A DNA stretch of 64,000 nucleotides from Candidatus Latescibacterota bacterium. GTDB taxonomy: Bacteria > Latescibacterota > UBA2968 > GCA-2709665. The stretch is taken from the NCBI GenBank assembly GCA_965237675.1, contig OZ250150.1:836339-900338 (forward strand), in the 5' to 3' direction. Within the stretch, counting starts at the first letter, position 1. Every line of letters starts with the position of its first letter. The notes below the pieces were generated by a model. It was not told the origin of the DNA and did no database searches. It saw nothing but the letters and a program-made list of their open reading frames with translations. The position numbers and the translations under genes are program-made. Positions 1 to 64,000 of the stretch are shown here, in pieces.

Positions 1-1160
1 GCCGGCTGCGATTTCAGACGCGCCAGCGCGGCCGCCTGTCCCGGCGTTGCCCGGAACATGGGATTGGCAAGCACGTCCGCTTCGTTACGGTCTTTCATGC
101 CCCCATCGTGGTGGCCGGCGCCACCCGGGAGTTCGTTCACCAGGAAGAGGCATTCCAGCATGGGTTCCACATCCCGATAGCTCATCAGCGCCCCGGGAAC
201 CCAGATCTCATGGTTCAGAGGCACATCGTGCCGGTCGGCGAAGGCTTCGACCTGTTCGGGAATGCCGTTGTATTCGCCGAAGTGCGCCAGGTCGATCCGT
301 TTGCCGTTTCGGGACCGGAATCCCACGGGGAAGATGAGACTGGGGCGGCCTTCCTGCGCCAGGATGTACGCTTCACGGTATGCCCGGTACAGACCGGCGG
401 GATCGAGGAGCGTAGGGATTTCGAGGATTTCGACGCCCATAGCACCGATGATGGACCGGGGATCTTTGTCCAGAATGCTCCGGGTGCTTCCGGAAAGCTG
501 GATGCCGTTCCGGTCCATCACAAACGTGACGGGCGCGCCGTGAACGTGGGCGGCGTTAAAACCGTTGAGCGCCTGGCCCGAGATCCAGCCGGCGTCTCCG
601 CAATGGGCAACCACCCAGCATCCATCGCCGAAGGCGCCTCGCTTACCCAGCGCGTTGCCCACCGCAACGGGAATCATCACACCCAGACGGCCGCCGTTCA
701 TCTGCGTGCCCCCCGGCAGCCAGGAAACGTGGCCGGGAAGATCCATGCCGCGACGAAAGTCGGAAACGACGTGTTCGGGGTCGACAAATCCCAACGCGGA
801 AAGCGCGGCATAATATCCGACGCTGGTATGGGCGTGTTCGATGGTATACTCGATGCGTTCAAAGTCGACCACCGCCAGGGTGAGCAACAATGAGGGGATC
901 AGGCCGATGCCGCCGCCCAGGTGATCCGCTTCGCCAATTCCGGCGAGGGACGCCAGGGAGCGAACGGCCGTGCGGGCGGCCTCGATTTGAAGGGCGGTAA
1001 ATATGTTGACCTGTGTTTCCGTCAATGTCTCGGTTTGCCGGATGTCGATTTGCAGAGGCAGAACTTCGGAAGTGACTATGTCGGACAGATATCGCGAACC
1101 GTCCAGCAGCGTCCGGTTGCGGTCCTCTTGCAGCGTTGTCGCGTGTTGCAATGCGGACAT
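1..1160 (-). CDS. Transketolase-like thiamine-diphosphate-binding protein, partial (3' end beyond left edge)
   Basis: Own minus-strand translation from ATG 1160-1158 (GGAG-type RBS upstream): MSALQHATTLQ...HLGGGIGLIPS...GHVSWLPGGTQMNGGRLGVMIPVAVGNA...HCGDAGWISGQALNGFNAAHVHGAPVTFVMDRNGIQLSG. This carries a GD-x(~27)-N TPP-binding pattern as in transketolase N-terminal domains. It is missing from the ORF track because there is no stop inside the window. Plus-strand ORFs 47-893 are antisense shadows. Confidence 0.6.
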   Translation of the reverse strand, partial: MSALQHATTLQEDRNRTLLDGSRYLSDIVTSEVLPLQIDIRQTETLTETQVNIFTALQIEAARTAVRSLASLAGIGEADHLGGGIGLIPSLLLTLAVVDFERIEYTIEHAHTSVGYYAALSALGFVDPEHVVSDFRRGMDLPGHVSWLPGGTQMNGGRLGVMIPVAVGNALGKRGAFGDGCWVVAHCGDAGWISGQALNGFNAAHVHGAPVTFVMDRNGIQLSGSTRSILDKDPRSIIGAMGVEILEIPTLLDPAGLYRAYREAYILAQEGRPSLIFPVGFRSRNGKRIDLAHFGEYNGIPEQVEAFADRHDVPLNHEIWVPGALMSYRDVEPMLECLFLVNELPGGAGHHDGGMKDRNEADVLANPMFRATPGQAAALARLKSQP

Positions 1161-1425
1161 AAACGGGCTCCTCTGAGAGGGAGGCGGGTTCGGTTGAAGC
1201 AGGGGGAATTGCGCAATACGGGGGAGGGAATGGGGAGCGGCAACTTCGAACTAAAAATACAGTGGTTTTGGAAAAAAACCAGCTAAAAATCGGTCCGTCG
1301 ATCGCCGAGCCGCTTCCGGATTCTGCCGGGAAAACTTAGCTTGGAAGTTCGACGGTCCTGTGGTATTTTGTGCTTGAAAATGAGCTTGCACACGGTACAT
1401 TGGCGATTTTGGAAAGGAGCGGAAG

Positions 1426-2196
1426 ATGGCCGGTACGGTATTGGCTGCGCAGATGTATACAGTGCGTGAATTTACAAAAACACCCGCGGATGTCGCGGAC
1501 AGCCTGAAAAAGGTGAAGGCGCTGGGATACGACGCCATGCAGGTGTCGGCATTTGGAGAGATCAGCCCTCAGGAACTCAAGAATCTGGCGGACGGGGAAG
1601 GCCTGGAGATCTGCGCCACCCACACCAGCTACGAACGTATGAGGGATGAAACGCAGGCCGTGATCGACGAGCATCTGTTGTGGGGGTGTAAATACCCGGC
1701 GATCGGGGGGATTCCCCAGAATTTTCGCCAAAGCGGAGGAGACGGATTCAGGCGGTTCGCCGTCGAGGCATCCGAGGTGGCCAGAAAGCTTGCGGCGGCG
1801 GGGCTCACGTTCGGATATCACAACCACAGTTTTGAACTCGAGCGATTCGGCGACCGAACCGGCCTGCAGATCCTGTTGGAAGACAGCGACCCCCAGGTCT
1901 TTCAGCTCGAGATCGACACCTACTGGATTCAGCACGGGGGCGGCGACCCCGCCGAGTGGATTCGAAGGGCCGCGGGCCGGGCGGACCTGGTTCACGTGAA
2001 AGACATGGCCATGCGCGGCCGCGACCAGCTCTACGCCGAGGTGGGAGAGGGCAACCTGAACTGGCCGGCCATTCTGGATGCCTGCACGGCAGCGGGCACG
2101 CTTTGGTACATTGTGGAACAGGACACGTGCCAGCGGGACCCGTTCGAAAGCCTGGGCATCAGTCTGCGGAATCTGCAGGGAATGGGATTGGAATAA
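1426..2196 (+). CDS. Sugar phosphate isomerase/epimerase (xylose-isomerase-like TIM barrel)
   Basis: 256-aa ORF with AGGAG before ATG 1426. FGYHNHSFE, EIDTYW and VHVKD motifs are typical of the xylose-isomerase-like TIM-barrel family. Confidence 0.8.
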   Translation: MAGTVLAAQMYTVREFTKTPADVADSLKKVKALGYDAMQVSAFGEISPQELKNLADGEGLEICATHTSYERMRDETQAVIDEHLLWGCKYPAIGGIPQNFRQSGGDGFRRFAVEASEVARKLAAAGLTFGYHNHSFELERFGDRTGLQILLEDSDPQVFQLEIDTYWIQHGGGDPAEWIRRAAGRADLVHVKDMAMRGRDQLYAEVGEGNLNWPAILDACTAAGTLWYIVEQDTCQRDPFESLGISLRNLQGMGLE

Positions 2197-2319
2197 ACAC
2201 CCCGAAACCCAACACCAGGGGCCTGTGAATCAGGGAAGACGAGATCGCTTCTATCCCGGAATCGCGGGCCTGTCAACAGCAGACCCGATTCAGGTGTTCG
2301 TGCCAGTGTGAGGAGTCGT

Positions 2320-4308
2320 ATGCCGGCAGTAAACATCCCATCCTGTGACGCAATCCTGCAGTCCGACGACGAATCAATCTACGAGGTTCGTACGCGGGCG
2401 CCGGGGCCCGAGGGGCGTTTGACTTCCCTGACGGAAGCGCACGTCATCGAATCGCCCAGCGGAGATATCTTCGGCTATAGCCAGAACGCGGGTATGGGGT
2501 GGAATCCGGCGGAACTGGGGCGGCCCGAGTTCCTGATTTTAAGCACGATGGGCGGAATACGTGGACCGGAGGGACAACCGGTCGCGCTGGGATATCATAC
2601 GGGACACTGGGAGGTCGGGCTGCTGATGCAGGAGGCCGCCGAGGAGATTAAACGTCTGGGCGGCATTCCGTTTGCGGGTTATTGCTCCGACCCCTGCGAC
2701 GGGCGTACGCAGGGCACCACGGGCATGATGGACAGTCTCGCCTATCGCAACGACGCGGCAATGGTGCTCCGTCGGCTGATCCGGTCGCTGCCCACCCGCA
2801 AAGGGGTAATTGGCATTGCAACCTGCGACAAGGGATTGCCCGCGATGATGATCGCCCTGGCGGCGATGCACTCCCTGCCCACGGCGATCGTTCCGGGGGG
2901 CGTGACGCTTCCACCCGAAAATGGAGAAGACGCCGGCAAGATACAGTCGGTTGGCGTCAGGCTGGCGCACGGGGAGATGACGATTTCCGACGTACAGGAC
3001 CTGGGATGCCGGGCCTGTGCCTCGCCCGGCGGCGGTTGCCAATTCCTGGGCACCGCGGCGACTTCCCAGGTGGTGGCGGAAGCGCTCGGATTCGCGCTGA
3101 CCCATTCGGCCCTGGCGCCGTCCGGTCAGCCGGTCTGGCTGGACATGGCGCTCAGGTCCGCCCGATCCGTTTTTGCAATGCAGGCGTCCGGCTCTACCAC
3201 CGCGGACGTGATTACGGATTCCTCGGTTCACAATGCAATGGTGACCCATGCCGCGTTCGGCGGATCGACAAACCTGCTGTTGCATATTCCGGCGGTGGCG
3301 TATGCGGCCGGTCTCACCCGGCCCACGGTGGAAGACTGGAACCACGTGAACCGCCAGGTCCCCCGTCTGGTTGACGTCTTGCCCAATGGTCCTGAATTCC
3401 ATCCCACGGTTCGAGCGTTTCTGGCAGGGGGGGTTCCGGAAGTGATGCTGCACCTGCGGAAGCTCGGGCTGCTGGAAGAAGGTGCGATGACCATTTCGGG
3501 CGGAACGCTCGGGGAGAACCTGGACTGGTGGAAGGGGTCCGAACGAAGGGTGCGGTTCCGGGAGGCATTGCGGACGCGGGACGGAATCGACCCGGATAAC
3601 GTCATTATGGATGCGGACCGCGCGCGGGCAAGAGGGTTGACCAGTACGGTCTGTTTCCCCACGGGAAATATCGCGCCGGAAGGGTCCGTGGTAAAAAGCA
3701 CGGCAATCGATCCTTCGGTCGTCGACGCGGATGGCGTCTACAGGATGAGCGGTCCGGTGAAGGTGTTCATCACCGAGCGCGCCGCGGCGGCCGCGCTGAA
3801 GGATTCCGGTCCGCAGGGCGTCAAACCGGGCGACGTGATGGTGTTGATCGGGCGTGGCCCGATGGGGGCGGGGATGGAGGAGATTGCGCAGATCACGACC
3901 GCGCTCAAGTACCTGGACTTCGGCAAACACGTGGCCGTGCTCACGGATGCTCGGTTTTCGGGGTTCTCCACTGGAGCGTGCATTGGCCACATTGGCCCCG
4001 AGGCGCTGGCCGGCGGCCCGATCGGCAAGTTGAAGGACGGAGACATCGTGGAAATCGCGATCGACCGGAAGGAACTCTCGGGCAGCATCCACTTTGTCGG
4101 CGTGGGCGAGACCCGGTTTGGACCTGAAGAGGGTCGTCGGATTCTGGCCGACCGCGCCACGCGCTCCGATTTGGCGCCCGACCCGGATCTTCCTGACGAT
4201 ACCCGGCTATGGGCGGCCCTTCAGAACGTGGGCGGCGGTACGTGGGGGGGATGCGTCTACGACGTGGAGGCGATTGTGAAACGGTTGGACGGCGGTACAC
4301 CCCCGTGA
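2320..4308 (+). CDS. IlvD/Edd-family dehydratase, YjhG/YagF (xylonate dehydratase)-like
   Basis: Track ORF 2308-4308; ATG 2320 is preceded by GAGGAG. Family motifs [23 protein letters not shown] and [15 protein letters not shown]. Length of ~660 aa matches YjhG/YagF. Confidence 0.85.
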
Positions 4309-5069
4309 GTCATTTCAACCGATCTGCATCCGAAATCTGGCGCCCGCCGCCTGAACATCCGGTGGTATCGGACGACGAGATTCAGGTCTGGCGCATGAAT
4401 CTGGACCGGCCGGCATCAGAGATTCGCGAGATGCAGGACGTGCTTTCCGAAGACGAGAACACGCGCGCCGCCCGGCTTGTCTTTGACAGACACCGGGCGC
4501 GTTTTATTGCGGGCCGGGCGTCCCTCAGGAGGATTCTGGGTCGGTACGTGGGCCTGGCACCGGACCGGCTGGAATTCGGCTACGAATCCCGGGGTAAGCC
4601 GTTTTTGAAGAGGGGTTCGGATGGGGACGCCGTGCGCTTCAACCTCTCCCACACCGGCGAACTCGCCCTCCTTGCGGTGGTCAGGACGCGGGAAATCGGG
4701 GTGGACGTGGAACGCATCCGGGCGGTCAAAGAACACCTTCGGTTGGCGGGACGTTATTTTTCGCCCGGTGAAGTCACCGCGATCCGGGAATTGCCCCGGG
4801 AGGTTCAATACGAGGCGTTTTTCAATTGTTGGACCCGTAAAGAGGCGTATATCAAAGCATCGGGAACCGGGCTTGCGTGCCCGCTGGATGGATTCGAAGT
4901 CTCTCTGGCGCCCGGAGCACCGGCAGCCATGCTGCATATCAACGAGAATCCAGCGGCTTCGTCAGAGTGGTTTTTACAGGCGCTGGAGCCCGGGAACGGC
5001 TTTGTGGGGGCCGTCGCGTTGAAGGGACAGGGTTACCGGGTGACCTGCTGGGAGTGGCGGGCCGGTTGA
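4305..5069 (+). CDS. 4'-phosphopantetheinyl transferase, Sfp type
   Basis: In-frame GTG 4305 overlaps the dehydratase stop (GTGA). Motifs [19 protein letters not shown] and [16 protein letters not shown]. The track ORF start at 4209 lies inside the upstream gene. Confidence 0.8.
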
Positions 5070-5108
5070 ACCCGGTAGGCCAAGCCCTGACGTATCATTA
5101 CGTTCTTT

Positions 5109-6098
5109 TCATTCCCCGGGAGCGCCGCCAGAGTGCTCCCGGATTTCTTTGTACGCTTCCGTGGCCGACTGGGGTTGCTGGTAGTCCGCGGCCCATTCGC
5201 GCTCTTCAGCGGGCATTTTTCCGATGGTGCGCGCCATCTGGCGGATGTGGGAACCCTCGCATCCGCAGCATCAGCCGATAAAATTCACGCCGAGGTCCAG
5301 GGCTTTTTTTGCGAAATCGCCCATTTCGTAGCGCGTGATCTTGGATGGGTCGAGTTTGTCCGGAAAGCCGGGCTGACCGGTGAAGAAGGGCACTTCGGGC
5401 GTGCATCGATAGGCCACCGGCTGGGCGGCCACGTGGCACGTTACCGCCGCCCGCATCTTTTCGATGGCGGGGAGCATGAAAGTCGGATCCTGCCAGCAAT
5501 TGGCGCCCACGATGTCGGCGCCCGCGCCTTCCAGCATCCGCGCGGCCTCTCCGGGGGTCTTTCCGTCCCGCGTTTCCGGGCCTTCAAACGCCAGCGTAAT
5601 CATGGCGGGAAGGCCGGTTTCTTTTGCGCGTTCGAGGGCGATGAGGGCTTCCCCCACGTAGAGGAACGTCTCTCCGATGATGAAGTCGACGCCCTCGGCC
5701 ATCTGGTAGCCGAGTTGAGCATCGAAAAGGCGGCGGCATTCGTCCTCCGATTCGGGATACTTCCACGTCAGACAGATATTCCCCGCAACCAGGGCCCTGT
5801 CGCCGGCGGCCTCGCGAGCGATTCTGACGGCCGCCCGGTTGATTTCCTCCAGCCTGCCGGCACAGCCGATTTGCGCCAGCTTGTTTTCGCTGGCGTAAAA
5901 CGCGAGCACCTGCAGGACTTCCGCCCCCGCGTGGAGGAATTCCTCGTGCAGGGCCAGGAGCGCGTTGGGGTTTTCAATCGTGACTTCCGGCGTGAACGGG
6001 CCGGCCTGGACGTAACCCCGATTCTCCAGCGCGAGCAAATATCCCCCGTCGCCAATCACCACACCCGCCTCCAGTTGTTCCAGTATCGACTCGGACAT
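5109..6098 (-). CDS. Homocysteine/betaine S-methyltransferase-family protein interrupted by one in-frame TGA (5271-5273): candidate selenoprotein or recent pseudogene
   Basis: Track ORF 5271-6146; likely start is MSESILEQ at 6098 after GGAGAAA. DGGYLLALENRGY and IVGANC motifs of the S-methyltransferase (Pfam S-methyl_trans) fold. Translating past the TGA in the same frame gives VNFIG-[TGA]-CCGCEGSHIRQMARTIGKMP...GE, ending at TGA 5109. That restores the zinc-binding GGCCG...HIR region found in MetH/BHMT. Confidence 0.65.
5241..5266 (-). promoter_or_regulatory. SECIS-like hairpin immediately 3' of the in-frame UGA
   Basis: mRNA sense: UGA-UGCU-GCGGAUG-CGAGGGUUCCCA-CAUCCGC. Perfect 7-bp stem; a possible upper GG/CC stem closes a GUUC loop about 16 nt after the UGA. 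Confidence 0.3.
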
Positions 6099-6185
6099 CG
6101 GAATTTCTCCCGTATGGTTGGAGATGGAACCCAAATACACGGGCAACCCTAATGGTTGCGCTTGTTTCTTTCGCGGTCAGCGTGT

Positions 6186-7394
6186 TCATGTTTGGATCCA
6201 GTGCTCCACCGGTTTCGAGAGGAACTCGTCGACGGCAATGCCGTCGCCCCCTACAAGCAGGCTGCGGGTCGGGCGGAACGCCTCGGCGAAGGCGGCCATT
6301 CCCGGCGGGGTCCGGCGGGTTCGCTCGCTCTTGACTTCAATCGCAGTGACCGACCGTCCCGCGCGCACCACGAAATCCACCTCACGGTGGCGGTCGCGCC
6401 AGTAAAAGACCTCGCACGAGCCGCAGGCGGCGGCATTCACCAGATGGGCCCCAACCGCCGACTCAACCAGCCGTCCCCAGAAATCGTGGTCGGCTCGCGC
6501 CTGGGCCAGGGTGAGGCCCGATCCGGCGGTCATCAGGGCGGTGTTGAAGACTTGCAACTTCGGGCTGGAACTCCGACGCCGCACTGCCGCTCCGGCGTAC
6601 TTCTGCAATCCCCTCAGCATCCCCGCAACCGCCAGCAGATCGAGATAATGGGCCAGCGTCGTGGAGTTGCCGGCGTCGTGGAGTTGGCCCAGCATCTTCG
6701 TATAGGAGAGGATCTGACCGGAATAGGCACAGCCCAATTCGAACAAACGGCGCAACAGGGCCGGTTTGTCCACGCGTGAAAGCAGCAGGACGTCGCGGGA
6801 AATCGTGGTTTCGATGAGTGAGTCCCTGATGTAGCGGGACCACCGGGCCGGTTGCCGCGCCAGCGGCGCCGCGCCGGGATAGGCGCCGTAGAACAGGAAC
6901 TGCTCCAGCGACCAACCGAAAGCGGTCTGCATTTCCAGAAAGCTCCAGTGGGGCACGTGCAGCAGTTCGAAACGCCCGGCGAGGCTCTCAGTGAGTCCCC
7001 TACCGATCAAGAGTTGTGCAGAACCTGACAGCACCACCTTGAGCTGTCGCCGGCTCGTCGTATCCTCGTCCCACAGGCGCTTGACCACCTCCGACCAGTT
7101 CGGCGCCTTTTGCACCTCGTCCAGGATGAGAAGCGCACCATCGTCCCCCCCATCGCCAGCGAGGAGCCGCGCGGCGTCCCACTGCTGAGCAATCCATCCC
7201 GGGCCGCGCAACGTCGGCTCGTCGGCACTGGCGTAGCGATACGACAATCCGGACTTCTCCGCGGCCTGTGTGATCAGGGTCGTCTTGCCCACCTGCCTCG
7301 CCCCGGTGACGACCTGAATAAAACGGCGCGGCTCATACAGACGACGCAGCAGATCCGCAGCGTGAGGACGCGTATATGACAAATTACTCATCAT
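6186..7394 (-). CDS. AAA+ ATPase with DUF4143-type C-terminal domain
   Basis: 402-aa ORF. Walker A GARQVGKTTL, Walker B LLILDEVQ, C-terminal EVDFVV region as in AAA_14/DUF4143 ATPases. Confidence 0.75.
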   Translation of the reverse strand: MMSNLSYTRPHAADLLRRLYEPRRFIQVVTGARQVGKTTLITQAAEKSGLSYRYASADEPTLRGPGWIAQQWDAARLLAGDGGDDGALLILDEVQKAPNWSEVVKRLWDEDTTSRRQLKVVLSGSAQLLIGRGLTESLAGRFELLHVPHWSFLEMQTAFGWSLEQFLFYGAYPGAAPLARQPARWSRYIRDSLIETTISRDVLLLSRVDKPALLRRLFELGCAYSGQILSYTKMLGQLHDAGNSTTLAHYLDLLAVAGMLRGLQKYAGAAVRRRSSSPKLQVFNTALMTAGSGLTLAQARADHDFWGRLVESAVGAHLVNAAACGSCEVFYWRDRHREVDFVVRAGRSVTAIEVKSERTRRTPPGMAAFAEAFRPTRSLLVGGDGIAVDEFLSKPVEHWIQT

Positions 7395-7424
7395 AATGAG
7401 TAATAATACTCAATACAATGAGTA
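7384..7424. promoter_or_regulatory. Two palindromes sharing the half-site TACTCA(T)/(A)TGAGTA, overlapping the ATPase start codon
   Basis: TTACTCAT-CATA-ATGAGTAA at 7384-7403 and TACTCA-ATACAA-TGAGTA at 7407-7424, in an AT-rich spacer. Possible operator. Confidence 0.3.
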
Positions 7425-7511
7425 GATGGTAGTGATTTTTTTTGTCTTATTGGGATGATGGTGTGGATTGAGGGTTGTAGGAGGCCTTGGCCAAAGAAAG
7501 AGCTCCGAGCC

Positions 7512-8276
7512 TCATGCAGCCAGTTCTACTCTCGCCTCTTCACGCCGGCTCCACACTACCGGTCTGACGTCGTAGCTCCGTAGCGCGGCCATCACGGTCT
7601 GATCTACCTTTCGTTCCGAATCATTCAGCAATGCGTACACACGCGATCCCGGCGTGCGGACCTCCTTTGTGTCGATCCATGAGAGTACCATCGCTTGAGC
7701 GGTCGAGCGACTCGGTCGATTGACGGTCTGTAGAATGCGTTCAGGTTGCTGCCGGGACTTTGGAATTACGAAATGAAAGAGATGGTCGTACCCGGTCCTT
7801 CCGGTAAACTTCACCTTCGGGGTGTGGCGAATATCTTGAAGATCAAGCCACGCAACGACATCTTCGTAAAAGATGTTCGCCACCGTGGGCGCCGCCATGT
7901 AGAACATATCGTTGACGGCAAGCATCGCCTGCAAGAGATTGTGTTTGCGCATCGCGAAGTTTTCGGCCGATGCGAGGATCTGTAACTCGCGACCATTCTG
8001 GTCAACACCAAAACCATTTAACGTCATCTTGAGCAGATCATGACGTTTAGGGCTGTCAAGATTGCAACCACTCTGCGCAAGGTCCTCAATGGTATATCCA
8101 TCATCGGTTAAGACGAACCCACCGTTGGATTCCTTTGCATATATCTGCAAATAGTCGTTGTGTCGATCCAGATATGGCGTGGTGATCTCGACCCACTTGT
8201 CGATTTGGTTCAGGACTGTTTTGTCCTTGAGCCAGTCATAATAATTATCGATGAGAATCTGAATTTCTCTAATCAT
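7512..8276 (-). CDS. DUF1828 + DUF1829 domain protein
   Basis: [19 protein letters not shown]...[19 protein letters not shown]...[14 protein letters not shown] matches my recollection of DUF1828/DUF1829 proteins. ATG 8276 overlaps the upstream stop (ATGA at 8273-8276). Confidence 0.65.
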
Positions 8277-8722
8277 GTGAAAAGCTCCCGTAAGACATTT
8301 GGCGGTCGCGTGACGTTGCAGAACTGCAGGAATTCTTCGAACATCCCCCACACATCACCGACTGTACGGAACCCGTCCGACGGGACACCTACGGCCCACT
8401 TGTCGCCGAAGCCTTCTCGGTAAATGTGGAGGTGCGGTACGGGTATTTCCTCGCCATCCGGATTTCGATGTGGCGCACCACCTAGGTCCAGACGAACCAG
8501 CACGACGACTTGCCGCCCGCGAGTCTGCATTTTGACTTTTGAGAGATTTATGCTTGCTCGACTCAAGTCGAGCAGAAACTGCTCTCGTCTGTCGACCGAC
8601 TGAAGTGGGACGGCAACTGACTCGCCCCCCATAGGGAAGTTAGCCTGATCATCATTTACCCGATTTTTTTCCATTTCTATCAAAGCGTCTGCTTCTGCTT
8701 GAGTTAGGTCGAGGTCTGCCAT
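8273..8722 (-). CDS. Conserved hypothetical 149-aa protein with [27 protein letters not shown] motif
   Basis: Clean ORF, translationally coupled (ATGA) to the DUF1828/1829 gene. The His/Asn-rich motif could be a metal or nuclease site. No family confidently recognised. Confidence 0.6.
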
Positions 8723-8814
8723 TCGAATCTCAATTGTTGGTTGGATTTCAACTAATTTTCAGCACAATGACTGCGACATCCAAAAGCAGTCTTTGTCAGT
8801 GAACGCTGACCGGC

Positions 8815-9704
8815 TTACCCGGTGGACGAATCACCAACACTGTCCACTTCGACATCCCGAATTTCTTTCAACGTCCTCCCATCCGCGTCCTTCCAAGCCG
8901 TGAGGCCATTCATCGGGGCTCCCAAGAGGACGCTGGCCGCCTTTGATGGTGAACTGAAGGGGTAGTCTTGAACGACCCTGTACTTGGTGCCTGTATCTTC
9001 GAAAATCCCCTTCTTGAAGAGTATGTTGCGCAGGTCTGATATAGAGGAAGAGATTGAAGCGACCTGTTCCTTGACCGCTTCCGAATCGGTACATACGACG
9101 AAACCGCTTGACGCTTCATAACCGCGTGCCTCTATACCCTTTGCGTTCAGCAGCAGATCTCGGCTTGTTCCCGCCTCACCTCGCGGCTTATCAAAAAAGT
9201 TCACGCCTACAACCGGAAGACATAGTAACATGTCGGCTAAATACAACTCCGCGTCCACTTTGTCCGCGGGCGACAGCGACGGCGTTCGCGGGACATTGCC
9301 ATTCGTCAATTCGCAGCGTTTTGCATGGTCTGCGAGTTTCACCAGCCGCGCTTCGAGATACTTCGCGTGAGCTTTATTCAAGCTCTGGTCCTTGCTCAGG
9401 AACGCGATTACGTGCGTCCAGAAATCCTTATTCTTGGCGTGGTGCTCCAGCCTTCGTGACAACATTCTGCAACTGCCTCACCCACATAAGCCAGTGGTAG
9501 CTGCCCCAATTCGCCAGGTTCCCAGAGAACGTACACGCCAGTGTGATTGAGTACTTCCTTAGCGCGAACGTTGCTAAAAAGCGACCGGGGAAAAACGATA
9601 CCCTGCCCAGTCCAATTCGATTTCTCGACGACACGCAAGCCTTCCGGCTCGCCGGACGGCACGAAGATTCTAACCGAGAATCCCAATGGTTCAGTCACAA
9701 TCAC
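8815..9704 (-). pseudogene. GIY-YIG nuclease / DUF4357 gene disrupted by a frameshift near 9463-9470
   Basis: ORF 9408-9704 encodes ...GVYVLWEPGELGQLPLAYVGEA (GIY-YIG start), then goes out of frame. ORF 8815-9465 continues in another frame with LSRRLEHHAKNKDFW...KAHAKYLEARL and a C-terminal FSSPSKAASVLLGAPMNGLTAWK (DUF4357). Confidence 0.7.
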
Positions 9705-9812
9705 GCTCCAATTCAGGTAGTTTCGCGCTTGGAAGCTTTCTCTCGGTGGGATGCGGCATTCGGCAAGACATGAGCAAGATCGCGCTGCGTGTTTCGATGA
9801 AATGGCAATTAT

Positions 9813-11204
9813 TCACCTTTCGGAGGCGGCGTCGAGATCGCGAAGCAATTCCTCGACGTGAGTCACTAGGTCTTCATTGTCGCTTTTCCGCGCGAGATCC
9901 AAGGCGGTTTCCAAGTCGATCCGGCCCTCGCTCTTGAGACCCAACTCTACCTTTGAAACGCCTCTGTTGGCGTATGCTTCGCTGAAATCTGGGCGCAGGC
10001 GGATCGCCTCGTCAAAATTGCTGACGGCCTCTTCGTAGCGCCCCATTGTGAGCATTGTAGTGCCAAGATTGTAAATGGCTTTGACGTAATCCGCTTTCAG
10101 CCGGACGGCCTCGCTGAAATCGTCGATTGCCTCATCGAAATGCTTTAATGCAACCCTAGTAGTTCCCCGATTGTAGAACGCTTCTGCATAGTCCGGTTTC
10201 AGGCGGATGGCCTGATTGCAGTCAGCGATAGACTCATCGTAGAGTTCCATAGCAAGCCTGGCTGAAGCTCGGCCATTGTATGCTTCTGCAAAGTTCTGTT
10301 GCAAACGGATTGCTTCATCATAGTCCGCAATAGCGTCCTTGTACCGGTTGAATTGTTGCTTCGCGGTGCCTCGGTTGACAAAGGCTTCGGCTAAGTCCGG
10401 CTTCAAGTGGATTGCTCGGTCGTTGGCCGAGATGCTAGCCTTGGGGTCGACGTAAAGGAACAAATATCCAACAGAAAACCACGCTCTCGCAGCGAGAAAG
10501 TTATCGGCATCTTCCGCGACGTGAGCGATTGCACGCCACTTTTCGATAGCATCATTTCTCTTGCCCTGCCGTTGAAGAGAGACTGCCTGGGCAACAGCTT
10601 TGTCAAGCAGCGATGCGCTTGGGTCGTTCTGCACATTTCTGACAGCTTGTCCCACTTTGTCTGGATCATCGGCGACAAGCTTAGCGTTCATCCTCTGGAT
10701 AATCTCGTCCGATTTTTCGCGGATATTTGCAATCTCTCCCAAGTGACCTTCAGCGGCCTCCTCCAGTTCCGCAACCCGCTGAATGCTGTTCCTAGCCTCG
10801 GTCTCGATTTCCCTGAATCGCCTGAAGCCCATGATTCCGGCGATTGCTACTACGACACCGAAAAAAGTAAGTACAATGCCAATAACAACTAGCCACCAGT
10901 TGACGACTCTTGCACGGTCATCCAGAATTTCTCTACGGAGTTCGTTAAAACGACGTTGGATTTCGACATCGACTGTAGCCGGAATACTTATTTTTCGGGG
11001 TGGAACGATTTTTGTGTGGGTTCTCGAATCGGTGCTATCTGATACGACCACAAGACTCGCTGCAATTGTCGCTTTTCTCGACAGCCCTCGCCGGTCTTCA
11101 AGCAATGGTTCTGTCGTCTGCGCGAACGAAACCAATGGGGCGGACACAATCGTTGCTACAGCGATCCACCGTTGCCCAACCAAAGCTCCCAGCAACCGAA
11201 TCAT
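9813..11204 (-). CDS. Membrane-anchored tetratricopeptide-repeat protein
   Basis: 463 aa. N-terminal hydrophobic signal, TM helix WWLVVIGIVLTFFGVVVAIAGIMGF, then more than six TPR units (AEAFVNRGTAK, AEAYNGRASAR, AEAFYNRGTTR, VKAIYNLGTT, SEAYANRGVSK). Confidence 0.8.
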   Translation of the reverse strand: MIRLLGALVGQRWIAVATIVSAPLVSFAQTTEPLLEDRRGLSRKATIAASLVVVSDSTDSRTHTKIVPPRKISIPATVDVEIQRRFNELRREILDDRARVVNWWLVVIGIVLTFFGVVVAIAGIMGFRRFREIETEARNSIQRVAELEEAAEGHLGEIANIREKSDEIIQRMNAKLVADDPDKVGQAVRNVQNDPSASLLDKAVAQAVSLQRQGKRNDAIEKWRAIAHVAEDADNFLAARAWFSVGYLFLYVDPKASISANDRAIHLKPDLAEAFVNRGTAKQQFNRYKDAIADYDEAIRLQQNFAEAYNGRASARLAMELYDESIADCNQAIRLKPDYAEAFYNRGTTRVALKHFDEAIDDFSEAVRLKADYVKAIYNLGTTMLTMGRYEEAVSNFDEAIRLRPDFSEAYANRGVSKVELGLKSEGRIDLETALDLARKSDNEDLVTHVEELLRDLDAASER

Positions 11205-11520
11205 CCGGCGATCCTTATGGATGTTTGTATATGTTATTCCACATCTACTCGCGACTACTCGATAAAACCCGTTACGGCATTATTCCATTACCCGATTCGG
11301 ATATTACATCCGCGAGTTGCGTCAAGGTTCGCACATTGGCGTTAAAATCGTTCGCGGGAAACGTCGGACATACAACGACCGTCGCAACCTACGATCAATT
11401 ACGTGACGACATCGAAATAGTGTTTCTTCTGGGTGCAATACGGCTAAGATCGGTCTGTGGGTGTATTTCCGACCCTTTACCCCATGGTAATTTGGGCTTT
11501 GGTTGTGGATCGTATAGGCA

Positions 11521-13281
11521 TCACAATCCCCGGCCTCGGACAACTCTCGACACGAATCTTTCGAAGTTCTCAAGCGATTGCGTACACTCCGAGTGGGTGG
11601 CACCGAAAATGCCGCATTTTACGTACGCGGATGCATCCTCTAACTGAGATACAGAATTCGTGATTTCTGTCATTATACGTTGCATAGTCTGAGAGCGAAG
11701 GAAAAAGGCACCCGGTGGAAACCAATCAATTGAAAATTTCGTACGATAACCGAACCCCAGAGCAATCAGAATCTCAAACTTATCAAAGACGAATGTGTAT
11801 TTCTGTTCGTCCGTTATGAGATTGTTCAGAGGCTGTCGTAGTGCATCGTGGATCCACTCGCTCAAGGGTTCAACGCTCTCTTCCATCCCATCCAATAGGC
11901 GACCCCACGGAAACCTCGCGGTCACCTCTATATCAAATAGGGCAGTGATGACGTTCTCTGGCTGATATCCTGTAGGTCCATAATTGACAGGTGTACTCAA
12001 GATGCGATTTAAGAGGCGTAAATTTCCAGATTCGACCACACCAAGTCCGAATGCATAAAGGAGCAATCTTGCGGGGTATGTTTTTACGGGAAACCAGGAG
12101 GTCCCTTTACCAAGAGACGCTGCTGACAATCGCTGTATTGCCCTCTCCCACGCCGTGAGATTGTCGTCTTCACCCCAGTAACCGCCAACAGATGCAATCG
12201 CCAGAAGTGTTGAACACTTAGACTCGTACGCGCGAAGACGGGCCGTAACCAATCCTCGATTTGGCTGTTGCGTTACCAACTCCTTGGAGTCTTCTCTGGA
12301 AGTTGCATTTAGCACTTGATTCACTGCCACATCGACAAGGTCTACAAGCCGTATTCTGTGTTCGGGAGATGACAAGTAACGCTTCAAACTCCCGACGGCC
12401 ACTTCCGTAGAAAGCGGGTGCGGCTTTGAAAACTCCTCAATCGACTCGACGTTTTCGTGGATGTCATCGAAGAATGTCTCGGCGTCCTCAATACGAACGA
12501 GTTGGGCTTTTCGATGTTCTATGAGCCGCTGGGCTATCTCGCCTGCATTGCCCCTCACCGCCCAGTATGTCGTGAAACGTCGCGAGGACGCACGGAACAA
12601 TGCGTTTCGCAATGCGCCGTCCCATTCAGCCGACCACCCGCAGACGATCAGGCCGAACTCATCGAAGATCTGGTCCAAGAGTTTATGGTACTCGGGCGGA
12701 TACTCATCAAGTTCGGCCGGGGTATTTTTAATACGGGTATCGAGATAATCTCCATTTACCTTGAAGACGCAACACTGCGTGTGAATCAAGGGAAGTGCGC
12801 CCTTAACTTGATCTACAGAACTCAGGATAATCGGTACAACCCCTTCATCAATCAGGGCGGTTTCTACGAGACGGTCAAAATTAGTGGTGATAATGACCTT
12901 AATGAAACCTTGCGCGGCCAATGCGGCGATGGCGCGGTGGGCCGCGGTCGGCGCTTTCACGCCTTCCTCGCGCTCCTCGTCGGTTGGTTCAAAATAAGGC
13001 CGAAGCAACTGTTGCCGCTCGGCCTGGGTTGTGGCAAGTTCGTCGAGAAGATCGGAGTATGAGACCTCTTTCTCGAATTTCTCCAAATACCAGCGTTCTG
13101 GATTGGATTCGCACGTTTCGCCGCTGAGACTCGCCAGTTTACGAATCAAATCAAGCGTTATCTCCCAACCCGTGGAAATCTTTGCCGCCCGGGATACGCC
13201 TGAGCCCACAAGAACAGCGTAAACCCCAGGATTTGCTTGGATAGAAAATGCCAGTGAGTGGACAGGATCGATTGACCTCAT
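11521..13281 (-). CDS. SIR2-family (SIR2_2-like) protein with ~300-aa uncharacterised C-terminal region
   Basis: VLVGSGVSRAAKISTGWEITLDLIRKLA, TTNFDRLVETA, FKVNGDYLDTRIKNT and GLIVCGWSAEWD match the SIR2_2 pattern. ATG 13281 overlaps the upstream stop (ATGA 13278-13281). The track start at 13347 lies inside the upstream gene. Confidence 0.75.
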   Translation of the reverse strand: MRSIDPVHSLAFSIQANPGVYAVLVGSGVSRAAKISTGWEITLDLIRKLASLSGETCESNPERWYLEKFEKEVSYSDLLDELATTQAERQQLLRPYFEPTDEEREEGVKAPTAAHRAIAALAAQGFIKVIITTNFDRLVETALIDEGVVPIILSSVDQVKGALPLIHTQCCVFKVNGDYLDTRIKNTPAELDEYPPEYHKLLDQIFDEFGLIVCGWSAEWDGALRNALFRASSRRFTTYWAVRGNAGEIAQRLIEHRKAQLVRIEDAETFFDDIHENVESIEEFSKPHPLSTEVAVGSLKRYLSSPEHRIRLVDLVDVAVNQVLNATSREDSKELVTQQPNRGLVTARLRAYESKCSTLLAIASVGGYWGEDDNLTAWERAIQRLSAASLGKGTSWFPVKTYPARLLLYAFGLGVVESGNLRLLNRILSTPVNYGPTGYQPENVITALFDIEVTARFPWGRLLDGMEESVEPLSEWIHDALRQPLNNLITDEQKYTFVFDKFEILIALGFGYRTKFSIDWFPPGAFFLRSQTMQRIMTEITNSVSQLEDASAYVKCGIFGATHSECTQSLENFERFVSRVVRGRGL

Positions 13282-14414
13282 TCCCCCTCTTCCTGCATAT
13301 CCTTTTGCGGAATGACGGCAACAACGCGTGGATTCAACAAGTGCCAACGCTGACCGTGGCGATCTAAGTCGCCTTCTACCACTATTGGCGCCTTCTCCTT
13401 GTGAGCCTGGATCGCTCGTGCGTAATCGGACTGACTCAAAACGGCAACCACTGACTTCATTTGCTCGTCAATATATGCTCGCAGAGTGATTGTACCCAAA
13501 TCCTGCTCGTAGCGTATCAGCCTGTGGACAGGGCCAGTGAGCCGGACGTTCGGCCGCGGTTCACGATCACGGAATAACCGCGCGGCCTGACGGAAAATCG
13601 GAGCGTCACCCTTGGCAAAGCGAACCACCTCCCGTACCGTCTTCATCGGATACGTGCGGGCCCAGGTCAAACTGACGTCCAGTGCTTCGAAGGGTTCGAT
13701 CAACTTCACGAGCGCTTCGCACAGATTGGCGCTTACACCATCGTCCACGGCCAGTAGGAAAGCGTCGACGTTTCCACCGATTATTCCTTCCGTCGCATGC
13801 CGGGCGGCTCGCAGCGCGGAAACCAGACGCCTTGTCATCTTGCGCTCAATCGGGTCTTCGTTGTGCTCCGAATCCTGAATGAAGGACTGTTGTATGGTTG
13901 GCGGCACTACAGGGGTCAGCATGGTAACAACAAAGCTGCCCTGCTCGGTCTGTCCCAAGCGTAAGTTTCGCACATAATCCATGGCCTGAATGTTGGCGCC
14001 CGGGCGATAAACCGCCCTTGGATTATGCAGAGAACAGGCTGCTGCCAGGATCATATCGTGTGCGCCGCACACAAGGTCGATCCCATCGCTTACGGACACG
14101 GCGCCGTCGACGCCTTCTGCTGCCCGCACGCGAATGACATCTCGGTCGGCGGTAACCAGGTCGCGGTAGAGAGAAAGTTCGTCGGTACCGGCAACATCGG
14201 CAAAGATATCGATGAGTTGAGATACAACGTTGGCATAATCACCCAATCGTTGGGTTCGCGGCAAGATGATTTCCGGTAACCCGTCCGACACATAGACGTC
14301 TGAAGAGTCACCGTAGTTGTCCGTCCGTGTCCAGCCCGTTGCGCGGGCATAGGCTGATAGGGCCGCAGGCGAAATCTCGCTCAAGGGCCCCTTGTCCCGA
14401 ATGCTGACCCTCAT
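13278..14414 (-). CDS. Hypothetical 378-aa protein (SIR2-operon gene 3), no recognisable domain
   Basis: Long clean ORF with ATGA overlaps at both ends (14411-14414 and 13278-13281). Confidence 0.7.
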   Translation of the reverse strand: MRVSIRDKGPLSEISPAALSAYARATGWTRTDNYGDSSDVYVSDGLPEIILPRTQRLGDYANVVSQLIDIFADVAGTDELSLYRDLVTADRDVIRVRAAEGVDGAVSVSDGIDLVCGAHDMILAAACSLHNPRAVYRPGANIQAMDYVRNLRLGQTEQGSFVVTMLTPVVPPTIQQSFIQDSEHNEDPIERKMTRRLVSALRAARHATEGIIGGNVDAFLLAVDDGVSANLCEALVKLIEPFEALDVSLTWARTYPMKTVREVVRFAKGDAPIFRQAARLFRDREPRPNVRLTGPVHRLIRYEQDLGTITLRAYIDEQMKSVVAVLSQSDYARAIQAHKEKAPIVVEGDLDRHGQRWHLLNPRVVAVIPQKDMQEEGE

Positions 14415-14911
14415 CGGATTCTCCCTTGTTGTGACTGTTCCATGAGCGAACGAAGATTATCCACGTCAAACACGTTGCTCCTCGGTATTCGGACCGTAAC
14501 GGACGACTGGTTGTCCGTCTCCGCAAAACCGTTCAGGTTCAACCAATATGCTCGGCGCCTCAGTACAAGCTCATCCTCGGTGATCGTAACCCATTGCTCC
14601 GTTTCTTTCGGTAGGTCTAGCACCACGAGCAACCTCGGCGTCTGTGTTTCGATACGCAGCTGGTCGTAATTCCTGCGCTTCAGTGGAAAGTGAAAGCACC
14701 CACCATCTCGCGTGGTCAGATTGACTGTCGCCTTTAACTGCAATTCGAGCGCGGGTCGCATCGCCCCACCCGCTTGAATCCGAAGATCGATGCTGTCGCG
14801 ATCCAGATCTGGGCGTGCCGTGACATAACCTGCCCGCGCCGCTACTGCCTTTGCATAGACGAGAGACAACGCTTCTTCCTGGTCGGAATCTGTCATCAGC
14901 GCATCGGTCAT
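14411..14911 (-). CDS. DUF4365-like (PD-(D/E)xK restriction-endonuclease-fold) protein
   Basis: ATG 14911 is preceded by GGAGGGAG. DRDSIDLRIQAG...LELQLKAT resembles the D..GID...E.Q.K core of DUF4365. Confidence 0.55.
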   Translation of the reverse strand: MTDALMTDSDQEEALSLVYAKAVAARAGYVTARPDLDRDSIDLRIQAGGAMRPALELQLKATVNLTTRDGGCFHFPLKRRNYDQLRIETQTPRLLVVLDLPKETEQWVTITEDELVLRRRAYWLNLNGFAETDNQSSVTVRIPRSNVFDVDNLRSLMEQSQQGRIR

Positions 14912-14924
14912 GCAACTCCCTCCA

Positions 14925-15290
14925 TTAGATTCCACCGACACCTACCAACGAGGCGACGTCCTCACCTTCGAACCACTCCATTTTACCATTGCAACCCATA
15001 GCGTAAGGCAGTCGAAACTCGGAATCAGGTAATACCACGTTGGTGTTATGCGGATTCATATATAGACAGGCGGATGCATTCCTTAGATTCCACACGTCAA
15101 CCTTGGAGAACATCAATATAGCATCAATTCGGCTGTGTCGACCGCAAGACCAGAAACCATTCTGCTTACGGTCTAGCCGCGGGGGTGAGTCAGGGTGGTC
15201 ACTGGAAAAGACGAGTTGCTCTTTGCCGAACAGCACCTCCATATCATCCTGGTGGCCGTTGTAGAACATATTGCGGACGTTCACTGCCAA
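14925..15290 (-). CDS. Hypothetical ~114-121-aa protein (SIR2-operon gene 1)
   Basis: The reading frame opens at 15320 after a TAG (15321-15323). Candidate starts are TTG 15290 or ATG 15269. Its TAA (14925-14927) sits 13 nt upstream of the next start codon, next to that gene's RBS. Function unknown. Confidence 0.45.
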   Translation of the reverse strand: MAVNVRNMFYNGHQDDMEVLFGKEQLVFSSDHPDSPPRLDRKQNGFWSCGRHSRIDAILMFSKVDVWNLRNASACLYMNPHNTNVVLPDSEFRLPYAMGCNGKMEWFEGEDVASLVGVGGI

Positions 15291-15454
15291 TACGACAGGC
15301 GCTCCATGCGTGCGATATTTCTACGCTTTTTACATTAACGCGTTCCGTAAAGGGGCCGAACAATCTGAAAATGCACCGAAACGATGCCCTACGGCAAGTT
15401 GACGCTCTCAATCATCCTTTCGTTCCTCCGATGAAATCGGGGAATGCCAGGCTT

Positions 15455-16810
15455 CTATGTATCAATCGCCTTGGCCGCGATAAAATTAAAATGCCTGGTG
15501 AACAATTCACGCGAGTGGATCAAGAATTGTCTTGGTATTCCTAAACATTCAAATATGTGAATACCAATCTCGATTGCGTCACCTATTGCATCACCAACTT
15601 GATCCATAGTTAAAGAGTCTGACTGCGGAACACTGCGTTCTGGTAGCACCGCAAAGGTATCGAGTGATGTACCACTCGGCACCAGTACGTCTGTATCCTG
15701 CACTACGGGAAGACCGTATTCTTCGATATGTTCCTGGTACGCTGGCAAATCTACAAAAGGCACGGTTCGCCAGATATTCTCGAGGTGAGCCTTGACATAA
15801 AACGGCCCCTTTACCTTCGCTTGCCAAACAAGGCGACGATGTCGCCTGATCAATGACATCAAAAGAATCAGTACTAAGTTTAAGTCCAATACTCGACTAC
15901 TATCCAGTCCATGTTCACGTACCTTTGAAGTGAAGGACTCATATATTGAGGCTTCCGGTTGGTGCGCATAGGAAAAACCTGATGCAGCCGACTGTACGGG
16001 AAATGTTATAAACGAATGGCAGTGTCTGGAGAATTCCCACGTAAGGATGCGGCTGTATGGGTCGTTGTTTTTTGCCTGCCTTGCGACATATCCTCCAGAC
16101 TTGGAGTAGATATTGTCGAATGGTAAGTTCGCCTCCCCCATCAGCGCGCTGAATTTCGAGATTCCTTCTGGATACCAATGCCCCATCGTCTCGTACGGAT
16201 CCGACATGATGCTAAAGTGAATATAGCATTGGTCTTGCTCTCCTTTGGATACGGTCGGAATTCGGGTTATTCGATCAGATAATCGAGAACGTGCGGTCTT
16301 GCTACGCTCAATAAGCAGATCCAACCTCGACCGATCTGTCTCTGGTTTTGGATCCGAGGAATCAGCGATCCTTCGATAGATGCGCCCATCGTTGTGCACG
16401 TAGGGACAATCTGCTCCTTGAGGGATTTGTACAACGACTATAGATCTATCGGCCTCCAATCCAAGGGATTCGACTGGCCCGCTGAAGACCCGGCTGGAGT
16501 AGAATACATCAGGGCTGATAATGTCCTTCGACGCGTTTCGCAGGGCTTCAAGAAAACTCGCAACTTCCGCGTTTGGAATACCAGGAAAATTCTCTGCAAC
16601 GTGCAATTCTCGGTCCTCGGAGACCCCGACGAATAACCAACCTCCAAGCTGATTCGCGAATGATGCAAGGCTCTTGGCGATATCACGAGGCTTTATCGAC
16701 TCTGACTTATATTCAACGTACCAGCCTTCATGTACGTGCCTAAGACCTGCCAGATCGTCGCCTGAAAGTTCAAAAAGCTCTTTCTCAAAGGGTCGGTAAC
16801 GATGGTTCAT
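15455..16810 (-). CDS. AlbA_2 (Schlafen-like, divergent AAA) domain protein
   Basis: WYVEYKSESIKPRDIAKSLASFANQLGGWLFVGVSED is the AlbA_2 signature. The remaining ~300 aa are uncharacterised. Confidence 0.7.
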   Translation of the reverse strand: MNHRYRPFEKELFELSGDDLAGLRHVHEGWYVEYKSESIKPRDIAKSLASFANQLGGWLFVGVSEDRELHVAENFPGIPNAEVASFLEALRNASKDIISPDVFYSSRVFSGPVESLGLEADRSIVVVQIPQGADCPYVHNDGRIYRRIADSSDPKPETDRSRLDLLIERSKTARSRLSDRITRIPTVSKGEQDQCYIHFSIMSDPYETMGHWYPEGISKFSALMGEANLPFDNIYSKSGGYVARQAKNNDPYSRILTWEFSRHCHSFITFPVQSAASGFSYAHQPEASIYESFTSKVREHGLDSSRVLDLNLVLILLMSLIRRHRRLVWQAKVKGPFYVKAHLENIWRTVPFVDLPAYQEHIEEYGLPVVQDTDVLVPSGTSLDTFAVLPERSVPQSDSLTMDQVGDAIGDAIEIGIHIFECLGIPRQFLIHSRELFTRHFNFIAAKAIDT

Positions 16811-16951
16811 AGTAATAATTCCAATTGGTTGAAAAATCGTCCAATTTCAGATTCTCACAACACGAACAATTACGATGCACACTAAACTGTTATGGATGTC
16901 TGGATGCAATCAATGCCTGATATCGTCTTCACTACCGCTTGAGCCTCCACC

Positions 16952-19750
16952 CTATTCTTGCCTACCGCTACTCACCCGCCGCCGCCGTTTCGGTTTCGCC
17001 TTTGCGGCAAGCGGCGCAACCATCTTCTCGTAGAGACCGAGCAGGTGTTCGACCCGCTCGCGCTCGGTTGTGAAGCCGCTACGTCGGTACAGCCTATCGA
17101 CGGCGCGGTCCAGGGCCTGATGTACTTTGCGAAGGTCGGGTGGCATGAAGTCAGGGTCGTATAGGTTGGCCAACGTTTCGCCTGGATGGTTGGCGCGAGC
17201 GGCGAGAACGGCTTCCGCGGGGGGCGCAAGGCGTTCCAGGCGTTCGGCTGGGACGGGAGGCAGGGGGAAGGTATTGTACACAATGCCGATCCCGTACGAA
17301 AAGTCACTCTTGAGCCGCCCGCCGATGTTCCGGACCCACGCCATGTGAATTGTAGATGTAAGGAGTCCAAACTGCCAAAGGGCGGCGTTGAGTAGTACGC
17401 GTACTTTATTGCTCGGAATCACCGGTGGTTCCAGCCACGCGATTGGGATATAGTCACGCCGTTCGGAACTGACCTCCGGTACGACCAGGTACGGGTCCGA
17501 AGGAATGACGTTGACGTGGTAGAGCTTTGGCATCATTGACAGTGCCTGGGTCGGCTTGCTCTTGCTTGCCAGCCTATATTCGCGGACGGCCGCTATGCGC
17601 TCCCGTACTTTCGGCAGCGTCTTGAGCACGTGCGGCGGCGCTTCCGACAGATGCAATATCCAACGTTCTCCGCCCTGCAAAAACTCGCGGCTTCCCACGA
17701 ATGGTCGCAGATACGGTTCGGCACCCGGTTCTTCGCGAAGAAAAGTAGCCCGTTCGTCGACCTTAAAAATGTAATGGCCGCCGTCTATGGGCTTGGAGCC
17801 TATTATCAGCTTCGGCAGCCCATTGATGGGTAGATGTGCCTCCCGTACGACAACTCCAGCGTCTGTCAATCCGCTCGCGTCGAAGAGGTAGGGTGAGAGG
17901 GCGGTGGGTTGGCTCTGTTGTGGATCGCCGTTGACCGTTTCGTAGGAAAACAGACGCTTCTGTCGTGGAGCATCGTCCCGTTTGGCCAATCCGATAATGA
18001 CCACGTGAACGTGCGCCATACCGCGCGCGTCCGAACCCCATGCGAACGTGCGGTGCGCAAAGGCGATTTCCAGTTTGTGGCGTTCGAACAAAATCGGCCA
18101 GAGTTGCGCCACCTGTTCGCCCTGCGTGATGGAATTGGTCGCGACAAAGCCGATTCGCGTAGTGCTATTCTGTACGTATTCCCCAGCTTTGATGAACCAC
18201 GCGGTAACGTAGTCGAGCGTGCCGCCGCTCTTTCCCAATGCGGCGATGCCGCGCACCTGTTCGCGCTGTTCGGGCGATTGAAACTTCGCGCCCACGAAAG
18301 GCGGATTACCCAGCACGTACGAACATTCCTCCGGCCGCAGAAGTTCGGACCATTCAAACTCAAGCGCGTCACCATGCCGGATGTGCGGCGATTTCTCCAG
18401 CGGAATGCGGACGTACGTCTGTCCGAACTCCAAGCTCAGCCGGTTATTCATGATATGGTCCATCATCCACAACGCGACCTCGGCGATGTGCGCCGGAAAC
18501 TCCCCCAACTCAATCCCGTAGAACTGGTCCACGTCGACCACCGAAAGCAACTTTGCAAAGGCATCAACCTGGCCCTTCGGACGAATCTCCTTGAGAACCT
18601 GGATCTCCAACTCTCGTAATTCACGGTAGGCAATGATGAGGAAATTCCCGCAGCCGCAGGCTGGATCGAAGAAATTCAGGTCACCGAGCCGCTGCTGAAA
18701 GGAGATCAGTTCGGGAATGCGGCGCGTGTCGCGACGCGCCTTCAGGCGTTGGAACTCCTCGCGCAGTTCGTCGAGGAATAGCGGCTCGATTACCTTGAGG
18801 ATGTTCTGCTCGGTGGTGTAATGCGCGCCCTGTCGGCGGCGTTCGTCCTTCTCCATTACGGACTGGAATAGCGAGCCGAAGATGGCCGGAGAGATATCGG
18901 ACCAATTGAAATGGCAAGCGTCGATGAGCCGCTGGCGCATTCTGGAATCGAACGATGGTATGGACAGCGTGTCTCGGAAGAGGTCTCCGTTGACATTGGG
19001 GAAGCGGTCGAGGTCTTCGTCGAGCGTTTTGGCGCGTCGGTCTTCGGGTGTGTTGAGCACCTGGAACAATTGCGCCAGCCACCCGCCCAGGTCTGAGCCA
19101 TCTTCGTTCGTCCTATTTTCCAACAGGTCAAGGAAGATGTCACGCGGCTCGAAGATGCCGGTGTCGTCGGCAAAGAAGCAGAAGACGATCCGGACGAGGA
19201 ATTGCTCCAGGTCGTGGCCGGTGTAGCCGGAAGCCGCCAGCGCGTCGTGGAGAAGGCCCACACGCTCGGCCGCCTGAATGTTTACCGGGTCTTGATCCTT
19301 GAAGGTGCGCTTCTGGAGGCCGAGAATAAAGCCGAACTTTTCAATGTTATCAGGTAGATCGGCCAGGGCGAAACGCACCTCCTCGCGCTCGTCCCTGTCG
19401 ATCAATTCAAAGGTCTGGAAGTCGCACTGCAACTGGTAGCGCGGTCGCTCGTGCTCCTGCAGGGCATCGAAATAAGCGTCTGCCTGGTGCCGCGCCTTTT
19501 CCAGATTTACTCCCGCGCTCTTCTGCTCGACGAGCAATACCCCAGGCCAAAACAGATCGATGAATCCGTGGGAATCGTCCAGCCGTTTGACCTGCTCTTC
19601 GTAGCGGGCGACCGTGCGACGTTTTACGCCGAATATCTCGAAGAATTCATTGTAAAAGCTCTGCGTCTCGCCCTTCTCGTAGCCCGAGTCCTTCCACTCT
19701 CGTGCAAAATTGGCGGCGCGGGTGCGGATTTCATTCCATGATAGTCGCAT
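16952..19750 (-). CDS. MmeI-like Type IIL (IIG) restriction-modification enzyme (fused endonuclease-methyltransferase-specificity)
   Basis: 932 aa. The N-terminus MRLSWNEIRTRAANFAREW...FIDLFWPGVLLVEQKS closely parallels the MmeI D-x(n)-ExK nuclease motif. The N6-adenine methylase motif IV is present as VLGNPPFVG. Confidence 0.85.
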   Translation of the reverse strand: MRLSWNEIRTRAANFAREWKDSGYEKGETQSFYNEFFEIFGVKRRTVARYEEQVKRLDDSHGFIDLFWPGVLLVEQKSAGVNLEKARHQADAYFDALQEHERPRYQLQCDFQTFELIDRDEREEVRFALADLPDNIEKFGFILGLQKRTFKDQDPVNIQAAERVGLLHDALAASGYTGHDLEQFLVRIVFCFFADDTGIFEPRDIFLDLLENRTNEDGSDLGGWLAQLFQVLNTPEDRRAKTLDEDLDRFPNVNGDLFRDTLSIPSFDSRMRQRLIDACHFNWSDISPAIFGSLFQSVMEKDERRRQGAHYTTEQNILKVIEPLFLDELREEFQRLKARRDTRRIPELISFQQRLGDLNFFDPACGCGNFLIIAYRELRELEIQVLKEIRPKGQVDAFAKLLSVVDVDQFYGIELGEFPAHIAEVALWMMDHIMNNRLSLEFGQTYVRIPLEKSPHIRHGDALEFEWSELLRPEECSYVLGNPPFVGAKFQSPEQREQVRGIAALGKSGGTLDYVTAWFIKAGEYVQNSTTRIGFVATNSITQGEQVAQLWPILFERHKLEIAFAHRTFAWGSDARGMAHVHVVIIGLAKRDDAPRQKRLFSYETVNGDPQQSQPTALSPYLFDASGLTDAGVVVREAHLPINGLPKLIIGSKPIDGGHYIFKVDERATFLREEPGAEPYLRPFVGSREFLQGGERWILHLSEAPPHVLKTLPKVRERIAAVREYRLASKSKPTQALSMMPKLYHVNVIPSDPYLVVPEVSSERRDYIPIAWLEPPVIPSNKVRVLLNAALWQFGLLTSTIHMAWVRNIGGRLKSDFSYGIGIVYNTFPLPPVPAERLERLAPPAEAVLAARANHPGETLANLYDPDFMPPDLRKVHQALDRAVDRLYRRSGFTTERERVEHLLGLYEKMVAPLAAKAKPKRRRRVSSGRQE

Positions 19751-19817
19751 GTAGTGCCTTCAATTGCATCACGTGGCGGGATTGCCCACAATGCATTTTA
19801 TAGTTCTTCAATCGCAC

Positions 19818-20576
19818 TCAGGAACGGTTTAATATACACCGCAGATAACTGAGTGACGATATTGCTTTGAGACTGTTGATTTCCGTTCCGAATGTTACTG
19901 CCTCTCCGTGTAGGACTTGATGCCGATTTAGTCCTTCGAATGACTCGCTCCTTTCATGTTGATTCATCCAAAGAGGGCTCGAAATCGAGAGAGGGGTCAA
20001 CATCGCCTCCAAGAAACCACCGGGGGCCTCGTTGCGTTTATATTTACAGGCGACAGATTTTCTTTCGTAACTTTTAAACAAACTCTTTGAGGATGCCTCC
20101 CAAAATATCCCGTCTGACTGCGCCAGTAAAACCGGTATCGCGAGGTTGTACTTTCGTTCTCGATGTGCTTGGAACGCATCACGGAAGAGATGGCTTCTCT
20201 CCGGATAGGACTGAGAGAGTTCCAACTCTATGGCATCTACTCGCTCCCGTAGGAAGTCGATGGCAATTTTCTCGGCGCGATCACGGTCAGCGCTCACAGT
20301 GCGCAGGATTTCTTGCAGGTTATCCAAGGGCAATCCCAAGTCGGGGAACCATCCAATCTTGGCAAGTTTAATCAAAGCCTTTCTGTTAATTTCCGGTAGT
20401 TCTTGCAAATACTTCAAGAACAGCACGGCATACGGCGCCAATGCCTGGACTGTTTGTCTGATCGTCTCTATATCTTTTTCTAGCGATGGAATCGACGCAA
20501 AAAGTAACTCGGCAAAATGCTCTGCAAGAGTGCGATTCCGATTGTGTTGACTATCACTTTCCTGCGCCATCGTCAA
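19818..20576 (-). CDS. Hypothetical protein with C-terminal HEPN-like Rx4H motif
   Basis: 252 aa, 67 nt upstream of the MmeI-like gene. FEGLNRHQVLHGEAV fits the HEPN R-x4-H signature. Confidence 0.5.
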   Translation of the reverse strand: MTMAQESDSQHNRNRTLAEHFAELLFASIPSLEKDIETIRQTVQALAPYAVLFLKYLQELPEINRKALIKLAKIGWFPDLGLPLDNLQEILRTVSADRDRAEKIAIDFLRERVDAIELELSQSYPERSHLFRDAFQAHRERKYNLAIPVLLAQSDGIFWEASSKSLFKSYERKSVACKYKRNEAPGGFLEAMLTPLSISSPLWMNQHERSESFEGLNRHQVLHGEAVTFGTEINSLKAISSLSYLRCILNRS

Positions 20577-20600
20577 TCTTCCTCGGGGTATGTTGCCTGT

Positions 20601-20951
20601 CTATATAATGAGAGCTCCCGTTAACGAGCAACGTGATCTATTGCCGACCAATCCTGATCTTCCGCATCTCTCTGACAAACAGGATATCCTTGAATACCCT
20701 TTCGCTATCTTTATCCAATTGGAGTTATCCCTCGATCTCACGTCGCCGTAATTAATCTTCGGTCTCCAAATATACGATCCTGAAATCTGTTGGATCCCCA
20801 CGCCTACCAACGAAACACGGCCAGCCATCGACATGACCATAATTGCCACGTAGGGCGAGCAATTTCGAGCATCGTGACGCGTTTCGCCGTCGTAATCGCA
20901 GCCGATTCGTCCGGGGCAAAGGATCGTTGGGCTATCCCGTCGGGAAATCAT
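20601..20951 (-). CDS. Possible 116-aa ORF coupled to the DUF4276 gene (uncertain)
   Basis: ATG 20951 overlaps the DUF4276 stop (ATGA 20948-20951). The Arg/Cys/Ser-rich composition is not convincing as a protein. It would fill an otherwise 370-bp gap. Confidence 0.25.
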   Translation of the reverse strand: MISRRDSPTILCPGRIGCDYDGETRHDARNCSPYVAIMVMSMAGRVSLVGVGIQQISGSYIWRPKINYGDVRSRDNSNWIKIAKGYSRISCLSERCGRSGLVGNRSRCSLTGALII

Positions 20952-21577
20952 TTTCCCTCTGGTGTCCAACTCTCCCTAAGCTTTTGGAGTGTCTCGACAA
21001 ATCGTCTTGCGTGGCGCGACGCATTCGTGACTTTCGCAGAGTCTATTGTAGCCAGGATTTCAAAACTGTGACGCCCTTTGTCATAGCGGCCTTTCGAGGT
21101 ACGACGCGTAGCCTGGCGAATTCTGTTGAGTACATCATTCTTGGCAACCTGCTCTATCTGTTGATTCGACGGGAGCGCGGTTTCCTGAAAGCCCTGGCCG
21201 TAGTATTCCTCAAGGGCCGTACGGTCCGCCAGAAACCAGGATTCCATGACCTCTACCATGAGGTGGCACTGGTCGTCGGTTGCGCCAGCTGGGCGATCCC
21301 GGCCATCACGGCCCTTGAGGTGTTGCCACGGCCCCGTTTCTCCTACCGCCCTTTCAGCGTCCAACAGAAGCATCGGGCCTTCATTTTTGGCGGCCGTATT
21401 ACGTTGTCTCGTCCTAAAGTCCTCGTACGCGTTCCTGCGACTGCCCGAGGCTACAATTTCGGGCATTGTTCCTTTCAACCCCGATTTTTCAATGAATTTC
21501 CGAAAACCCCTGCGGCACGCCCTTTTGAGCGCCCTGCTACTGCCTCCTCCTTCGACATATAGCTTGATCTTCACCAC
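20948..21577 (-). CDS. DUF4276 family protein
   Basis: VKIKLYVEGGGSSRALKRACRRGFRKFIEKSGL...MPEIVASGSRRNAYEDF matches my recollection of the DUF4276 N-terminus. Its GTG start overlaps the ATPase stop (GGTGGTGA). Confidence 0.6.
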   Translation of the reverse strand: MVKIKLYVEGGGSSRALKRACRRGFRKFIEKSGLKGTMPEIVASGSRRNAYEDFRTRQRNTAAKNEGPMLLLDAERAVGETGPWQHLKGRDGRDRPAGATDDQCHLMVEVMESWFLADRTALEEYYGQGFQETALPSNQQIEQVAKNDVLNRIRQATRRTSKGRYDKGRHSFEILATIDSAKVTNASRHARRFVETLQKLRESWTPEGK

Positions 21578-22764
21578 CGATTCCCTCCTATTTCCCCTTT
21601 CACCCAGAGCTCACCAAGTCGATATTTATCGAGCCATTTCTCAAGTTCCTCGCCGTCCAGCCGGCGAAGTTGGCTCGCTCCGTTGGATTTTTCGCAGACA
21701 ATTACTGCCTCCGGAGTATCCGTGAGCGCGTCAATGAGAATGTCAGAGTGTGTTGTGACGAAGATTTGGCTGCGGGACGACGCCTCGACTAGAAGCTCCG
21801 CCAACTCCGGGATCACGTCAGGGTGCAGTCCGATCTCAGGCTCCTCAATGCATACAACAGGTGGCGGATTGGGATTGCAGAGCACCGAAAGCAGGCAAAG
21901 ATAGTGTAGAGTACCATCAGAAAGCCGGGTGGCCGGCACGGAATGATCCAAGCCTTCTTCATGGAAGGACAACTGCACCGTGCTACCCTGTATCGTCACG
22001 AGAATATCCTCTATCGTCGGATGAAAGGCCTTCAAGCGTTCCACAATCTTGCGTTTTACGGGAGGTTGGTTCAGTAAATTGCCAAGAACCAAGCCGATAT
22101 TTGAAGCGTCCTCCAACAGGCTGTCCTGCGGGAGGTCGGCCTGCTGCGGAAGGCGGGATGGTGCAGAGCGACCGAGGTTCCACTCACGATAGAAACGCAT
22201 ACGTTCGAAAGCCTCAGCCAGATGGGTTAATTCCGGATAGGAGTCCGGATCGCGACGCTGCGCGAGAATGGACTGGTCGGGAATTACTTCATCCCGTGTG
22301 AGGCGTCGGTCTGGACGAGGCTCCTGCGTGAAGACGTTGAGCACTGGCTGACCATCTCGGTATCGGTAGAAGATATATGGCTCCTCGTTTCCTGGAGTCG
22401 GCTTCTCATTCTCGATCGCCTCTTCCAAGAGTTCAAACCGTGCACCTGTCTCGGTGAACGACAGCCGATACCTGAGCGGCTGCTTCTCCGGGTATTCGAC
22501 TGTTACGTCTACGGTTGCCGTGCCGAGTCGAGTGGCTCCTTTCCAAAGCCAATCGTGAACGCCTCCTCCTACCCGAATCGGTGCCTGCAAATCCCTGGTC
22601 GGCGCTGCTGACAGGATCGATAACACTTCAATCAAGTTTGATTTTCCAGACGCGTTAGGACCAATGAAGACGTTTAATGGTTCCAGATGAAACTCCTCGT
22701 CCCCGGATCCGTAGGACAATATGTTGTCGAGACGGATTGTTCGAATCAACCTTTTGCCTTTCAT
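21571..22764 (-). CDS. ABC/AAA_21-type ATPase
   Basis: 397 aa. Walker A GPNASGKSNL, Walker B/D-loop VVCIEEPEIGLHPD, and HSD in FVTTHSDILIDAL. Confidence 0.8.
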   Translation of the reverse strand: MKGKRLIRTIRLDNILSYGSGDEEFHLEPLNVFIGPNASGKSNLIEVLSILSAAPTRDLQAPIRVGGGVHDWLWKGATRLGTATVDVTVEYPEKQPLRYRLSFTETGARFELLEEAIENEKPTPGNEEPYIFYRYRDGQPVLNVFTQEPRPDRRLTRDEVIPDQSILAQRRDPDSYPELTHLAEAFERMRFYREWNLGRSAPSRLPQQADLPQDSLLEDASNIGLVLGNLLNQPPVKRKIVERLKAFHPTIEDILVTIQGSTVQLSFHEEGLDHSVPATRLSDGTLHYLCLLSVLCNPNPPPVVCIEEPEIGLHPDVIPELAELLVEASSRSQIFVTTHSDILIDALTDTPEAVIVCEKSNGASQLRRLDGEELEKWLDKYRLGELWVKGEIGGNRW

Positions 22765-22849
22765 AGCGCACTCCCCTCATTTCCCATTTCGGCTCCAACT
22801 GCAAATGGAATTTCTTTCTTTCGTCAGGATCTCCACTGAATCGGCTAAA

Positions 22850-23053
22850 TCATCCGTGATTCAATTGCAATCCCTGATTTCCGGACTGATTCATTAAATT
22901 GCCCCGGCGATCTCTTCCACTTTCTACAACCCCCTCTACAGACCCCACAAAATCGACGGTTGTCGGACAGCCATTGCCATCAAAGCATTTTGTCGGCCAC
23001 TTTTCATCGTTATTGACCGACAACTGACGTTGTGGGACAAGAGTGTCCGTCAA
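22850..23053 (-). CDS. Possible small ORF translationally coupled to fic (uncertain)
   Basis: A TTG start overlaps the fic stop (TTTGA). The first ~28 codons (VPQ..L...N.EKWPTK.FDGN) are conserved, with synonymous changes, in the second repeat copy at 24500-24583. Confidence 0.3.
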   Translation of the reverse strand: MTDTLVPQRQLSVNNDEKWPTKCFDGNGCPTTVDFVGSVEGVVESGRDRRGNLMNQSGNQGLQLNHG

Positions 23054-23082
23054 AATACCTCTCTGCCTTCTGCGACGTTTAA
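22957..23082. repeat. Repeat A copy 1 (fic 3' end plus ~100 bp downstream)
   Basis: By eye roughly three-quarters identical to 24488-24616. Contains the inverted repeat TTGTCGG-N20-CCGACAA. Confidence 0.7.
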
Positions 23083-24162
23083 GAGTTCGGGAAACGCAAG
23101 AACTGCTGCCCTACGGCCCCTGCCTTGATGAACCACCCTCAGGACGTCACCTTCGCACAAGACATCCAGAATCCGCCGCGCGGTTCGCTGTGTAATGCCC
23201 GCGGATGCCGCAAAGTCAGAGCTGCGGAATATCGGACGTTCAAAAATCCAGTCCAGTGCATGGACGGCGTAGCGGGAGCGGGTGAGGTCGGCCACACGCC
23301 GCTTCATCTCTTCGTAGAGGTCGATGATGCCCTGTGCCTTTGTCAGGTTGTCCTGGGCTTGAACCCTCACCGCTTCCAGGAAAAACCGGCACCATCCGGT
23401 CCAGTCGTCGTCACGCGAGACGGCAAGCAGGCCGTCATAGTAGGCGTCACGGTGGGTTTCGAAATAAGCACTGATGTAAAACATGGGAGCTCTGATAAGG
23501 CCACGCTGCCATAGGAACAGCGGCACCAGTATGCGTCCGAGACGACCGTTGCCATCCAGGAACGGGTGCAGGGCTTCGAACTCGGCGTGCAGAATGGCGA
23601 GTTGAACCAATTGGTCGGCCGCATTATCGTGGATGTAACGCTCCCACGCACTCATGGCCTCTGGAAGCTTGTCCGCCCCAATCGGCACAAACTTGGCTTG
23701 ATCGATGGTACATCCAGTGGGACCGATCCAATTGGGAATCCGACGAAATTCACCCGGTGACTGACCCTCTCCCCGCACCCCAGCCAACAGCACCCTATGG
23801 GCCTCGCGGATCACCCGATGGGAAAGCGGTAGCTTCTCCAGCATTTCTACCGCCCGCCGCATTGCGGTGCGATAGTTGATCACTTCGTGAATGTCCTCCC
23901 GACGTGTGGGCGAATCCGGCTCCCGTCCGGCCTCGAACTCCAGCACCTCGCCCATAGTGGCCTGAGTGCCCTCGATGCGCGAAGAGAGCACGGCTTCCTG
24001 TGTTGTCAGAGGCGCAAGCAGATTGTCGGTGTTTGGGGTGGCGGCGAGTGTACCGTCGTAACGTGCGACTGCCGCGGCGGCTGGGCCAATGAGTGGAATC
24101 AGCGCTGACCAGTCGAGGTTTTCGGGAGGGAACCGGCCGGCGTGGTATTGGACATGCGTCAT
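23050..24162 (-). CDS. Fic-domain protein, class II (internal inhibitory helix), with C-terminal wHTH-like region
   Basis: Fic motif HPFLDGNGRLGR. N-terminal inhibitory motif SSRIEG (SxxxEG). ATG 24162 is preceded by GGAGA. Confidence 0.85.
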   Translation of the reverse strand: MTHVQYHAGRFPPENLDWSALIPLIGPAAAAVARYDGTLAATPNTDNLLAPLTTQEAVLSSRIEGTQATMGEVLEFEAGREPDSPTRREDIHEVINYRTAMRRAVEMLEKLPLSHRVIREAHRVLLAGVRGEGQSPGEFRRIPNWIGPTGCTIDQAKFVPIGADKLPEAMSAWERYIHDNAADQLVQLAILHAEFEALHPFLDGNGRLGRILVPLFLWQRGLIRAPMFYISAYFETHRDAYYDGLLAVSRDDDWTGWCRFFLEAVRVQAQDNLTKAQGIIDLYEEMKRRVADLTRSRYAVHALDWIFERPIFRSSDFAASAGITQRTARRILDVLCEGDVLRVVHQGRGRRAAVLAFPELLNVAEGREVF

Positions 24163-24487
24163 CAATCGTCTCCAAGCTCCCATTGCATGTGATGGCCGCA
24201 ACGCCTGGTGCAATCGTGCGGCTTTGGTGGAAAAAACAGCGTCCCTGCATAAATCTTATTATGTAGATGCGAAATTTCTTGTGCATATAGGTTTCGACCT
24301 TCAGCCGAGGAACCGTGGTCGATCCCTTGCGGCTGCGGCCGTCGCCTTAGTAATCGCCATTTACCGCAGATCTCCGAGAAGACGCGGCGCAGTTCTGCCA
24401 CTTCGACGTACAGCGACAGATTAATTCTTCGCCGCTGCACGATATATTTCGCTTCTATAGCCGCGGTCAGGGCCCACTCGACGAAAA

Positions 24488-24616
24488 CGGCTGTTGTCGG
24501 TCAGTCATTGCCGTCAAAGTATTTTGTCGGCCATTTTTCCTCAAAATTGGCCGGTAAGCGATGTTGTGGGACATACGTGACCGTCAAAATACATTTCTGC
24601 TTTCCGCAACGTTTAC
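24488..24616. repeat. Repeat A copy 2, including a remnant of a second fic 3' end
   Basis: The minus strand encodes ...VNVAESRNVF-stop, compared with LNVAEGREVF-stop of the intact fic. The same downstream sequence then follows. Confidence 0.7.
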
Positions 24617-24697
24617 GCGAATTCCAAAATCGAGTCCACCCATCCCCCGTGGGCCTGCCTGTCCTGCCTGCTGAAGCAGACGAGGCAGGCGGCAGAC

Positions 24698-24815
24698 AGG
24701 CAACCCTTGTGGATGCCCTGGTTTCTTTGGCGGAGATCGTCGCTTCCTGGAAGGCCGGGCGCCCACAAGAGGCGCCCCTACAAATGTGATCATTCCACGG
24801 ATGTGGTTGGGCATT
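24698..24815. repeat. REPIN-like element B, copy 1
   Basis: Core hairpin GGGCGCC-CACAAGA-GGCGCCC plus an inverted degenerate copy (GGCAACC-CTTGTGG-ATGCC). About 120 bp alignable with 27358-27477. Confidence 0.7.
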
Positions 24816-24929
24816 GGCATAAGCCCTTGCATCGAGGTGGATCCAAAACGCTTGGACATGACCGCCCAAGTGGCTTTTGCGGAAAAGCGATAAGATGGCG
24901 ATTCGGTTCCTCGGTTCATTTGCCTTGAA

Positions 24930-26672
24930 TTAAGGACATGGTCTGTACTCGACCAATGCCGACCGGCCGACTATGTCGGCGATGCGGACAAACATTTCGG
25001 TTCCGTCGGCATCGGTCAGCCGCAACTCTTCTCCGAGAATGAAGTGGACCGGCTGCTGCGCTCCCTGGTTAATCGAGACGTTGGAGGCGTACAGGTAGGT
25101 TCTGCCGTGACTATCCAGGATGGGGTTCAACCTTCCGGTTAAACCCGGTACCTCGCCGGTTGCCTCCGGGAAAATGACCGCACCCCCCTCCGGAAGCGTC
25201 CCAAGTTCAATCGCGAGCGCTCCACGGCTCGGCACCCATTCACGCTCCACATGCGCGGCGGATCCGCGAGCAGCCACAAATACTGTCATCGGGAGGTGCG
25301 TGGTGTGCAGATCAATCGCCGCCTCGCCGTATTCGTCCGTGGTCGCGCGCTTCCATGTCTTGTTCGGAAAAAGTGTCAGAAGGTCGGCACCAGGCCGGGG
25401 TTGGCCGACGAACCGCACGGTGATGACGGCGCGGGCAGGGCTCTGCTCCTGCGCCGCCGCTGGTAGGGTGAGGCAGACCTCCGCGTCATCGATCAGTCGG
25501 TATTCAGGCATTCTCCCGCAGAGTTCCCACGTTTCCCGCCGAATGATCGGAACACCATCTCCGCGGCGCTCCATAAAGTATTGTCTGTCCTCTGAGCCCC
25601 GGACTCCCCCTACCGGCATTCGTCCCAGCACGGAGGTCAATGCTTCGTTTCGAGTCGCTTGCCGCGTTGCCATACTCTCAAGCGTCAGGTTATTCGGCAA
25701 TGAACCCGGCGACTGGATCTCAATCCGATCCTCAAACATGGATAGGCGGATTCTACTGCCCTGAATGGAATAGTCGCGGTGCGCCACGGCGTTGACGATG
25801 GCCTCGAACAGCGCCTTGTCGCTGTACTGAGGCAAATCCACGCGCCACGGCTCCTTGCGCGCCGCAACGTGCATGTTCCTTACGCCGAAGGTCACCGCAT
25901 CGGCGATTTGCCGGTTCAACGGGCCGGTAATTTCCTGCGCATCGATCTGGCCAGAGGCACGATCCTTTCCCCTGTAGCGGGTCGCCGTAATGCAGGCGTT
26001 GGAGAGCCACTGCGCGGGATTCTGGGTGCACAACAACACGCCAGCAACCGTGGCACGCGAGACCCCGGCTTCGTCGGGCGCTAGAAGCGCCAACTTCAGG
26101 AGCGCTGCCTCAGGATCCGCTGCCCCTTCGGCACTCAACAGGGGTTTCCAAAGCGATTCATCAAGAGTTTTGAACCCGGTATCCGGAACCGTTTGCTCGT
26201 CGAACGATCGGAAACGCGCCTGTCCCCGTCGTTGCGCCAGGCGCAGCCGCTCGTCACTCGTCATCCTTCGCTTTGAACCGCCTACACGAACATAGCTTCC
26301 ACCGGGGCTGTCATGCTGCGAATCGCCCTCCGGGACATCCACCAGCAGCAACCGATTGTCATCAGGGAGTTGTTTGTGATATGTGTGGATACGAACGGCC
26401 GGTCTGATGGAGTCGGAGCTCACTTCGACCAGAAAAGAATCCAACGCGACGATCTGCTCAAGCGACATGCCCTGCACCTCGCCTTCGTCGGTGACGCTGC
26501 AAAGCAGTACGCCGCCGCTCGCATTGGCGAACGCCGCGATCTCGTCGGCCAGATCATCCCTGCGGGGACACTTGGGAACGATGCCGGCAAACACGATTTC
26601 CTTAAATTCCCACTGGCTGTCTTCACCCAATTGGAGTTGACGCTCGATTTCTTCGACGCTGTAACTCATCAC
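24930..26672 (-). CDS. AlbA_2 + HATPase_c_4-type putative DNA-binding/ATP-binding protein with extra C-terminal ~160 aa
   Basis: WEFKEIVF...LADEIAAFANASGGVLLCSV (AlbA_2) and AIVNAVAHRDYS...IEIQSPGSLP (HATPase_c_4-like). Confidence 0.75.
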   Translation of the reverse strand: MMSYSVEEIERQLQLGEDSQWEFKEIVFAGIVPKCPRRDDLADEIAAFANASGGVLLCSVTDEGEVQGMSLEQIVALDSFLVEVSSDSIRPAVRIHTYHKQLPDDNRLLLVDVPEGDSQHDSPGGSYVRVGGSKRRMTSDERLRLAQRRGQARFRSFDEQTVPDTGFKTLDESLWKPLLSAEGAADPEAALLKLALLAPDEAGVSRATVAGVLLCTQNPAQWLSNACITATRYRGKDRASGQIDAQEITGPLNRQIADAVTFGVRNMHVAARKEPWRVDLPQYSDKALFEAIVNAVAHRDYSIQGSRIRLSMFEDRIEIQSPGSLPNNLTLESMATRQATRNEALTSVLGRMPVGGVRGSEDRQYFMERRGDGVPIIRRETWELCGRMPEYRLIDDAEVCLTLPAAAQEQSPARAVITVRFVGQPRPGADLLTLFPNKTWKRATTDEYGEAAIDLHTTHLPMTVFVAARGSAAHVEREWVPSRGALAIELGTLPEGGAVIFPEATGEVPGLTGRLNPILDSHGRTYLYASNVSINQGAQQPVHFILGEELRLTDADGTEMFVRIADIVGRSALVEYRPCP

Positions 26673-26858
26673 TGTTCTCCAGATCCAGGCTGTGTAGACC
26701 CGGCAAAGTTTACCCTTGTTTCAACTCGTCGATCGCCCCCCAGCCCTGTTTATGTCGTTCACGCCGGTTGCAGCTGGAAAGACGGCAACGCAATTTCGAC
26801 GGACCGGCTTCCCCCCGCAGCATGGCGTCGCGCTGGTATCGGCTTTGAAAGGGTACCA

Positions 26859-27101
26859 TCAATCCAAACCATCGGCGACCGTTGCGTCGAGACCGCTCCA
26901 TTCTTCACTGTCGGCAGCCATGGCTCGGTAGGTTTCCTTGAAGGATAGCTTGTTACGTTCATTGCCATATATGAGGACGCCCTGTTCAGTCTCTTCCAGG
27001 ACCAGCGAGTCGCCCCAGCCGTATTTCTGCACCAGCGCTCTCGGTAGCCGAATGCCCCTGGAGTTGCCGATAGCGATCAGTTTGACATCCCTCGTTGCCA
27101 T
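26859..27101 (-). CDS. AbrB/MazE/SpoVT-family antitoxin-like protein (no intact toxin partner)
   Basis: 80 aa. KLIAIGNSRGIRLPRALVQKYGW is the SpoVT-AbrB swapped-hairpin motif. Confidence 0.75.
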   Translation of the reverse strand: MATRDVKLIAIGNSRGIRLPRALVQKYGWGDSLVLEETEQGVLIYGNERNKLSFKETYRAMAADSEEWSGLDATVADGLD

Positions 27102-27159
27102 ACAGTCGACCTCCGTCGGATTCCTTCTATTACAGAAGTCATATAGTTACTTTATCGGA

Positions 27160-27258
27160 CGATGTCAAGCCTTCCGTGGAAATAAAAAGCAAGCAGGGCG
27201 CCCACAAGGGACGCCCCTACAATTGTAATGTTATTGCGGACATGGCCGTGCGTTATGC
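27160..27258. repeat. REPIN-like element B, partial copy
   Basis: GGGCGCCCACAAGGGACGCCCCTACAATTGTAATG aligns with the right half of element B. Confidence 0.55.
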
Positions 27259-27357
27259 TAAATGTGTACATAACGACGATTGGACATTTTCATCCAAATC
27301 CGCCGGGACACCTCCCCGCCGCCTTCACCCAAATCTGACCGGTACATACACCATCGT

Positions 27358-27477
27358 AGAGGCAACCCTTGTGATTGCCCTGGTTTTCGTTAGGGCGATC
27401 GTCGCGTCCTGGAAGGCAGTGCGCCCACAAGAGGCGCTCCTACCATATTAATGATTCCGCGGATGTGGTTGGGCATT
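27358..27477. repeat. REPIN-like element B, copy 2
   Basis: Aligns along its length with 24698-24815; core GCGCCCACAAGAGGCGC. Confidence 0.7.
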
Positions 27478-27602
27478 GTAACAAATGTAGCAACTGAGCT
27501 GGATCGATAGCCGTTCGCCATCTCCTCCCAAATCGAATCCGACCATTCCTATAGGGGAAACCCTCGTGGTTAGCCAGGTTTCTGTGTCGGCTATCACAAT
27601 GG

Positions 27603-28022
27603 TCACTGTGTTTTCCAGGGATTGGTGACGTCAACGTCCAGGCCATTGAAATCCGCGACATTTCTCGTTGCAACCGACAGATCATGAGCCCTGGCAGTTC
27701 CGGCAATGAGCGCATCCCCCAGGTCCAGCACCCGTCCGAATCGATGCGCCTGTGCACGAAAGTAGGCCGCCCACTCTGCTCCCATTCTGTCCAGAGGCAG
27801 GATGCGGTCCTGGTAATCTGGGATGAACCCTGACAGCACCGAGCGCAATACGTCGCGACGTTGTCCATGAGGCAATAGCTGCAAACAAAACTCCAACTCA
27901 TGCACTACCATCGCCGACAACCATAAGTCGTCCTGCTCAGCCAGGAATGCCATAACCTGCGAGTCCGGCGCGCTTCTGGTCAGTTCTGAGACGATGTTTG
28001 TGTCCAGGAGAAAGCCGCTCAC
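27603..28022 (-). CDS. vapC: PIN-domain toxin VapC
   Basis: GTG 28022 overlaps the antitoxin stop (GTGA). FLLDTNIVSEL...DALIAGTARAHDLSVATRNVADF is a typical VapC/FitB sequence. Confidence 0.85.
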   Translation of the reverse strand: MSGFLLDTNIVSELTRSAPDSQVMAFLAEQDDLWLSAMVVHELEFCLQLLPHGQRRDVLRSVLSGFIPDYQDRILPLDRMGAEWAAYFRAQAHRFGRVLDLGDALIAGTARAHDLSVATRNVADFNGLDVDVTNPWKTQ

Positions 28023-28303
28023 CCCGTTCCTCCGTCGTCGAACGGAATCTCCCGCCGGGACGTTCGATCGCCGGGGATTTCGAGATTCACGCCGCGCGGC
28101 ATGTTGTCGATCAACCACTGGCCAAGCGGTTTGCGCGGAGACGACTGAGCCTTCCATACGTGCTCGGGCACCACAACGAAGGCCTTCCGCGCGCCGATGC
28201 GCTGCGGGCCTTCCTCTTCGGAAAGACGAAGGATTTCAGACAACCGTGCCTTGGCCTCTGCGACAGTCCAGACCCGGCGTGGTTTGGCATATTGGGTGGT
28301 CAT
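28019..28303 (-). CDS. Phd/YefM-type antitoxin
   Basis: Start is MTTQ at 28303 after GGAGAA. WTVAEAKARLSEILRLSEEEGPQRIGARKAFVVVP. Confidence 0.75.
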   Translation of the reverse strand: MTTQYAKPRRVWTVAEAKARLSEILRLSEEEGPQRIGARKAFVVVPEHVWKAQSSPRKPLGQWLIDNMPRGVNLEIPGDRTSRREIPFDDGGTG

Positions 28304-28472
28304 ATATTCTCCTGTCGTTGTATAGTAGTCCAATATAGACCATTTTAATCGGTAAATCAAGGGGTTTCATATCGGCTATCTGTAAATACGGCCGATCCTC
28401 GACCAAAGAGGACCGGCCAACCATGTCGACGATGCGACCCGGCCAGTATCCTTACATATTACAGGGAGCAAC

Positions 28473-28680
28473 CTATAGTTTACATCCTCCGCAGCAGCAG
28501 TTGAGCCTGTCGAAACGAGCTTGTCGAAATGTGTACGCTGAGCTTGTCGAAGCGCCCGCGTTTCGACACCCGTTCGGTCCCCTTAGACAGCCCTTCACCG
28601 ACCCTTCAACCCTTCCGACGGGCTCAGGGACCGCAAGCTCAGGGAGCGGCTCAGGGAACACCGTATGGTTTACATCCTCC
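28473..28680. repeat. Miniature repeat-rich element bounded by 17-nt direct repeats
   Basis: TAT(A/G)GTTTACATCCTCC occurs at 28473-28489 and 28664-28680. Inside are three GAGC(C/T)TGTCGAA, three GCTCAGGGA, and the inverted pair GTCGAAACG/CGTTTCGAC. Confidence 0.6.
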
Positions 28681-28788
28681 TCTGTAGCAGAGGTAAAAAC
28701 CGTCAACTATTTTCCGTTCCTGGTAATAAGATTTCTTGTGAAATCATAAGAATTCTTATGGTTTCACATCAGATGCCTGGATGGCGGA

Positions 28789-31233
28789 TCAGGATGTCAA
28801 TTTCTCGCGGCGGGGATCGTAGAGGGGTTCGCGCGACACCCAGGCGCGGTAACATTTGCCGAAGTATTCGATTTCGACGGATGTTCCCGGCTTCGCGCAC
28901 TCCTGCGGGAGATAGCCGTAGGCGATGAATTTGCCAATGGTGTATCCGTGGTTGGCGCTGGTGACGTATCCGAGGACGCGGCTGCCGTCCAGTATGGGTT
29001 CTTTCCCCATCACAACCGCACATGGGTCGTCCAGGGTGAGGCAACAGAGTTTCCGGGTGATTCCCTGTTCCCGGATTTTCAACAGGGCGTCTCGCCCCAC
29101 GAAATCGCCTTTGTCGAGTCTGACGGCCCAGCCGATGCCGGCTTCGTAGGGGTTGTATTCCGTATGAATATCCGCGCCCCAGAGGCGGTATCCCTTTCCA
29201 AGACGGAGCGCGTCGAACGCGCCGCCGCCGAGTGCGGCGAGACCATGGGCGCGGCCGACCTCCCAGAGCGTGTCCCACAGGCGAAGCCCGAATTCGGAGG
29301 GCGCGTAGATTTCCCATCCCAGTTCTCCCACGTAGGATACGCGCAGCGCAAGCGCGGGAACGGGACCGATCCGGATCTGCCGTGCGGAAAAATACGGGAA
29401 TGCGCGGTTGGTCAGATCGTCGTTGCAGACCCTTTGAAGGAGCCTTCGGGCTTCGGGGCCCCATAGGCCCAGGCCACAATAGGTGGATGTCACGTCGGCA
29501 ATGTGAACGTCCCCATAATCCGCGGCCTGGAGGGAAATCCAGGCCAGGTCCCGGGCGCCGGCCGCGCCCGTGAGGACCAGAAATCTGTCGCCGGCCAGCC
29601 GTGTGACGGTCAGGTCGCAGGCGATTCCGCCCCGTGAATTGAGCAGGGCCGTATAGATGACCGTGCCGACCGGGCGGTCGATCTGATTGGCTGCGATACG
29701 TTGCAGAAATTCCAGGGCGCCCGCGCCGGCGAACTCGATTTTCGTGAAGGGCGTGAGGTCGCACAGTACGGCGCGGCTTCGCGCGGCCCGGTGTTCGACG
29801 CCCTGAATGGCAGACCAGTATCGCGCTTCCCAGCCGCTTCGCGATGACAGATCGCCGTCTTCCAACAGGCCTCCGTTGGCTTCAAACCACTGCGGGCGTT
29901 CCCAGCCCGCGCCTTCGAAGAAGACGGCATCCAGTTCTTTCAGGCGCGGATGAAAAGGGCTGACGCGCAGGTCGCGCGGATGATCCATCTGTTCCAGCGG
30001 ATGAATAATATCGTAGACTTCGCGGTACTGCTGCGCCCCCCGGGCTTCGATATATTCCGGGGTGTGAACGTGCGGTCCGAAGCGGTTGACATCGGCCTCC
30101 CGGAGGTCGATTTCGGGCGCGCCGGTTTCCATCCATTGGGCCACGGCCTGCCCGACGCCGCCGCCGTGCGTGATCCACACCGCTTCGGCAACCCAGAGCC
30201 CGCGGACGTCGACGGACTCTCCAAGAAGGGGCGACCCGTCCGGTGTGAAGGAGAAAAGGCCGTTGATCCTGTAGTCGAGACCCGCGTGTTCCAGGGCGGG
30301 CAGAAGTTCGTCCGCCGCCTTTCGCGCCACCGTGAAGTGTCCGGGCGTGAAATCCATTATGGAGGGTGAGACCTTTGCTTCATCCGGGCTGACCAGGTCG
30401 TCCGGACTCACGAGCAGGGGTTCGTGTCTGTACGACCCGATGCCATACCGGTCGGCCTGCTGCCGGAAGTACATGGCGTAGTCCTGGTGGCGCAGGATGG
30501 GATGGACGACCTCCCGGGTTTCTCCCGCCAGTTCCGGAAGCGGCGACGTGAGGGCATATAGATGCTGAACGGGCGCGAGCGGAATGGAAATGCCCGCCAT
30601 GCGACCGATTCGAGGCCCCCAGATTCCCGCGCAGATCAACACCTGGTCCGCGGCGATACGACCCCGATCGGTGATGACGGCCCGGACCCGGCCGTTGACA
30701 ACCTCGACGCCGGTGACTGTGGTTCCGCCTCGAAACGTCGCGCCGGGTTCCGAGGCGCGTGCCATGGCTTCGCAGGCGCGTACGGCTTTGGCAATGCCGT
30801 CGGAGGGCACGTAGTACGCGCCATGGATTCGATCCGCATCCAGGAGGGTGAGTTTTGCCCTGGTCTCCTCGGGCGAAATGAGATGGGCTTCCAGGTTCCA
30901 GGACCGGGCGGCGCCCAGTTTGCGCTTCAGGTCTTCCAGCCGTTCGGGCGTGTACGCAACTTCGAGACTTCCGACCCCATAAAAACAGGGCTGGCCGGCC
31001 AGGTTCAGCGCGTTGTAGAGTGCAACCGCGTTTCGCGACAGATCGGTCATCATTTTCGAGAAATTGGTCTGGAAAACCAGTCCGGGCGCATGGGAAGTCG
31101 ACCCGCCGGTATCGAACAGTGGCCCCTGGTCCAGAACCACAATGTCCTTCCAACCCAGCCGGGTGAGATGATACACGGTGCTGCAACCGACGATGCCGGC
31201 GCCGATGACAACCAGGCGCGCGTGGGATTGCAT
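28789..31233 (-). CDS. Dimethylglycine/sarcosine dehydrogenase-family flavoprotein (DAO + GcvT aminomethyltransferase domains)
   Basis: LVVIGAGIVGCSTVYHL FAD-binding motif. ~815 aa with a C-terminal GcvT-like folate-binding part (GYVTSANHGYTIGKFIAYGYLP). Likely start is MQSHARL at 31233. Confidence 0.8.
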   Translation of the reverse strand: MQSHARLVVIGAGIVGCSTVYHLTRLGWKDIVVLDQGPLFDTGGSTSHAPGLVFQTNFSKMMTDLSRNAVALYNALNLAGQPCFYGVGSLEVAYTPERLEDLKRKLGAARSWNLEAHLISPEETRAKLTLLDADRIHGAYYVPSDGIAKAVRACEAMARASEPGATFRGGTTVTGVEVVNGRVRAVITDRGRIAADQVLICAGIWGPRIGRMAGISIPLAPVQHLYALTSPLPELAGETREVVHPILRHQDYAMYFRQQADRYGIGSYRHEPLLVSPDDLVSPDEAKVSPSIMDFTPGHFTVARKAADELLPALEHAGLDYRINGLFSFTPDGSPLLGESVDVRGLWVAEAVWITHGGGVGQAVAQWMETGAPEIDLREADVNRFGPHVHTPEYIEARGAQQYREVYDIIHPLEQMDHPRDLRVSPFHPRLKELDAVFFEGAGWERPQWFEANGGLLEDGDLSSRSGWEARYWSAIQGVEHRAARSRAVLCDLTPFTKIEFAGAGALEFLQRIAANQIDRPVGTVIYTALLNSRGGIACDLTVTRLAGDRFLVLTGAAGARDLAWISLQAADYGDVHIADVTSTYCGLGLWGPEARRLLQRVCNDDLTNRAFPYFSARQIRIGPVPALALRVSYVGELGWEIYAPSEFGLRLWDTLWEVGRAHGLAALGGGAFDALRLGKGYRLWGADIHTEYNPYEAGIGWAVRLDKGDFVGRDALLKIREQGITRKLCCLTLDDPCAVVMGKEPILDGSRVLGYVTSANHGYTIGKFIAYGYLPQECAKPGTSVEIEYFGKCYRAWVSREPLYDPRREKLTS

Positions 31234-31451
31234 GGCGGCCTCTCCGATTATGCCGGACAACGGAATCGCCCGCGCATCAGGGCGACTGAGATGCGCCCAG
31301 ATTCGAATAAATCGCTTGACATTGATACTTCAGTTATTTTCTTTATTATCCTATACCTGGTTGTGGTGTCCTGAAGAAGGGTTTCGGGTACCCGATGATT
31401 CCTGAGACGACCGGAACCTACCAACGAATCACAAGAATAAGGAGGTCTGTT

Positions 31452-32087
31452 ATGCCATTGCGATTGGGAGACGACGCGCCCGATTTCACCGCGCAGACGA
31501 CGGAAGGTACGGTCCGCTTTCACGAATGGCTGGGAGACGGCTGGGGCATCCTGTTCTCGCATCCGGCCGATTTTACGCCGGTTTGTACCACCGAACTGGG
31601 CGTTGTGGCCAAGCTGAAAGCGGAGTTTGCGAAGCGAAACGTAAAGGTCATCGGGGTGAGCGTGGACCCGCTTGATTCCCATAACAGCTGGGTTAGCGAC
31701 ATTAACGAGACCCAGAATACCACCGTAAACTTCCCGCTGATCGCAGATCCGGACAAAAGCGTGGCCAGCATGTACGACATGATCCATCCGAACGAAGACG
31801 ACAAGGCAACGGTACGGTCCGTATTCGTAATCGGGCCGGACAAGAAGGTCAAACTCACATTGACCTATCCGGCTTCTACCGGAAGGAATTTCGCCGAAAT
31901 TCTGCGGGCAATCGATTCGCTGCAGCTCACGGCCTATCACCAGGTGGCCACACCGGCCAACTGGGAGGACGGCGAGGATTGTATCATCGTTCCAGCGGTG
32001 ACCGACGAAGAGGCAACCGAAAAATTCCCCAAGGGGTTTACGACTGTGAAGCCGTATTTGAGGTACACCCCGCAGCCGAACAAATAG
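31452..32087 (+). CDS. 1-Cys peroxiredoxin (Prx6-like)
   Basis: ATG 31452 follows GGAGG. MPLRLGDDAPDF...FSHPADFTPVCTTEL active-site motif. Confidence 0.9.
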   Translation: MPLRLGDDAPDFTAQTTEGTVRFHEWLGDGWGILFSHPADFTPVCTTELGVVAKLKAEFAKRNVKVIGVSVDPLDSHNSWVSDINETQNTTVNFPLIADPDKSVASMYDMIHPNEDDKATVRSVFVIGPDKKVKLTLTYPASTGRNFAEILRAIDSLQLTAYHQVATPANWEDGEDCIIVPAVTDEEATEKFPKGFTTVKPYLRYTPQPNK

Positions 32088-32103
32088 CCGGAATCTTACC
32101 TGT

Positions 32104-32151
32104 CAGCCTGCAATGCTCCTCCTTGAGAGATGCGTTGCAGGCTGTTTTTTT
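32104..32151 (+). terminator. Rho-independent terminator after the peroxiredoxin gene
   Basis: CAGCCTGCAA-N21-TTGCAGGCTG followed by TTTTTTT. Confidence 0.75.
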
Positions 32152-32274
32152 GTTGGGTGCAGCGCACGCTTCGGGTCAACGGTAGAAGGGTACCGCGTTT
32201 CGCGAGCCGGTTGTGGACGCCGCCAATCCAGGGGCTTCTCCGGAAGCCGGAACATCCATCCGAGTCGCCAGGTA

Positions 32275-32952
32275 TTATGTGACGAGTCCGCTTATGTCCT
32301 GCAGGCTGGATATTTCGTAGTGAGGCTCTGGAATGTGCGGTTTGAGTGCTTCACCTTTACGGTTCAGCCAGGCGACCTTGATGCCCGCCCGCCGTGCGCC
32401 GACAATGTCGTCGTCCTGGGAATCGCCCACGTAGAGGGTTTCTTCGGGGCGGCTGCCGATCAGGCGCAGGGCTTCGTGAAAGATTTCCGGTGCCGGCTTG
32501 TAGGAGCGGGCGGACTCGGAACTGACGACCACGGGAAACGCCAGGTTGTTCCTCCTGAGTGCGCGGTTCAGATGGTCGTCATCCGCATTGGATACCACGC
32601 CCGTTCTGAACGAACCGAGTCCGGCCAGCGCGGGCTCGACGTCTTCGAAGATGGGCACATTGGCAAATGCGGCGAACAAGCCGTCGGGGTAGTGTTCGAA
32701 GGAAACTCGTCTGCCGAGGTTCTCGAACGTCTGTCCAAGGCTGATGAGATGCGCCTGCCGCATGGTGTAAAATGTATCGCCCTGAATAAGCGGGAAAAAC
32801 GACCGGTCCCAGGTTTCAAAAAAATCCTGTCCGGACATGCCGACGTCCTGTTCATTGACGATGCGGTCACACAGGGCATGGAGTTTCTCCATGGCGCCAG
32901 CGAGGAGGGTTTCGTAAGCGTCAAATAATATGGTGGTGATACCGTTCGCCAT
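32275..32952 (-). CDS. HAD-superfamily hydrolase (haloacid-dehalogenase type II-like)
   Basis: Motif I ILFDAYETL; VGDSQDDDIVGARRAGIKVAWLNR. Confidence 0.75.
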   Translation of the reverse strand: MANGITTILFDAYETLLAGAMEKLHALCDRIVNEQDVGMSGQDFFETWDRSFFPLIQGDTFYTMRQAHLISLGQTFENLGRRVSFEHYPDGLFAAFANVPIFEDVEPALAGLGSFRTGVVSNADDDHLNRALRRNNLAFPVVVSSESARSYKPAPEIFHEALRLIGSRPEETLYVGDSQDDDIVGARRAGIKVAWLNRKGEALKPHIPEPHYEISSLQDISGLVT

Positions 32953-33010
32953 TAACGGAGATCCTTCCCCACAGTTTCAGATATCGGCTCTCCGCGTTCA
33001 GGGCAAGACG

Positions 33011-34789
33011 CTACTGTCCCGCCCGCTTTGCGGATACGCCACGGCCCCTTGAGGCGACAGGTTCGGTGGGGGCTTCATTGCTGTATAGGGCGCCGCCCCG
33101 CTCGTAGGAAACCGATACCTGCCCGTTGTTGACTTCCAGGCGGGGAACGTTTTGGTTGAAGACGTCCCGGTCAGGGCCGCGCATGACCGCCAACTGGACG
33201 TCAGTCATGTCGGCTACGAGGTCACCCCACCGGTTCTCGGGGTGGGCCATCTCGCCGCCGCTGCGGTTGAAACTGCGGGAGGAATACTTGATGAGAATTG
33301 CCCGGCGGTCGTTTTCGTTTTTCCATGCCAACGCGCCATGCGTCTGTCCCCCGTCCATAAAGAAAAGCACGTCGCCGGCTTTCATTTCGGGCTGGACGAC
33401 CAGGCCCATGTCGTCGTCGCAGGATCGCACGCCGGGCGGCAGGCGGTACTGGGCTTTATGGCTGCCGGGCACGCAGGCGAATCCCCCCATGCCGGCGGGC
33501 ACGTCTCGCAACTGCCAGGTGACCGTCACGGCCTCGCAATAGCTCCGGCCGTTCTGGTAAACATATCCGCGGCCCGGGTTGAGCGGCTCGTTGGCGTCGT
33601 GCAGGGAGTGTCCGGAACCGCCCTTGACGGAGCAGAAGGCCGTGGCGTCGCCCAACCGTCCGCCGCTGGCGCCCATCCAGTTCAGGCGGTGCTCCACGAC
33701 GGGGTGCGCGACCATTCGCCGGAAGGGATTGCAGTAGGGTTCCGGAAGTTGTAGAAGGTTGGACAGCAGCGGCCTGCCGGTTCCAGCCAGAGTTTTCGAT
33801 CCTCTGGAGAGTTCCCTGCCCACTTCGATCCGGTCTTCGTATCTATCGATGGCGTCGTTGGCCTGTTCCAGCCACGCTTCGTCCATCACGTTGCGGAGGA
33901 TGAGGTGACCGCACAGATCCAAGAAGTAGAACTCTTTCTCGTCGATCCCGGATTTCGGATTCCTGACGTAAATGGACGGATGATAGACCTCACGGGATTC
34001 GTCGAGGCGCACCGACTCTCCGTCCGTGAGGATGGTGGGCGGCGGCGTGGTGCTTTTGTAGCCGGGTCGCCAGAGGGAGGCCTTCTGTTCGGCGGTGATG
34101 GCGGACATCCATTCGGGCGTGGGGTTTTCTCCGGTTTTGGGGCCGCTTCCGGCGGAGCGGATGACGCCCCGGCCCGCGAACTCGTAAGAGAGAAGGCGCT
34201 GGGGATCGTTCCCCGCCCACGGTCGCATGCCCTGCAGCAGGGCGCCGGCGACCAGGAGCAGGTCGCCCGCTTTGAGCGTGGGCTGTAGCGTGAGCCCCAT
34301 GTCGTCCGTACCGGTGAGCACGTCGTCGGGGGTCTCCACGTTGGACTTGTGAGAACAGGGTACTATAACGAAACCTCCCGCGCCCGCCTCCGCATCCGCA
34401 AGGGCCCACACGGCGCGAACCGTTTCACTGAAGCGGCGTCCATTCTGGTAGTAGTAGGCCCGGGTGGGATCGCGCGGTTCGTTGCCGCCCTCAAGAGGCG
34501 CATCCGGTTCGCACGTGGCGTCGTAGAGCAATTCCGGTTCGGTTTCCAGACGGAAGCCCTGCCCGACAATCTGATTGAGATACCAGACGAGTTGGGGATC
34601 GATCAGAAGGTCGCGGAAGGGTTTGCGAAGGGGGTGAGGCCACCCCAACATGCCCTGCGACCTCCCGCCGGCATCGATTGCTGAATTCAAGGCGGCGATT
34701 TCTCCCCTTGCCAGTACGCCTCTGACAATAAGGTATCCGCCGACGTCGAAGCAATAGTTCTCTTCGTTGCTCATTGATTCGCGGTCCAT
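33011..34789 (-). CDS. Tandem (two-domain) phytanoyl-CoA dioxygenase (PhyH)-like protein
   Basis: Two internally similar halves, each starting ..YCFDVGGYLIVRGV / FYFLDLCGHLILRNV and containing VPCSHKS / VPGSHKA. ATG 34789 is preceded by GGGAGAAAG. Confidence 0.65.
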   Translation of the reverse strand: MDRESMSNEENYCFDVGGYLIVRGVLARGEIAALNSAIDAGGRSQGMLGWPHPLRKPFRDLLIDPQLVWYLNQIVGQGFRLETEPELLYDATCEPDAPLEGGNEPRDPTRAYYYQNGRRFSETVRAVWALADAEAGAGGFVIVPCSHKSNVETPDDVLTGTDDMGLTLQPTLKAGDLLLVAGALLQGMRPWAGNDPQRLLSYEFAGRGVIRSAGSGPKTGENPTPEWMSAITAEQKASLWRPGYKSTTPPPTILTDGESVRLDESREVYHPSIYVRNPKSGIDEKEFYFLDLCGHLILRNVMDEAWLEQANDAIDRYEDRIEVGRELSRGSKTLAGTGRPLLSNLLQLPEPYCNPFRRMVAHPVVEHRLNWMGASGGRLGDATAFCSVKGGSGHSLHDANEPLNPGRGYVYQNGRSYCEAVTVTWQLRDVPAGMGGFACVPGSHKAQYRLPPGVRSCDDDMGLVVQPEMKAGDVLFFMDGGQTHGALAWKNENDRRAILIKYSSRSFNRSGGEMAHPENRWGDLVADMTDVQLAVMRGPDRDVFNQNVPRLEVNNGQVSVSYERGGALYSNEAPTEPVASRGRGVSAKRAGQ

Positions 34790-34820
34790 ATTTCTTTCTC
34801 CCTGAAATGTGGTTTGGAAA

Positions 34821-35732
34821 TCAGGATCCATCCGCCCATTTTTCCCGTTCCCATTGCTTCTGTCCAATCCGTTCCACGTAGTCCTTGCCTTTGTACTTCA
34901 AAAGCCATCCCTTGAGCGGGACATCGGCATCCGTCGGCTGCCACCATCCTTTGACATCCACCCCGTCGCCCAGAAGTTGGCGTCGAACCGGATCGCATCT
35001 TTCGAGTACCCTATCCGGCATCACGTTGTAGTCCAATCCTCTGAGCCAGCGATAGCTGTATCCCAGGAATACCACTTTTCGCGTTGTATCGGACGTATTC
35101 AACCCCCGCGCATGCCATAAACGCCTGTCGAAGAGGACCGCTGTTCCTGCTTTTACCCGGACCTGCATCATGTCTTCGAAGCCTGACGCCCTGGTTGACC
35201 CATTGCCGCCGTCGGGCCAGCGGTCTGGCGGGATGTCGCGTTTGTGGCTGCCCGGAACGATGCGAATTCCACCCCGGTCGGGGTCGCTGGTGTCAGATAG
35301 CCAGAATGCGACTTTCAGCGAAAGCCGGGGATGTGGACGCTCCATCTCCGGTACGGGACGGCCGCCATCCTGATGCCAGCCGCCGGTTCTCGTATCAGCC
35401 GTGTCTCGCGGCTCCGGCGGATAGTAGACCAGGTGCGAAATATAGTGCTGGACATTCCAGCCCAGTATGTCCCAGATGAGAGGGAATGTACATGGCAAGT
35501 CCAGTAATTCCAGTAAGGCGACGTCTTCGACAATGGTTCGAAATTTGTTCATGATTTGACCGGGCCCGAGCCCCTGTTCTTCGCGTTCACGCGCATCGAC
35601 GCGGTCACAGGCGTCCAACAGCCGTTCCAGCATTCGCGAATCCAGTGCATTTTCGACGATCAGAAAGCCTTTCTGATCGAAGTGTTCCCGCTGTTCGTCC
35701 GTCATACAATGGTCAAGACAGGTTGTGTCCAT
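34821..35732 (-). CDS. Phytanoyl-CoA dioxygenase (PhyH) family protein
   Basis: 303 aa. FDQKGFLIVENAL, WHQDG, IVPGSHK and LWHARG motifs of Fe(II)/2-oxoglutarate dioxygenases. Confidence 0.75.
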   Translation of the reverse strand: MDTTCLDHCMTDEQREHFDQKGFLIVENALDSRMLERLLDACDRVDAREREEQGLGPGQIMNKFRTIVEDVALLELLDLPCTFPLIWDILGWNVQHYISHLVYYPPEPRDTADTRTGGWHQDGGRPVPEMERPHPRLSLKVAFWLSDTSDPDRGGIRIVPGSHKRDIPPDRWPDGGNGSTRASGFEDMMQVRVKAGTAVLFDRRLWHARGLNTSDTTRKVVFLGYSYRWLRGLDYNVMPDRVLERCDPVRRQLLGDGVDVKGWWQPTDADVPLKGWLLKYKGKDYVERIGQKQWEREKWADGS

Positions 35733-35764
35733 TGCTATTTCTCCAACTTACGTATTTGCCGTCG

Positions 35765-35975
35765 TAAAAAGGCGGTAAGAGGGAAGACGGTAGACGGTAG
35801 AAAATCGGGTAGAGGTAAGAGGCAAGAGGGGAGAGGTGGTGGTAACTTTGCCAAATGACACTCCCGCATCGAGAGACTCGCCGAGAGACAGCTAAAGGAG
35901 ACTTTACCGGGAGCGAGACCGGTGGGGTGGTGTGGCCCTCTTACTTCTCACGTCTTACGTCTTCCCGCCTTTTTT
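35765..35975. repeat. ~210-bp element bounded by an imperfect long inverted repeat
   Basis: Left arm AAAAAGGCGGTAAGAGGGAAGACGGTAGACG; right arm CGTCTTACGTCTTCCCGCCTTTTTT. Internal degenerate GGTAGA/GGTAAGAGG reiterations. Confidence 0.5.
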
Positions 35976-36151
35976 AGAATATCGGCCAGAACCTGGGGAA
36001 GGCAAGGACAAAAAACGGGGGGCGCAGGGTATTCGCGTTGATTTTTTCAGCCGGGCACATTAGATTGCGGCACCCCTGCGCCCGTACCTATCTTCTTCAC
36101 CCGGGAAACAGGGCGCACGCGGATGTACATCTTCGAGAAAGTGAGAGTATA

Positions 36152-37549
36152 TTGGCTTCCCGGAAGACAAACGTCGTGTTTATATTAACGGATGACCAGG
36201 GGGTCTGGGCGGCGGGGTGCTACGGCAATCCCGAGATCCGTACGCCCAGTATCGACCGGATCGCGGACACCGGCGTGCGGTTCGAGAATTTTTTCGTGGC
36301 ATCGCCAGTCTGTTCGCCCAGCCGTGCGTCGTTCTTGACGGGACGCATTCCTTCCCAGCATGGCGTCCACGATTGGATCAGAAATGGAAACGTGGGGCCG
36401 GATGCGGCTTCCTACCTGGCGGGAGAGGTGGCGTACACGGATGTGCTGGCGGAACACGGATGGACGTGCGGGATCAGCGGCAAGTGGCATCTGGGCAATA
36501 GCCGGATTCCGCAGCATGGGTTCGAGCACTGGTTTGTGCATCAACGGGGCGGCGGAAAATACAACGATGCGCCGATGGTGCGGGACGGCAGGCTGATTAC
36601 GGCGCCCGGATATGTGACCAACGTGATTACCGACGACGCGCTGGCATTCATCGACCGGCATGCGAACAACGATGACCCGTTCTACCTCGGCGTGCACTAT
36701 ACCGCGCCGCACAGTCCGTGGACGGGGCATCCGCAGGACGTCGTGGATTCCTACGAGGACTGCGCGTTTGCGTCGTGCCCGCAGGAGCCCCGGCATCCCT
36801 GGGCCATCGGGTTGACGGATCAATGTCTGGGCAACCGGGAAAAGTTGAAGGGATATTTCGCCGCCGTGACGGCAATGGACACCGCCGTGGGAAGGATTCT
36901 GGACAGGCTGGAGGCGCACGGCATTCGGGAACAGACACTGGTCGTCTTCGTCAGCGATAACGGGTTCAGTTGCGGGCACCACGGGTTCTGGGGCAAAGGG
37001 AACGGCACGCGTCCCCTGAACATGTACGAGAATTCCGTCAAGGTTCCGGCCGTGATGAGCCATCCGGGACGAATTCCGGAAGGATTCGTACAGCCCGCGA
37101 TGGTGAGCGCGTATGACTTTATGCCGACGCTTCTCGATTACCTGGACCTGCCGCTTCCGGACGGACGAAATCTGCCGGGAAGGAGTTTCCTTCCCGCGTT
37201 GCTCGGCCGCGGAGATTCCGGCCGGGAATTCGTGGTCATTTACGACGAATACGGCCCCACCAGAATGGTGCGGACTGCGGATTGGAAATACGTTCACCGG
37301 TACATGGGAGGGCCGAACGAACTCTACGACCTGGTAAACGATGGGAATGAACGCGAGAATCGGGTGGGAGATGCCGGGCAGGCGTCGCGGGTTTCGGAGA
37401 TGAGGGCAGTGCTGGAGGATTGGTTTTCGATCTATGCGGACCCGGAGAAAGACGGACGCGAGAGGGCCGTTACGGGCGGCGGACAACTGCGGCCGGTCGG
37501 AGGAGATTGGGAGGATGGCCGGGCCGCGTTCAATGAGAAGATCCCTTAG
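36152..37549 (+). CDS. Sulfatase (formylglycine-dependent), no signal peptide
   Basis: FILTDDQG and CSPSRASFLTGR motifs. The probable start is TTG 36152, because the track start at 36038 would add a non-homologous extension. Confidence 0.8.
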   Translation: MASRKTNVVFILTDDQGVWAAGCYGNPEIRTPSIDRIADTGVRFENFFVASPVCSPSRASFLTGRIPSQHGVHDWIRNGNVGPDAASYLAGEVAYTDVLAEHGWTCGISGKWHLGNSRIPQHGFEHWFVHQRGGGKYNDAPMVRDGRLITAPGYVTNVITDDALAFIDRHANNDDPFYLGVHYTAPHSPWTGHPQDVVDSYEDCAFASCPQEPRHPWAIGLTDQCLGNREKLKGYFAAVTAMDTAVGRILDRLEAHGIREQTLVVFVSDNGFSCGHHGFWGKGNGTRPLNMYENSVKVPAVMSHPGRIPEGFVQPAMVSAYDFMPTLLDYLDLPLPDGRNLPGRSFLPALLGRGDSGREFVVIYDEYGPTRMVRTADWKYVHRYMGGPNELYDLVNDGNERENRVGDAGQASRVSEMRAVLEDWFSIYADPEKDGRERAVTGGGQLRPVGGDWEDGRAAFNEKIP

Positions 37550-37641
37550 CCGGTACTCACGCCCGACGCGTGCCGGGGGGCCGGACCGGTCGGCGGTAAG
37601 CCGGCTCGATTGTCAAAAATTGTAAGCGCGAGGAGTAACCC

Positions 37642-39276
37642 ATGAACGTTGCAGACGTGGTGGCCCATATATTGAAGGCAGAGGGCGTGGAATATTTATT
37701 CGCTTATCCGGTAAATCCGCTCATCGAGGCCGCGGCGAAGGTGGACATCCGGCCGATTCTCGTCCGCCAGGAACGGATTGGCCTTCATATGGCCGATGCG
37801 TTGAGCCGCATGACATCGGGAAAACAGATCGGCGTCTTCTGTATGCAGAGCGGTCCGGGGTCGGAGAATGCGTTCGGCGGTGTCGCCCAGGCATATGGGG
37901 ATTCGGCGCCGATCCTGGTGCTACCGATGGGTTATTCCAGGAAGCTGACCAATGTCCAGCCGAATTTCAACTCCGCGCTGAATTACCGGCATGTCACGAA
38001 GCTTTCCGAACAGGTCATCCTTCCGGAGACCGTTCCGGAGGTCATGCGACGGGCATTTACGCAGGTTCGAAACGGACGCCCCCGTCCTGTGCTGGTGGAG
38101 TTTCCAACCGACGTTTTCGACGAGGAGGTCCCCGGACCGTTTGACTACCGTCCCGTTCCTGCATTGAGAACCGGTCCCGATCCGGACGCGGTTACCGTGG
38201 CGGCAACCATGTTGCTGGACGCGCAGAGGCCCGTAATTTACGCGGGGCAGGGCGTCCACTACGCCGAGGCGTGGGAGTCCCTGCGGGATCTCGCGGAACT
38301 CCTTGAGGCGCCGGTCACCACCAGTCTCGGCGGGAAGAGCGCGTTTCCGGAGAACCATCCGCTTTCTCTTGGCTCCGGCGGCAGGTCCATTCCGGGCACG
38401 GTTCACCGGTTCCTGCAAGAGTCGGATCTGATTTTCGGGATCGGCTGCAGTTTCTCGCGCACCCATTTCGGGGTGTCCATCCCCGAGGGCAAGACGGTTG
38501 TCCATGCGACACTGGATGCGGGGGACATCAACAAGGACGTGGAAGTCGAGCACGCCCTGCTGGGGGATGCAAAGCTCATCCTGGAAGCCGTGACGGCGGA
38601 GATTCGAGAACGGCTGGGCGGCCGGCCACGTGGACGGACGGAACAGGTGGCGCGGGAGATTGCCGCGGTCAAACGCGAGTGGCTCTCTCACTGGATGCCG
38701 AAACTGACGCTGGACGAGGCGCCGCTATCGCCGTATCGGGTAATTCGGGACCTGATGCGGACGGTGGACGTGCCCAATACGATCATCACCCACGATGCCG
38801 GCAGCCCGAGAGATCAGCTTTCTCCGTTCTGGGAATCGCAGACGCCGCTCTCCTACATCGGCTGGGGAAAGACGACCCAACTCGGCTACGGGCTGGGTCT
38901 GGCGATGGGCGCCAAGCTCGCCAGACCGGACAAGCTCTGTATAAACGTATGGGGCGATGCCGCTATCGGATTTACAGGTATGGATTTTGAAACGGCGGTT
39001 CGCGAGCGGATTCCAATTCTCTCGGTACTATTCAACAATTTCAGTATGGCCATCGAACTGCCGGTGATGCCCGTCTCCACGGAAAAATACCGCAGCACGG
39101 ATATTTCCGGGCACTATGCGGACATGGCGAAGGCATTCGGAGGCTACGGAGAACGCGTGGAATCCCCGGACGACATCGTGCCCGCCATCATGCGGGGAAT
39201 CCGGAAGACGGAGGAAGGCGTACCTGCGCTGCTGGAGTTCATCACGGCGAAGGAAATCGAGTTTTCGCTCTTCTGA
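37642..39276 (+). CDS. Thiamine-diphosphate-dependent enzyme (acetolactate-synthase-like family)
   Basis: 544 aa with three-domain ALS-like layout. TPP motif GDAAIGFTGMDFETAVRERIPILSVLFNN. Confidence 0.8.
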   Translation: MNVADVVAHILKAEGVEYLFAYPVNPLIEAAAKVDIRPILVRQERIGLHMADALSRMTSGKQIGVFCMQSGPGSENAFGGVAQAYGDSAPILVLPMGYSRKLTNVQPNFNSALNYRHVTKLSEQVILPETVPEVMRRAFTQVRNGRPRPVLVEFPTDVFDEEVPGPFDYRPVPALRTGPDPDAVTVAATMLLDAQRPVIYAGQGVHYAEAWESLRDLAELLEAPVTTSLGGKSAFPENHPLSLGSGGRSIPGTVHRFLQESDLIFGIGCSFSRTHFGVSIPEGKTVVHATLDAGDINKDVEVEHALLGDAKLILEAVTAEIRERLGGRPRGRTEQVAREIAAVKREWLSHWMPKLTLDEAPLSPYRVIRDLMRTVDVPNTIITHDAGSPRDQLSPFWESQTPLSYIGWGKTTQLGYGLGLAMGAKLARPDKLCINVWGDAAIGFTGMDFETAVRERIPILSVLFNNFSMAIELPVMPVSTEKYRSTDISGHYADMAKAFGGYGERVESPDDIVPAIMRGIRKTEEGVPALLEFITAKEIEFSLF

Positions 39277-39369
39277 TCGCGTCAGCTGAATCGACCACTC
39301 CTTCTCCGGCGAAACGCGAATCCGTTGCGCCTTTCAACATCGGTTACATAATCAGACAGGAGCATTTTG

Positions 39370-39912
39370 ATGGGACGTACAGGAATTTTCGCCTTGGCGG
39401 TCCTAATTGGTTTCATGCTGTCCTGTGGTGACGACAAACCCACGGAGCCGGTCCACGAAATGGTTGGGTTGTGGACCTACCAGGGATCCGAATTCAGTGC
39501 CACGGCAGCCAGAAACCTGCAGAGTTACATGGTGAATCAGGGCCTGGACCTGACGGCCGCGGTGCGCCTGGTCGCTGAATTCAGGAATGAGATGAGTAGC
39601 GGCTTCCGGGAAACGGGATTGGAGATCGTGCGATTCAATCAGGACCGAACCTACGAAGATAATTCCGGCAATTCGGGAGTCTGGTCGGTTCAGGGCGACG
39701 TCCTCACGTTGGCAGGCGAAGACGGGTTTACCATTCAATGCCAGTACTTTGTGGACGGCGAAGACCTGACGCTCCTCCTGAACAAGGAGCGGTACCTGAA
39801 CATCGTCAGGCAGGCGGAGGGTACGGTTGAGATTGACCCGGAACTACAGACGCTTCTCGATATTTTGTTTGGTGACGGAGACTCAATACGACTCTTCTAT
39901 AGGGCCGGATAG
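39370..39912 (+). CDS. Lipoprotein, function unknown
   Basis: ATG 39370 follows AGGAG. Signal peptide with lipobox FMLSC. Confidence 0.7.
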   Translation: MGRTGIFALAVLIGFMLSCGDDKPTEPVHEMVGLWTYQGSEFSATAARNLQSYMVNQGLDLTAAVRLVAEFRNEMSSGFRETGLEIVRFNQDRTYEDNSGNSGVWSVQGDVLTLAGEDGFTIQCQYFVDGEDLTLLLNKERYLNIVRQAEGTVEIDPELQTLLDILFGDGDSIRLFYRAG

Positions 39913-39986
39913 CGGGCGGAAATTTTCGTGCACCTGGCAAGTCCGGGCGCGAAGCTGATATTGCGACACAGACAGAGGGCGTCCTG

Positions 39987-40202
39987 ATGGGCCGGGTATC
40001 GGTTTTCGGCTTGGCGGTCCTTATTGGTTTCGTGATGTCCTGTGGTGACGACAAACCCACGGAGCCGGTTCACGAAGGGGTTGGATCCTGGACTTACCAG
40101 CGATCCGAATTCAGTGCCACGGCAGCGACAAACCTGCAGAATTACCTGGTGGGCCAGGGCCTAGCCTATATACCCCCTGGGCTGATCGCCCGGCGGGTAT
40201 AG
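39987..40202 (+). pseudogene. Truncated paralogue of the lipoprotein gene (homology ends at 40162)
   Basis: The first ~58 codons are near-identical to 39370-39545. Similarity stops abruptly after CAGGGCCT (40155-40162), where the accessory island begins. Confidence 0.7.
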
Positions 40203-40788
40203 GCGCATCAGTGGCGCACACAGACCCAATGGGCACCCTACTTGTTATCACTATAATGCGTTACAGCCATTAAAAGAAATCACTGTTCATGATAATCATG
40301 ATCCCGGAGAGTGGAATCAGCCTGAAATTGAAATTTACTATTACAACAATTCCGTTTCCTCGACACCTCGTTTTATTCTTGAAGATCTTAATGTAATTGA
40401 TTCATTATATACCGAATGGAGTGATGAAAGAGTCCACGGCACATGTTATAAAAAATTAGATAAGTTACAAGTTTGGGAGGCGGATACCTGGAACAGTGAT
40501 GACAATGTGGCATTTTGGACGGATACTCAGCTTAGCACAAATCGAGACATAAATCTTCTACCTGGTGACGCGGACAGTGAAGAAGATGACGCTACGGTAA
40601 AAATTCGACAAACAAATGAAAATCTGTAGTATCAAATTTGCCCAGGGGGGACCCTGTTCCCCCGGGAAGGTCCGTTCAGGAGGCGTCTCTGACGGGCTTT
40701 TAGTTGCGCTCGAAAAATTTGCGAAATCTTTCGGGCAATGGACAAGGCCCATTGGTAGGGGATTTTTTACATGAAGGGAAGGTCTTAG

Positions 40789-41625
40789 ATGGACCGATTT
40801 GCATTGTTGGAGAGAAAATTACGGTATCAGAAATGGGCGATTATTGTATTGGCCGCTTTATTTCTATTCACAAGTATTCCGGTCAAGAGCACGATTCATT
40901 CAAGGATAGTTTCTGGTAAGCCAACAGTGGCGCAAATGCCAGAAGATACGTTAAGAATTTCGGTATTAGAAATCATAAATTCAGCAGGAACGCCGGTCCT
41001 TGTTTTATCTTCTGATGTTGCCGGTAATGGCTCATTACAATGGTATGATCATCAAAAAATCCGTGTTGACGCCCTGGGGGTGGGGGATGGGGAGAATAGA
41101 CTCATAACTGAATTGACTCTCTTTGATTTTGAGGGTGATCCCGCAATTGCCCTAAATTCCAGAGAACGCACTTATGGTAGTTCGATAGGTGTGTTTAGCA
41201 AAAAAGGATTTGACGTAGAAGGAGAGTTTGCGGTCGCGGGTATGGGAAACTTGGATGGAGTTTTTGGATTTTCCACCTTTGGGGAACGGCAAGGCCGCGA
41301 CTTTTCATCAACACTTATGGGTGACTTTACTAATGAAGAAGACCCCACAAGTCTTATAGGGTCTCTCGACGATAATGAAACATTCACTGGTTTTTGGAAT
41401 CAGGGTGGAAAAGATGCACAATTTCGGGTCATGAATAGTAAAGGAAAAGCTGTTGTCTTGGCGGGTTTGGATAGTATGGGAGACGGTTATTTAAAAACCT
41501 TCGATAGTGATAGTAAACCAACCTGGGAATCAAACAGTGCGCCAGGGGATCTGGATGGTGACGGAGACGTAGATTTTAATGATTTTGTGATATTTGCCAA
41601 AATCTTTGGGTCTGGATCCAAATGA
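40789..41625 (+). CDS. Membrane-anchored or secreted protein with C-terminal dockerin-like motif
   Basis: N-terminal TM WAIIVLAALFLFTSI. C-terminus DLDGDGDVDFNDFVIFAKIFG. Followed by a terminator. Confidence 0.65.
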   Translation: MDRFALLERKLRYQKWAIIVLAALFLFTSIPVKSTIHSRIVSGKPTVAQMPEDTLRISVLEIINSAGTPVLVLSSDVAGNGSLQWYDHQKIRVDALGVGDGENRLITELTLFDFEGDPAIALNSRERTYGSSIGVFSKKGFDVEGEFAVAGMGNLDGVFGFSTFGERQGRDFSSTLMGDFTNEEDPTSLIGSLDDNETFTGFWNQGGKDAQFRVMNSKGKAVVLAGLDSMGDGYLKTFDSDSKPTWESNSAPGDLDGDGDVDFNDFVIFAKIFGSGSK

Positions 41626-41645
41626 TACCCACAACCAATTAAACA

Positions 41646-41684
41646 AGCCCGGGCGGGGCGAACCTGCCTGGGCTCTTTTATTTA
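41646..41684 (+). terminator. Rho-independent terminator
   Basis: AGCCCGGGC-N11-GCCTGGGCT followed by CTTTTATTT. Confidence 0.6.
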
Positions 41685-41789
41685 GCTTCTAAGATCGGAC
41701 AACGGCGGACCGGCCCGGGGTTTACTAAGGGAATTATAACCCAAAGTGACATGGGTTATGGTTCCTTTTTTTTGTTAAAGGAGGTTATC

Positions 41790-42047
41790 ATGAAGGTGTA
41801 CTGGTGGCAAGGCGGTGTATTTTTTCATCCTGAGTCGGACTATGATTGTGATGCTTTACTGGCGCTGACCAGGGATGTACTTCCTGTTTTTTTCAAGGGC
41901 TCGGAGGTTATTTCAATGACTGGCCTTGATGAGAAAGCGATAGATGACAATTGGATTCATAATGAGGATTCTGTTTGGAGGAAAGAGGTGGTCAAAGAGG
42001 CGGCCAAACTGGCGGCTAAGAAGGCGGCTACTCAGAATCAGGCATGA
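41790..42047 (+). CDS. Hypothetical 85-aa protein
   Basis: ATG 41790 follows AAAGGAGG. MKVYWWQGGVFFHPESDYDCD... Confidence 0.5.
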   Translation: MKVYWWQGGVFFHPESDYDCDALLALTRDVLPVFFKGSEVISMTGLDEKAIDDNWIHNEDSVWRKEVVKEAAKLAAKKAATQNQA

Positions 42048-42279
42048 GGTTGAGGTGTACGCTTGAATTCAGGTATAGCGGACAGATCAGTACTCTGTCA
42101 ACGTCTTCGTCGAAGTGATGTTCGATGAGATTATATACTTCGCGGGCGGTTTTGATGGGCGTCTGTATCACCCACTGAGATCGAAGAACTCGTTTGGCTC
42201 CTAATTCTTCGAGTTCTTTGTTTAGTGCTGGTCGGTCTCTGTAATCTGATCTCAGGTCATAGCTTATGAGGAATTTCAT
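42028..42279 (-). CDS. Small protein with Cas2/VapD-like N-terminal strand (MKFLISYDL...)
   Basis: 83 aa. MKFLISYDLRSDYRDRPALNKELEELGAKRVLRSQWVI resembles the ferredoxin-fold start of Cas2-like proteins. No CRISPR or cas genes nearby. Confidence 0.4.
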   Translation of the reverse strand: MKFLISYDLRSDYRDRPALNKELEELGAKRVLRSQWVIQTPIKTAREVYNLIEHHFDEDVDRVLICPLYLNSSVHLNLMPDSE

Positions 42280-42397
42280 GGTGCGTCGTCCTTCCGGAAG
42301 GGTGGATTCCTTACAAATAAGTTACATTTTGTCCTTGACAGACAACCTTTAAATCGTTATCTTTAAAGTAGATAAAGCGATTTAAAGGGGGCTTGAG

Positions 42398-43351
42398 ATG
42401 GGACAGAAAGGACCAGAGGGACCGGGGAAAAACTACCGGAAGGGTATTTCCCTGAAGAAGCTGTTCAAGATGTTTCCGGACGACGAGACGGCGCGTATGT
42501 GGTTCGAGAAGGCGAGGTGGCCTGATGGTCCTCAGTGTCCATATTGTCGTTCTCATAACGTCCAGTCGAACGTCAGGCACAAGACCATGACCCACAGATG
42601 CCGGGATTGCGAAAAGAAGCCGTTCTTTTCCGTGAAGGTTGGTACGGTGATGCAGTCCTCGAAGTTGGGGTACCAAACGTGGGCGATTGCAATTTACCTT
42701 TTCACGACGAATATCAAAGGCGTTTCGTCAATGAAGCTTCACAGGGATCTGGATATTGCCCAGAAGAATGCATGGCACCTTGCGCATCGTATCAGAAAGG
42801 CGTATGATAATGCAGGGGACTTCTTCTCCGGCCCCGTAGAGGTCGACGAGACGTATATCGGCGGGAAGGAGAAGAACAAGCATGTGTCGAAGAAGCTGAG
42901 GGCGGGGCGCGGTACCGTTGGCAAGACGGCGGTGGTAGGGGCGAAGGACCGGGAGACGGGCCGTATTGACGCTGAGGTTGCTGCGGCTGTTGACGGCAAG
43001 ACGCTGAAGCAGTTTGTGTACGACAGGGTGGAACCTGGCGCGAAGGTGTTTACGGACGAGGCAACAGCGTACCAGGGGTTGTCAGGCGTTCACCACAAGC
43101 AGGTGAAGCACAGTGTGGGGGAGTACGTGAACGGCCAGGCATCCACGAATGGTATGGAAAGTTTCTGGAGTTTGCTTAAGCGGTCGTACCACGGAGTCTA
43201 CCATCACCTGAGCGTGAAGCACCTGAATCGGTACATTTCTGAGTTCGCAGGCCGCCACAATGCCCGCGAGGCCGATACCATTGTCCAGATGGCGTGGATC
43301 GCCAGGGACATGGTCGGCAAGCGGCTTAAATACGAGGAGTTGGTGGGATAA
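42398..43351 (+). CDS. IS1595-family transposase
   Basis: N-terminal zinc ribbon CPYCRSHN...HRCRDCEKK, then VEVDETYIGGKEKNKH and a DDE region. Inverted repeats could not be defined by eye. Confidence 0.8.
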   Translation: MGQKGPEGPGKNYRKGISLKKLFKMFPDDETARMWFEKARWPDGPQCPYCRSHNVQSNVRHKTMTHRCRDCEKKPFFSVKVGTVMQSSKLGYQTWAIAIYLFTTNIKGVSSMKLHRDLDIAQKNAWHLAHRIRKAYDNAGDFFSGPVEVDETYIGGKEKNKHVSKKLRAGRGTVGKTAVVGAKDRETGRIDAEVAAAVDGKTLKQFVYDRVEPGAKVFTDEATAYQGLSGVHHKQVKHSVGEYVNGQASTNGMESFWSLLKRSYHGVYHHLSVKHLNRYISEFAGRHNAREADTIVQMAWIARDMVGKRLKYEELVG

Positions 43352-43353
43352 GG

Positions 43354-43388
43354 AAAAGCCACCTTTTGTAGGTGAAAAGGTGGCTTTT
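43354..43388. terminator. Bidirectional hairpin terminator between convergent genes
   Basis: AAAAGCCACCTTTT-GTAGGTG-AAAAGGTGGCTTTT. Confidence 0.7.
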
Positions 43389-43416
43389 GCAAGATCCCTA
43401 CTCTATTGTTTGTTCG

Positions 43417-44034
43417 TTAATGGGGTTTTGTTATTCCTCTAAAAGCTGCGCTCAAGTAAAATACTCCGGATATTGTAGCATATTGGAGTTGTTGCCAAAA
43501 CGTAGGTGAACTTACATGAGAATTGGTTCTTGATCGCAATGGGAAGAGTACTATCTTTTTAGCGGCTTGATATGCTAAAAGCGACGATACGAAAATGGTA
43601 GAGCAAAAGATCGAAGTCTTAATAACGTGTAACTTCATTTGCATAATCGTATTATCATACGTATCCAACAAGAGGTCTTGATTCTCAGTTGACAAGTCAC
43701 TTGATTTCTGTTGCAATAATTCCTTCAGTTCTACTGTAGCCTCACGTTCTTCTTTATATGAAGCAAGACCGTTAAAAAACGATATTTTTGCGGCTTCTTG
43801 ATTGACAATTTGAATAAGGCTCATTACTAAGCTATAAGCCTCATGATTTACTGTTACAGATACGTCTTCCGACCATTTTCGTGTTAATTCAGATTCAAGT
43901 TTGGCTAAATTATGTCGAAGTCGGTCAATACAATAATCACGCCATAGGGTCAAATAGCCTACGACAACGAAGAGTATTGCAAAAGCTGTCTTAATGACAT
44001 CGAACGTCATATCTGTTTGATTCATTGAGTTCAC
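43417..44034 (-). CDS. Hypothetical membrane protein (205 aa)
   Basis: AT-rich ORF with TM segments near both ends. No recognised domain. Confidence 0.5.
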   Translation of the reverse strand: MNSMNQTDMTFDVIKTAFAILFVVVGYLTLWRDYCIDRLRHNLAKLESELTRKWSEDVSVTVNHEAYSLVMSLIQIVNQEAAKISFFNGLASYKEEREATVELKELLQQKSSDLSTENQDLLLDTYDNTIMQMKLHVIKTSIFCSTIFVSSLLAYQAAKKIVLFPLRSRTNSHVSSPTFWQQLQYATISGVFYLSAAFRGITKPH

Positions 44035-44037
44035 CGT

Positions 44038-44259
44038 TTAATTCTTAATGCGTTCTTTTTCTCTTTTACGCAGGCCTCTTTGAAGTAATCCGTAGATTGC
44101 GCCACAGAGTGCCGGTACGGTGCAGGCTAACCAGCGAGTTAAATTCGCTTCCAGACTCGCCAAAAGTTGAAGATGGATCTCGGTCTCAACGCTCCTAAAG
44201 ACCATATATGTGCAAAAGCAAACAGTAAAGCAGATCACTATGCATCTAAGGTCACTCAA
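44038..44259 (-). CDS. Small two-TM membrane protein (73 aa)
   Basis: Lies 3 nt upstream of the 205-aa ORF. Hydrophobic segments IVICFTVCFCTYMVF and ACTVPALCGAIYGLL. Confidence 0.45.
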   Translation of the reverse strand: MSDLRCIVICFTVCFCTYMVFRSVETEIHLQLLASLEANLTRWLACTVPALCGAIYGLLQRGLRKREKERIKN

Positions 44260-44478
44260 CGTAACGCCTCCTTACTCGTCTTATGTGGCAAATTTAACAA
44301 AAAGACCTGACGAGTCAAGGAATAATTCGAAGGTTCCTGCTTATTCACCTATGGAGGTTGTTATATTGGGCCGCCCGCCCGACATTACGGAATTGCATAG
44401 ACAACAGACGGCGGGAATATAACATTTCCGATTGACAAGATGCAAGAAATTTCTGGATTATTTCACAGGGGGCATAGC

Positions 44479-44658
44479 ATGGACAAGGCGAGAAAGCCAC
44501 GGATGGAGATTATGCAGATGATTGAGCGTGTGAGGGACGGCGAGGATGCCGAGGAGGTCATTGCGGGAAGGAAGCCGGGGAAGGAGAAAAACGGCGATCC
44601 TGACGGCCTGGACGAACGCCTGGAGCGGTTTCTGGGGGACTTTCGTAGAATGCGGTAG
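44479..44658 (+). CDS. Possible small charged protein (59 aa)
   Basis: ATG 44479 follows AGGGGG. MDKARKPRMEIMQMIERVRDGEDAEE... Confidence 0.3.
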   Translation: MDKARKPRMEIMQMIERVRDGEDAEEVIAGRKPGKEKNGDPDGLDERLERFLGDFRRMR

Positions 44659-44660
44659 GT

Positions 44661-45278
44661 TTAAACTACGGGGCGTTTAGACAGGTCTAATGTAGTGGGT
44701 AGTCTCATGGGTGTTAGGTCATCCTCACGTGAATTTAAAAAAGTAATAGATTTGTAATAATCGTCCAATGGGATAAACACGCCATTTTGCTCTACCCAAG
44801 CTCGCATTGCACGATGGCAGCTTTGAATCCAAGACAGGAGTTCAATCTTCCAACCCATATTATGTATTCGTTCAATATTACGATAAAAACCATGTCCCTC
44901 GGAATATCCGGCACCGTCACCTGTTAATACTACCATAGTACTTGGGGCGTGATCGGCGGCATCCTCCAGCATACGCAACTGTAAATATTGGTCGGTTGTC
45001 TCCTGTTCTCCACTTTCACGAGAACCTCGGTCATATAAATGAACCTTGATGCCCTGATTTTCTAGGCTATTCCATAACTGTCGCATTTCAGGTGGAATAG
45101 AACCGGCTGCCCATGCTTTTTCCACTGGCCTATCGGCATGCGCCAATCGAAACAAATTTTCAAATTTCAAGCGTACGCGATAATATGAGGCAGGTTCATT
45201 ACCGTTCTTGATCTCTGCCAATTGTTGCACTTGATAGAAAATATTGGAGTTGTCCCAATAAATAAACACTTTGTCCAT
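44661..45278 (-). CDS. NYN/LabA-like (PIN-fold) domain protein
   Basis: MDKVFIYWDNSNIFY...VVLTGDGAGY pattern of NYN-domain ribonucleases. Confidence 0.65.
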   Translation of the reverse strand: MDKVFIYWDNSNIFYQVQQLAEIKNGNEPASYYRVRLKFENLFRLAHADRPVEKAWAAGSIPPEMRQLWNSLENQGIKVHLYDRGSRESGEQETTDQYLQLRMLEDAADHAPSTMVVLTGDGAGYSEGHGFYRNIERIHNMGWKIELLSWIQSCHRAMRAWVEQNGVFIPLDDYYKSITFLNSREDDLTPMRLPTTLDLSKRPVV

Positions 45279-45368
45279 TGTATGCTCCTTTCGGGTGGCA
45301 AAATACAAAAGTGCGCCGCGTATGTCAATACGCGCGGCGAAAAAAGATAATTGACTTGGGAGGTCGCA

Positions 45369-45485
45369 ATGGGTTCCGAGGAATCAAAGCCGAAGCGGAA
45401 GGCAAGGGCCGCGAAGACTGAGTATCAGCCTGCGGAAGAATCTGTGAGTCCGGAGGATGTGGCGCAGGCATTGTTTCCCGGATGA
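45369..45485 (+). CDS. Small ORF (38 aa), paralogous to 46312-46491
   Basis: MGSEESKPKRKARAAKTEYQPAEESVSPEDVAQALFPG shares K-rich...(T/S)EYQP(A/T)(E/K)E...SPE(D/E) with the 59-aa ORF. Confidence 0.35.
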   Translation: MGSEESKPKRKARAAKTEYQPAEESVSPEDVAQALFPG

Positions 45486-45530
45486 TCCGCCACTGGTGGA
45501 ATCCGGCAAGGGAAAAGAGACAAAGAAGGC

Positions 45531-45977
45531 ATGGAAGGCGTGGCTGAAGCGTTAGCGGGAGCGGCGAGTGTCTATCGAAAGAACGGTATGAGAATACTTC
45601 CTCGGATGCTGGACGTTAAGCAGATTGGACACGGTGAAGAATATACGATTTCTTGTGTGGACTGCCGCACAATACTCTTTGATTCCACTAAGTCCGGGCC
45701 AGTCAATAGCGTGGGCATCTTGGTTCGCGCACCTTGCGATTGTGATCCCGACAAAGAGAAAGAAGAGTCGCCAGAAAAACAAAACAAAAGACTCACAATG
45801 CCGGTGGTCGTCCTTTTGATTTTCGTGATGCTGTTTCTCTCGTATGGTGTATACGTGTCGCACAATAGATATTACGTCGTAAAGTCAGGACAACACACCG
45901 CGTACAAGGTGGATCGTTTCACCGGCGAAGCGTGGTTTCTTGCCCCGCACCCAAACAGGACGCGAAAAATCAAGTAA
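45531..45977 (+). CDS. Hypothetical single-TM protein (148 aa)
   Basis: CxxC...CDC cysteines, then TM MPVVVLLIFVMLFLSYGVYV. Confidence 0.45.
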   Translation: MEGVAEALAGAASVYRKNGMRILPRMLDVKQIGHGEEYTISCVDCRTILFDSTKSGPVNSVGILVRAPCDCDPDKEKEESPEKQNKRLTMPVVVLLIFVMLFLSYGVYVSHNRYYVVKSGQHTAYKVDRFTGEAWFLAPHPNRTRKIK

Positions 45978-46004
45978 TACCTATGTACGCATCTTCTGTT
46001 TACC

Positions 46005-46310
46005 TTGTTACAAGGATCGGCAAGAGTGAAATACATACCCATCATAATGTCAATTGGTGTTACTTTAGTTGCGGGTATCATACAATTGTGGATAATGGTG
46101 TCGGTGCTTGCGGATTGGATCGGGAGCATGATACTTGCGTTGATTATCGCATTCATGTGTACGTGGGCTGTTCCACTTCCGTGGTTTGTGTTTACGTATT
46201 GGATTCTTGAGGGGCACTTCCTGTGGGTTTATATGGTCGCCTGGGTGGTTGGTTGGGGGGCGCAAATATTCTTGGGAATCTTGGTAAACCGGTTCAGAAG
46301 CGGAGGTTGA
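46005..46310 (+). CDS. Small multi-TM membrane protein (about 100 aa)
   Basis: Three hydrophobic helices. The next ORF starts 1 nt after its stop, with a GGAGG RBS. Confidence 0.45.
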   Translation: MLQGSARVKYIPIIMSIGVTLVAGIIQLWIMVSVLADWIGSMILALIIAFMCTWAVPLPWFVFTYWILEGHFLWVYMVAWVVGWGAQIFLGILVNRFRSGG

Positions 46311-46311
46311 A

Positions 46312-46491
46312 ATGAGCGCTAACGATGATCGGAAGAAGAAACCGGTTGTGGAGGTAGCGAGGAGCGAGTATCAGCCTACGAAGGAGGAGATGGAGGAGGA
46401 GGTGGTGATTGACGCCAGCCCGGAGGAATTGCTACGGGTAGTCGTGCGGGAGGTGGACTTGAAGCTGATTAATCCGAAGAAGGAAGATTGA
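46312..46491 (+). CDS. Small ORF (59 aa), KK-rich/EYQP/SPEEL motif
   Basis: GGAGG lies 5 nt upstream. MSANDDRKKKPVVEVARSEYQPTKEEMEEEVVIDASPEELLRVV... Confidence 0.45.
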   Translation: MSANDDRKKKPVVEVARSEYQPTKEEMEEEVVIDASPEELLRVVVREVDLKLINPKKED

Positions 46492-46495
46492 GGGA

Positions 46496-46786
46496 TTAGT
46501 CTTTCTCCAACTGATTGCCGCAATGATAGCAGAAGCCGGTATAGTTGAGGTGTTCGTCCAGATAATCATGCTTCATGGACTCTATGTCTTCATCAGGAAT
46601 TACGTCAATGTCATATTTATCACTGAGGTTTTCTCTTAGCGTGTCTTCCTTGAATATATCTTCAGGGCATCTTGCGCATTGTACGACAGCGCCCAATTCA
46701 CCATACATCAGGTCGGCGTCGGCACCACCTTTTTGCGCGATTTCCAAAAATTCTTCGTACGTATCAGGCAAGAATCCATTTTCCAT
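46496..46786 (-). CDS. Hypothetical 96-aa protein with CxxC...CxxC
   Basis: VQCARCPE...FCYHCGNQ suggests a zinc ribbon. Confidence 0.45.
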   Translation of the reverse strand: MENGFLPDTYEEFLEIAQKGGADADLMYGELGAVVQCARCPEDIFKEDTLRENLSDKYDIDVIPDEDIESMKHDYLDEHLNYTGFCYHCGNQLEKD

Positions 46787-46985
46787 GTCTGTCTCCCGGT
46801 TGTCTTTGTGATGAGTTTTCTGTTTCTGGAAAAGTACGTGATGCAGTCCATTTTGTCAATCGTAAATATATAAATAAACGTCAGCGCGGCGTAATGTCAC
46901 TTTCGGTAATAATTCCCTTTACTAAGGTTTGTGCCTGGTTGCCCGGCACAGGGCTTAGAAGATGTCTCAGGGTTGCTTTACTGCC

Positions 46986-47363
46986 TCAGCGAATTCTCTT
47001 AGGTAGTTGCACAGGCCCTTGCCCTGGTTCAACCACTTTTTCTTTCTCAAGACATTCTGACTCATTTACCTTGCGCCATTCTTTAATGAACATACTTGTG
47101 TATTTATCGACCATGCGTAGGATAAATTTATTTCTTCGCCCATGCACACCAACAACGCCTATTCGCCAAGTGACGGCATATTCCTTCATCCCGGAGTAGT
47201 TATCCAACACAATTTTCCGTAATTCAATTCCAATGCTGAAAGCGGTTTTGGATGTATTGACCTGGACGTATAGGATAGGGTGTATGTCCTCTGTTTCACT
47301 AACCACAAATTTTCTGGGCACATAGTCTGAATAATTCACAAAAAAGGTAGTTTCCATACCCAA
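46986..47363 (-). CDS. Hypothetical 125-aa protein
   Basis: AT-rich clean ORF abutting the left end of the IS1380-family element. Confidence 0.4.
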   Translation of the reverse strand: MGMETTFFVNYSDYVPRKFVVSETEDIHPILYVQVNTSKTAFSIGIELRKIVLDNYSGMKEYAVTWRIGVVGVHGRRNKFILRMVDKYTSMFIKEWRKVNESECLEKEKVVEPGQGPVQLPKRIR

Positions 47364-47371
47364 GTCATTGT

Positions 47372-49020
47372 ATTATATTATGGTTAGACGAATAACCTTA
47401 ACACAATGAATCGGGAGGAAACTACCGTGGAGATTCAAGATAAACATCACAGGGTGTCTTTCGCAAGTCTTTTGGGCAAACAGGTAGAAGCCGCGTTCGA
47501 TGGGGGTATCCTGACCAGCGACAGCGGGGTGATGCTGATACGGGAGGTGGAGGCCAAGATCGGCATTTTGCGGCGGATCATTGAGGCCTTAACGGATCCT
47601 CGGCATCCCAGTTATGTGGATCACTCATTGGCGGACCTGGTCAGTCAGCGTGTTTTTCAGATGGCGTGTGGGTATGAGGATGCGAACGATTGCAATGCGT
47701 TGCGCACGGACCCGGGCTTCAAGGCGGCCTGTGATCGGTTGCCGTCCACCGGTGCGGCGCTGGCCAGTCAACCCACGATGAGTCGGTTCGAGAACCGGAT
47801 CAACAGAGGCGACCTATATCGGATCGCGAAGGCCTTTGCCGACGGGTTTATCGCCTCGTATAAGAAACCGCCCAAAGCCATCCTGCTGGATATCGACGAT
47901 ACGGAAGATAAGGTGTATGGTTCTGGGCAGTTGTCGTTATTCAATGCGTATTTTAAGAGTCATTGCTACCAGCCGTTGCATATCTATGAAGGGCAAACCG
48001 GCAAGTTGATCACGACGGTTTTGCGTCCTGGCGCGCGGCCTTCGGGCAAACAGATCGTTTCGATTCTCAAACGGGTGATCGCCTACCTGCGTCGCGCCTG
48101 GCCCCATGTGGCGATCCTGTTGCGTGGCGATTCTCATTTTTCGTGTCCGGAAGTACACGCGTTGTGTGACACACAGAATGTGTATTTTGCCCTTGGACAA
48201 AGCGGCAATGCCAAGTTGCTGCCCAGGGCACAGCCCTTGATGGACCAGGCCAAAGCGCTGTATGCCGCTTCCGGCAAAACCGTACGCCTATATAACGCGT
48301 GGAACTATCAGGCCAGCACCTGGGCTTCGCCACGCCGCATCATCTGTAAGGCGGAAGTGACACCGCAAGGACACAATATCCGTTTCGTGGCCACCAACCT
48401 GAAACGCGCCAAACCTTCATTCATCTACAAAACCGTCTATTGTGGACGCGGCAGGATGGAAGGCTTCATCAAGAATCACAAGACCTTTCTCCATTCTGAT
48501 CGTACCTCTTGTCACACCTTCGAGGCCAATCACTTCCGGCTCTTTCTCCACAGCGCCGCCTATGTCCTGTTGCAGACCTTGGCTGAAATTGGATTGCGCG
48601 GCACCACGTGGACGAACGCCCAGGTTAATACGTTGCAAAATCGCCTCTTGAAGGTCGCCGGACGCGTTTGTGAGATGAAAACCAAAATCACGTTCCATCT
48701 GCCAACGGCGTTTCCACTCAAACACCTCTATGGCAAGATCCTTTACAATCTGGCATCGTCCGTTCCATAACGCATCGTCCGGTTGCATCCGCCGTCACGT
48801 CTTGCTCGACACCACCAAAACCCAGGCACACGTCTGTGCTTTTGACCGGGGCATCAAGGTCAACCTGACTCCACCGCCCTACCGTGTTACCAGCAGGTGC
48901 CACTGAAGCGGCTCGAAAACACCAAATCCGTCACAGCCGGCTTTTCTTCCGTTTCTCAATTCACTCGGTAGCTGGTTCTGCTTCCTGAAACTGCAATCCG
49001 TGACGATTCATGAATTAATC
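47372..49020 (+). mobile_element. IS1380-family insertion sequence (about 1.65 kb)
   Basis: Contains the transposase ORF. The right terminus was defined by comparison with a second copy of the last ~110 bp at 61105-61215 (inverted). The left terminus was proposed from a weak match, TATTATATTATGGTTAGACG versus GATTAATTCATGAATCGTCACG. The size fits the IS1380 family. Confidence 0.55.
47406..48770 (+). CDS. IS1380-family DDE transposase
   Basis: 454 aa. FDGGILTSDSGVMLIREVEAKIGI...ACGYEDANDCN...LLDIDDTEDKVYG are typical IS1380 (DDE_Tnp_1-like) features. Confidence 0.85.
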   Translation: MNREETTVEIQDKHHRVSFASLLGKQVEAAFDGGILTSDSGVMLIREVEAKIGILRRIIEALTDPRHPSYVDHSLADLVSQRVFQMACGYEDANDCNALRTDPGFKAACDRLPSTGAALASQPTMSRFENRINRGDLYRIAKAFADGFIASYKKPPKAILLDIDDTEDKVYGSGQLSLFNAYFKSHCYQPLHIYEGQTGKLITTVLRPGARPSGKQIVSILKRVIAYLRRAWPHVAILLRGDSHFSCPEVHALCDTQNVYFALGQSGNAKLLPRAQPLMDQAKALYAASGKTVRLYNAWNYQASTWASPRRIICKAEVTPQGHNIRFVATNLKRAKPSFIYKTVYCGRGRMEGFIKNHKTFLHSDRTSCHTFEANHFRLFLHSAAYVLLQTLAEIGLRGTTWTNAQVNTLQNRLLKVAGRVCEMKTKITFHLPTAFPLKHLYGKILYNLASSVP

Positions 49021-49560
49021 GGGCAAGATACGTTCCCGGATACATTTGTGCCAATGTTTATCAGAATCCGAATGTGGGACACCTGGCGAAAAATCAGCCC
49101 ATAGACCGTGTTGAATGGTCGTTGTCGACCACAGCGTCCCGGCGGCAATCGCCTTCGTGCCCGAAAAATAGGTACCCGGGGCGGGATCGATGGGGGTTTG
49201 GAATGGAGTGAGGGAGGGGTTCTTCAACAGGTCGAGATTTATCCATGGCGCGGATCCGCATCCCAGAGCGTGGCCCATCTCGCGCAGAAAGACGGCATCA
49301 ATCAAGCTGCCCGAGTACACGCTCAGGTAGCCCGGGTCAGATTCGATTATGCATGCATACGTCAGCGAGAAAGGGTCCTGGCTTCGTATGTGCATCGTAC
49401 CTGTGATGCCGCTGAACTAGTTGCGCTGCCGGCTGAACCGGGATCCACAAGGATCTCAGTACCGATCACATGAAAGGAAGCGGCGGCCGTATTTCCGGAC
49501 AACGCCGTATACGTCAGCAGGTCCCTTTCTGGCTGCTGAACACGCCGCCTGCGGACACGT
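49021..49560 (-). pseudogene. Decayed zinc-metallopeptidase-like gene (frameshifted, HExxH changed to RExxH, 3' end cut by the IS)
   Basis: ORF 49362-49580 (..FHVIGTEILVDPGSAG..) and ORF 49015-49395 (..SLIDAVFLREMGHALG..) lie in different frames. The stop codon TAA 49015-49017 lies inside the IS terminus. Confidence 0.4.
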
Positions 49561-49597
49561 TCTCGACGGCACCGTCCCACCGTCCTCGAACACCTGA

Positions 49598-52500
49598 CTA
49601 AAGCTCGTTCACGACAATTTCATTGTCCGTGCCGCCAATAACCTCGTACTTCATCGGCGCATTCAATGCTCCACTTGCGTTCAGGGTGATCTTCCCCTGC
49701 CCCGAGGTTTGCACGCGGATTCCGATCCTGGCGGCCGTGATACTCCCGGTGTGGGTAATCGTGATATCCCCGCCCTGGCTCACCACGTCGATACCTATGC
49801 TGGGAGCTTCGGTGACGCCCTCAGGGGCGCCGATGTCGCCGCTGTTCCAGACCACGACGTCGCCTATACGGTAGACGTTCTTACAAACGATGTCCGGGTC
49901 CACCGGATCGCCTGCCGCCGTCTCACATCCCGGTCCAGGAACATCCCCACCCATCCCAGCAATTGATATTCCCGCCGAGTACGAAGATTCCGCATTCGTC
50001 GAGTACTTGTTCGTCGCCAAGATATTCCCGGTGTTGAATACCTTGATCTCGCCGCCGCGGTAATGCTCGGCGCGAATACCGTGGGCCGCCTCGCCGTCCG
50101 TGCTGATCGTACCGGTATTTTCCACATGAACGCCATCGTGCTCCGATGTGTCCGGGTAGTCTGGAATGTCGGGGTACGAAGTGTCATCGAGATCTCTGTC
50201 GTTATCGTATCCGTAAGCATATATGCCGTGGCTCCATTTTCCCTCCGTATCGATCGTCCCCTGGTTGATCGCGAAGACCCGGCCGGACATCGAACTCCTG
50301 GCGATGATTCCATATCCGTGGCGGTGTCTCCGTGTGTCGTCCGTGCGTGTCGTCGCCCTCGTGGTGATGGAGGCGTCACTGTAGTTCCTCGCGTAGACAT
50401 CGCCCGGCACGTTGCTGGTCCGGTCGGGGACGATCTCATCCAGGTTCCCGTGGCAACCGTTGTTCTCGAACGGCCACGGCGCGCAGTTCCCCGTGTGCAG
50501 GCCTATCGCGTACAGACCGTTGATTTCGATTGAGCCGAAGTTGAGACCCTGTGACGCTCCCCAGAGACTCTGAGCCGAGATCCCGCGCGCGCCCTCTCCT
50601 TCAATCCGGATCTGGCCTTCCGCATAGTTGACCAGTCGTGTGAGATGTCCGCTTCCAGTCTCGCACTTAAGACCGTCAACTCGCTTGTTGTAGGGACCGG
50701 TAGCAATGAGTTGGCCGCCGGGCATGTTGAACAACTCGACCTTGTGGCTGTAGTTCGAGAAGTCATGGGGCTCCGCCGCCTTGTTGAGGCCCCCGACCAC
50801 AAGACGATGGTTGGATTGAGCCAAGTCCGGCGCGGTGGTGAGGCCGTTCAGTGTGATTTCTCCGTCGTTCACGAGGAGTATGTTGGCGGGGGAGGCCTTC
50901 ATCACCGCGCGGATGCCGATGCCCGCGCTATCGAGAGTTACGGAGCCTTGGTTCAGGATCCAAAGGTTCCCGGTGTTGCCTTCCGTTGTGATGTTGGCCG
51001 CGACGCTTCCTCTTGCAGTTACCTCGGCGCTGTCGCCGATCGTGATCGCGTGGTACTCGGAACCCGCGTTCTTGTTGGTGATGTTGATCCCTGCAGTACC
51101 GGTTGCCGGCTCGAGCGTTCCGTCGTCGTATTCGACGTGGGTGCGGTTATGATCGCCGGGATCGAGCGTACTGGTGTGGTCGCCACTATAGGCGTGAGTC
51201 ACCGGTTGACCGAAGCGATGGTCCTCATCCGGAGCCGCCGTGAAGACCGGAGTCGAGGAAGGAACAATCGACGCGGGGAGGATCGTGCCGTAGACCTGAT
51301 CGGACCATGGGCCCTTCCCTTCGTCGTTCTCCGCCTGCACCTGAATCCGGCAGATCCTGCCCGAGCTCAAGCCGGTGATCGTGCGAGACCGGGTGGGACC
51401 GGTCTCGTGCCAATTGCTGAAGGCGCCGCTGGCGCCTTCCCTGTACTGCACGTAATAGTTCGTGATGTCGGGACCTTGGTTTTCTGGCGCATCCCAGCTC
51501 ACGGTCAGGCTGCTCTCCGTCTCGCCGCTCACCGTGGGCGGGTCGGGCTTGCCCGGCGGTTCGACGTCATCCTTCACGAGGACGACGACCGTCTTGGTGC
51601 CCGGCATTTCGCGGGTGCCGCTGCCGCCGGTCGCCTCCACCACCACGCTGTAGTCGTTGTTGCTCCCTGCATCCGCGGGAGTCTCAAAGTCGGGATCCTC
51701 CTTAAAACGCAGCTGGTTCGTGCTCGCGATCTCGAACAGGTCCCCGTCTGCGGCGCCGGTGACAGCGTATCCGGTAATGGCATCACCGGCATCGACGTCC
51801 TGGGCCACCATTAGTCCGGCGAACCGGGTGTTCTCGGTGACCTTGAAGGTGTCTTCAATGGTGAAAACCGGCGGCTCGTTCTCGTCCGTGACATTGACGG
51901 TAACGGTCTGCGCGGCGGTTAGTGCGCGACCGCCGGAACCGCCGGTGGCGGTGACCTCCACGACGTAGCTGTTGTTGCTTCCCGCGTCCACGGGACGCTC
52001 GAAGTCGGGGTCATCCCTGAACGTCAGCGCGCCGGTGTTGCTGATTTCGAGCCTGCTGCGGTCGCTGCCGCCGGTCAGGGTGTAGTCTGTGATGGCATCG
52101 CCCTGGTCCAGGTCGTCGGCACTGACCCTGCCGGCGAAGGACTGGTTCTCCGTCGCCTCGAGCGTCGGCTCGCCGGTGAACACGGGCGCCTCGTTCAGAT
52201 CGGTCAGATCGATGGACACGGGGATGCTGCCCTCGCCGCCGTGGCCGTCGGTGGCTTTGACATTGACCGAATAGCGCGACAAGGCCTCAAAGTCGTAGGT
52301 CCTGCCTGATCTGGTTTTAAGCTGACCGCTACGCGTGTCTATCGAGAAGGAGTCCGCGTGCGTGCCTTCAAGGGCGTACGTCAGCGGGGTCATCTCGGGG
52401 TCCGTGGCGCCCACCGGATCGCCTATGTCCTTCACGCCCGTGGTGTTCTCCGCCACGGTGCGTGTCGCGCCGAGCCCGTCAGTGAATGTTGGCAACTGAT

Positions 52501-55500
52501 TGGGATCGGTGCTTCCCGTGCCCGATTCCGACCAGTCGCTCGTGCCTTCTGGCGAGCGCGCCAGCACCTGCACCTGGTAGCTCGTACCCGGGGTGCGGCC
52601 CGTGATGGTTGCGGTGCGCTCCGCGCTGTTGTGCGTCCAGCCGCTGAAGCCGCCGCTGTCCCCTTCCCGGTACTGCACGTCGTAGTCGTTGATGTCGGGG
52701 CCGGTGTTTGCCGGCTCGTCCCACGTGACCTCCAGGCTGGTGGACGACGCCGCCGAGACGGAGGGCGCGTCGGGGGTGCCGGGCCTTTCCTGCTGGTCCG
52801 TCAGGTTGATCCTGACCGCAATCGTGTTGCTGCCGCCCTGCCCGTCTTCGACGCGTACGATGACGTCATAGCGGGGCTTTGCCTCAAAGTCATAGGTGAC
52901 TCCCGGTTGGGTCTCAAGCTGCGCGCCGTCCAGCGCGAACGCGGCCTGGTCCGTACCTTCCAGGTCGTAGGTGAGGGTTCCCCCGTCGATATCCCTCGCG
53001 GTTAAGGGGTTGCCGATATCATTTGTGCCCGTGGTATTCTCGGCCACCTCGCGCGTGGTGCTCGTGCCCTCGTTGAACGTCGGCGCCCGGTTGGCCACGG
53101 TCCTGGCATCGGCGGACTCGGACCAGTCGCTCTCCCCTTCGGGAGAGCGTGCCAGCACCTGCACCCGGTAGGGCGTGTCGGCCGTCAGGGAGGTGATGGT
53201 CGTGGTCGTCCCCGGCCCCGTGTGCGGCCAGTCGGTGAAGGCGCCGCCGTCCTCGCTGAACTGCACGTCGTAGTCGTTGATAGCAGGACCGGTGTTGGCA
53301 GGGGCCGTCCAGCGTATGGACAGGCTGTTCAGCGTCTGCGCCGTGACCGTGGGCTTGTCAGGCGCCTCCGGCGCTTCGCTGTCGTCGTCGGTCACGTCTA
53401 TGGTCACGGCAATGGTCGCCCGCCCGCCCTGCTCGTCCTGCGCTTCCACCGTCACGGAGTAGCGGTCCTTCGTCTCGAAGTCGTAGGTGGCGTCCGCCGA
53501 TGTTCGCAGTTGACCCGTATTCTCATCGACGTCAAAACTCTCCATGTCGCCGCGGGTGAGGCTGTACGTCACCGCGGTGTTCTCCGGGTCGTCCGCCCGC
53601 AGCGGGACGCCCAGGTTCTGCACACCGGTCGTATTCTCCGTCACCTCACGCGTCGTGCTCCGTCCCTCGTCGAACACCGGCGAAAGGTTGGAACTGGTCG
53701 TCCCGAAGCCTGATCCAGACCACCCGCCCTCGCCTTCGTCGTTGTGTGCGCGCACCTGCACCTCGTAGCGGGTGTTGACGTCGAGTTCGATGATCGTCGC
53801 ACTCGTGCCCGGCCCATCGTGGGTATGGGGGAGGAAGTTGCCGCTCTTCCGGTATTGCACGTCGTAGTCGGTGATATCCGGACCCGTGTTGTCCGGCGCG
53901 TCCCACGTGACCGTCAGGCTGGTCGTCGACGCCGGCTGCACCTGCGGCGCTGCGGGAATCTCCGGCGGCTCGTCCACGTCGGCCACGTGGATGGTCACGC
54001 CGATCGTGGCCGATTCGCCGTAGGGGTCGCTGGCGTCCAGTTCAACGGAATACCTGTCGTTATCCTCGAAGTCGTACGTGATGCCCGACAACGTGCGCAG
54101 TTGGCCACTCCCGGTGGCCACCGAAAAGCTGGCGGAGTCCGGCCCCGAGAGTCGGTACGTCACCCGGTGTCCGTCCGGATCCGTGGCGTTGACCGGATGC
54201 TGAATGGGACGGTGCGCGGGCGTGTTCTCCGCCAGGGTGCGCGACGTGCTGTGCCCGTCGTCGAAGGTCGGCGGCCGGTTGTTCTGTGGCGGCGGAGGCG
54301 GTGGCAATGCTGTCGTTACGTCGACGGCAAAGGTCGTCTGTGCGCTTTTGCCCTGTACATCGCTGGCAGTGGCGGTGATGGTCGCGCGCCCCGCGGCCAC
54401 GCCGCGCACCGTCGCCATCGTATCCGCCACGGTGACCGTGGCAACCCCCTCGTCGGACGACGTCGCGTCATACGTCAACGCCCCAAGTGCCGGCCGCGTG
54501 AACAGGCTGGCCAGGTTCACGGGAAGGTCGCGGTCGACGACCACCGTCAGGTCGCCGATCACGCCCAGGGGCCGCGGACCCACCGTGGGCGCGCCGGCAA
54601 CGGTCTCCGACCAGGGGCTCGCGCCCTCCTCGTTCACCGTGCGCACGCGCACCTGATACGCCCGCTCGTTGTCCAGACCCGCAATCGTCACGCTGGTGTC
54701 CGTGCGGCCTACCACAAGCAGCCCCTCCCGCCATTCTTGGGCTTCTGCCGGGTTGTGCCCCACCTCGTACCCGCTCACGGGAGGCTTGCCAGCCTCGTCC
54801 ATCGCCGCAAACCAAGTCACGGCGAGCGCCGTGTCGCGGGAGGCCACCCGAACGCTGTCAGGCGCCGCCGAAGGGGGCTCGTCCACGTCCGATACGGTGA
54901 TGCCCACCACAACCGTGGCGCGGCCCCCCTGCCCGTCGCTGGCGCGTACCGTCACGGAATAGGTGTCCCTGGCCTCGTGGTCGTACGCAGTTCCCTCCCT
55001 TGTGAGAAGCTGACCCGTGCCCGGTTCAATCGCAAAGCTGTCCGAGTGCACGCCCCGCAGGCCGTAGGTCAGGGAATTGCCGTCGGCGTCCGTGGCCGTG
55101 ACGGGGGCCCCGATGGGCTGTCCAGATGGCGTGTTTTCTTCCATGGTACGCGTCAACGGAGGTGTGGCGTCGAAAGCGGGAGCGCGATTGGGATTTTTGC
55201 CGAAGTTGCTGGCGAAGACCAGAAAATCGTCGAAGCCGATGCCGCCGTCCTGGGTCAGATCGTACGCCGCCACGTACTTCCCGTCTCCGCGCTGCGACCC
55301 GAAGACGCCGGCGAACGCCACAAAGTCGGAGAAGCCCACCACGCCGTCGCCGTCGAAGTCCGGAGAAGGCGGCGCGGCAACCTGCAGCGCCACGCCGGCC
55401 GCTGGCGAGATCGTCTCGGTCTGCCCGCCCCGCGTAAGCTCGGCGTGCTCCAGCCACACCTCCGTGTCCGAAAACGATGGCGTGGTGCGCAATCGCAGCG

Positions 55501-55897
55501 TGCCCACAAGCCCGGTGTTCACCGATGCGGAGCCGCTCGACCACGACACACCGATACGGACCGACGTGGTATCCGGCTGTGTAACGGTGTGCGCGTTCGG
55601 CAGTGCCGCGCCCGGATCGAAGCCCTCGTATAGGACCTGGGATGCGTCGAAACGCAAGCGCGCGGAAATGCCGGTGGCATTCTGAATATCCTTGCCGAAG
55701 ATCTGTATGGCGAAAAGCTGATCGGGAAGGAGGTCGAGCGAGGACACGGCCTGGTCGCCTGCGGCATCGTCCAGGTCCAGGGTGAGGGAAAACCCGACAG
55801 GTTGCGTCGACGGCGACCACGGATGCACAAGCAACAACAGGTAGAGCAGGCTGGAAAAACCAAGCGCAACGGAGGCTGATTTCAGTTGGGGTTTCAC
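49598..55897 (-). CDS. Giant secreted surface protein (2099 aa): signal peptide, cohesin-like, dockerin-like, Ig-like, alternating cadherin-like/FN3 modules, C-terminal beta-helix-like repeat region
   Basis: N-terminal signal MKPQLKSASVALGFSSLLYLLLLV. DFDGDGVVGFSDFVAFAGVFG and DLTQDGGIGFDDFLVFASNFG (dockerin-like pair). Repeated ENT.G..IG.P..A.D.D...LTY.L cadherin-like units, each followed by P..P..P.V...S.TSL.V.W..P.NTGP.I..Y.VQYR FN3 units. The last ~600 aa carry reiterated x-G-I-x-A / N-x-G-x-I segments. Confidence 0.85.
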   Translation of the reverse strand: MKPQLKSASVALGFSSLLYLLLLVHPWSPSTQPVGFSLTLDLDDAAGDQAVSSLDLLPDQLFAIQIFGKDIQNATGISARLRFDASQVLYEGFDPGAALPNAHTVTQPDTTSVRIGVSWSSGSASVNTGLVGTLRLRTTPSFSDTEVWLEHAELTRGGQTETISPAAGVALQVAAPPSPDFDGDGVVGFSDFVAFAGVFGSQRGDGKYVAAYDLTQDGGIGFDDFLVFASNFGKNPNRAPAFDATPPLTRTMEENTPSGQPIGAPVTATDADGNSLTYGLRGVHSDSFAIEPGTGQLLTREGTAYDHEARDTYSVTVRASDGQGGRATVVVGITVSDVDEPPSAAPDSVRVASRDTALAVTWFAAMDEAGKPPVSGYEVGHNPAEAQEWREGLLVVGRTDTSVTIAGLDNERAYQVRVRTVNEEGASPWSETVAGAPTVGPRPLGVIGDLTVVVDRDLPVNLASLFTRPALGALTYDATSSDEGVATVTVADTMATVRGVAAGRATITATASDVQGKSAQTTFAVDVTTALPPPPPPQNNRPPTFDDGHSTSRTLAENTPAHRPIQHPVNATDPDGHRVTYRLSGPDSASFSVATGSGQLRTLSGITYDFEDNDRYSVELDASDPYGESATIGVTIHVADVDEPPEIPAAPQVQPASTTSLTVTWDAPDNTGPDITDYDVQYRKSGNFLPHTHDGPGTSATIIELDVNTRYEVQVRAHNDEGEGGWSGSGFGTTSSNLSPVFDEGRSTTREVTENTTGVQNLGVPLRADDPENTAVTYSLTRGDMESFDVDENTGQLRTSADATYDFETKDRYSVTVEAQDEQGGRATIAVTIDVTDDDSEAPEAPDKPTVTAQTLNSLSIRWTAPANTGPAINDYDVQFSEDGGAFTDWPHTGPGTTTTITSLTADTPYRVQVLARSPEGESDWSESADARTVANRAPTFNEGTSTTREVAENTTGTNDIGNPLTARDIDGGTLTYDLEGTDQAAFALDGAQLETQPGVTYDFEAKPRYDVIVRVEDGQGGSNTIAVRINLTDQQERPGTPDAPSVSAASSTSLEVTWDEPANTGPDINDYDVQYREGDSGGFSGWTHNSAERTATITGRTPGTSYQVQVLARSPEGTSDWSESGTGSTDPNQLPTFTDGLGATRTVAENTTGVKDIGDPVGATDPEMTPLTYALEGTHADSFSIDTRSGQLKTRSGRTYDFEALSRYSVNVKATDGHGGEGSIPVSIDLTDLNEAPVFTGEPTLEATENQSFAGRVSADDLDQGDAITDYTLTGGSDRSRLEISNTGALTFRDDPDFERPVDAGSNNSYVVEVTATGGSGGRALTAAQTVTVNVTDENEPPVFTIEDTFKVTENTRFAGLMVAQDVDAGDAITGYAVTGAADGDLFEIASTNQLRFKEDPDFETPADAGSNNDYSVVVEATGGSGTREMPGTKTVVVLVKDDVEPPGKPDPPTVSGETESSLTVSWDAPENQGPDITNYYVQYREGASGAFSNWHETGPTRSRTITGLSSGRICRIQVQAENDEGKGPWSDQVYGTILPASIVPSSTPVFTAAPDEDHRFGQPVTHAYSGDHTSTLDPGDHNRTHVEYDDGTLEPATGTAGINITNKNAGSEYHAITIGDSAEVTARGSVAANITTEGNTGNLWILNQGSVTLDSAGIGIRAVMKASPANILLVNDGEITLNGLTTAPDLAQSNHRLVVGGLNKAAEPHDFSNYSHKVELFNMPGGQLIATGPYNKRVDGLKCETGSGHLTRLVNYAEGQIRIEGEGARGISAQSLWGASQGLNFGSIEINGLYAIGLHTGNCAPWPFENNGCHGNLDEIVPDRTSNVPGDVYARNYSDASITTRATTRTDDTRRHRHGYGIIARSSMSGRVFAINQGTIDTEGKWSHGIYAYGYDNDRDLDDTSYPDIPDYPDTSEHDGVHVENTGTISTDGEAAHGIRAEHYRGGEIKVFNTGNILATNKYSTNAESSYSAGISIAGMGGDVPGPGCETAAGDPVDPDIVCKNVYRIGDVVVWNSGDIGAPEGVTEAPSIGIDVVSQGGDITITHTGSITAARIGIRVQTSGQGKITLNASGALNAPMKYEVIGGTDNEIVVNEL

Positions 55898-56465
55898 GGT
55901 GCCATTTCGCGTTGGAATTCAGATAGGCTGCAGCTGCAAAACGCTACAGCTGTAGAATTTTCCAATATAATACAATGGGGCGTGAAATATCCGAAAAAAA
56001 ATCGATTGGTAGAGGGTACCCCGGGTGGCATTTACCCGGATCGGTGGGATGCGGCGCGGCAGAGCCTGACGCCGTTGCCGGGTTGACGGATGATTGCGGC
56101 GGCGGCGAAACATGTCACCCTGAGGAGGCTGAGAGGCTGGCGAAGTGTCCGCGCGAATTCGTCATTGATAGCTTCGATCACGCGGACATCCGAAGCGGCG
56201 GGAGATTCTTCGAATTCGCTTAGAATGACATGTTATCCAATGACAATCACGGTAATGTATCCGCCACTCGTTGCCCCGGCTGTCATGCTGCGGAAGCGTC
56301 CGTGCGATTTTTTTACCGAGGGTTTCATTCATATCGTAGTGTTACAGTTTTCGTTACGGTTAAGCATAGCGAAGTCTCGGCAGACGAGGTATTGAATTTT
56401 CGGAATGACGTCGAAAATCCAAGAGTGTGTTTTAGATATTCATGTATAATCGAATATCAAATTTA

Positions 56466-56497
56466 GATTTGATCGGCGATCAAACCTGTTTTTTTCG
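56466..56497 (+). terminator. Weak hairpin plus T7 run in a gene-poor spacer
   Basis: TTTGATCG-G-CGATCAAA, then CCTGTTTTTTT. No convincing upstream gene. Confidence 0.3.
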
Positions 56498-56937
56498 AGT
56501 CCCCGCCATACCCCGGACCGTATCCTGATCCTGCCCTGGCGGGATTTCCTGGAACGGCTCTGGAGCGGCGCGATCGTCCCGGCGGCATAGTCTAACCTTG
56601 ATTCGTAAGTTTTCGTGGACGTTAATTCGAATATGTGCTAGTTAATAAAGGCGATTAGACGGCGGATTACCAGGATACACCAAGTCACTGGACGTGAACG
56701 GAAAAATGTCCTTCCGGACGACCTCAATACCCCGTTTTGCACCGGTACCTTCTGTGCCTTTTGTGCTTTTTGTGGCCAATTTGACTGTTGTCTTTTTTCG
56801 AATTGAGGCTAAGTTCCGCGCGATCCCGCGTTTGCACTTTTTCCCGTTACCCCTCTCCATGTTTTCCCACCGCCGCTTTTTCGTTTTCCGATCACCCGGT
56901 CCCGCGTCTCTCGCCTCCCCTGCCGGTTGGGTGTATA

Positions 56938-57798
56938 CTATCCCACGATCGCATTGATGTTCTGCACAATAATGTCCGTCGCGCCCAACGTGCGCAGGCG
57001 AATCAGAAGCCCCGCCGTCTGTGATTTGGGCACAACGGTTTCGATCGCGCTGGCGCAATCCGACAAAGCGCTGAGTGTCGGCGCGCGTCGGGCGGGCAGC
57101 GCATTCAGAACGGCGGACTTGTGGCGATTGTCAATGTTCAATTTAACGAGTTGCTGGTTTTCTGCCTCGAGCGCACCGGCCATCAGATCTCCCAGGGCGA
57201 CGAATTCGGAAATTCGGCTGCGTGCAATGACGACAATGGGAGATACCATGATTTCGTCTAAGATTTGCAGGCCGTTTTCGCGCAGACTGATGCCCGTTAT
57301 CGTGACACCCACGCCGGTGTCGAAAAGCTTCATCGCCACCTTGATCTCCGTGCTTCCGTGTGAGAAGTCGATATCCGCATTCGGATAGCGGTCGCGGGTG
57401 ATGGCCGGATATTCGGAACTGATCGTCACTGTTGCATTTTGCGACAACGGCGGGCTGTCCGGCCGTCCGAACAGGATGACGCGCGCGGGGTCGCGGGTAT
57501 CCCGGCTGATGTTCAGTTCCGCCTGGCGTCGAATTCGGGTGTCGAATTCGGCCCCGTGTGCGAGTTCGGTTTCGACCACGCAGTCCAATCCGCAGATTCC
57601 GCAGTCGATTTGTCCTTTCAACAGGGCCAGCGGAATATCCTGCGGGCGCATATAGACGGCCTGACTGAAAAGGTCGAGACCGTCTATCGCAACCTGACCG
57701 TTGCGTCCCCTGGGGCGAATGTCCAGGCCGATGCGGGAGAGCAGGTCGCACAGCGGACCTTGCATGCTGCCGTTGGGCAGACCGAGCGTGAAGTTCAT
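56938..57798 (-). CDS. hisG: ATP phosphoribosyltransferase, long form (divergent)
   Basis: LGLPNGS..., RPQDIPLALLKGQIDCGICGLD, HGSTEIKVAMKLFDTGVGVTITGISLRENGL, and a C-terminal regulatory-domain-like tail ending LGATDIIVQNINAIV. Collinear with E. coli HisG but divergent. Confidence 0.65.
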   Translation of the reverse strand: MNFTLGLPNGSMQGPLCDLLSRIGLDIRPRGRNGQVAIDGLDLFSQAVYMRPQDIPLALLKGQIDCGICGLDCVVETELAHGAEFDTRIRRQAELNISRDTRDPARVILFGRPDSPPLSQNATVTISSEYPAITRDRYPNADIDFSHGSTEIKVAMKLFDTGVGVTITGISLRENGLQILDEIMVSPIVVIARSRISEFVALGDLMAGALEAENQQLVKLNIDNRHKSAVLNALPARRAPTLSALSDCASAIETVVPKSQTAGLLIRLRTLGATDIIVQNINAIVG

Positions 57799-57801
57799 GT
57801 G

Positions 57802-58230
57802 TCACTCCGGGATGGTTTTGGGATCCACGAAATTGAGTTTTCCATTGTCAATGCTGCGGTAAAAGCAACCGTAGCGTGTTCGATCGTTCTCCTTTGTGTG
57901 GCACGACCCATCGCCCTTCAGGCGCACCATATAGAGCAGTGAGTTCTGCTCGCAATTGATGCGGACGTCGATCAGTTCGAGCATATCCCCTGACGTTGCC
58001 CCCTTGATCCAGAGTTCGTCGCGCGATGTACTCCAGAATGTCGCCACTCGATGTTCAAGCGCGTGACCCAGCGCCTGTTCATTGGCGTAGCCGATCAGGA
58101 GTACCGCTTTGCTATCCACATCCTGGACGGCCACGGGAATGACGGCATGGCCGGTTTCTGCAACCCTGGACAGCTTCTCGAAGTCGAGCTGGATGTCAGT
58201 GCCTTCTTCAATTGTGTGATTGGACGCCAT
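57802..58230 (-). CDS. hisI: Phosphoribosyl-AMP cyclohydrolase
   Basis: [24 protein letters not shown]...[38 protein letters not shown]...SCHT. Confidence 0.85.
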
Positions 58231-58325
58231 GGCGATTTCCTTCCTGCTTGGGAATTGTGGACATTCAAGCTTTGTCGATGATCGCTACGTATACGGTTCC
58301 CGTTTCGGGAACGAATCTGGAAATC

Positions 58326-58547
58326 CGCCAGCGGCGAGGTGTCGATGCCCAGGACGTCAAACCCCTTCTGTTGAAGGTGGATGGCATGTCGGCCGGGCCC
58401 GCAGCCGATATCGAGTACGCGTCCTGAAACATAGTTCATCGACTCCTGATGAAGTGGCGGCCAGTCACTAAAGGGCTTGAAATAATCGCTCGACTTACCG
58501 GTCGATATGAGCCCATCTTCGCGTTCCACGATTTCCCGGGCGTCCAC
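58326..58547 (-). pseudogene. N-terminal fragment of a class I SAM-dependent methyltransferase
   Basis: GTG 58547. ...[33 protein letters not shown] (motif I), after which the similarity is lost and the frame runs into hisI. Confidence 0.55.
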
Positions 58548-58681
58548 GCCTTGATGAACGTCCTACATCATACGTCCGTAAGCGTCGTCATTGTGTGCCA
58601 TTTCTCAGTCACCTGTCGAAAATAAGCCAAACCAGTGAGATTGCCGTCATCGGCGAATCCGCTCATCGCCGCCACCCATCA

Positions 58682-58718
58682 AAAAAGCCCGCTGTCTCTC
58701 GACAGCGGGCTTTTGTTT
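58682..58718. terminator. Bidirectional rho-independent terminator
   Basis: AAAAAAGCCCGCTGTC-TCTC-GACAGCGGGCTTTTGTTT. Confidence 0.75.
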
Positions 58719-58738
58719 CCTACGCTTGAAATTAAGGA

Positions 58739-59044
58739 CTAGGCCACCGCCGAGCAAATTACGCGAAGGGTCGCGGAACCGCTATGATGGGTATGGCGAT
58801 GGGCGGTGTGGGAGTACCGGATCCCCGTTGGAATGTCGTTGGGTCTTCGGGGAATGGCCGCAATGTTATTCAGTGGTTTCATAGCGCCACTAAAATAGAC
58901 AAGCCGCGTTTGCCCGTCAAGGATTTTCTTCCAATACGCACCGTCGGGGCCACGTCCTTTTGCGTTGTATACGGGGGTTTGATTGCCTATTTTACGGCGA
59001 TTTCGATTGTCGATGTCAACGCCGATTTTTAGCGGCGAGGACAA
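58739..59044 (-). CDS. Possible 101-aa ORF (uncertain)
   Basis: The only ORF positioned to use the terminator at 58682-58718. No recognisable domain. Confidence 0.3.
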   Translation of the reverse strand: MSSPLKIGVDIDNRNRRKIGNQTPVYNAKGRGPDGAYWKKILDGQTRLVYFSGAMKPLNNIAAIPRRPNDIPTGIRYSHTAHRHTHHSGSATLRVICSAVA

Positions 59045-59061
59045 GATGCCCTCGATCCGGG

Positions 59062-59103
59062 AACCTCTCCCCCCGGCCCCCTCTCCTAAAGGAAAGGGGG
59101 AGG
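59062..59103 (+). repeat. G/C-rich ~40-nt REP-like palindromic element, copy 1
   Basis: AACCTCTCCCCCCGGCCCCCTCTCCTAAAGGAAAGGGGGAGG. Same family as 61228-61267 and, inverted, 61437-61478. Confidence 0.65.
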
Positions 59104-59222
59104 AAAACCAGGGTTGACCTATCGCGATAATTTGCCACGTTTATACATCGACCTCCCGCCTGGAACGCAGTTCCGCAAAGCAAAAAGCCCGTGTACCATA
59201 CGTTGAATGAGAGGATCTGGAA

Positions 59223-60983
59223 ATGTCGAAGGTGAATCCCAATGCGCTGACCGTTTCGATTGAGACCCCCATGCCGCCGCCGGAATGGGCGGTACTTGAA
59301 AGAGCATTAATTCGGGCGCAGACGCGTGCATGCGAAGCGTTCTTCAACCGGTACTTTGACTCACGGGGTTATCTCCAGTGCGTACCCCGGTGGGGTGGCA
59401 ACGACGGACCGGACGACGCGATCGAAAATCTGACAGGCTGGCCGATTCTCCACGCGGTCGGTGCGCCGGATTGCATTCTGAAGATGTACAAGCTGGGGTG
59501 GGAGGGACACCTGTTGCAGTATACGGAGGCGAAAACCGTGGAGGTGCCGCTGGCCCGGGATGGGATGATCTATAAAGAGTTTCCGGTGAGCCTGGACTGG
59601 TTCCACCACGGTGAGAGCCTGGCCGTCTTCAATTTACAGGGATTGTCGGATCCATACGATATCAGCTTTCAGCACCGTGCGCGCAGGTACGCGGGACTCT
59701 ATATGGATGAGGACCCGCAGGCCAGGAATTACGATCCGGAGCATAAGATCATCCGCAGTCTGTTTACCGGAAGCCGTGGGCCCTTGCTCCGGAAGGCGAC
59801 GGCGCTGGATTGGGCGGGAGACCCAATTGAGGTGGAGGGACGATTCGGCCCGGCGCATGGCGAGCGCAATTTCGAGGAGATGCTGGCGCATTTCGAGGAT
59901 TACACGGACGTGGTTGGGGACCATCCCATCAACCTGGCGGCCACTACGCTGGGTCTGAACGCGTTTATGGTGGCTGGAGAGAAGAAATACAGGGAGTGGG
60001 TGGTGGACTACGTGGGTGCCTGGGCGGAAAGGGCAGAGGCCAACAACGGGATTCTTCCCAGCAATATCGGTTTGGACGGCACGATCGGGGGCGAGTGCGA
60101 TGGAAAGTGGTATGGCGGGTGTTACGGCTGGGGGTTCACGGTGGTCGTGCCCCAAACGGGCGAACTGGCGGACAGGAACGCGACCTACCGGGGTGTCGCG
60201 GGCTTCGGCAACGCGCTGTTGCTGACGGGCGAACGGAAATACGTGGACGTATGGCGCCGGATGCTCGCCGCGGTGAATGCCAATTCCCGGACGGTGGATG
60301 GCAGAACGGTGTACCCGCACATGTATGGCGACGACGGCTGGTACGCCTATCAGGAATCCCCATACAATCAGGGTGCGCTTGACGTCTACTACTGGTCGAT
60401 GAATCGGGAGGATCTGAAATACGTGCCCGGGAACGCTTGGCTGAAGTTTCTGGACGGAGAAAACGAGGGATTTCCGGAGACCGCCTTGCGCCGGGAATTT
60501 GCCTCAATCCGTGAAAAGGCAAACGGTATGCGCCAGGATACCAGCACGCCCGATACCCGGATGTCGGACGATACGCTGCGGTACAACCCGGCCATCAATA
60601 GCTGTCTGACCCAGTTGATGATGGGCGGATTGACCCCCCGATACGGCGAGGCGCTGCATTGCCGTTTGCGATATTTCGACCCCGTACGCCAGCGGGCGGG
60701 GATACCCGAGGACGTGGCGGCGCTCGTGGAGGGGATGACGGACGAAACGGTCACGGTGTCTCTGGTGAACGTGAATCCGGTGGATCATCGGACTGTCATC
60801 GTCCAGGCGGGGGCCTACGGCGAGCACCAGGTGACGGCGGTTCAGACCGACGACAGTACCCATTCCGTGGATTGTCCTTTCTTCACGGTACGTCTGGCGC
60901 CCGGAAGCGGCAGCCGTCTCGTTGTCACGGCAAAGCGATACGTGAATCAACCGACATTCGTATTTCCCTGGGATAGGGAATGA
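59223..60983 (+). CDS. Hypothetical 586-aa protein (possibly alpha/alpha-barrel glycosidase-like; unassigned)
   Basis: Long clean ORF with host-like G+C. No motif I can name. Confidence 0.6.
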   Translation: MSKVNPNALTVSIETPMPPPEWAVLERALIRAQTRACEAFFNRYFDSRGYLQCVPRWGGNDGPDDAIENLTGWPILHAVGAPDCILKMYKLGWEGHLLQYTEAKTVEVPLARDGMIYKEFPVSLDWFHHGESLAVFNLQGLSDPYDISFQHRARRYAGLYMDEDPQARNYDPEHKIIRSLFTGSRGPLLRKATALDWAGDPIEVEGRFGPAHGERNFEEMLAHFEDYTDVVGDHPINLAATTLGLNAFMVAGEKKYREWVVDYVGAWAERAEANNGILPSNIGLDGTIGGECDGKWYGGCYGWGFTVVVPQTGELADRNATYRGVAGFGNALLLTGERKYVDVWRRMLAAVNANSRTVDGRTVYPHMYGDDGWYAYQESPYNQGALDVYYWSMNREDLKYVPGNAWLKFLDGENEGFPETALRREFASIREKANGMRQDTSTPDTRMSDDTLRYNPAINSCLTQLMMGGLTPRYGEALHCRLRYFDPVRQRAGIPEDVAALVEGMTDETVTVSLVNVNPVDHRTVIVQAGAYGEHQVTAVQTDDSTHSVDCPFFTVRLAPGSGSRLVVTAKRYVNQPTFVFPWDRE

Positions 60984-61104
60984 TAAGCTGTCAGTGGTCA
61001 GTTATCAGAGGTCAGCTCCCCACCCAAACAGCCCCAAAGGCGGAAGTCGCAGGGAGCCGGCCAATCGCTCGGAATCGGCCGGAAACGCAAGACGGACTCT
61101 AATC

Positions 61105-61215
61105 TGAATTATTCATGAATTGTCACGGATCGCAGTTTCACGAAGCAGAAACAGCTTCTGAGTGAATAGAGAAAGTGAATCCCCATGTGTAATACATTCT
61201 GGATTTGGATCGTTT
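61105..61215 (-). repeat. Solo copy of the IS1380-family right terminus (inverted relative to 48910-49020)
   Basis: ATTCATGAATTGTCACGGATCGCAGTTTCACGAAGCAGAAACAGCTTCTGAGTGAATAGAGAAA versus the reverse complement of 48940-49015, ATTCATGAATCGTCACGGATTGCAGTTTCAGGAAGCAGAACCAGCTACCGAGTGAATTGAGAAA. Confidence 0.7.
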
Positions 61216-61227
61216 GAAACAAACGAG

Positions 61228-61267
61228 ACCTACCCCCTATCCCCCTTCCTGCGAGGAAGGGGGAACT
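61228..61267 (+). repeat. REP-like element, copy 2
   Basis: GACCTACCCCCTATCCCCCTTCCTGCGAGGAAGGGGGAAC; hairpin CCCCCTTCC-TGCGA-GGAAGGGGG. Confidence 0.65.
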
Positions 61268-61436
61268 GTGATCGGCTGATGAACGGTTGGATTGGATGAA
61301 GACGTTTCGATTGATGAAAAAATCCGGTCGAAATATCGTGATTGGTCGGCGAGTTGCGCTTGGGAAAGTGACGAGATGGCGTTTTTCAATCAGTCAGATA
61401 TTGCATAAAATATCGTTTACACGATACGTAGTCCGA

Positions 61437-61478
61437 CTCCCCCTCTCCTCGCAGGAGAGGGGGACGGGGGGAGAGGTT
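61437..61478 (-). repeat. REP-like element, copy 3 (inverted)
   Basis: CTCCCCCTCTCCTCGCAGGAGAGGGGGACGGGGGGAGAGGTT is the reverse complement of the copy-1 consensus. Confidence 0.65.
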
Positions 61479-61548
61479 CTTTTTTGTTAATCATGCAGGC
61501 TATGACGAAGCGCGTCAACGTGGCGTTCAAACTTACGGAGGATGTGAA

Positions 61549-62391
61549 ATGAGTCTGGATATCGAAAGGTGGCTCCGCCGACCCAAGATCGACGTGCATT
61601 GCCACGTCTGGAATCTGGGGAACGAGGCGGAAGAGGCGACCTCCGCCGAGCGGTTGATCTCGGCGGGCGAGATGCTGGGCATTACCGAATACTGGTGTTC
61701 TTCGCCCATTACGGGTGGACGGCTCGCGAGTATTGAAGAAGTGCGCGCGGAGAACGACGCGGTGTTGCGGGCCATGAAACGCTTTCCCGAACAAATCCGG
61801 GGCATGTGTTTTGTGATTCCGGGGCACTACCGGCAGGCGGTGGACGAGGTGGACCGGTGCCTCGACGCGGGGATGATCGGCGTCAAACTCTACAACCAGT
61901 ACCGGATCAACGATCCGGCGGTGTTTCCGGTTATCGAACGTGTGATCGAGCGCGGGGTGCCTCTCCTGGAGCACGCGGGTTTCGTGTGTGGCAGAGAATT
62001 CCTGGATCAACAGCCGCTGATTTCCGATGGACGTCATTTCGCGGAGATGAACCGGTTGTATCCGGAGGCGATGGTCATCCACGCCCACATCGGCGGCGGC
62101 GGCGACTGGGAAAACACGATTCGCGCAATGCGGAACACGTCGCCCAACCTGGTCTGCGACGTCAGCGGCAGCAATCTGGATGACGGACAGGTCGAACTCG
62201 CCGTGGCCGAAATGGGGCCCCACCGGGTGTTGTTCGGCACGGACGGCACCATGACCGGCAGCGTTGGGAAGGTCATCGACGCAACACTGACGGACGAGGA
62301 AAAGGACCTGATTTTCTGGGGCAACGCGGAGCGGATTCTGGCCGCCCAGGGCGCGGCGCCGATCTTGACGGAGAAGGAGGCCGTGGCATGA
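61549..62391 (+). CDS. Amidohydrolase-2 family metal-dependent hydrolase
   Basis: IDVHCHVW metal-binding start; TIM-barrel hydrolase length. ATGA overlap with the next gene. Confidence 0.7.
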   Translation: MSLDIERWLRRPKIDVHCHVWNLGNEAEEATSAERLISAGEMLGITEYWCSSPITGGRLASIEEVRAENDAVLRAMKRFPEQIRGMCFVIPGHYRQAVDEVDRCLDAGMIGVKLYNQYRINDPAVFPVIERVIERGVPLLEHAGFVCGREFLDQQPLISDGRHFAEMNRLYPEAMVIHAHIGGGGDWENTIRAMRNTSPNLVCDVSGSNLDDGQVELAVAEMGPHRVLFGTDGTMTGSVGKVIDATLTDEEKDLIFWGNAERILAAQGAAPILTEKEAVA

Positions 62392-63185
62392 GGTACGTCG
62401 ATATCAATGCGTGGTTGGGTTCCTGGCCCTTTCGGGGATTGCGGGACAATACGCCTGAAACACTCATCCGACGGCTGGACCGGGCCGGGATCGCCACGGC
62501 CGCCGTATCCCGGATCGACGCGATATTGCACCGGAGCGTACAACCGGGTAACGAACGGTTGGCGGAGGATCTGGAGGGGTTTACTGATCGATTGATTCCG
62601 ATGGCGACAATCAATGCGGCCGATCCGAATTGGGAAGGCGATCTGCGCCGCTGCCACGAAAATCTGAACATGAAAGGCGCACGGCTGTTTCCGCAGTATC
62701 ACGAATTCGCCGTGGACGGACCCGAAGCCCGCAGGGTCGTGGCGGCGTGCACCGAGCGGGGGCTTCCGGTGTTCATTCCGCATCGGATCGAAGACGTCCG
62801 GCAGAGGCACTGGATGGACCCCGGGCGGATGGTGGATCTCAATGGCGTGGCGAATCTTATTGCCACGGCCTCCGGGGCGACAATCGTGATTCCGAATGCG
62901 CGAGGGCTTGCGAACACCCCCGTCTGGCAACGCACGGAGATTCGGGACCGCGACTGGTATTTCGACCTGTCCCTGGCGGAAGTACACTACACATTGAGTC
63001 GAAACGTGAATCAGATGGGCGATCTGTCGGATTTCATCGAACAGGGCGGCGCGGATCACCTCGTATTCGGCACACACGCTCCGTTCTCCTATCCTTCGGC
63101 GGCCAGGGTCAAGTGTGCGGTGTTGCCGGTGGATAACGAAACCCTTGAAGAAATCTGTTACAGGCGGGCGGAACGGATGTTGTAA
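62388..63185 (+). CDS. Amidohydrolase-2 family-like protein
   Basis: 265 aa, coupled (ATGA 62388-62391) to the upstream amidohydrolase. MRYVDINAWLGSWPF start resembles metal-poor members of the family. Confidence 0.6.
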   Translation: MRYVDINAWLGSWPFRGLRDNTPETLIRRLDRAGIATAAVSRIDAILHRSVQPGNERLAEDLEGFTDRLIPMATINAADPNWEGDLRRCHENLNMKGARLFPQYHEFAVDGPEARRVVAACTERGLPVFIPHRIEDVRQRHWMDPGRMVDLNGVANLIATASGATIVIPNARGLANTPVWQRTEIRDRDWYFDLSLAEVHYTLSRNVNQMGDLSDFIEQGGADHLVFGTHAPFSYPSAARVKCAVLPVDNETLEEICYRRAERML

Positions 63186-63218
63186 GCCACGTTATATTAA
63201 TGTAGAGGGCGATGACGC

Positions 63219-64000
63219 ATGGTCACCGTAGACATGATAACCAGACTGGAGGGCGCGTGCATACCCGCCGCCGAGACGCCGACGAGCCGGCGTTATCTGA
63301 GGATGGCACAGAAGTGGTTTCCGACCGCGCTGAGCTATTTTGAGGACTGGGGTGAGCGCCCCCGTTGCGGGCATTTTTTCGGCGGGGTCCATTGGTACGG
63401 CATAGAGACGGCGGTTCCATTGCACGCCCTCGCCGCGGTGAGCACCTCGCCGGAGTACGATGAAAACACGACGGGATTGTCGATTGACGACCTCCGGGAG
63501 GTTGTCATCAAGGCGATCAGGTACCTGTGTTTCACGCACGATACGGGCCCCGGGGAATGCCTGCGTCCGTCCACGGGGCTGGGAATGCCCAGGTCCTGGG
63601 GTACCAAGTGGGGGGAAAGAGGCCGGGGATTTTTTCCGGAAAGCCAGTGCGGCGGGACCATCGCGAATATGACCGCCGCGGCCCTGATGTTGCGGCCGTA
63701 CGTGGACCACGAAACACGGATGATGCTGGCGGAAATCTGTATCGACTATCTCGAACGGTTTGGAGAAATGGCGCCGAAGAGCGGCGTCTACGCCGATACG
63801 CAAATGGAGGAGAACGCGTGGACGGCGCACGGCCTGGCGGCGTGCTATCTGTTTCTGTCCGGACACGAGCGTGCGGAAGCATGGGAAACATGCGCCCGGC
63901 GGTGGATGTTTTCGGCCTGCGCAACGCCGCAGGACCGGTTCAACGAAGGCGTGCTGGAAACCGGGTTGACGGCCGCAGCGCTGACCGGGAAGACATTCAC
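63219..64000 (+). CDS. Hypothetical protein, partial (runs off right edge)
   Basis: Own translation from ATG 63219: MVTVDMITRLEGACIPAAETPTSRRYLRMAQKWFPTALSYFEDWGERPRCGHFFGGVHWYGIE... The frame is open to the window end. Absent from the track because there is no stop. The minus-strand ORF 63192-63866 is its shadow. Confidence 0.5.
   Translation, partial: MVTVDMITRLEGACIPAAETPTSRRYLRMAQKWFPTALSYFEDWGERPRCGHFFGGVHWYGIETAVPLHALAAVSTSPEYDENTTGLSIDDLREVVIKAIRYLCFTHDTGPGECLRPSTGLGMPRSWGTKWGERGRGFFPESQCGGTIANMTAAALMLRPYVDHETRMMLAEICIDYLERFGEMAPKSGVYADTQMEENAWTAHGLAACYLFLSGHERAEAWETCARRWMFSACATPQDRFNEGVLETGLTAAALTGKTF

Follow-up and report, generated by a model that had tools for sequence, protein, structure and literature searches.

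A probable pair of stacked candidate anti-phage cassettes, PDC-M02 and the SIR2 protein PDC-S65, in a Latescibacterota defence island

Introduction

The closest described relatives of the locus reported here are two PADLOC candidates, PDC-M02 and PDC-S65. PDC candidates were defined as embedded cassettes, and PDC-M02 corresponds to CAS_00021, which is made up of two families and counts 894 instances (Payne et al. 2024, bioRxiv 10.1101/2024.01.29.577857). A literature search by name returned no papers on PDC-M02 or PDC-S65 besides this source preprint and one supplementary file mentioning PDC-M02. The named systems to be compared with them are Thoeris, SIR2-HerA, the short-pAgo systems SPARSA and SPARDA, the DSR1/DSR2 proteins of ~1000 aa, and the Mrr-type (type IV) restriction nucleases.

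The window, a stretch of 64,000 nt from a Candidatus Latescibacterota bacterium, contains a minus-strand gene cluster in which an earlier note, made from the letters alone, saw a four-gene operon ending in a SIR2 protein outside the known SIR2 defence architectures; assignment to an already named system was one outcome it said would count against this. PADLOC makes that assignment, to PDC-M02 (A+B) and PDC-S65. Because both halves are already PADLOC candidates, the locus opens no new class and does not amount to a novel SIR2 system of four genes.

Results

Three intact coupled genes follow a gene relic

The minus-strand ORFs, both ATGA overlaps, the GGAGG site and the KVNGDY motif were all found as the earlier note had placed them. 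The SIR2 gene can be extended to a TTG start at 13347 in its longest ORF version, and an alternative GTG start of M02A would give an ORF of 14411-14941. The small ORF ends with a TAA at 14925, leaving 13 nt before the M02A start codon that contain the Shine-Dalgarno-like site. A scan for promoters and terminators gave counts no higher than the shuffled expectation.

Table 1. Features of the cluster, in window coordinates.
Feature	Position	Strand	Remarks
SIR2 protein gene (PDC-S65)	11521-13281	minus	586 aa counted from ATG
ATGA stop/start overlap, M02B/SIR2	13278..13281	minus	read in the sequence
M02B gene (PDC-M02B)	13278-14414	minus	378 aa
ATGA stop/start overlap, M02A/M02B	14411..14414	minus	read in the sequence
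M02A gene (PDC-M02A)	14411-14911	minus	ATG start, 166 aa, the length of its homologues
Shine-Dalgarno-like GGAGGGAG	14923-14916	minus	4 nt before M02A ATG (14911); read off the sequence
Small ORF, final open stretch of the relic	14925-15290	minus	121 aa
Pseudogene relic of a gene for ~380-390 aa	14928..15470	minus	tblastn alignment

The small ORF, previously counted as the first operon gene, turned out to be the tail of a decayed gene. When the 386-aa homologue from locus L005 was used as a tblastn query, its residues 206-386 aligned to 15470..14928 with 53% identity and four in-frame stops. The relic is also 5'-truncated, as there is no space for the N-terminal 205 residues of the homologue. 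The 121-aa ORF is thus a pseudogene fragment, and the cluster consists of three intact genes and a relic. Intact relatives (373-389 aa) precede M02A in L005, L161 and L164 and adjoin the SIR2 gene in L001 and L030; the intact homologue gave a weak PADLOC match, to PD-T7-5 only. The proposed defence-island setting proved real in Pfam and PADLOC scans of the neighbouring genes, which also revealed a split PDC-S14 pseudogene flanking the segment.

M02A is a bare nuclease domain and M02B is predicted to end in an OB fold

M02A matched PDC-M02A over its full length (1.2e-58). All of its 166 aa belong to Pfam DUF4365 (1.1e-25), an Mrr-like PD-(D/E)xK nuclease domain, which bears out the DUF4365-like assignment made by eye. 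D42, Q58 and K60 are invariant among 17 homologues, and M02A retains a D..QxK nuclease core, the variant of the PD-(D/E)xK core typical of Mrr-like enzymes. A single-sequence search of the PDB gave nothing usable; the profile gave a marginal match to EcoRV, aligned onto E45/D74/D90-K92, and this weak alignment agrees with the placement of the core residues. M02A shares this core with the Mrr-type restriction nucleases. It lacks a DNA-binding domain, however, and would depend on M02B for recognition.

M02B likewise matched its PADLOC family, PDC-M02B, over the full length (1e-122), and the pair has the arrangement of PDC-M02: both HMMs match, and A lies upstream of B on the same strand with an overlapping stop and start. 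The window copy differs in having a SIR2 gene added at the 3' end of the operon. M02B had been described as lacking any recognisable motif, and it indeed had no match in Pfam, in NCBIfam or, as a single sequence or a profile, in the PDB. In its AF2 model (pLDDT 77), residues ~285-367 matched OB folds in Foldseek (SSB, RecG wedge, LysRS and RPA), and M02B is therefore modelled as ending in a C-terminal OB fold. Its full-length structural match was gp37 of Leptospira phage LE1 (E 2.7e-20). We also considered M02B as a cryptic Ago or APAZ protein and rejected this: Ago and APAZ structures are in the PDB, so Foldseek could have found them, and the only matches in the search of the PDB were OB folds, confined to the final ~90 residues.

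The SIR2 protein resembles known SIR2 defence proteins mainly in its SIR2 domain

The SIR2 protein matched PDC-S65 (PDLC05061) with an E-value of 3.1e-205, residues 3-579 falling on profile positions 15-588 of 592. It shares with this family the full-length HMM match, a size of ~585 aa, the N-terminal SIR2 domain and the ~300-aa helical C-terminus. The match to Pfam SIR2_2 was weaker (1e-7); a profile search of the PDB and Foldseek both confirmed the SIR2 fold, the latter with matches of the AF2 model to SPARSA, DSR2, ThsA and KomC. In this model, the SIR2 domain (~1-280) is followed by an all-helical domain (~290-586) that had no profile matches. Compared with the M02B-linked clade, residues 1-290 are 78-85% identical and residues 291-586 only 32-46%. 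The C-terminal half is fast-evolving and recombinant and was swapped independently of the M02 genes.

The earlier note excluded Thoeris, SIR2-HerA, SPARSA and DSR1/2, and we agree, as their partner genes or domains are absent. For Thoeris, no TIR match was found in the neighbouring genes scanned; the ThsA HMMs matched the SIR2 protein weakly and partially (~2e-4, residues 110-181), and its C-terminus is modelled as helical, not SLOG. For SIR2-HerA, a scan of genes from 4.2 to 28.2 kb gave no HerA/DUF87 match. The nearest solved relative of the SIR2 domain is GsSir2-APAZ of SPARSA (profile match 1.9e-13, covering residues 22-255 only), and in Foldseek it aligns to 8y80_E over ~312 columns; the locus, however, has no pAgo ORF and no APAZ domain, and the PADLOC pAgo and Aga models matched the SIR2 domain only (residues 109-298). 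Similarly, M02A falls in DUF4365, the family of the DREN nuclease of SPARDA, but it is only 166 aa long without an APAZ fusion, and M02B has no MID/PIWI or APAZ fold.

Like DSR1/DSR2, the SIR2 protein joins an N-terminal SIR2 domain to a helical C-terminal region in one polypeptide (Foldseek to DSR2, E 2e-6), and the logic of a sensor domain gating NAD+ consumption is likely shared. The protein is, however, about half as long as DSR1/DSR2 (586 aa against ~1000 aa), no DSR model was among the PADLOC matches, the structural match to DSR2 is essentially the SIR2 domain only (TM ~0.3, rmsd 18-20 Å), and the catalytic His is missing in the window copy.

Asn alternates with His at the catalytic position

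KVNGDY aligned with KIHGDF of GsSir2 (Geobacter SPARSA Sir2), placing N176 opposite H186 and N134 opposite N142, and the His of the K-L-H-G motif had thus been correctly read as Asn. NADase-competent defence SIR2 proteins are recognised by a conserved Asn and a catalytic His (K-x-H-G); N134 (in TTNFD) is present and invariant here and the His is absent. The NAD pocket (GSG, TTNFD and CGWS) is invariant. The catalytic position varies over the family, with H in 137 and N in 54 of 191 members (28% N). On a neighbour-joining tree N arose at least 15 times, and the switch is seen even between proteins 93-95% identical, in identical contexts. The N-type proteins are full-length and well conserved, and together these observations argue that N is tolerated rather than inactivating. 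As some of them are singletons in type I R-M operons (L067), others lie in further contexts, and the SIR2 beside M02AB in L082 is H-type, we rejected N176 as a hallmark of linkage to M02. The proposal that NADase chemistry is altered or lost therefore stands as to the replacement itself and is weakened as to its consequence, because H and N alternate freely across the family, in copies unrelated to M02 as well.

The two modules mostly occur apart

M02B was sought within 8 kb of the SIR2 gene in 80 genome loci; it was present in 4 and missing from 76. In 31 of the 80 the SIR2 gene lay among HsdM, HsdS and HsdR in a type I R-M operon (hsdM-hsdS-SIR2-hsdR), for example in L166, whose SIR2 is 69% identical to the window copy. 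PDC-S65 is expected as a stand-alone gene, some members lying within type I R-M, BREX or DISARM systems, and the family conforms through its type I R-M operons; the window copy is not R-M-embedded and follows, and is coupled to, PDC-M02. In 80 metagenome loci with M02B, M02A was directly upstream in most, and SIR2 was present in only one (L082/L083), in the order SIR2-x-M02A-M02B and inside a type I R-M operon. No close same-strand gene lay 3' of M02B in 43 of 66 assessable loci. The genes found there were heterogeneous (among them HsdR and, on visual inspection of the N-terminal sequence, what may be a DUF1156-type methylase) or were spurious ORFs, and no conserved third gene after M02B was found in the other loci. 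The temperate phage LE1 carries MmeI-DUF4365-M02B and no SIR2. In these two surveys the homologues mostly do not co-occur, which speaks against the proposed four-gene unit.

Nor is a stop/start overlap with SIR2 peculiar to M02B, since in many loci HsdS or another preceding gene overlaps the SIR2 start likewise: in 17 SIR2 loci lacking M02B, the stop of a same-strand upstream ORF (mostly HsdS) meets or overlaps the SIR2 start, with exact 4-nt overlaps in, e.g., L023, L029, L032, L038 and L070.

The block with exact ATGA junctions was found in at least six sequenced loci (the window, L164/L165, L161, L002, L003 and L005) and, by inference only, in ~8 further contigs; SIR2 identity among the block-bearing loci is 59-85%. 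All combinations occur among the syntenic islands: M02A-M02B-SIR2 is intact in L161 and L164, SIR2 stands without M02AB in L006, and M02B is accompanied by remnants of M02A or SIR2 in L162, L163, L167, L168 and L170. The M02B-SIR2 pair alone is conserved in L007 and L169. Deletions, a frameshift and an IS insertion affect M02A or SIR2 in sister islands. Within the related islands examined, intact M02A was always found with intact SIR2 (6/6), in a sample ascertained via intact M02B or intact SIR2. The N-terminal domain and an MRSIDP start are common to all linked SIR2 copies. Taken together, the comparisons indicate that a single lineage of syntenic, decaying defence islands, beside an MmeI-type enzyme, inherited the coupled M02A-M02B-SIR2 block from its ancestor.

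A neighbour-joining tree suggested repeated association with polyphyletic linked SIR2s, and the domain-wise comparison replaced this by one origin with a C-terminal swap. We also set aside antitoxin-like selection on M02B, which stays intact while its neighbours decay, because the loci were found with an intact-M02B query.

Discussion

We consider that the locus probably holds, within a mosaic defence island and behind a dead gene fragment, two stacked, separable candidate anti-phage cassettes, predicted to share a transcript and to be coupled in translation. In PDC-M02, the bare Mrr-like nuclease domain M02A would be partnered by M02B, whose OB fold, most likely a binder of nucleic acid, would target or license the nuclease, making a two-subunit restriction-like or abortive nuclease. 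PDC-S65 would be a single-protein, DSR-like "mini" sirtuin, whose SIR2 domain would bind and probably consume NAD+ when the helical C-terminal domain recognises a phage component, leading to abortive infection. The two cassettes would function independently.

The practical value of this reading lies in working models for both candidate families: PDC-M02 as a DUF4365 protein, nuclease domain alone, paired with a protein that carries an OB fold, and PDC-S65 as a "mini-DSR" sirtuin whose helical sensor domain can be swapped. It also poses a puzzle, that a supposedly essential His alternates with Asn in a widespread family of defence sirtuins even at 93-95% identity, and resolving it would tell how large a part of the sirtuin mechanism is needed by defence enzymes that deplete NAD. 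The lineage with fused cassettes is a natural setting in which to learn whether such stacks cooperate.

The three genes might instead form one integrated system, in which the M02B OB fold senses phage nucleic acid and controls both the DUF4365 nuclease and SIR2, in parallel to short pAgo. The ATGA-coupled block is conserved in several loci, the linkage outlived the replacement of the SIR2 C-terminal half, and the SIR2 domain is closest to the pAgo-associated SIR2-APAZ while DUF4365 is the SPARDA nuclease domain. We nevertheless find such a system doubtful: ~95% of SIR2 loci lack the partner, as do at least 97% of M02B loci, the linkage seems to have arisen once, in a single lineage, SIR2 proteins of this family usually occur as singletons within hsdS-hsdR, and M02B showed no Ago or APAZ fold in Foldseek. 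L082, an independent co-embedding, differs in gene order and has an intervening gene. A stronger version, a three-part immune module in which M02B as a non-Argonaute OB-fold sensor commands a DREN-like nuclease and a His-less SIR2 with non-canonical NAD+ chemistry or binding, appears unlikely.

Decay is a further explanation, with SIR2 catalytically dead through the His-to-Asn change and the block of a largely non-functional segment kept by recent ancestry. Pseudogenes do flank the genes (the 386-aa relic and split PDC-S14), the sister islands carry the lesions described above, and KomC defence is abolished by H146A, a KomC H146N variant being deposited in the PDB. We regard decay as very unlikely, since the three ORFs are intact, full-length and correctly coupled and the N-type is recurrent and well conserved. 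Least probable of all is an N-type SIR2 with a changed chemistry, such as ADP-ribosyl transfer or NAD+/nucleotide sensing without hydrolysis, in place of NADase activity. The general-base His is missing while the NAD pocket is invariant, and class M sirtuins without the catalytic His are ADP-ribosyltransferases; however, H and N replace one another between nearly identical proteins of the same context, which makes a switch of reaction type unlikely.

Three observations sit less easily with separable cassettes: the three-gene block has been retained with exact ATGA junctions, L082 represents a second, independent juxtaposition, and intact M02A was accompanied by intact SIR2 in all six related islands that have it, within the ascertainment given above. 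DUF4365 and this SIR2 subtype are, moreover, the two effector domains of short pAgos, a hint of a shared logic.

Assignment of the locus to catalogued candidate families

All three intact genes of the locus gave full-length matches in PADLOC-DB: the DUF4365 protein M02A to PDC-M02A (1.2e-58), its 378-aa partner M02B to PDC-M02B (1e-122) and the 586-aa SIR2 protein to PDC-S65 (3.1e-205). By their operational definitions the locus belongs to both PDC-M02 and PDC-S65, two of the 145 "phage defence candidates" drawn by Payne et al. 2024 (bioRxiv 10.1101/2024.01.29.577857) from genes embedded in BREX, DISARM and type I R-M systems. Supplementary file 8 of that study counts 894 instances of PDC-M02, entered there as the two-family cassette CAS_00021; none of the other papers searched mentions either name. 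M02B had no match in NCBIfam or Pfam.

The TIR gene and SLOG domain of Thoeris, the HerA of SIR2-HerA, and the pAgo and APAZ domain of both SPARSA and SPARDA are missing from the locus, and the SIR2 protein is half the size of DSR1/2 and matched no DSR model. The locus therefore falls outside the definitions of all these systems, as the earlier note had said of Thoeris, SIR2-HerA, SPARSA and DSR1/2. In predicted function the SIR2 protein most resembles the DSR type, as a shortened single-protein sensor-effector. The same note had proposed a PADLOC check and read the locus as a novel four-gene SIR2 system; its description of the sequence was largely correct, but the reading was wrong, because the gene set is already assigned to PDC-M02 plus PDC-S65. 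The locus adds a member to each of two catalogued candidate families. In the defence island of one lineage the two are stacked, with coupled translation, behind a pseudogene.

Features of the defence island and its surroundings in the window
Feature	Coordinates	Strand	Remark
PDC-S01	6186-7394	minus	PADLOC
PDC-M24B	7512-8351	minus	PADLOC
PDC-S14 (DUF4357)	8815-9704	minus	two overlapping ORFs, 98 aa and 216 aa
TPR-repeat protein	9813-11204	minus	463 aa
SIR2 (PDC-S65)	13281-11521	minus	586 aa from ATG
M02B	14414-13278	minus	378-aa ORF
M02A (DUF4365)	ATG 14911 as start	minus	166 aa, as long as homologues
Schlafen/AlbA_2 gene no. 1	15455-16810	minus	451 aa
MmeI-type IIG enzyme	16952-19750	minus	PADLOC
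HEC-01A/B	20948-22764	minus	PADLOC
SoFic	23050-24213	minus	PADLOC
Schlafen/AlbA_2 gene no. 2	24930-26672	minus	also HATPase_c_4

Gene junctions and the relic before M02A

Direct reading of the sequence confirmed the ORFs as first described, with ATGA overlaps joining M02A to M02B and M02B to SIR2, and with GGAGGGAG within the 13 nt that separate the end of a 121-aa ORF from the M02A ATG. Judged by the length of homologues, this ATG is most likely the start, in preference to the open upstream GTG at 14941.

The 121-aa ORF, previously counted as the first gene of a four-gene operon, is part of a pseudogene relic. A 386-aa protein that a related genome (locus L005) encodes upstream of M02A aligned from residue 206 to its C-terminus with window positions 15470-14928 at 53% identity, and in this alignment the relic has four in-frame stop codons, all in the upstream 60 codons. 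The Schlafen/AlbA_2 gene before it ends at 15455, and therefore the first ~205 codons of the relic are missing. Intact copies of 373-389 aa were found at the equivalent position in L005 and in two related islands (L161 and L164), and in L001 and L030 an intact copy adjoins SIR2 without M02A/B. No Pfam domain is recognised in the intact protein, and its resemblance to PD-T7-5 of PADLOC is weak. The unit thus consists of three intact genes.

The adjoining Schlafen/AlbA_2 gene, which has no PADLOC match, sits where the N-terminal part of the relic gene belongs. The second such gene in the window matches PADLOC pAgo-associated models weakly.

Co-occurrence of the SIR2 and M02 genes

A SIR2 profile scan of one genome per species yielded 573 relatives. 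Among the best 80 loci of these 573, M02B lies directly upstream of SIR2 in only four (L002, L003 and L005 of Latescibacterota, L007 of Gemmatimonadota), and 31 place SIR2 among HsdM, HsdS and HsdR, usually between hsdS and hsdR; one SIR2 embedded in this way, in L166, is 69% identical to that of the window. From the other side, a profile search with M02B led to 80 metagenome loci. In most of these M02A immediately precedes M02B, no close same-strand gene follows M02B in 43 of the 66 that could be assessed, and HsdR follows it in about seven, the remaining downstream genes being heterogeneous. Among the 80, only L082/L083 carries a PDC-S65 SIR2, in the order HsdS-SIR2-(170 aa)-M02A-M02B-HsdR and with histidine at position 176. 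In the temperate Leptospira phage LE1, MmeI-DUF4365-M02B occurs without SIR2. The co-occurrence check suggested in the earlier note thus came out largely negative in both directions.

The ATGA junction between M02B and SIR2 might be taken as a mark of partnership, but in 17 loci without M02B, again among the best 80 of 573, the upstream gene ends at or within the start of SIR2, in some cases with the same 4-nt overlap; the junction is thus a habit of the SIR2 cassette and no sign of an M02B partnership. It seems unlikely that M02A, M02B and SIR2 cooperate as a genuine three-component system, and we lean towards the view that the PDC-M02 and PDC-S65 cassettes are functionally independent.

In phage LE1 (NC_048892.1, 38735-43418) the genes are consecutive, as MmeI-family gp39, DUF4365 gp38 and M02B-like gp37. 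The MmeI-M02A-M02B neighbourhood is common to this phage, of a distant host, and the window's lineage, and MmeI was seen beside M02B in none of 31 other long loci.

History of the three-gene block and exchange of the SIR2 C-terminal half

Related contigs agree at the MmeI end and at the DUF1828/AAA_14/ACPS end and differ in the interior. An intact M02A-M02B-SIR2 block is kept in L164/L165 (SIR2 85% identical) and L161; L006 has SIR2 without M02A/B; L007 and L169 have M02B-SIR2 without M02A, with a probable Vsr-type gene, identified by eye, in its place in L007. In L162, L163, L167 and L170, M02B is accompanied by remnants of M02A (27-61 codons) and/or SIR2 (21-96 codons), and in L168 (3166-5001) an IS (DDE_Tnp_1) lies inside M02A and SIR2 is frameshifted. 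The three-gene block was therefore ancestral to the window's lineage, and its erosion takes different routes. The seeming persistence of M02B was rejected as evidence: the decayed loci were retrieved via intact M02B, and the persistence is therefore an ascertainment effect.

In a neighbour-joining tree the main M02B-linked clade excluded both the window SIR2 and P0002, the protein closest to it, because the two halves of the window SIR2 differ in affinity. Compared by domain, residues 1-290 carry the MRSIDP start of the linked clade and match that clade at 78-85% identity, and residues 291-586 share only 32-46% identity with it and 51-63% with another group, some of whose members are embedded in type I R-M systems. 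These identities thus point to a single origin of the SIR2-M02 association in this lineage and a later swap of the C-terminal half. Family-wide, the SIR2 domain is far better conserved than the C-terminal half, for which a role as specificity or sensor domain would fit.

Fold and catalytic site of SIR2

In the AF2 model (mean pLDDT 73.5) the Rossmann-type SIR2 domain extends to about residue 280, and an all-helical domain begins near residue 290. The best PDB matches of the model in Foldseek were SPARSA SIR2-APAZ, DSR2, ThsA and KomC; profile searches matched the SIR2 domain only, and the C-terminal domain had no recognisable relative in them. N134, invariant in 191 family members, pairs in the alignment with the catalytic Asn of GsSir2 (Geobacter SPARSA SIR2-APAZ), and N176 stands opposite GsSir2 H186, so the His-to-Asn replacement first proposed from the sequence was aligned correctly.

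Of 191 PDC-S65 proteins (P0002-P0120 and L001-L080), 137 have H at position 176 and 54 have N; the codon in the window is AAT. The tree implies at least 15 switches of state, N/H pairs are as close as P0057/P0068 (95.0% identity) and P0065/P0060 (93.0%), and N-type proteins also occur without M02 context, as in the type I R-M operon of L067; N176 is therefore no peculiarity of the window operon. Defence by KomC is lost when the corresponding residue is mutated (H146A; PMC13454610), and a natural H/N polymorphism is therefore unexpected. Its distribution argues that in PDC-S65 either residue 176 is no obligatory general base or attenuated variants are tolerated. This polymorphism and the swappable C-terminal domain are the main points for follow-up.

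Predicted roles of M02A and M02B

M02A consists of a DUF4365 domain only and has a predicted D..QxK nuclease core of the Mrr type. All of 17 diverse homologues keep D42, Q58 and K60, and a marginal profile match to EcoRV (E 0.1) puts these core residues opposite D74 and D90-x-K92, while E45 aligns at a more upstream position. M02B (model pLDDT 77) has no solved full-length relative, LE1 gp37 being its sole full-length structural match. Its last ~90 residues matched the OB folds of SSB, the RecG wedge, the LysRS anticodon-binding domain and RPA at E-values of 4e-3 to 6e-2, and these matches agree with one another. In the most economical model, M02B would be the nucleic-acid-binding subunit paired with M02A as the nuclease subunit.

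The surrounding island

On the minus strand, 5' to 3', the island reads SoFic, HEC-01A/B, a 252-aa protein, the MmeI-type IIG enzyme, SLFN/AlbA_2, the relic, M02A, M02B and SIR2, followed by the TPR protein, the split PDC-S14, PDC-M24B, PDC-S01 and then housekeeping genes; the whole 18-kb stretch from 6186 to 24213 is a run of PADLOC entries. The TPR protein follows SIR2 directly after a 317-nt gap and matches PADLOC TPR models weakly; the syntenic islands examined lack it. The two PDC-S14 ORFs match consecutive parts of one PADLOC model and are therefore probably a frameshifted pseudogene; the gene is intact (292 aa) in L163 and L169. A DUF6978 gene directly precedes PDC-M24B in related islands, and none was seen in the window. 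L167 carries a separate SIR2_2 plus DUF87 pair (1-2648), SIR2-HerA-like, in the same island, and L168 a DUF87/HerA_C gene alone at the locus edge. At about 39000-48000 of the window, GC content is 0.45-0.48 versus 0.55-0.65 elsewhere and GC skew is strongly positive, possibly because this segment, too, was gained by horizontal transfer.
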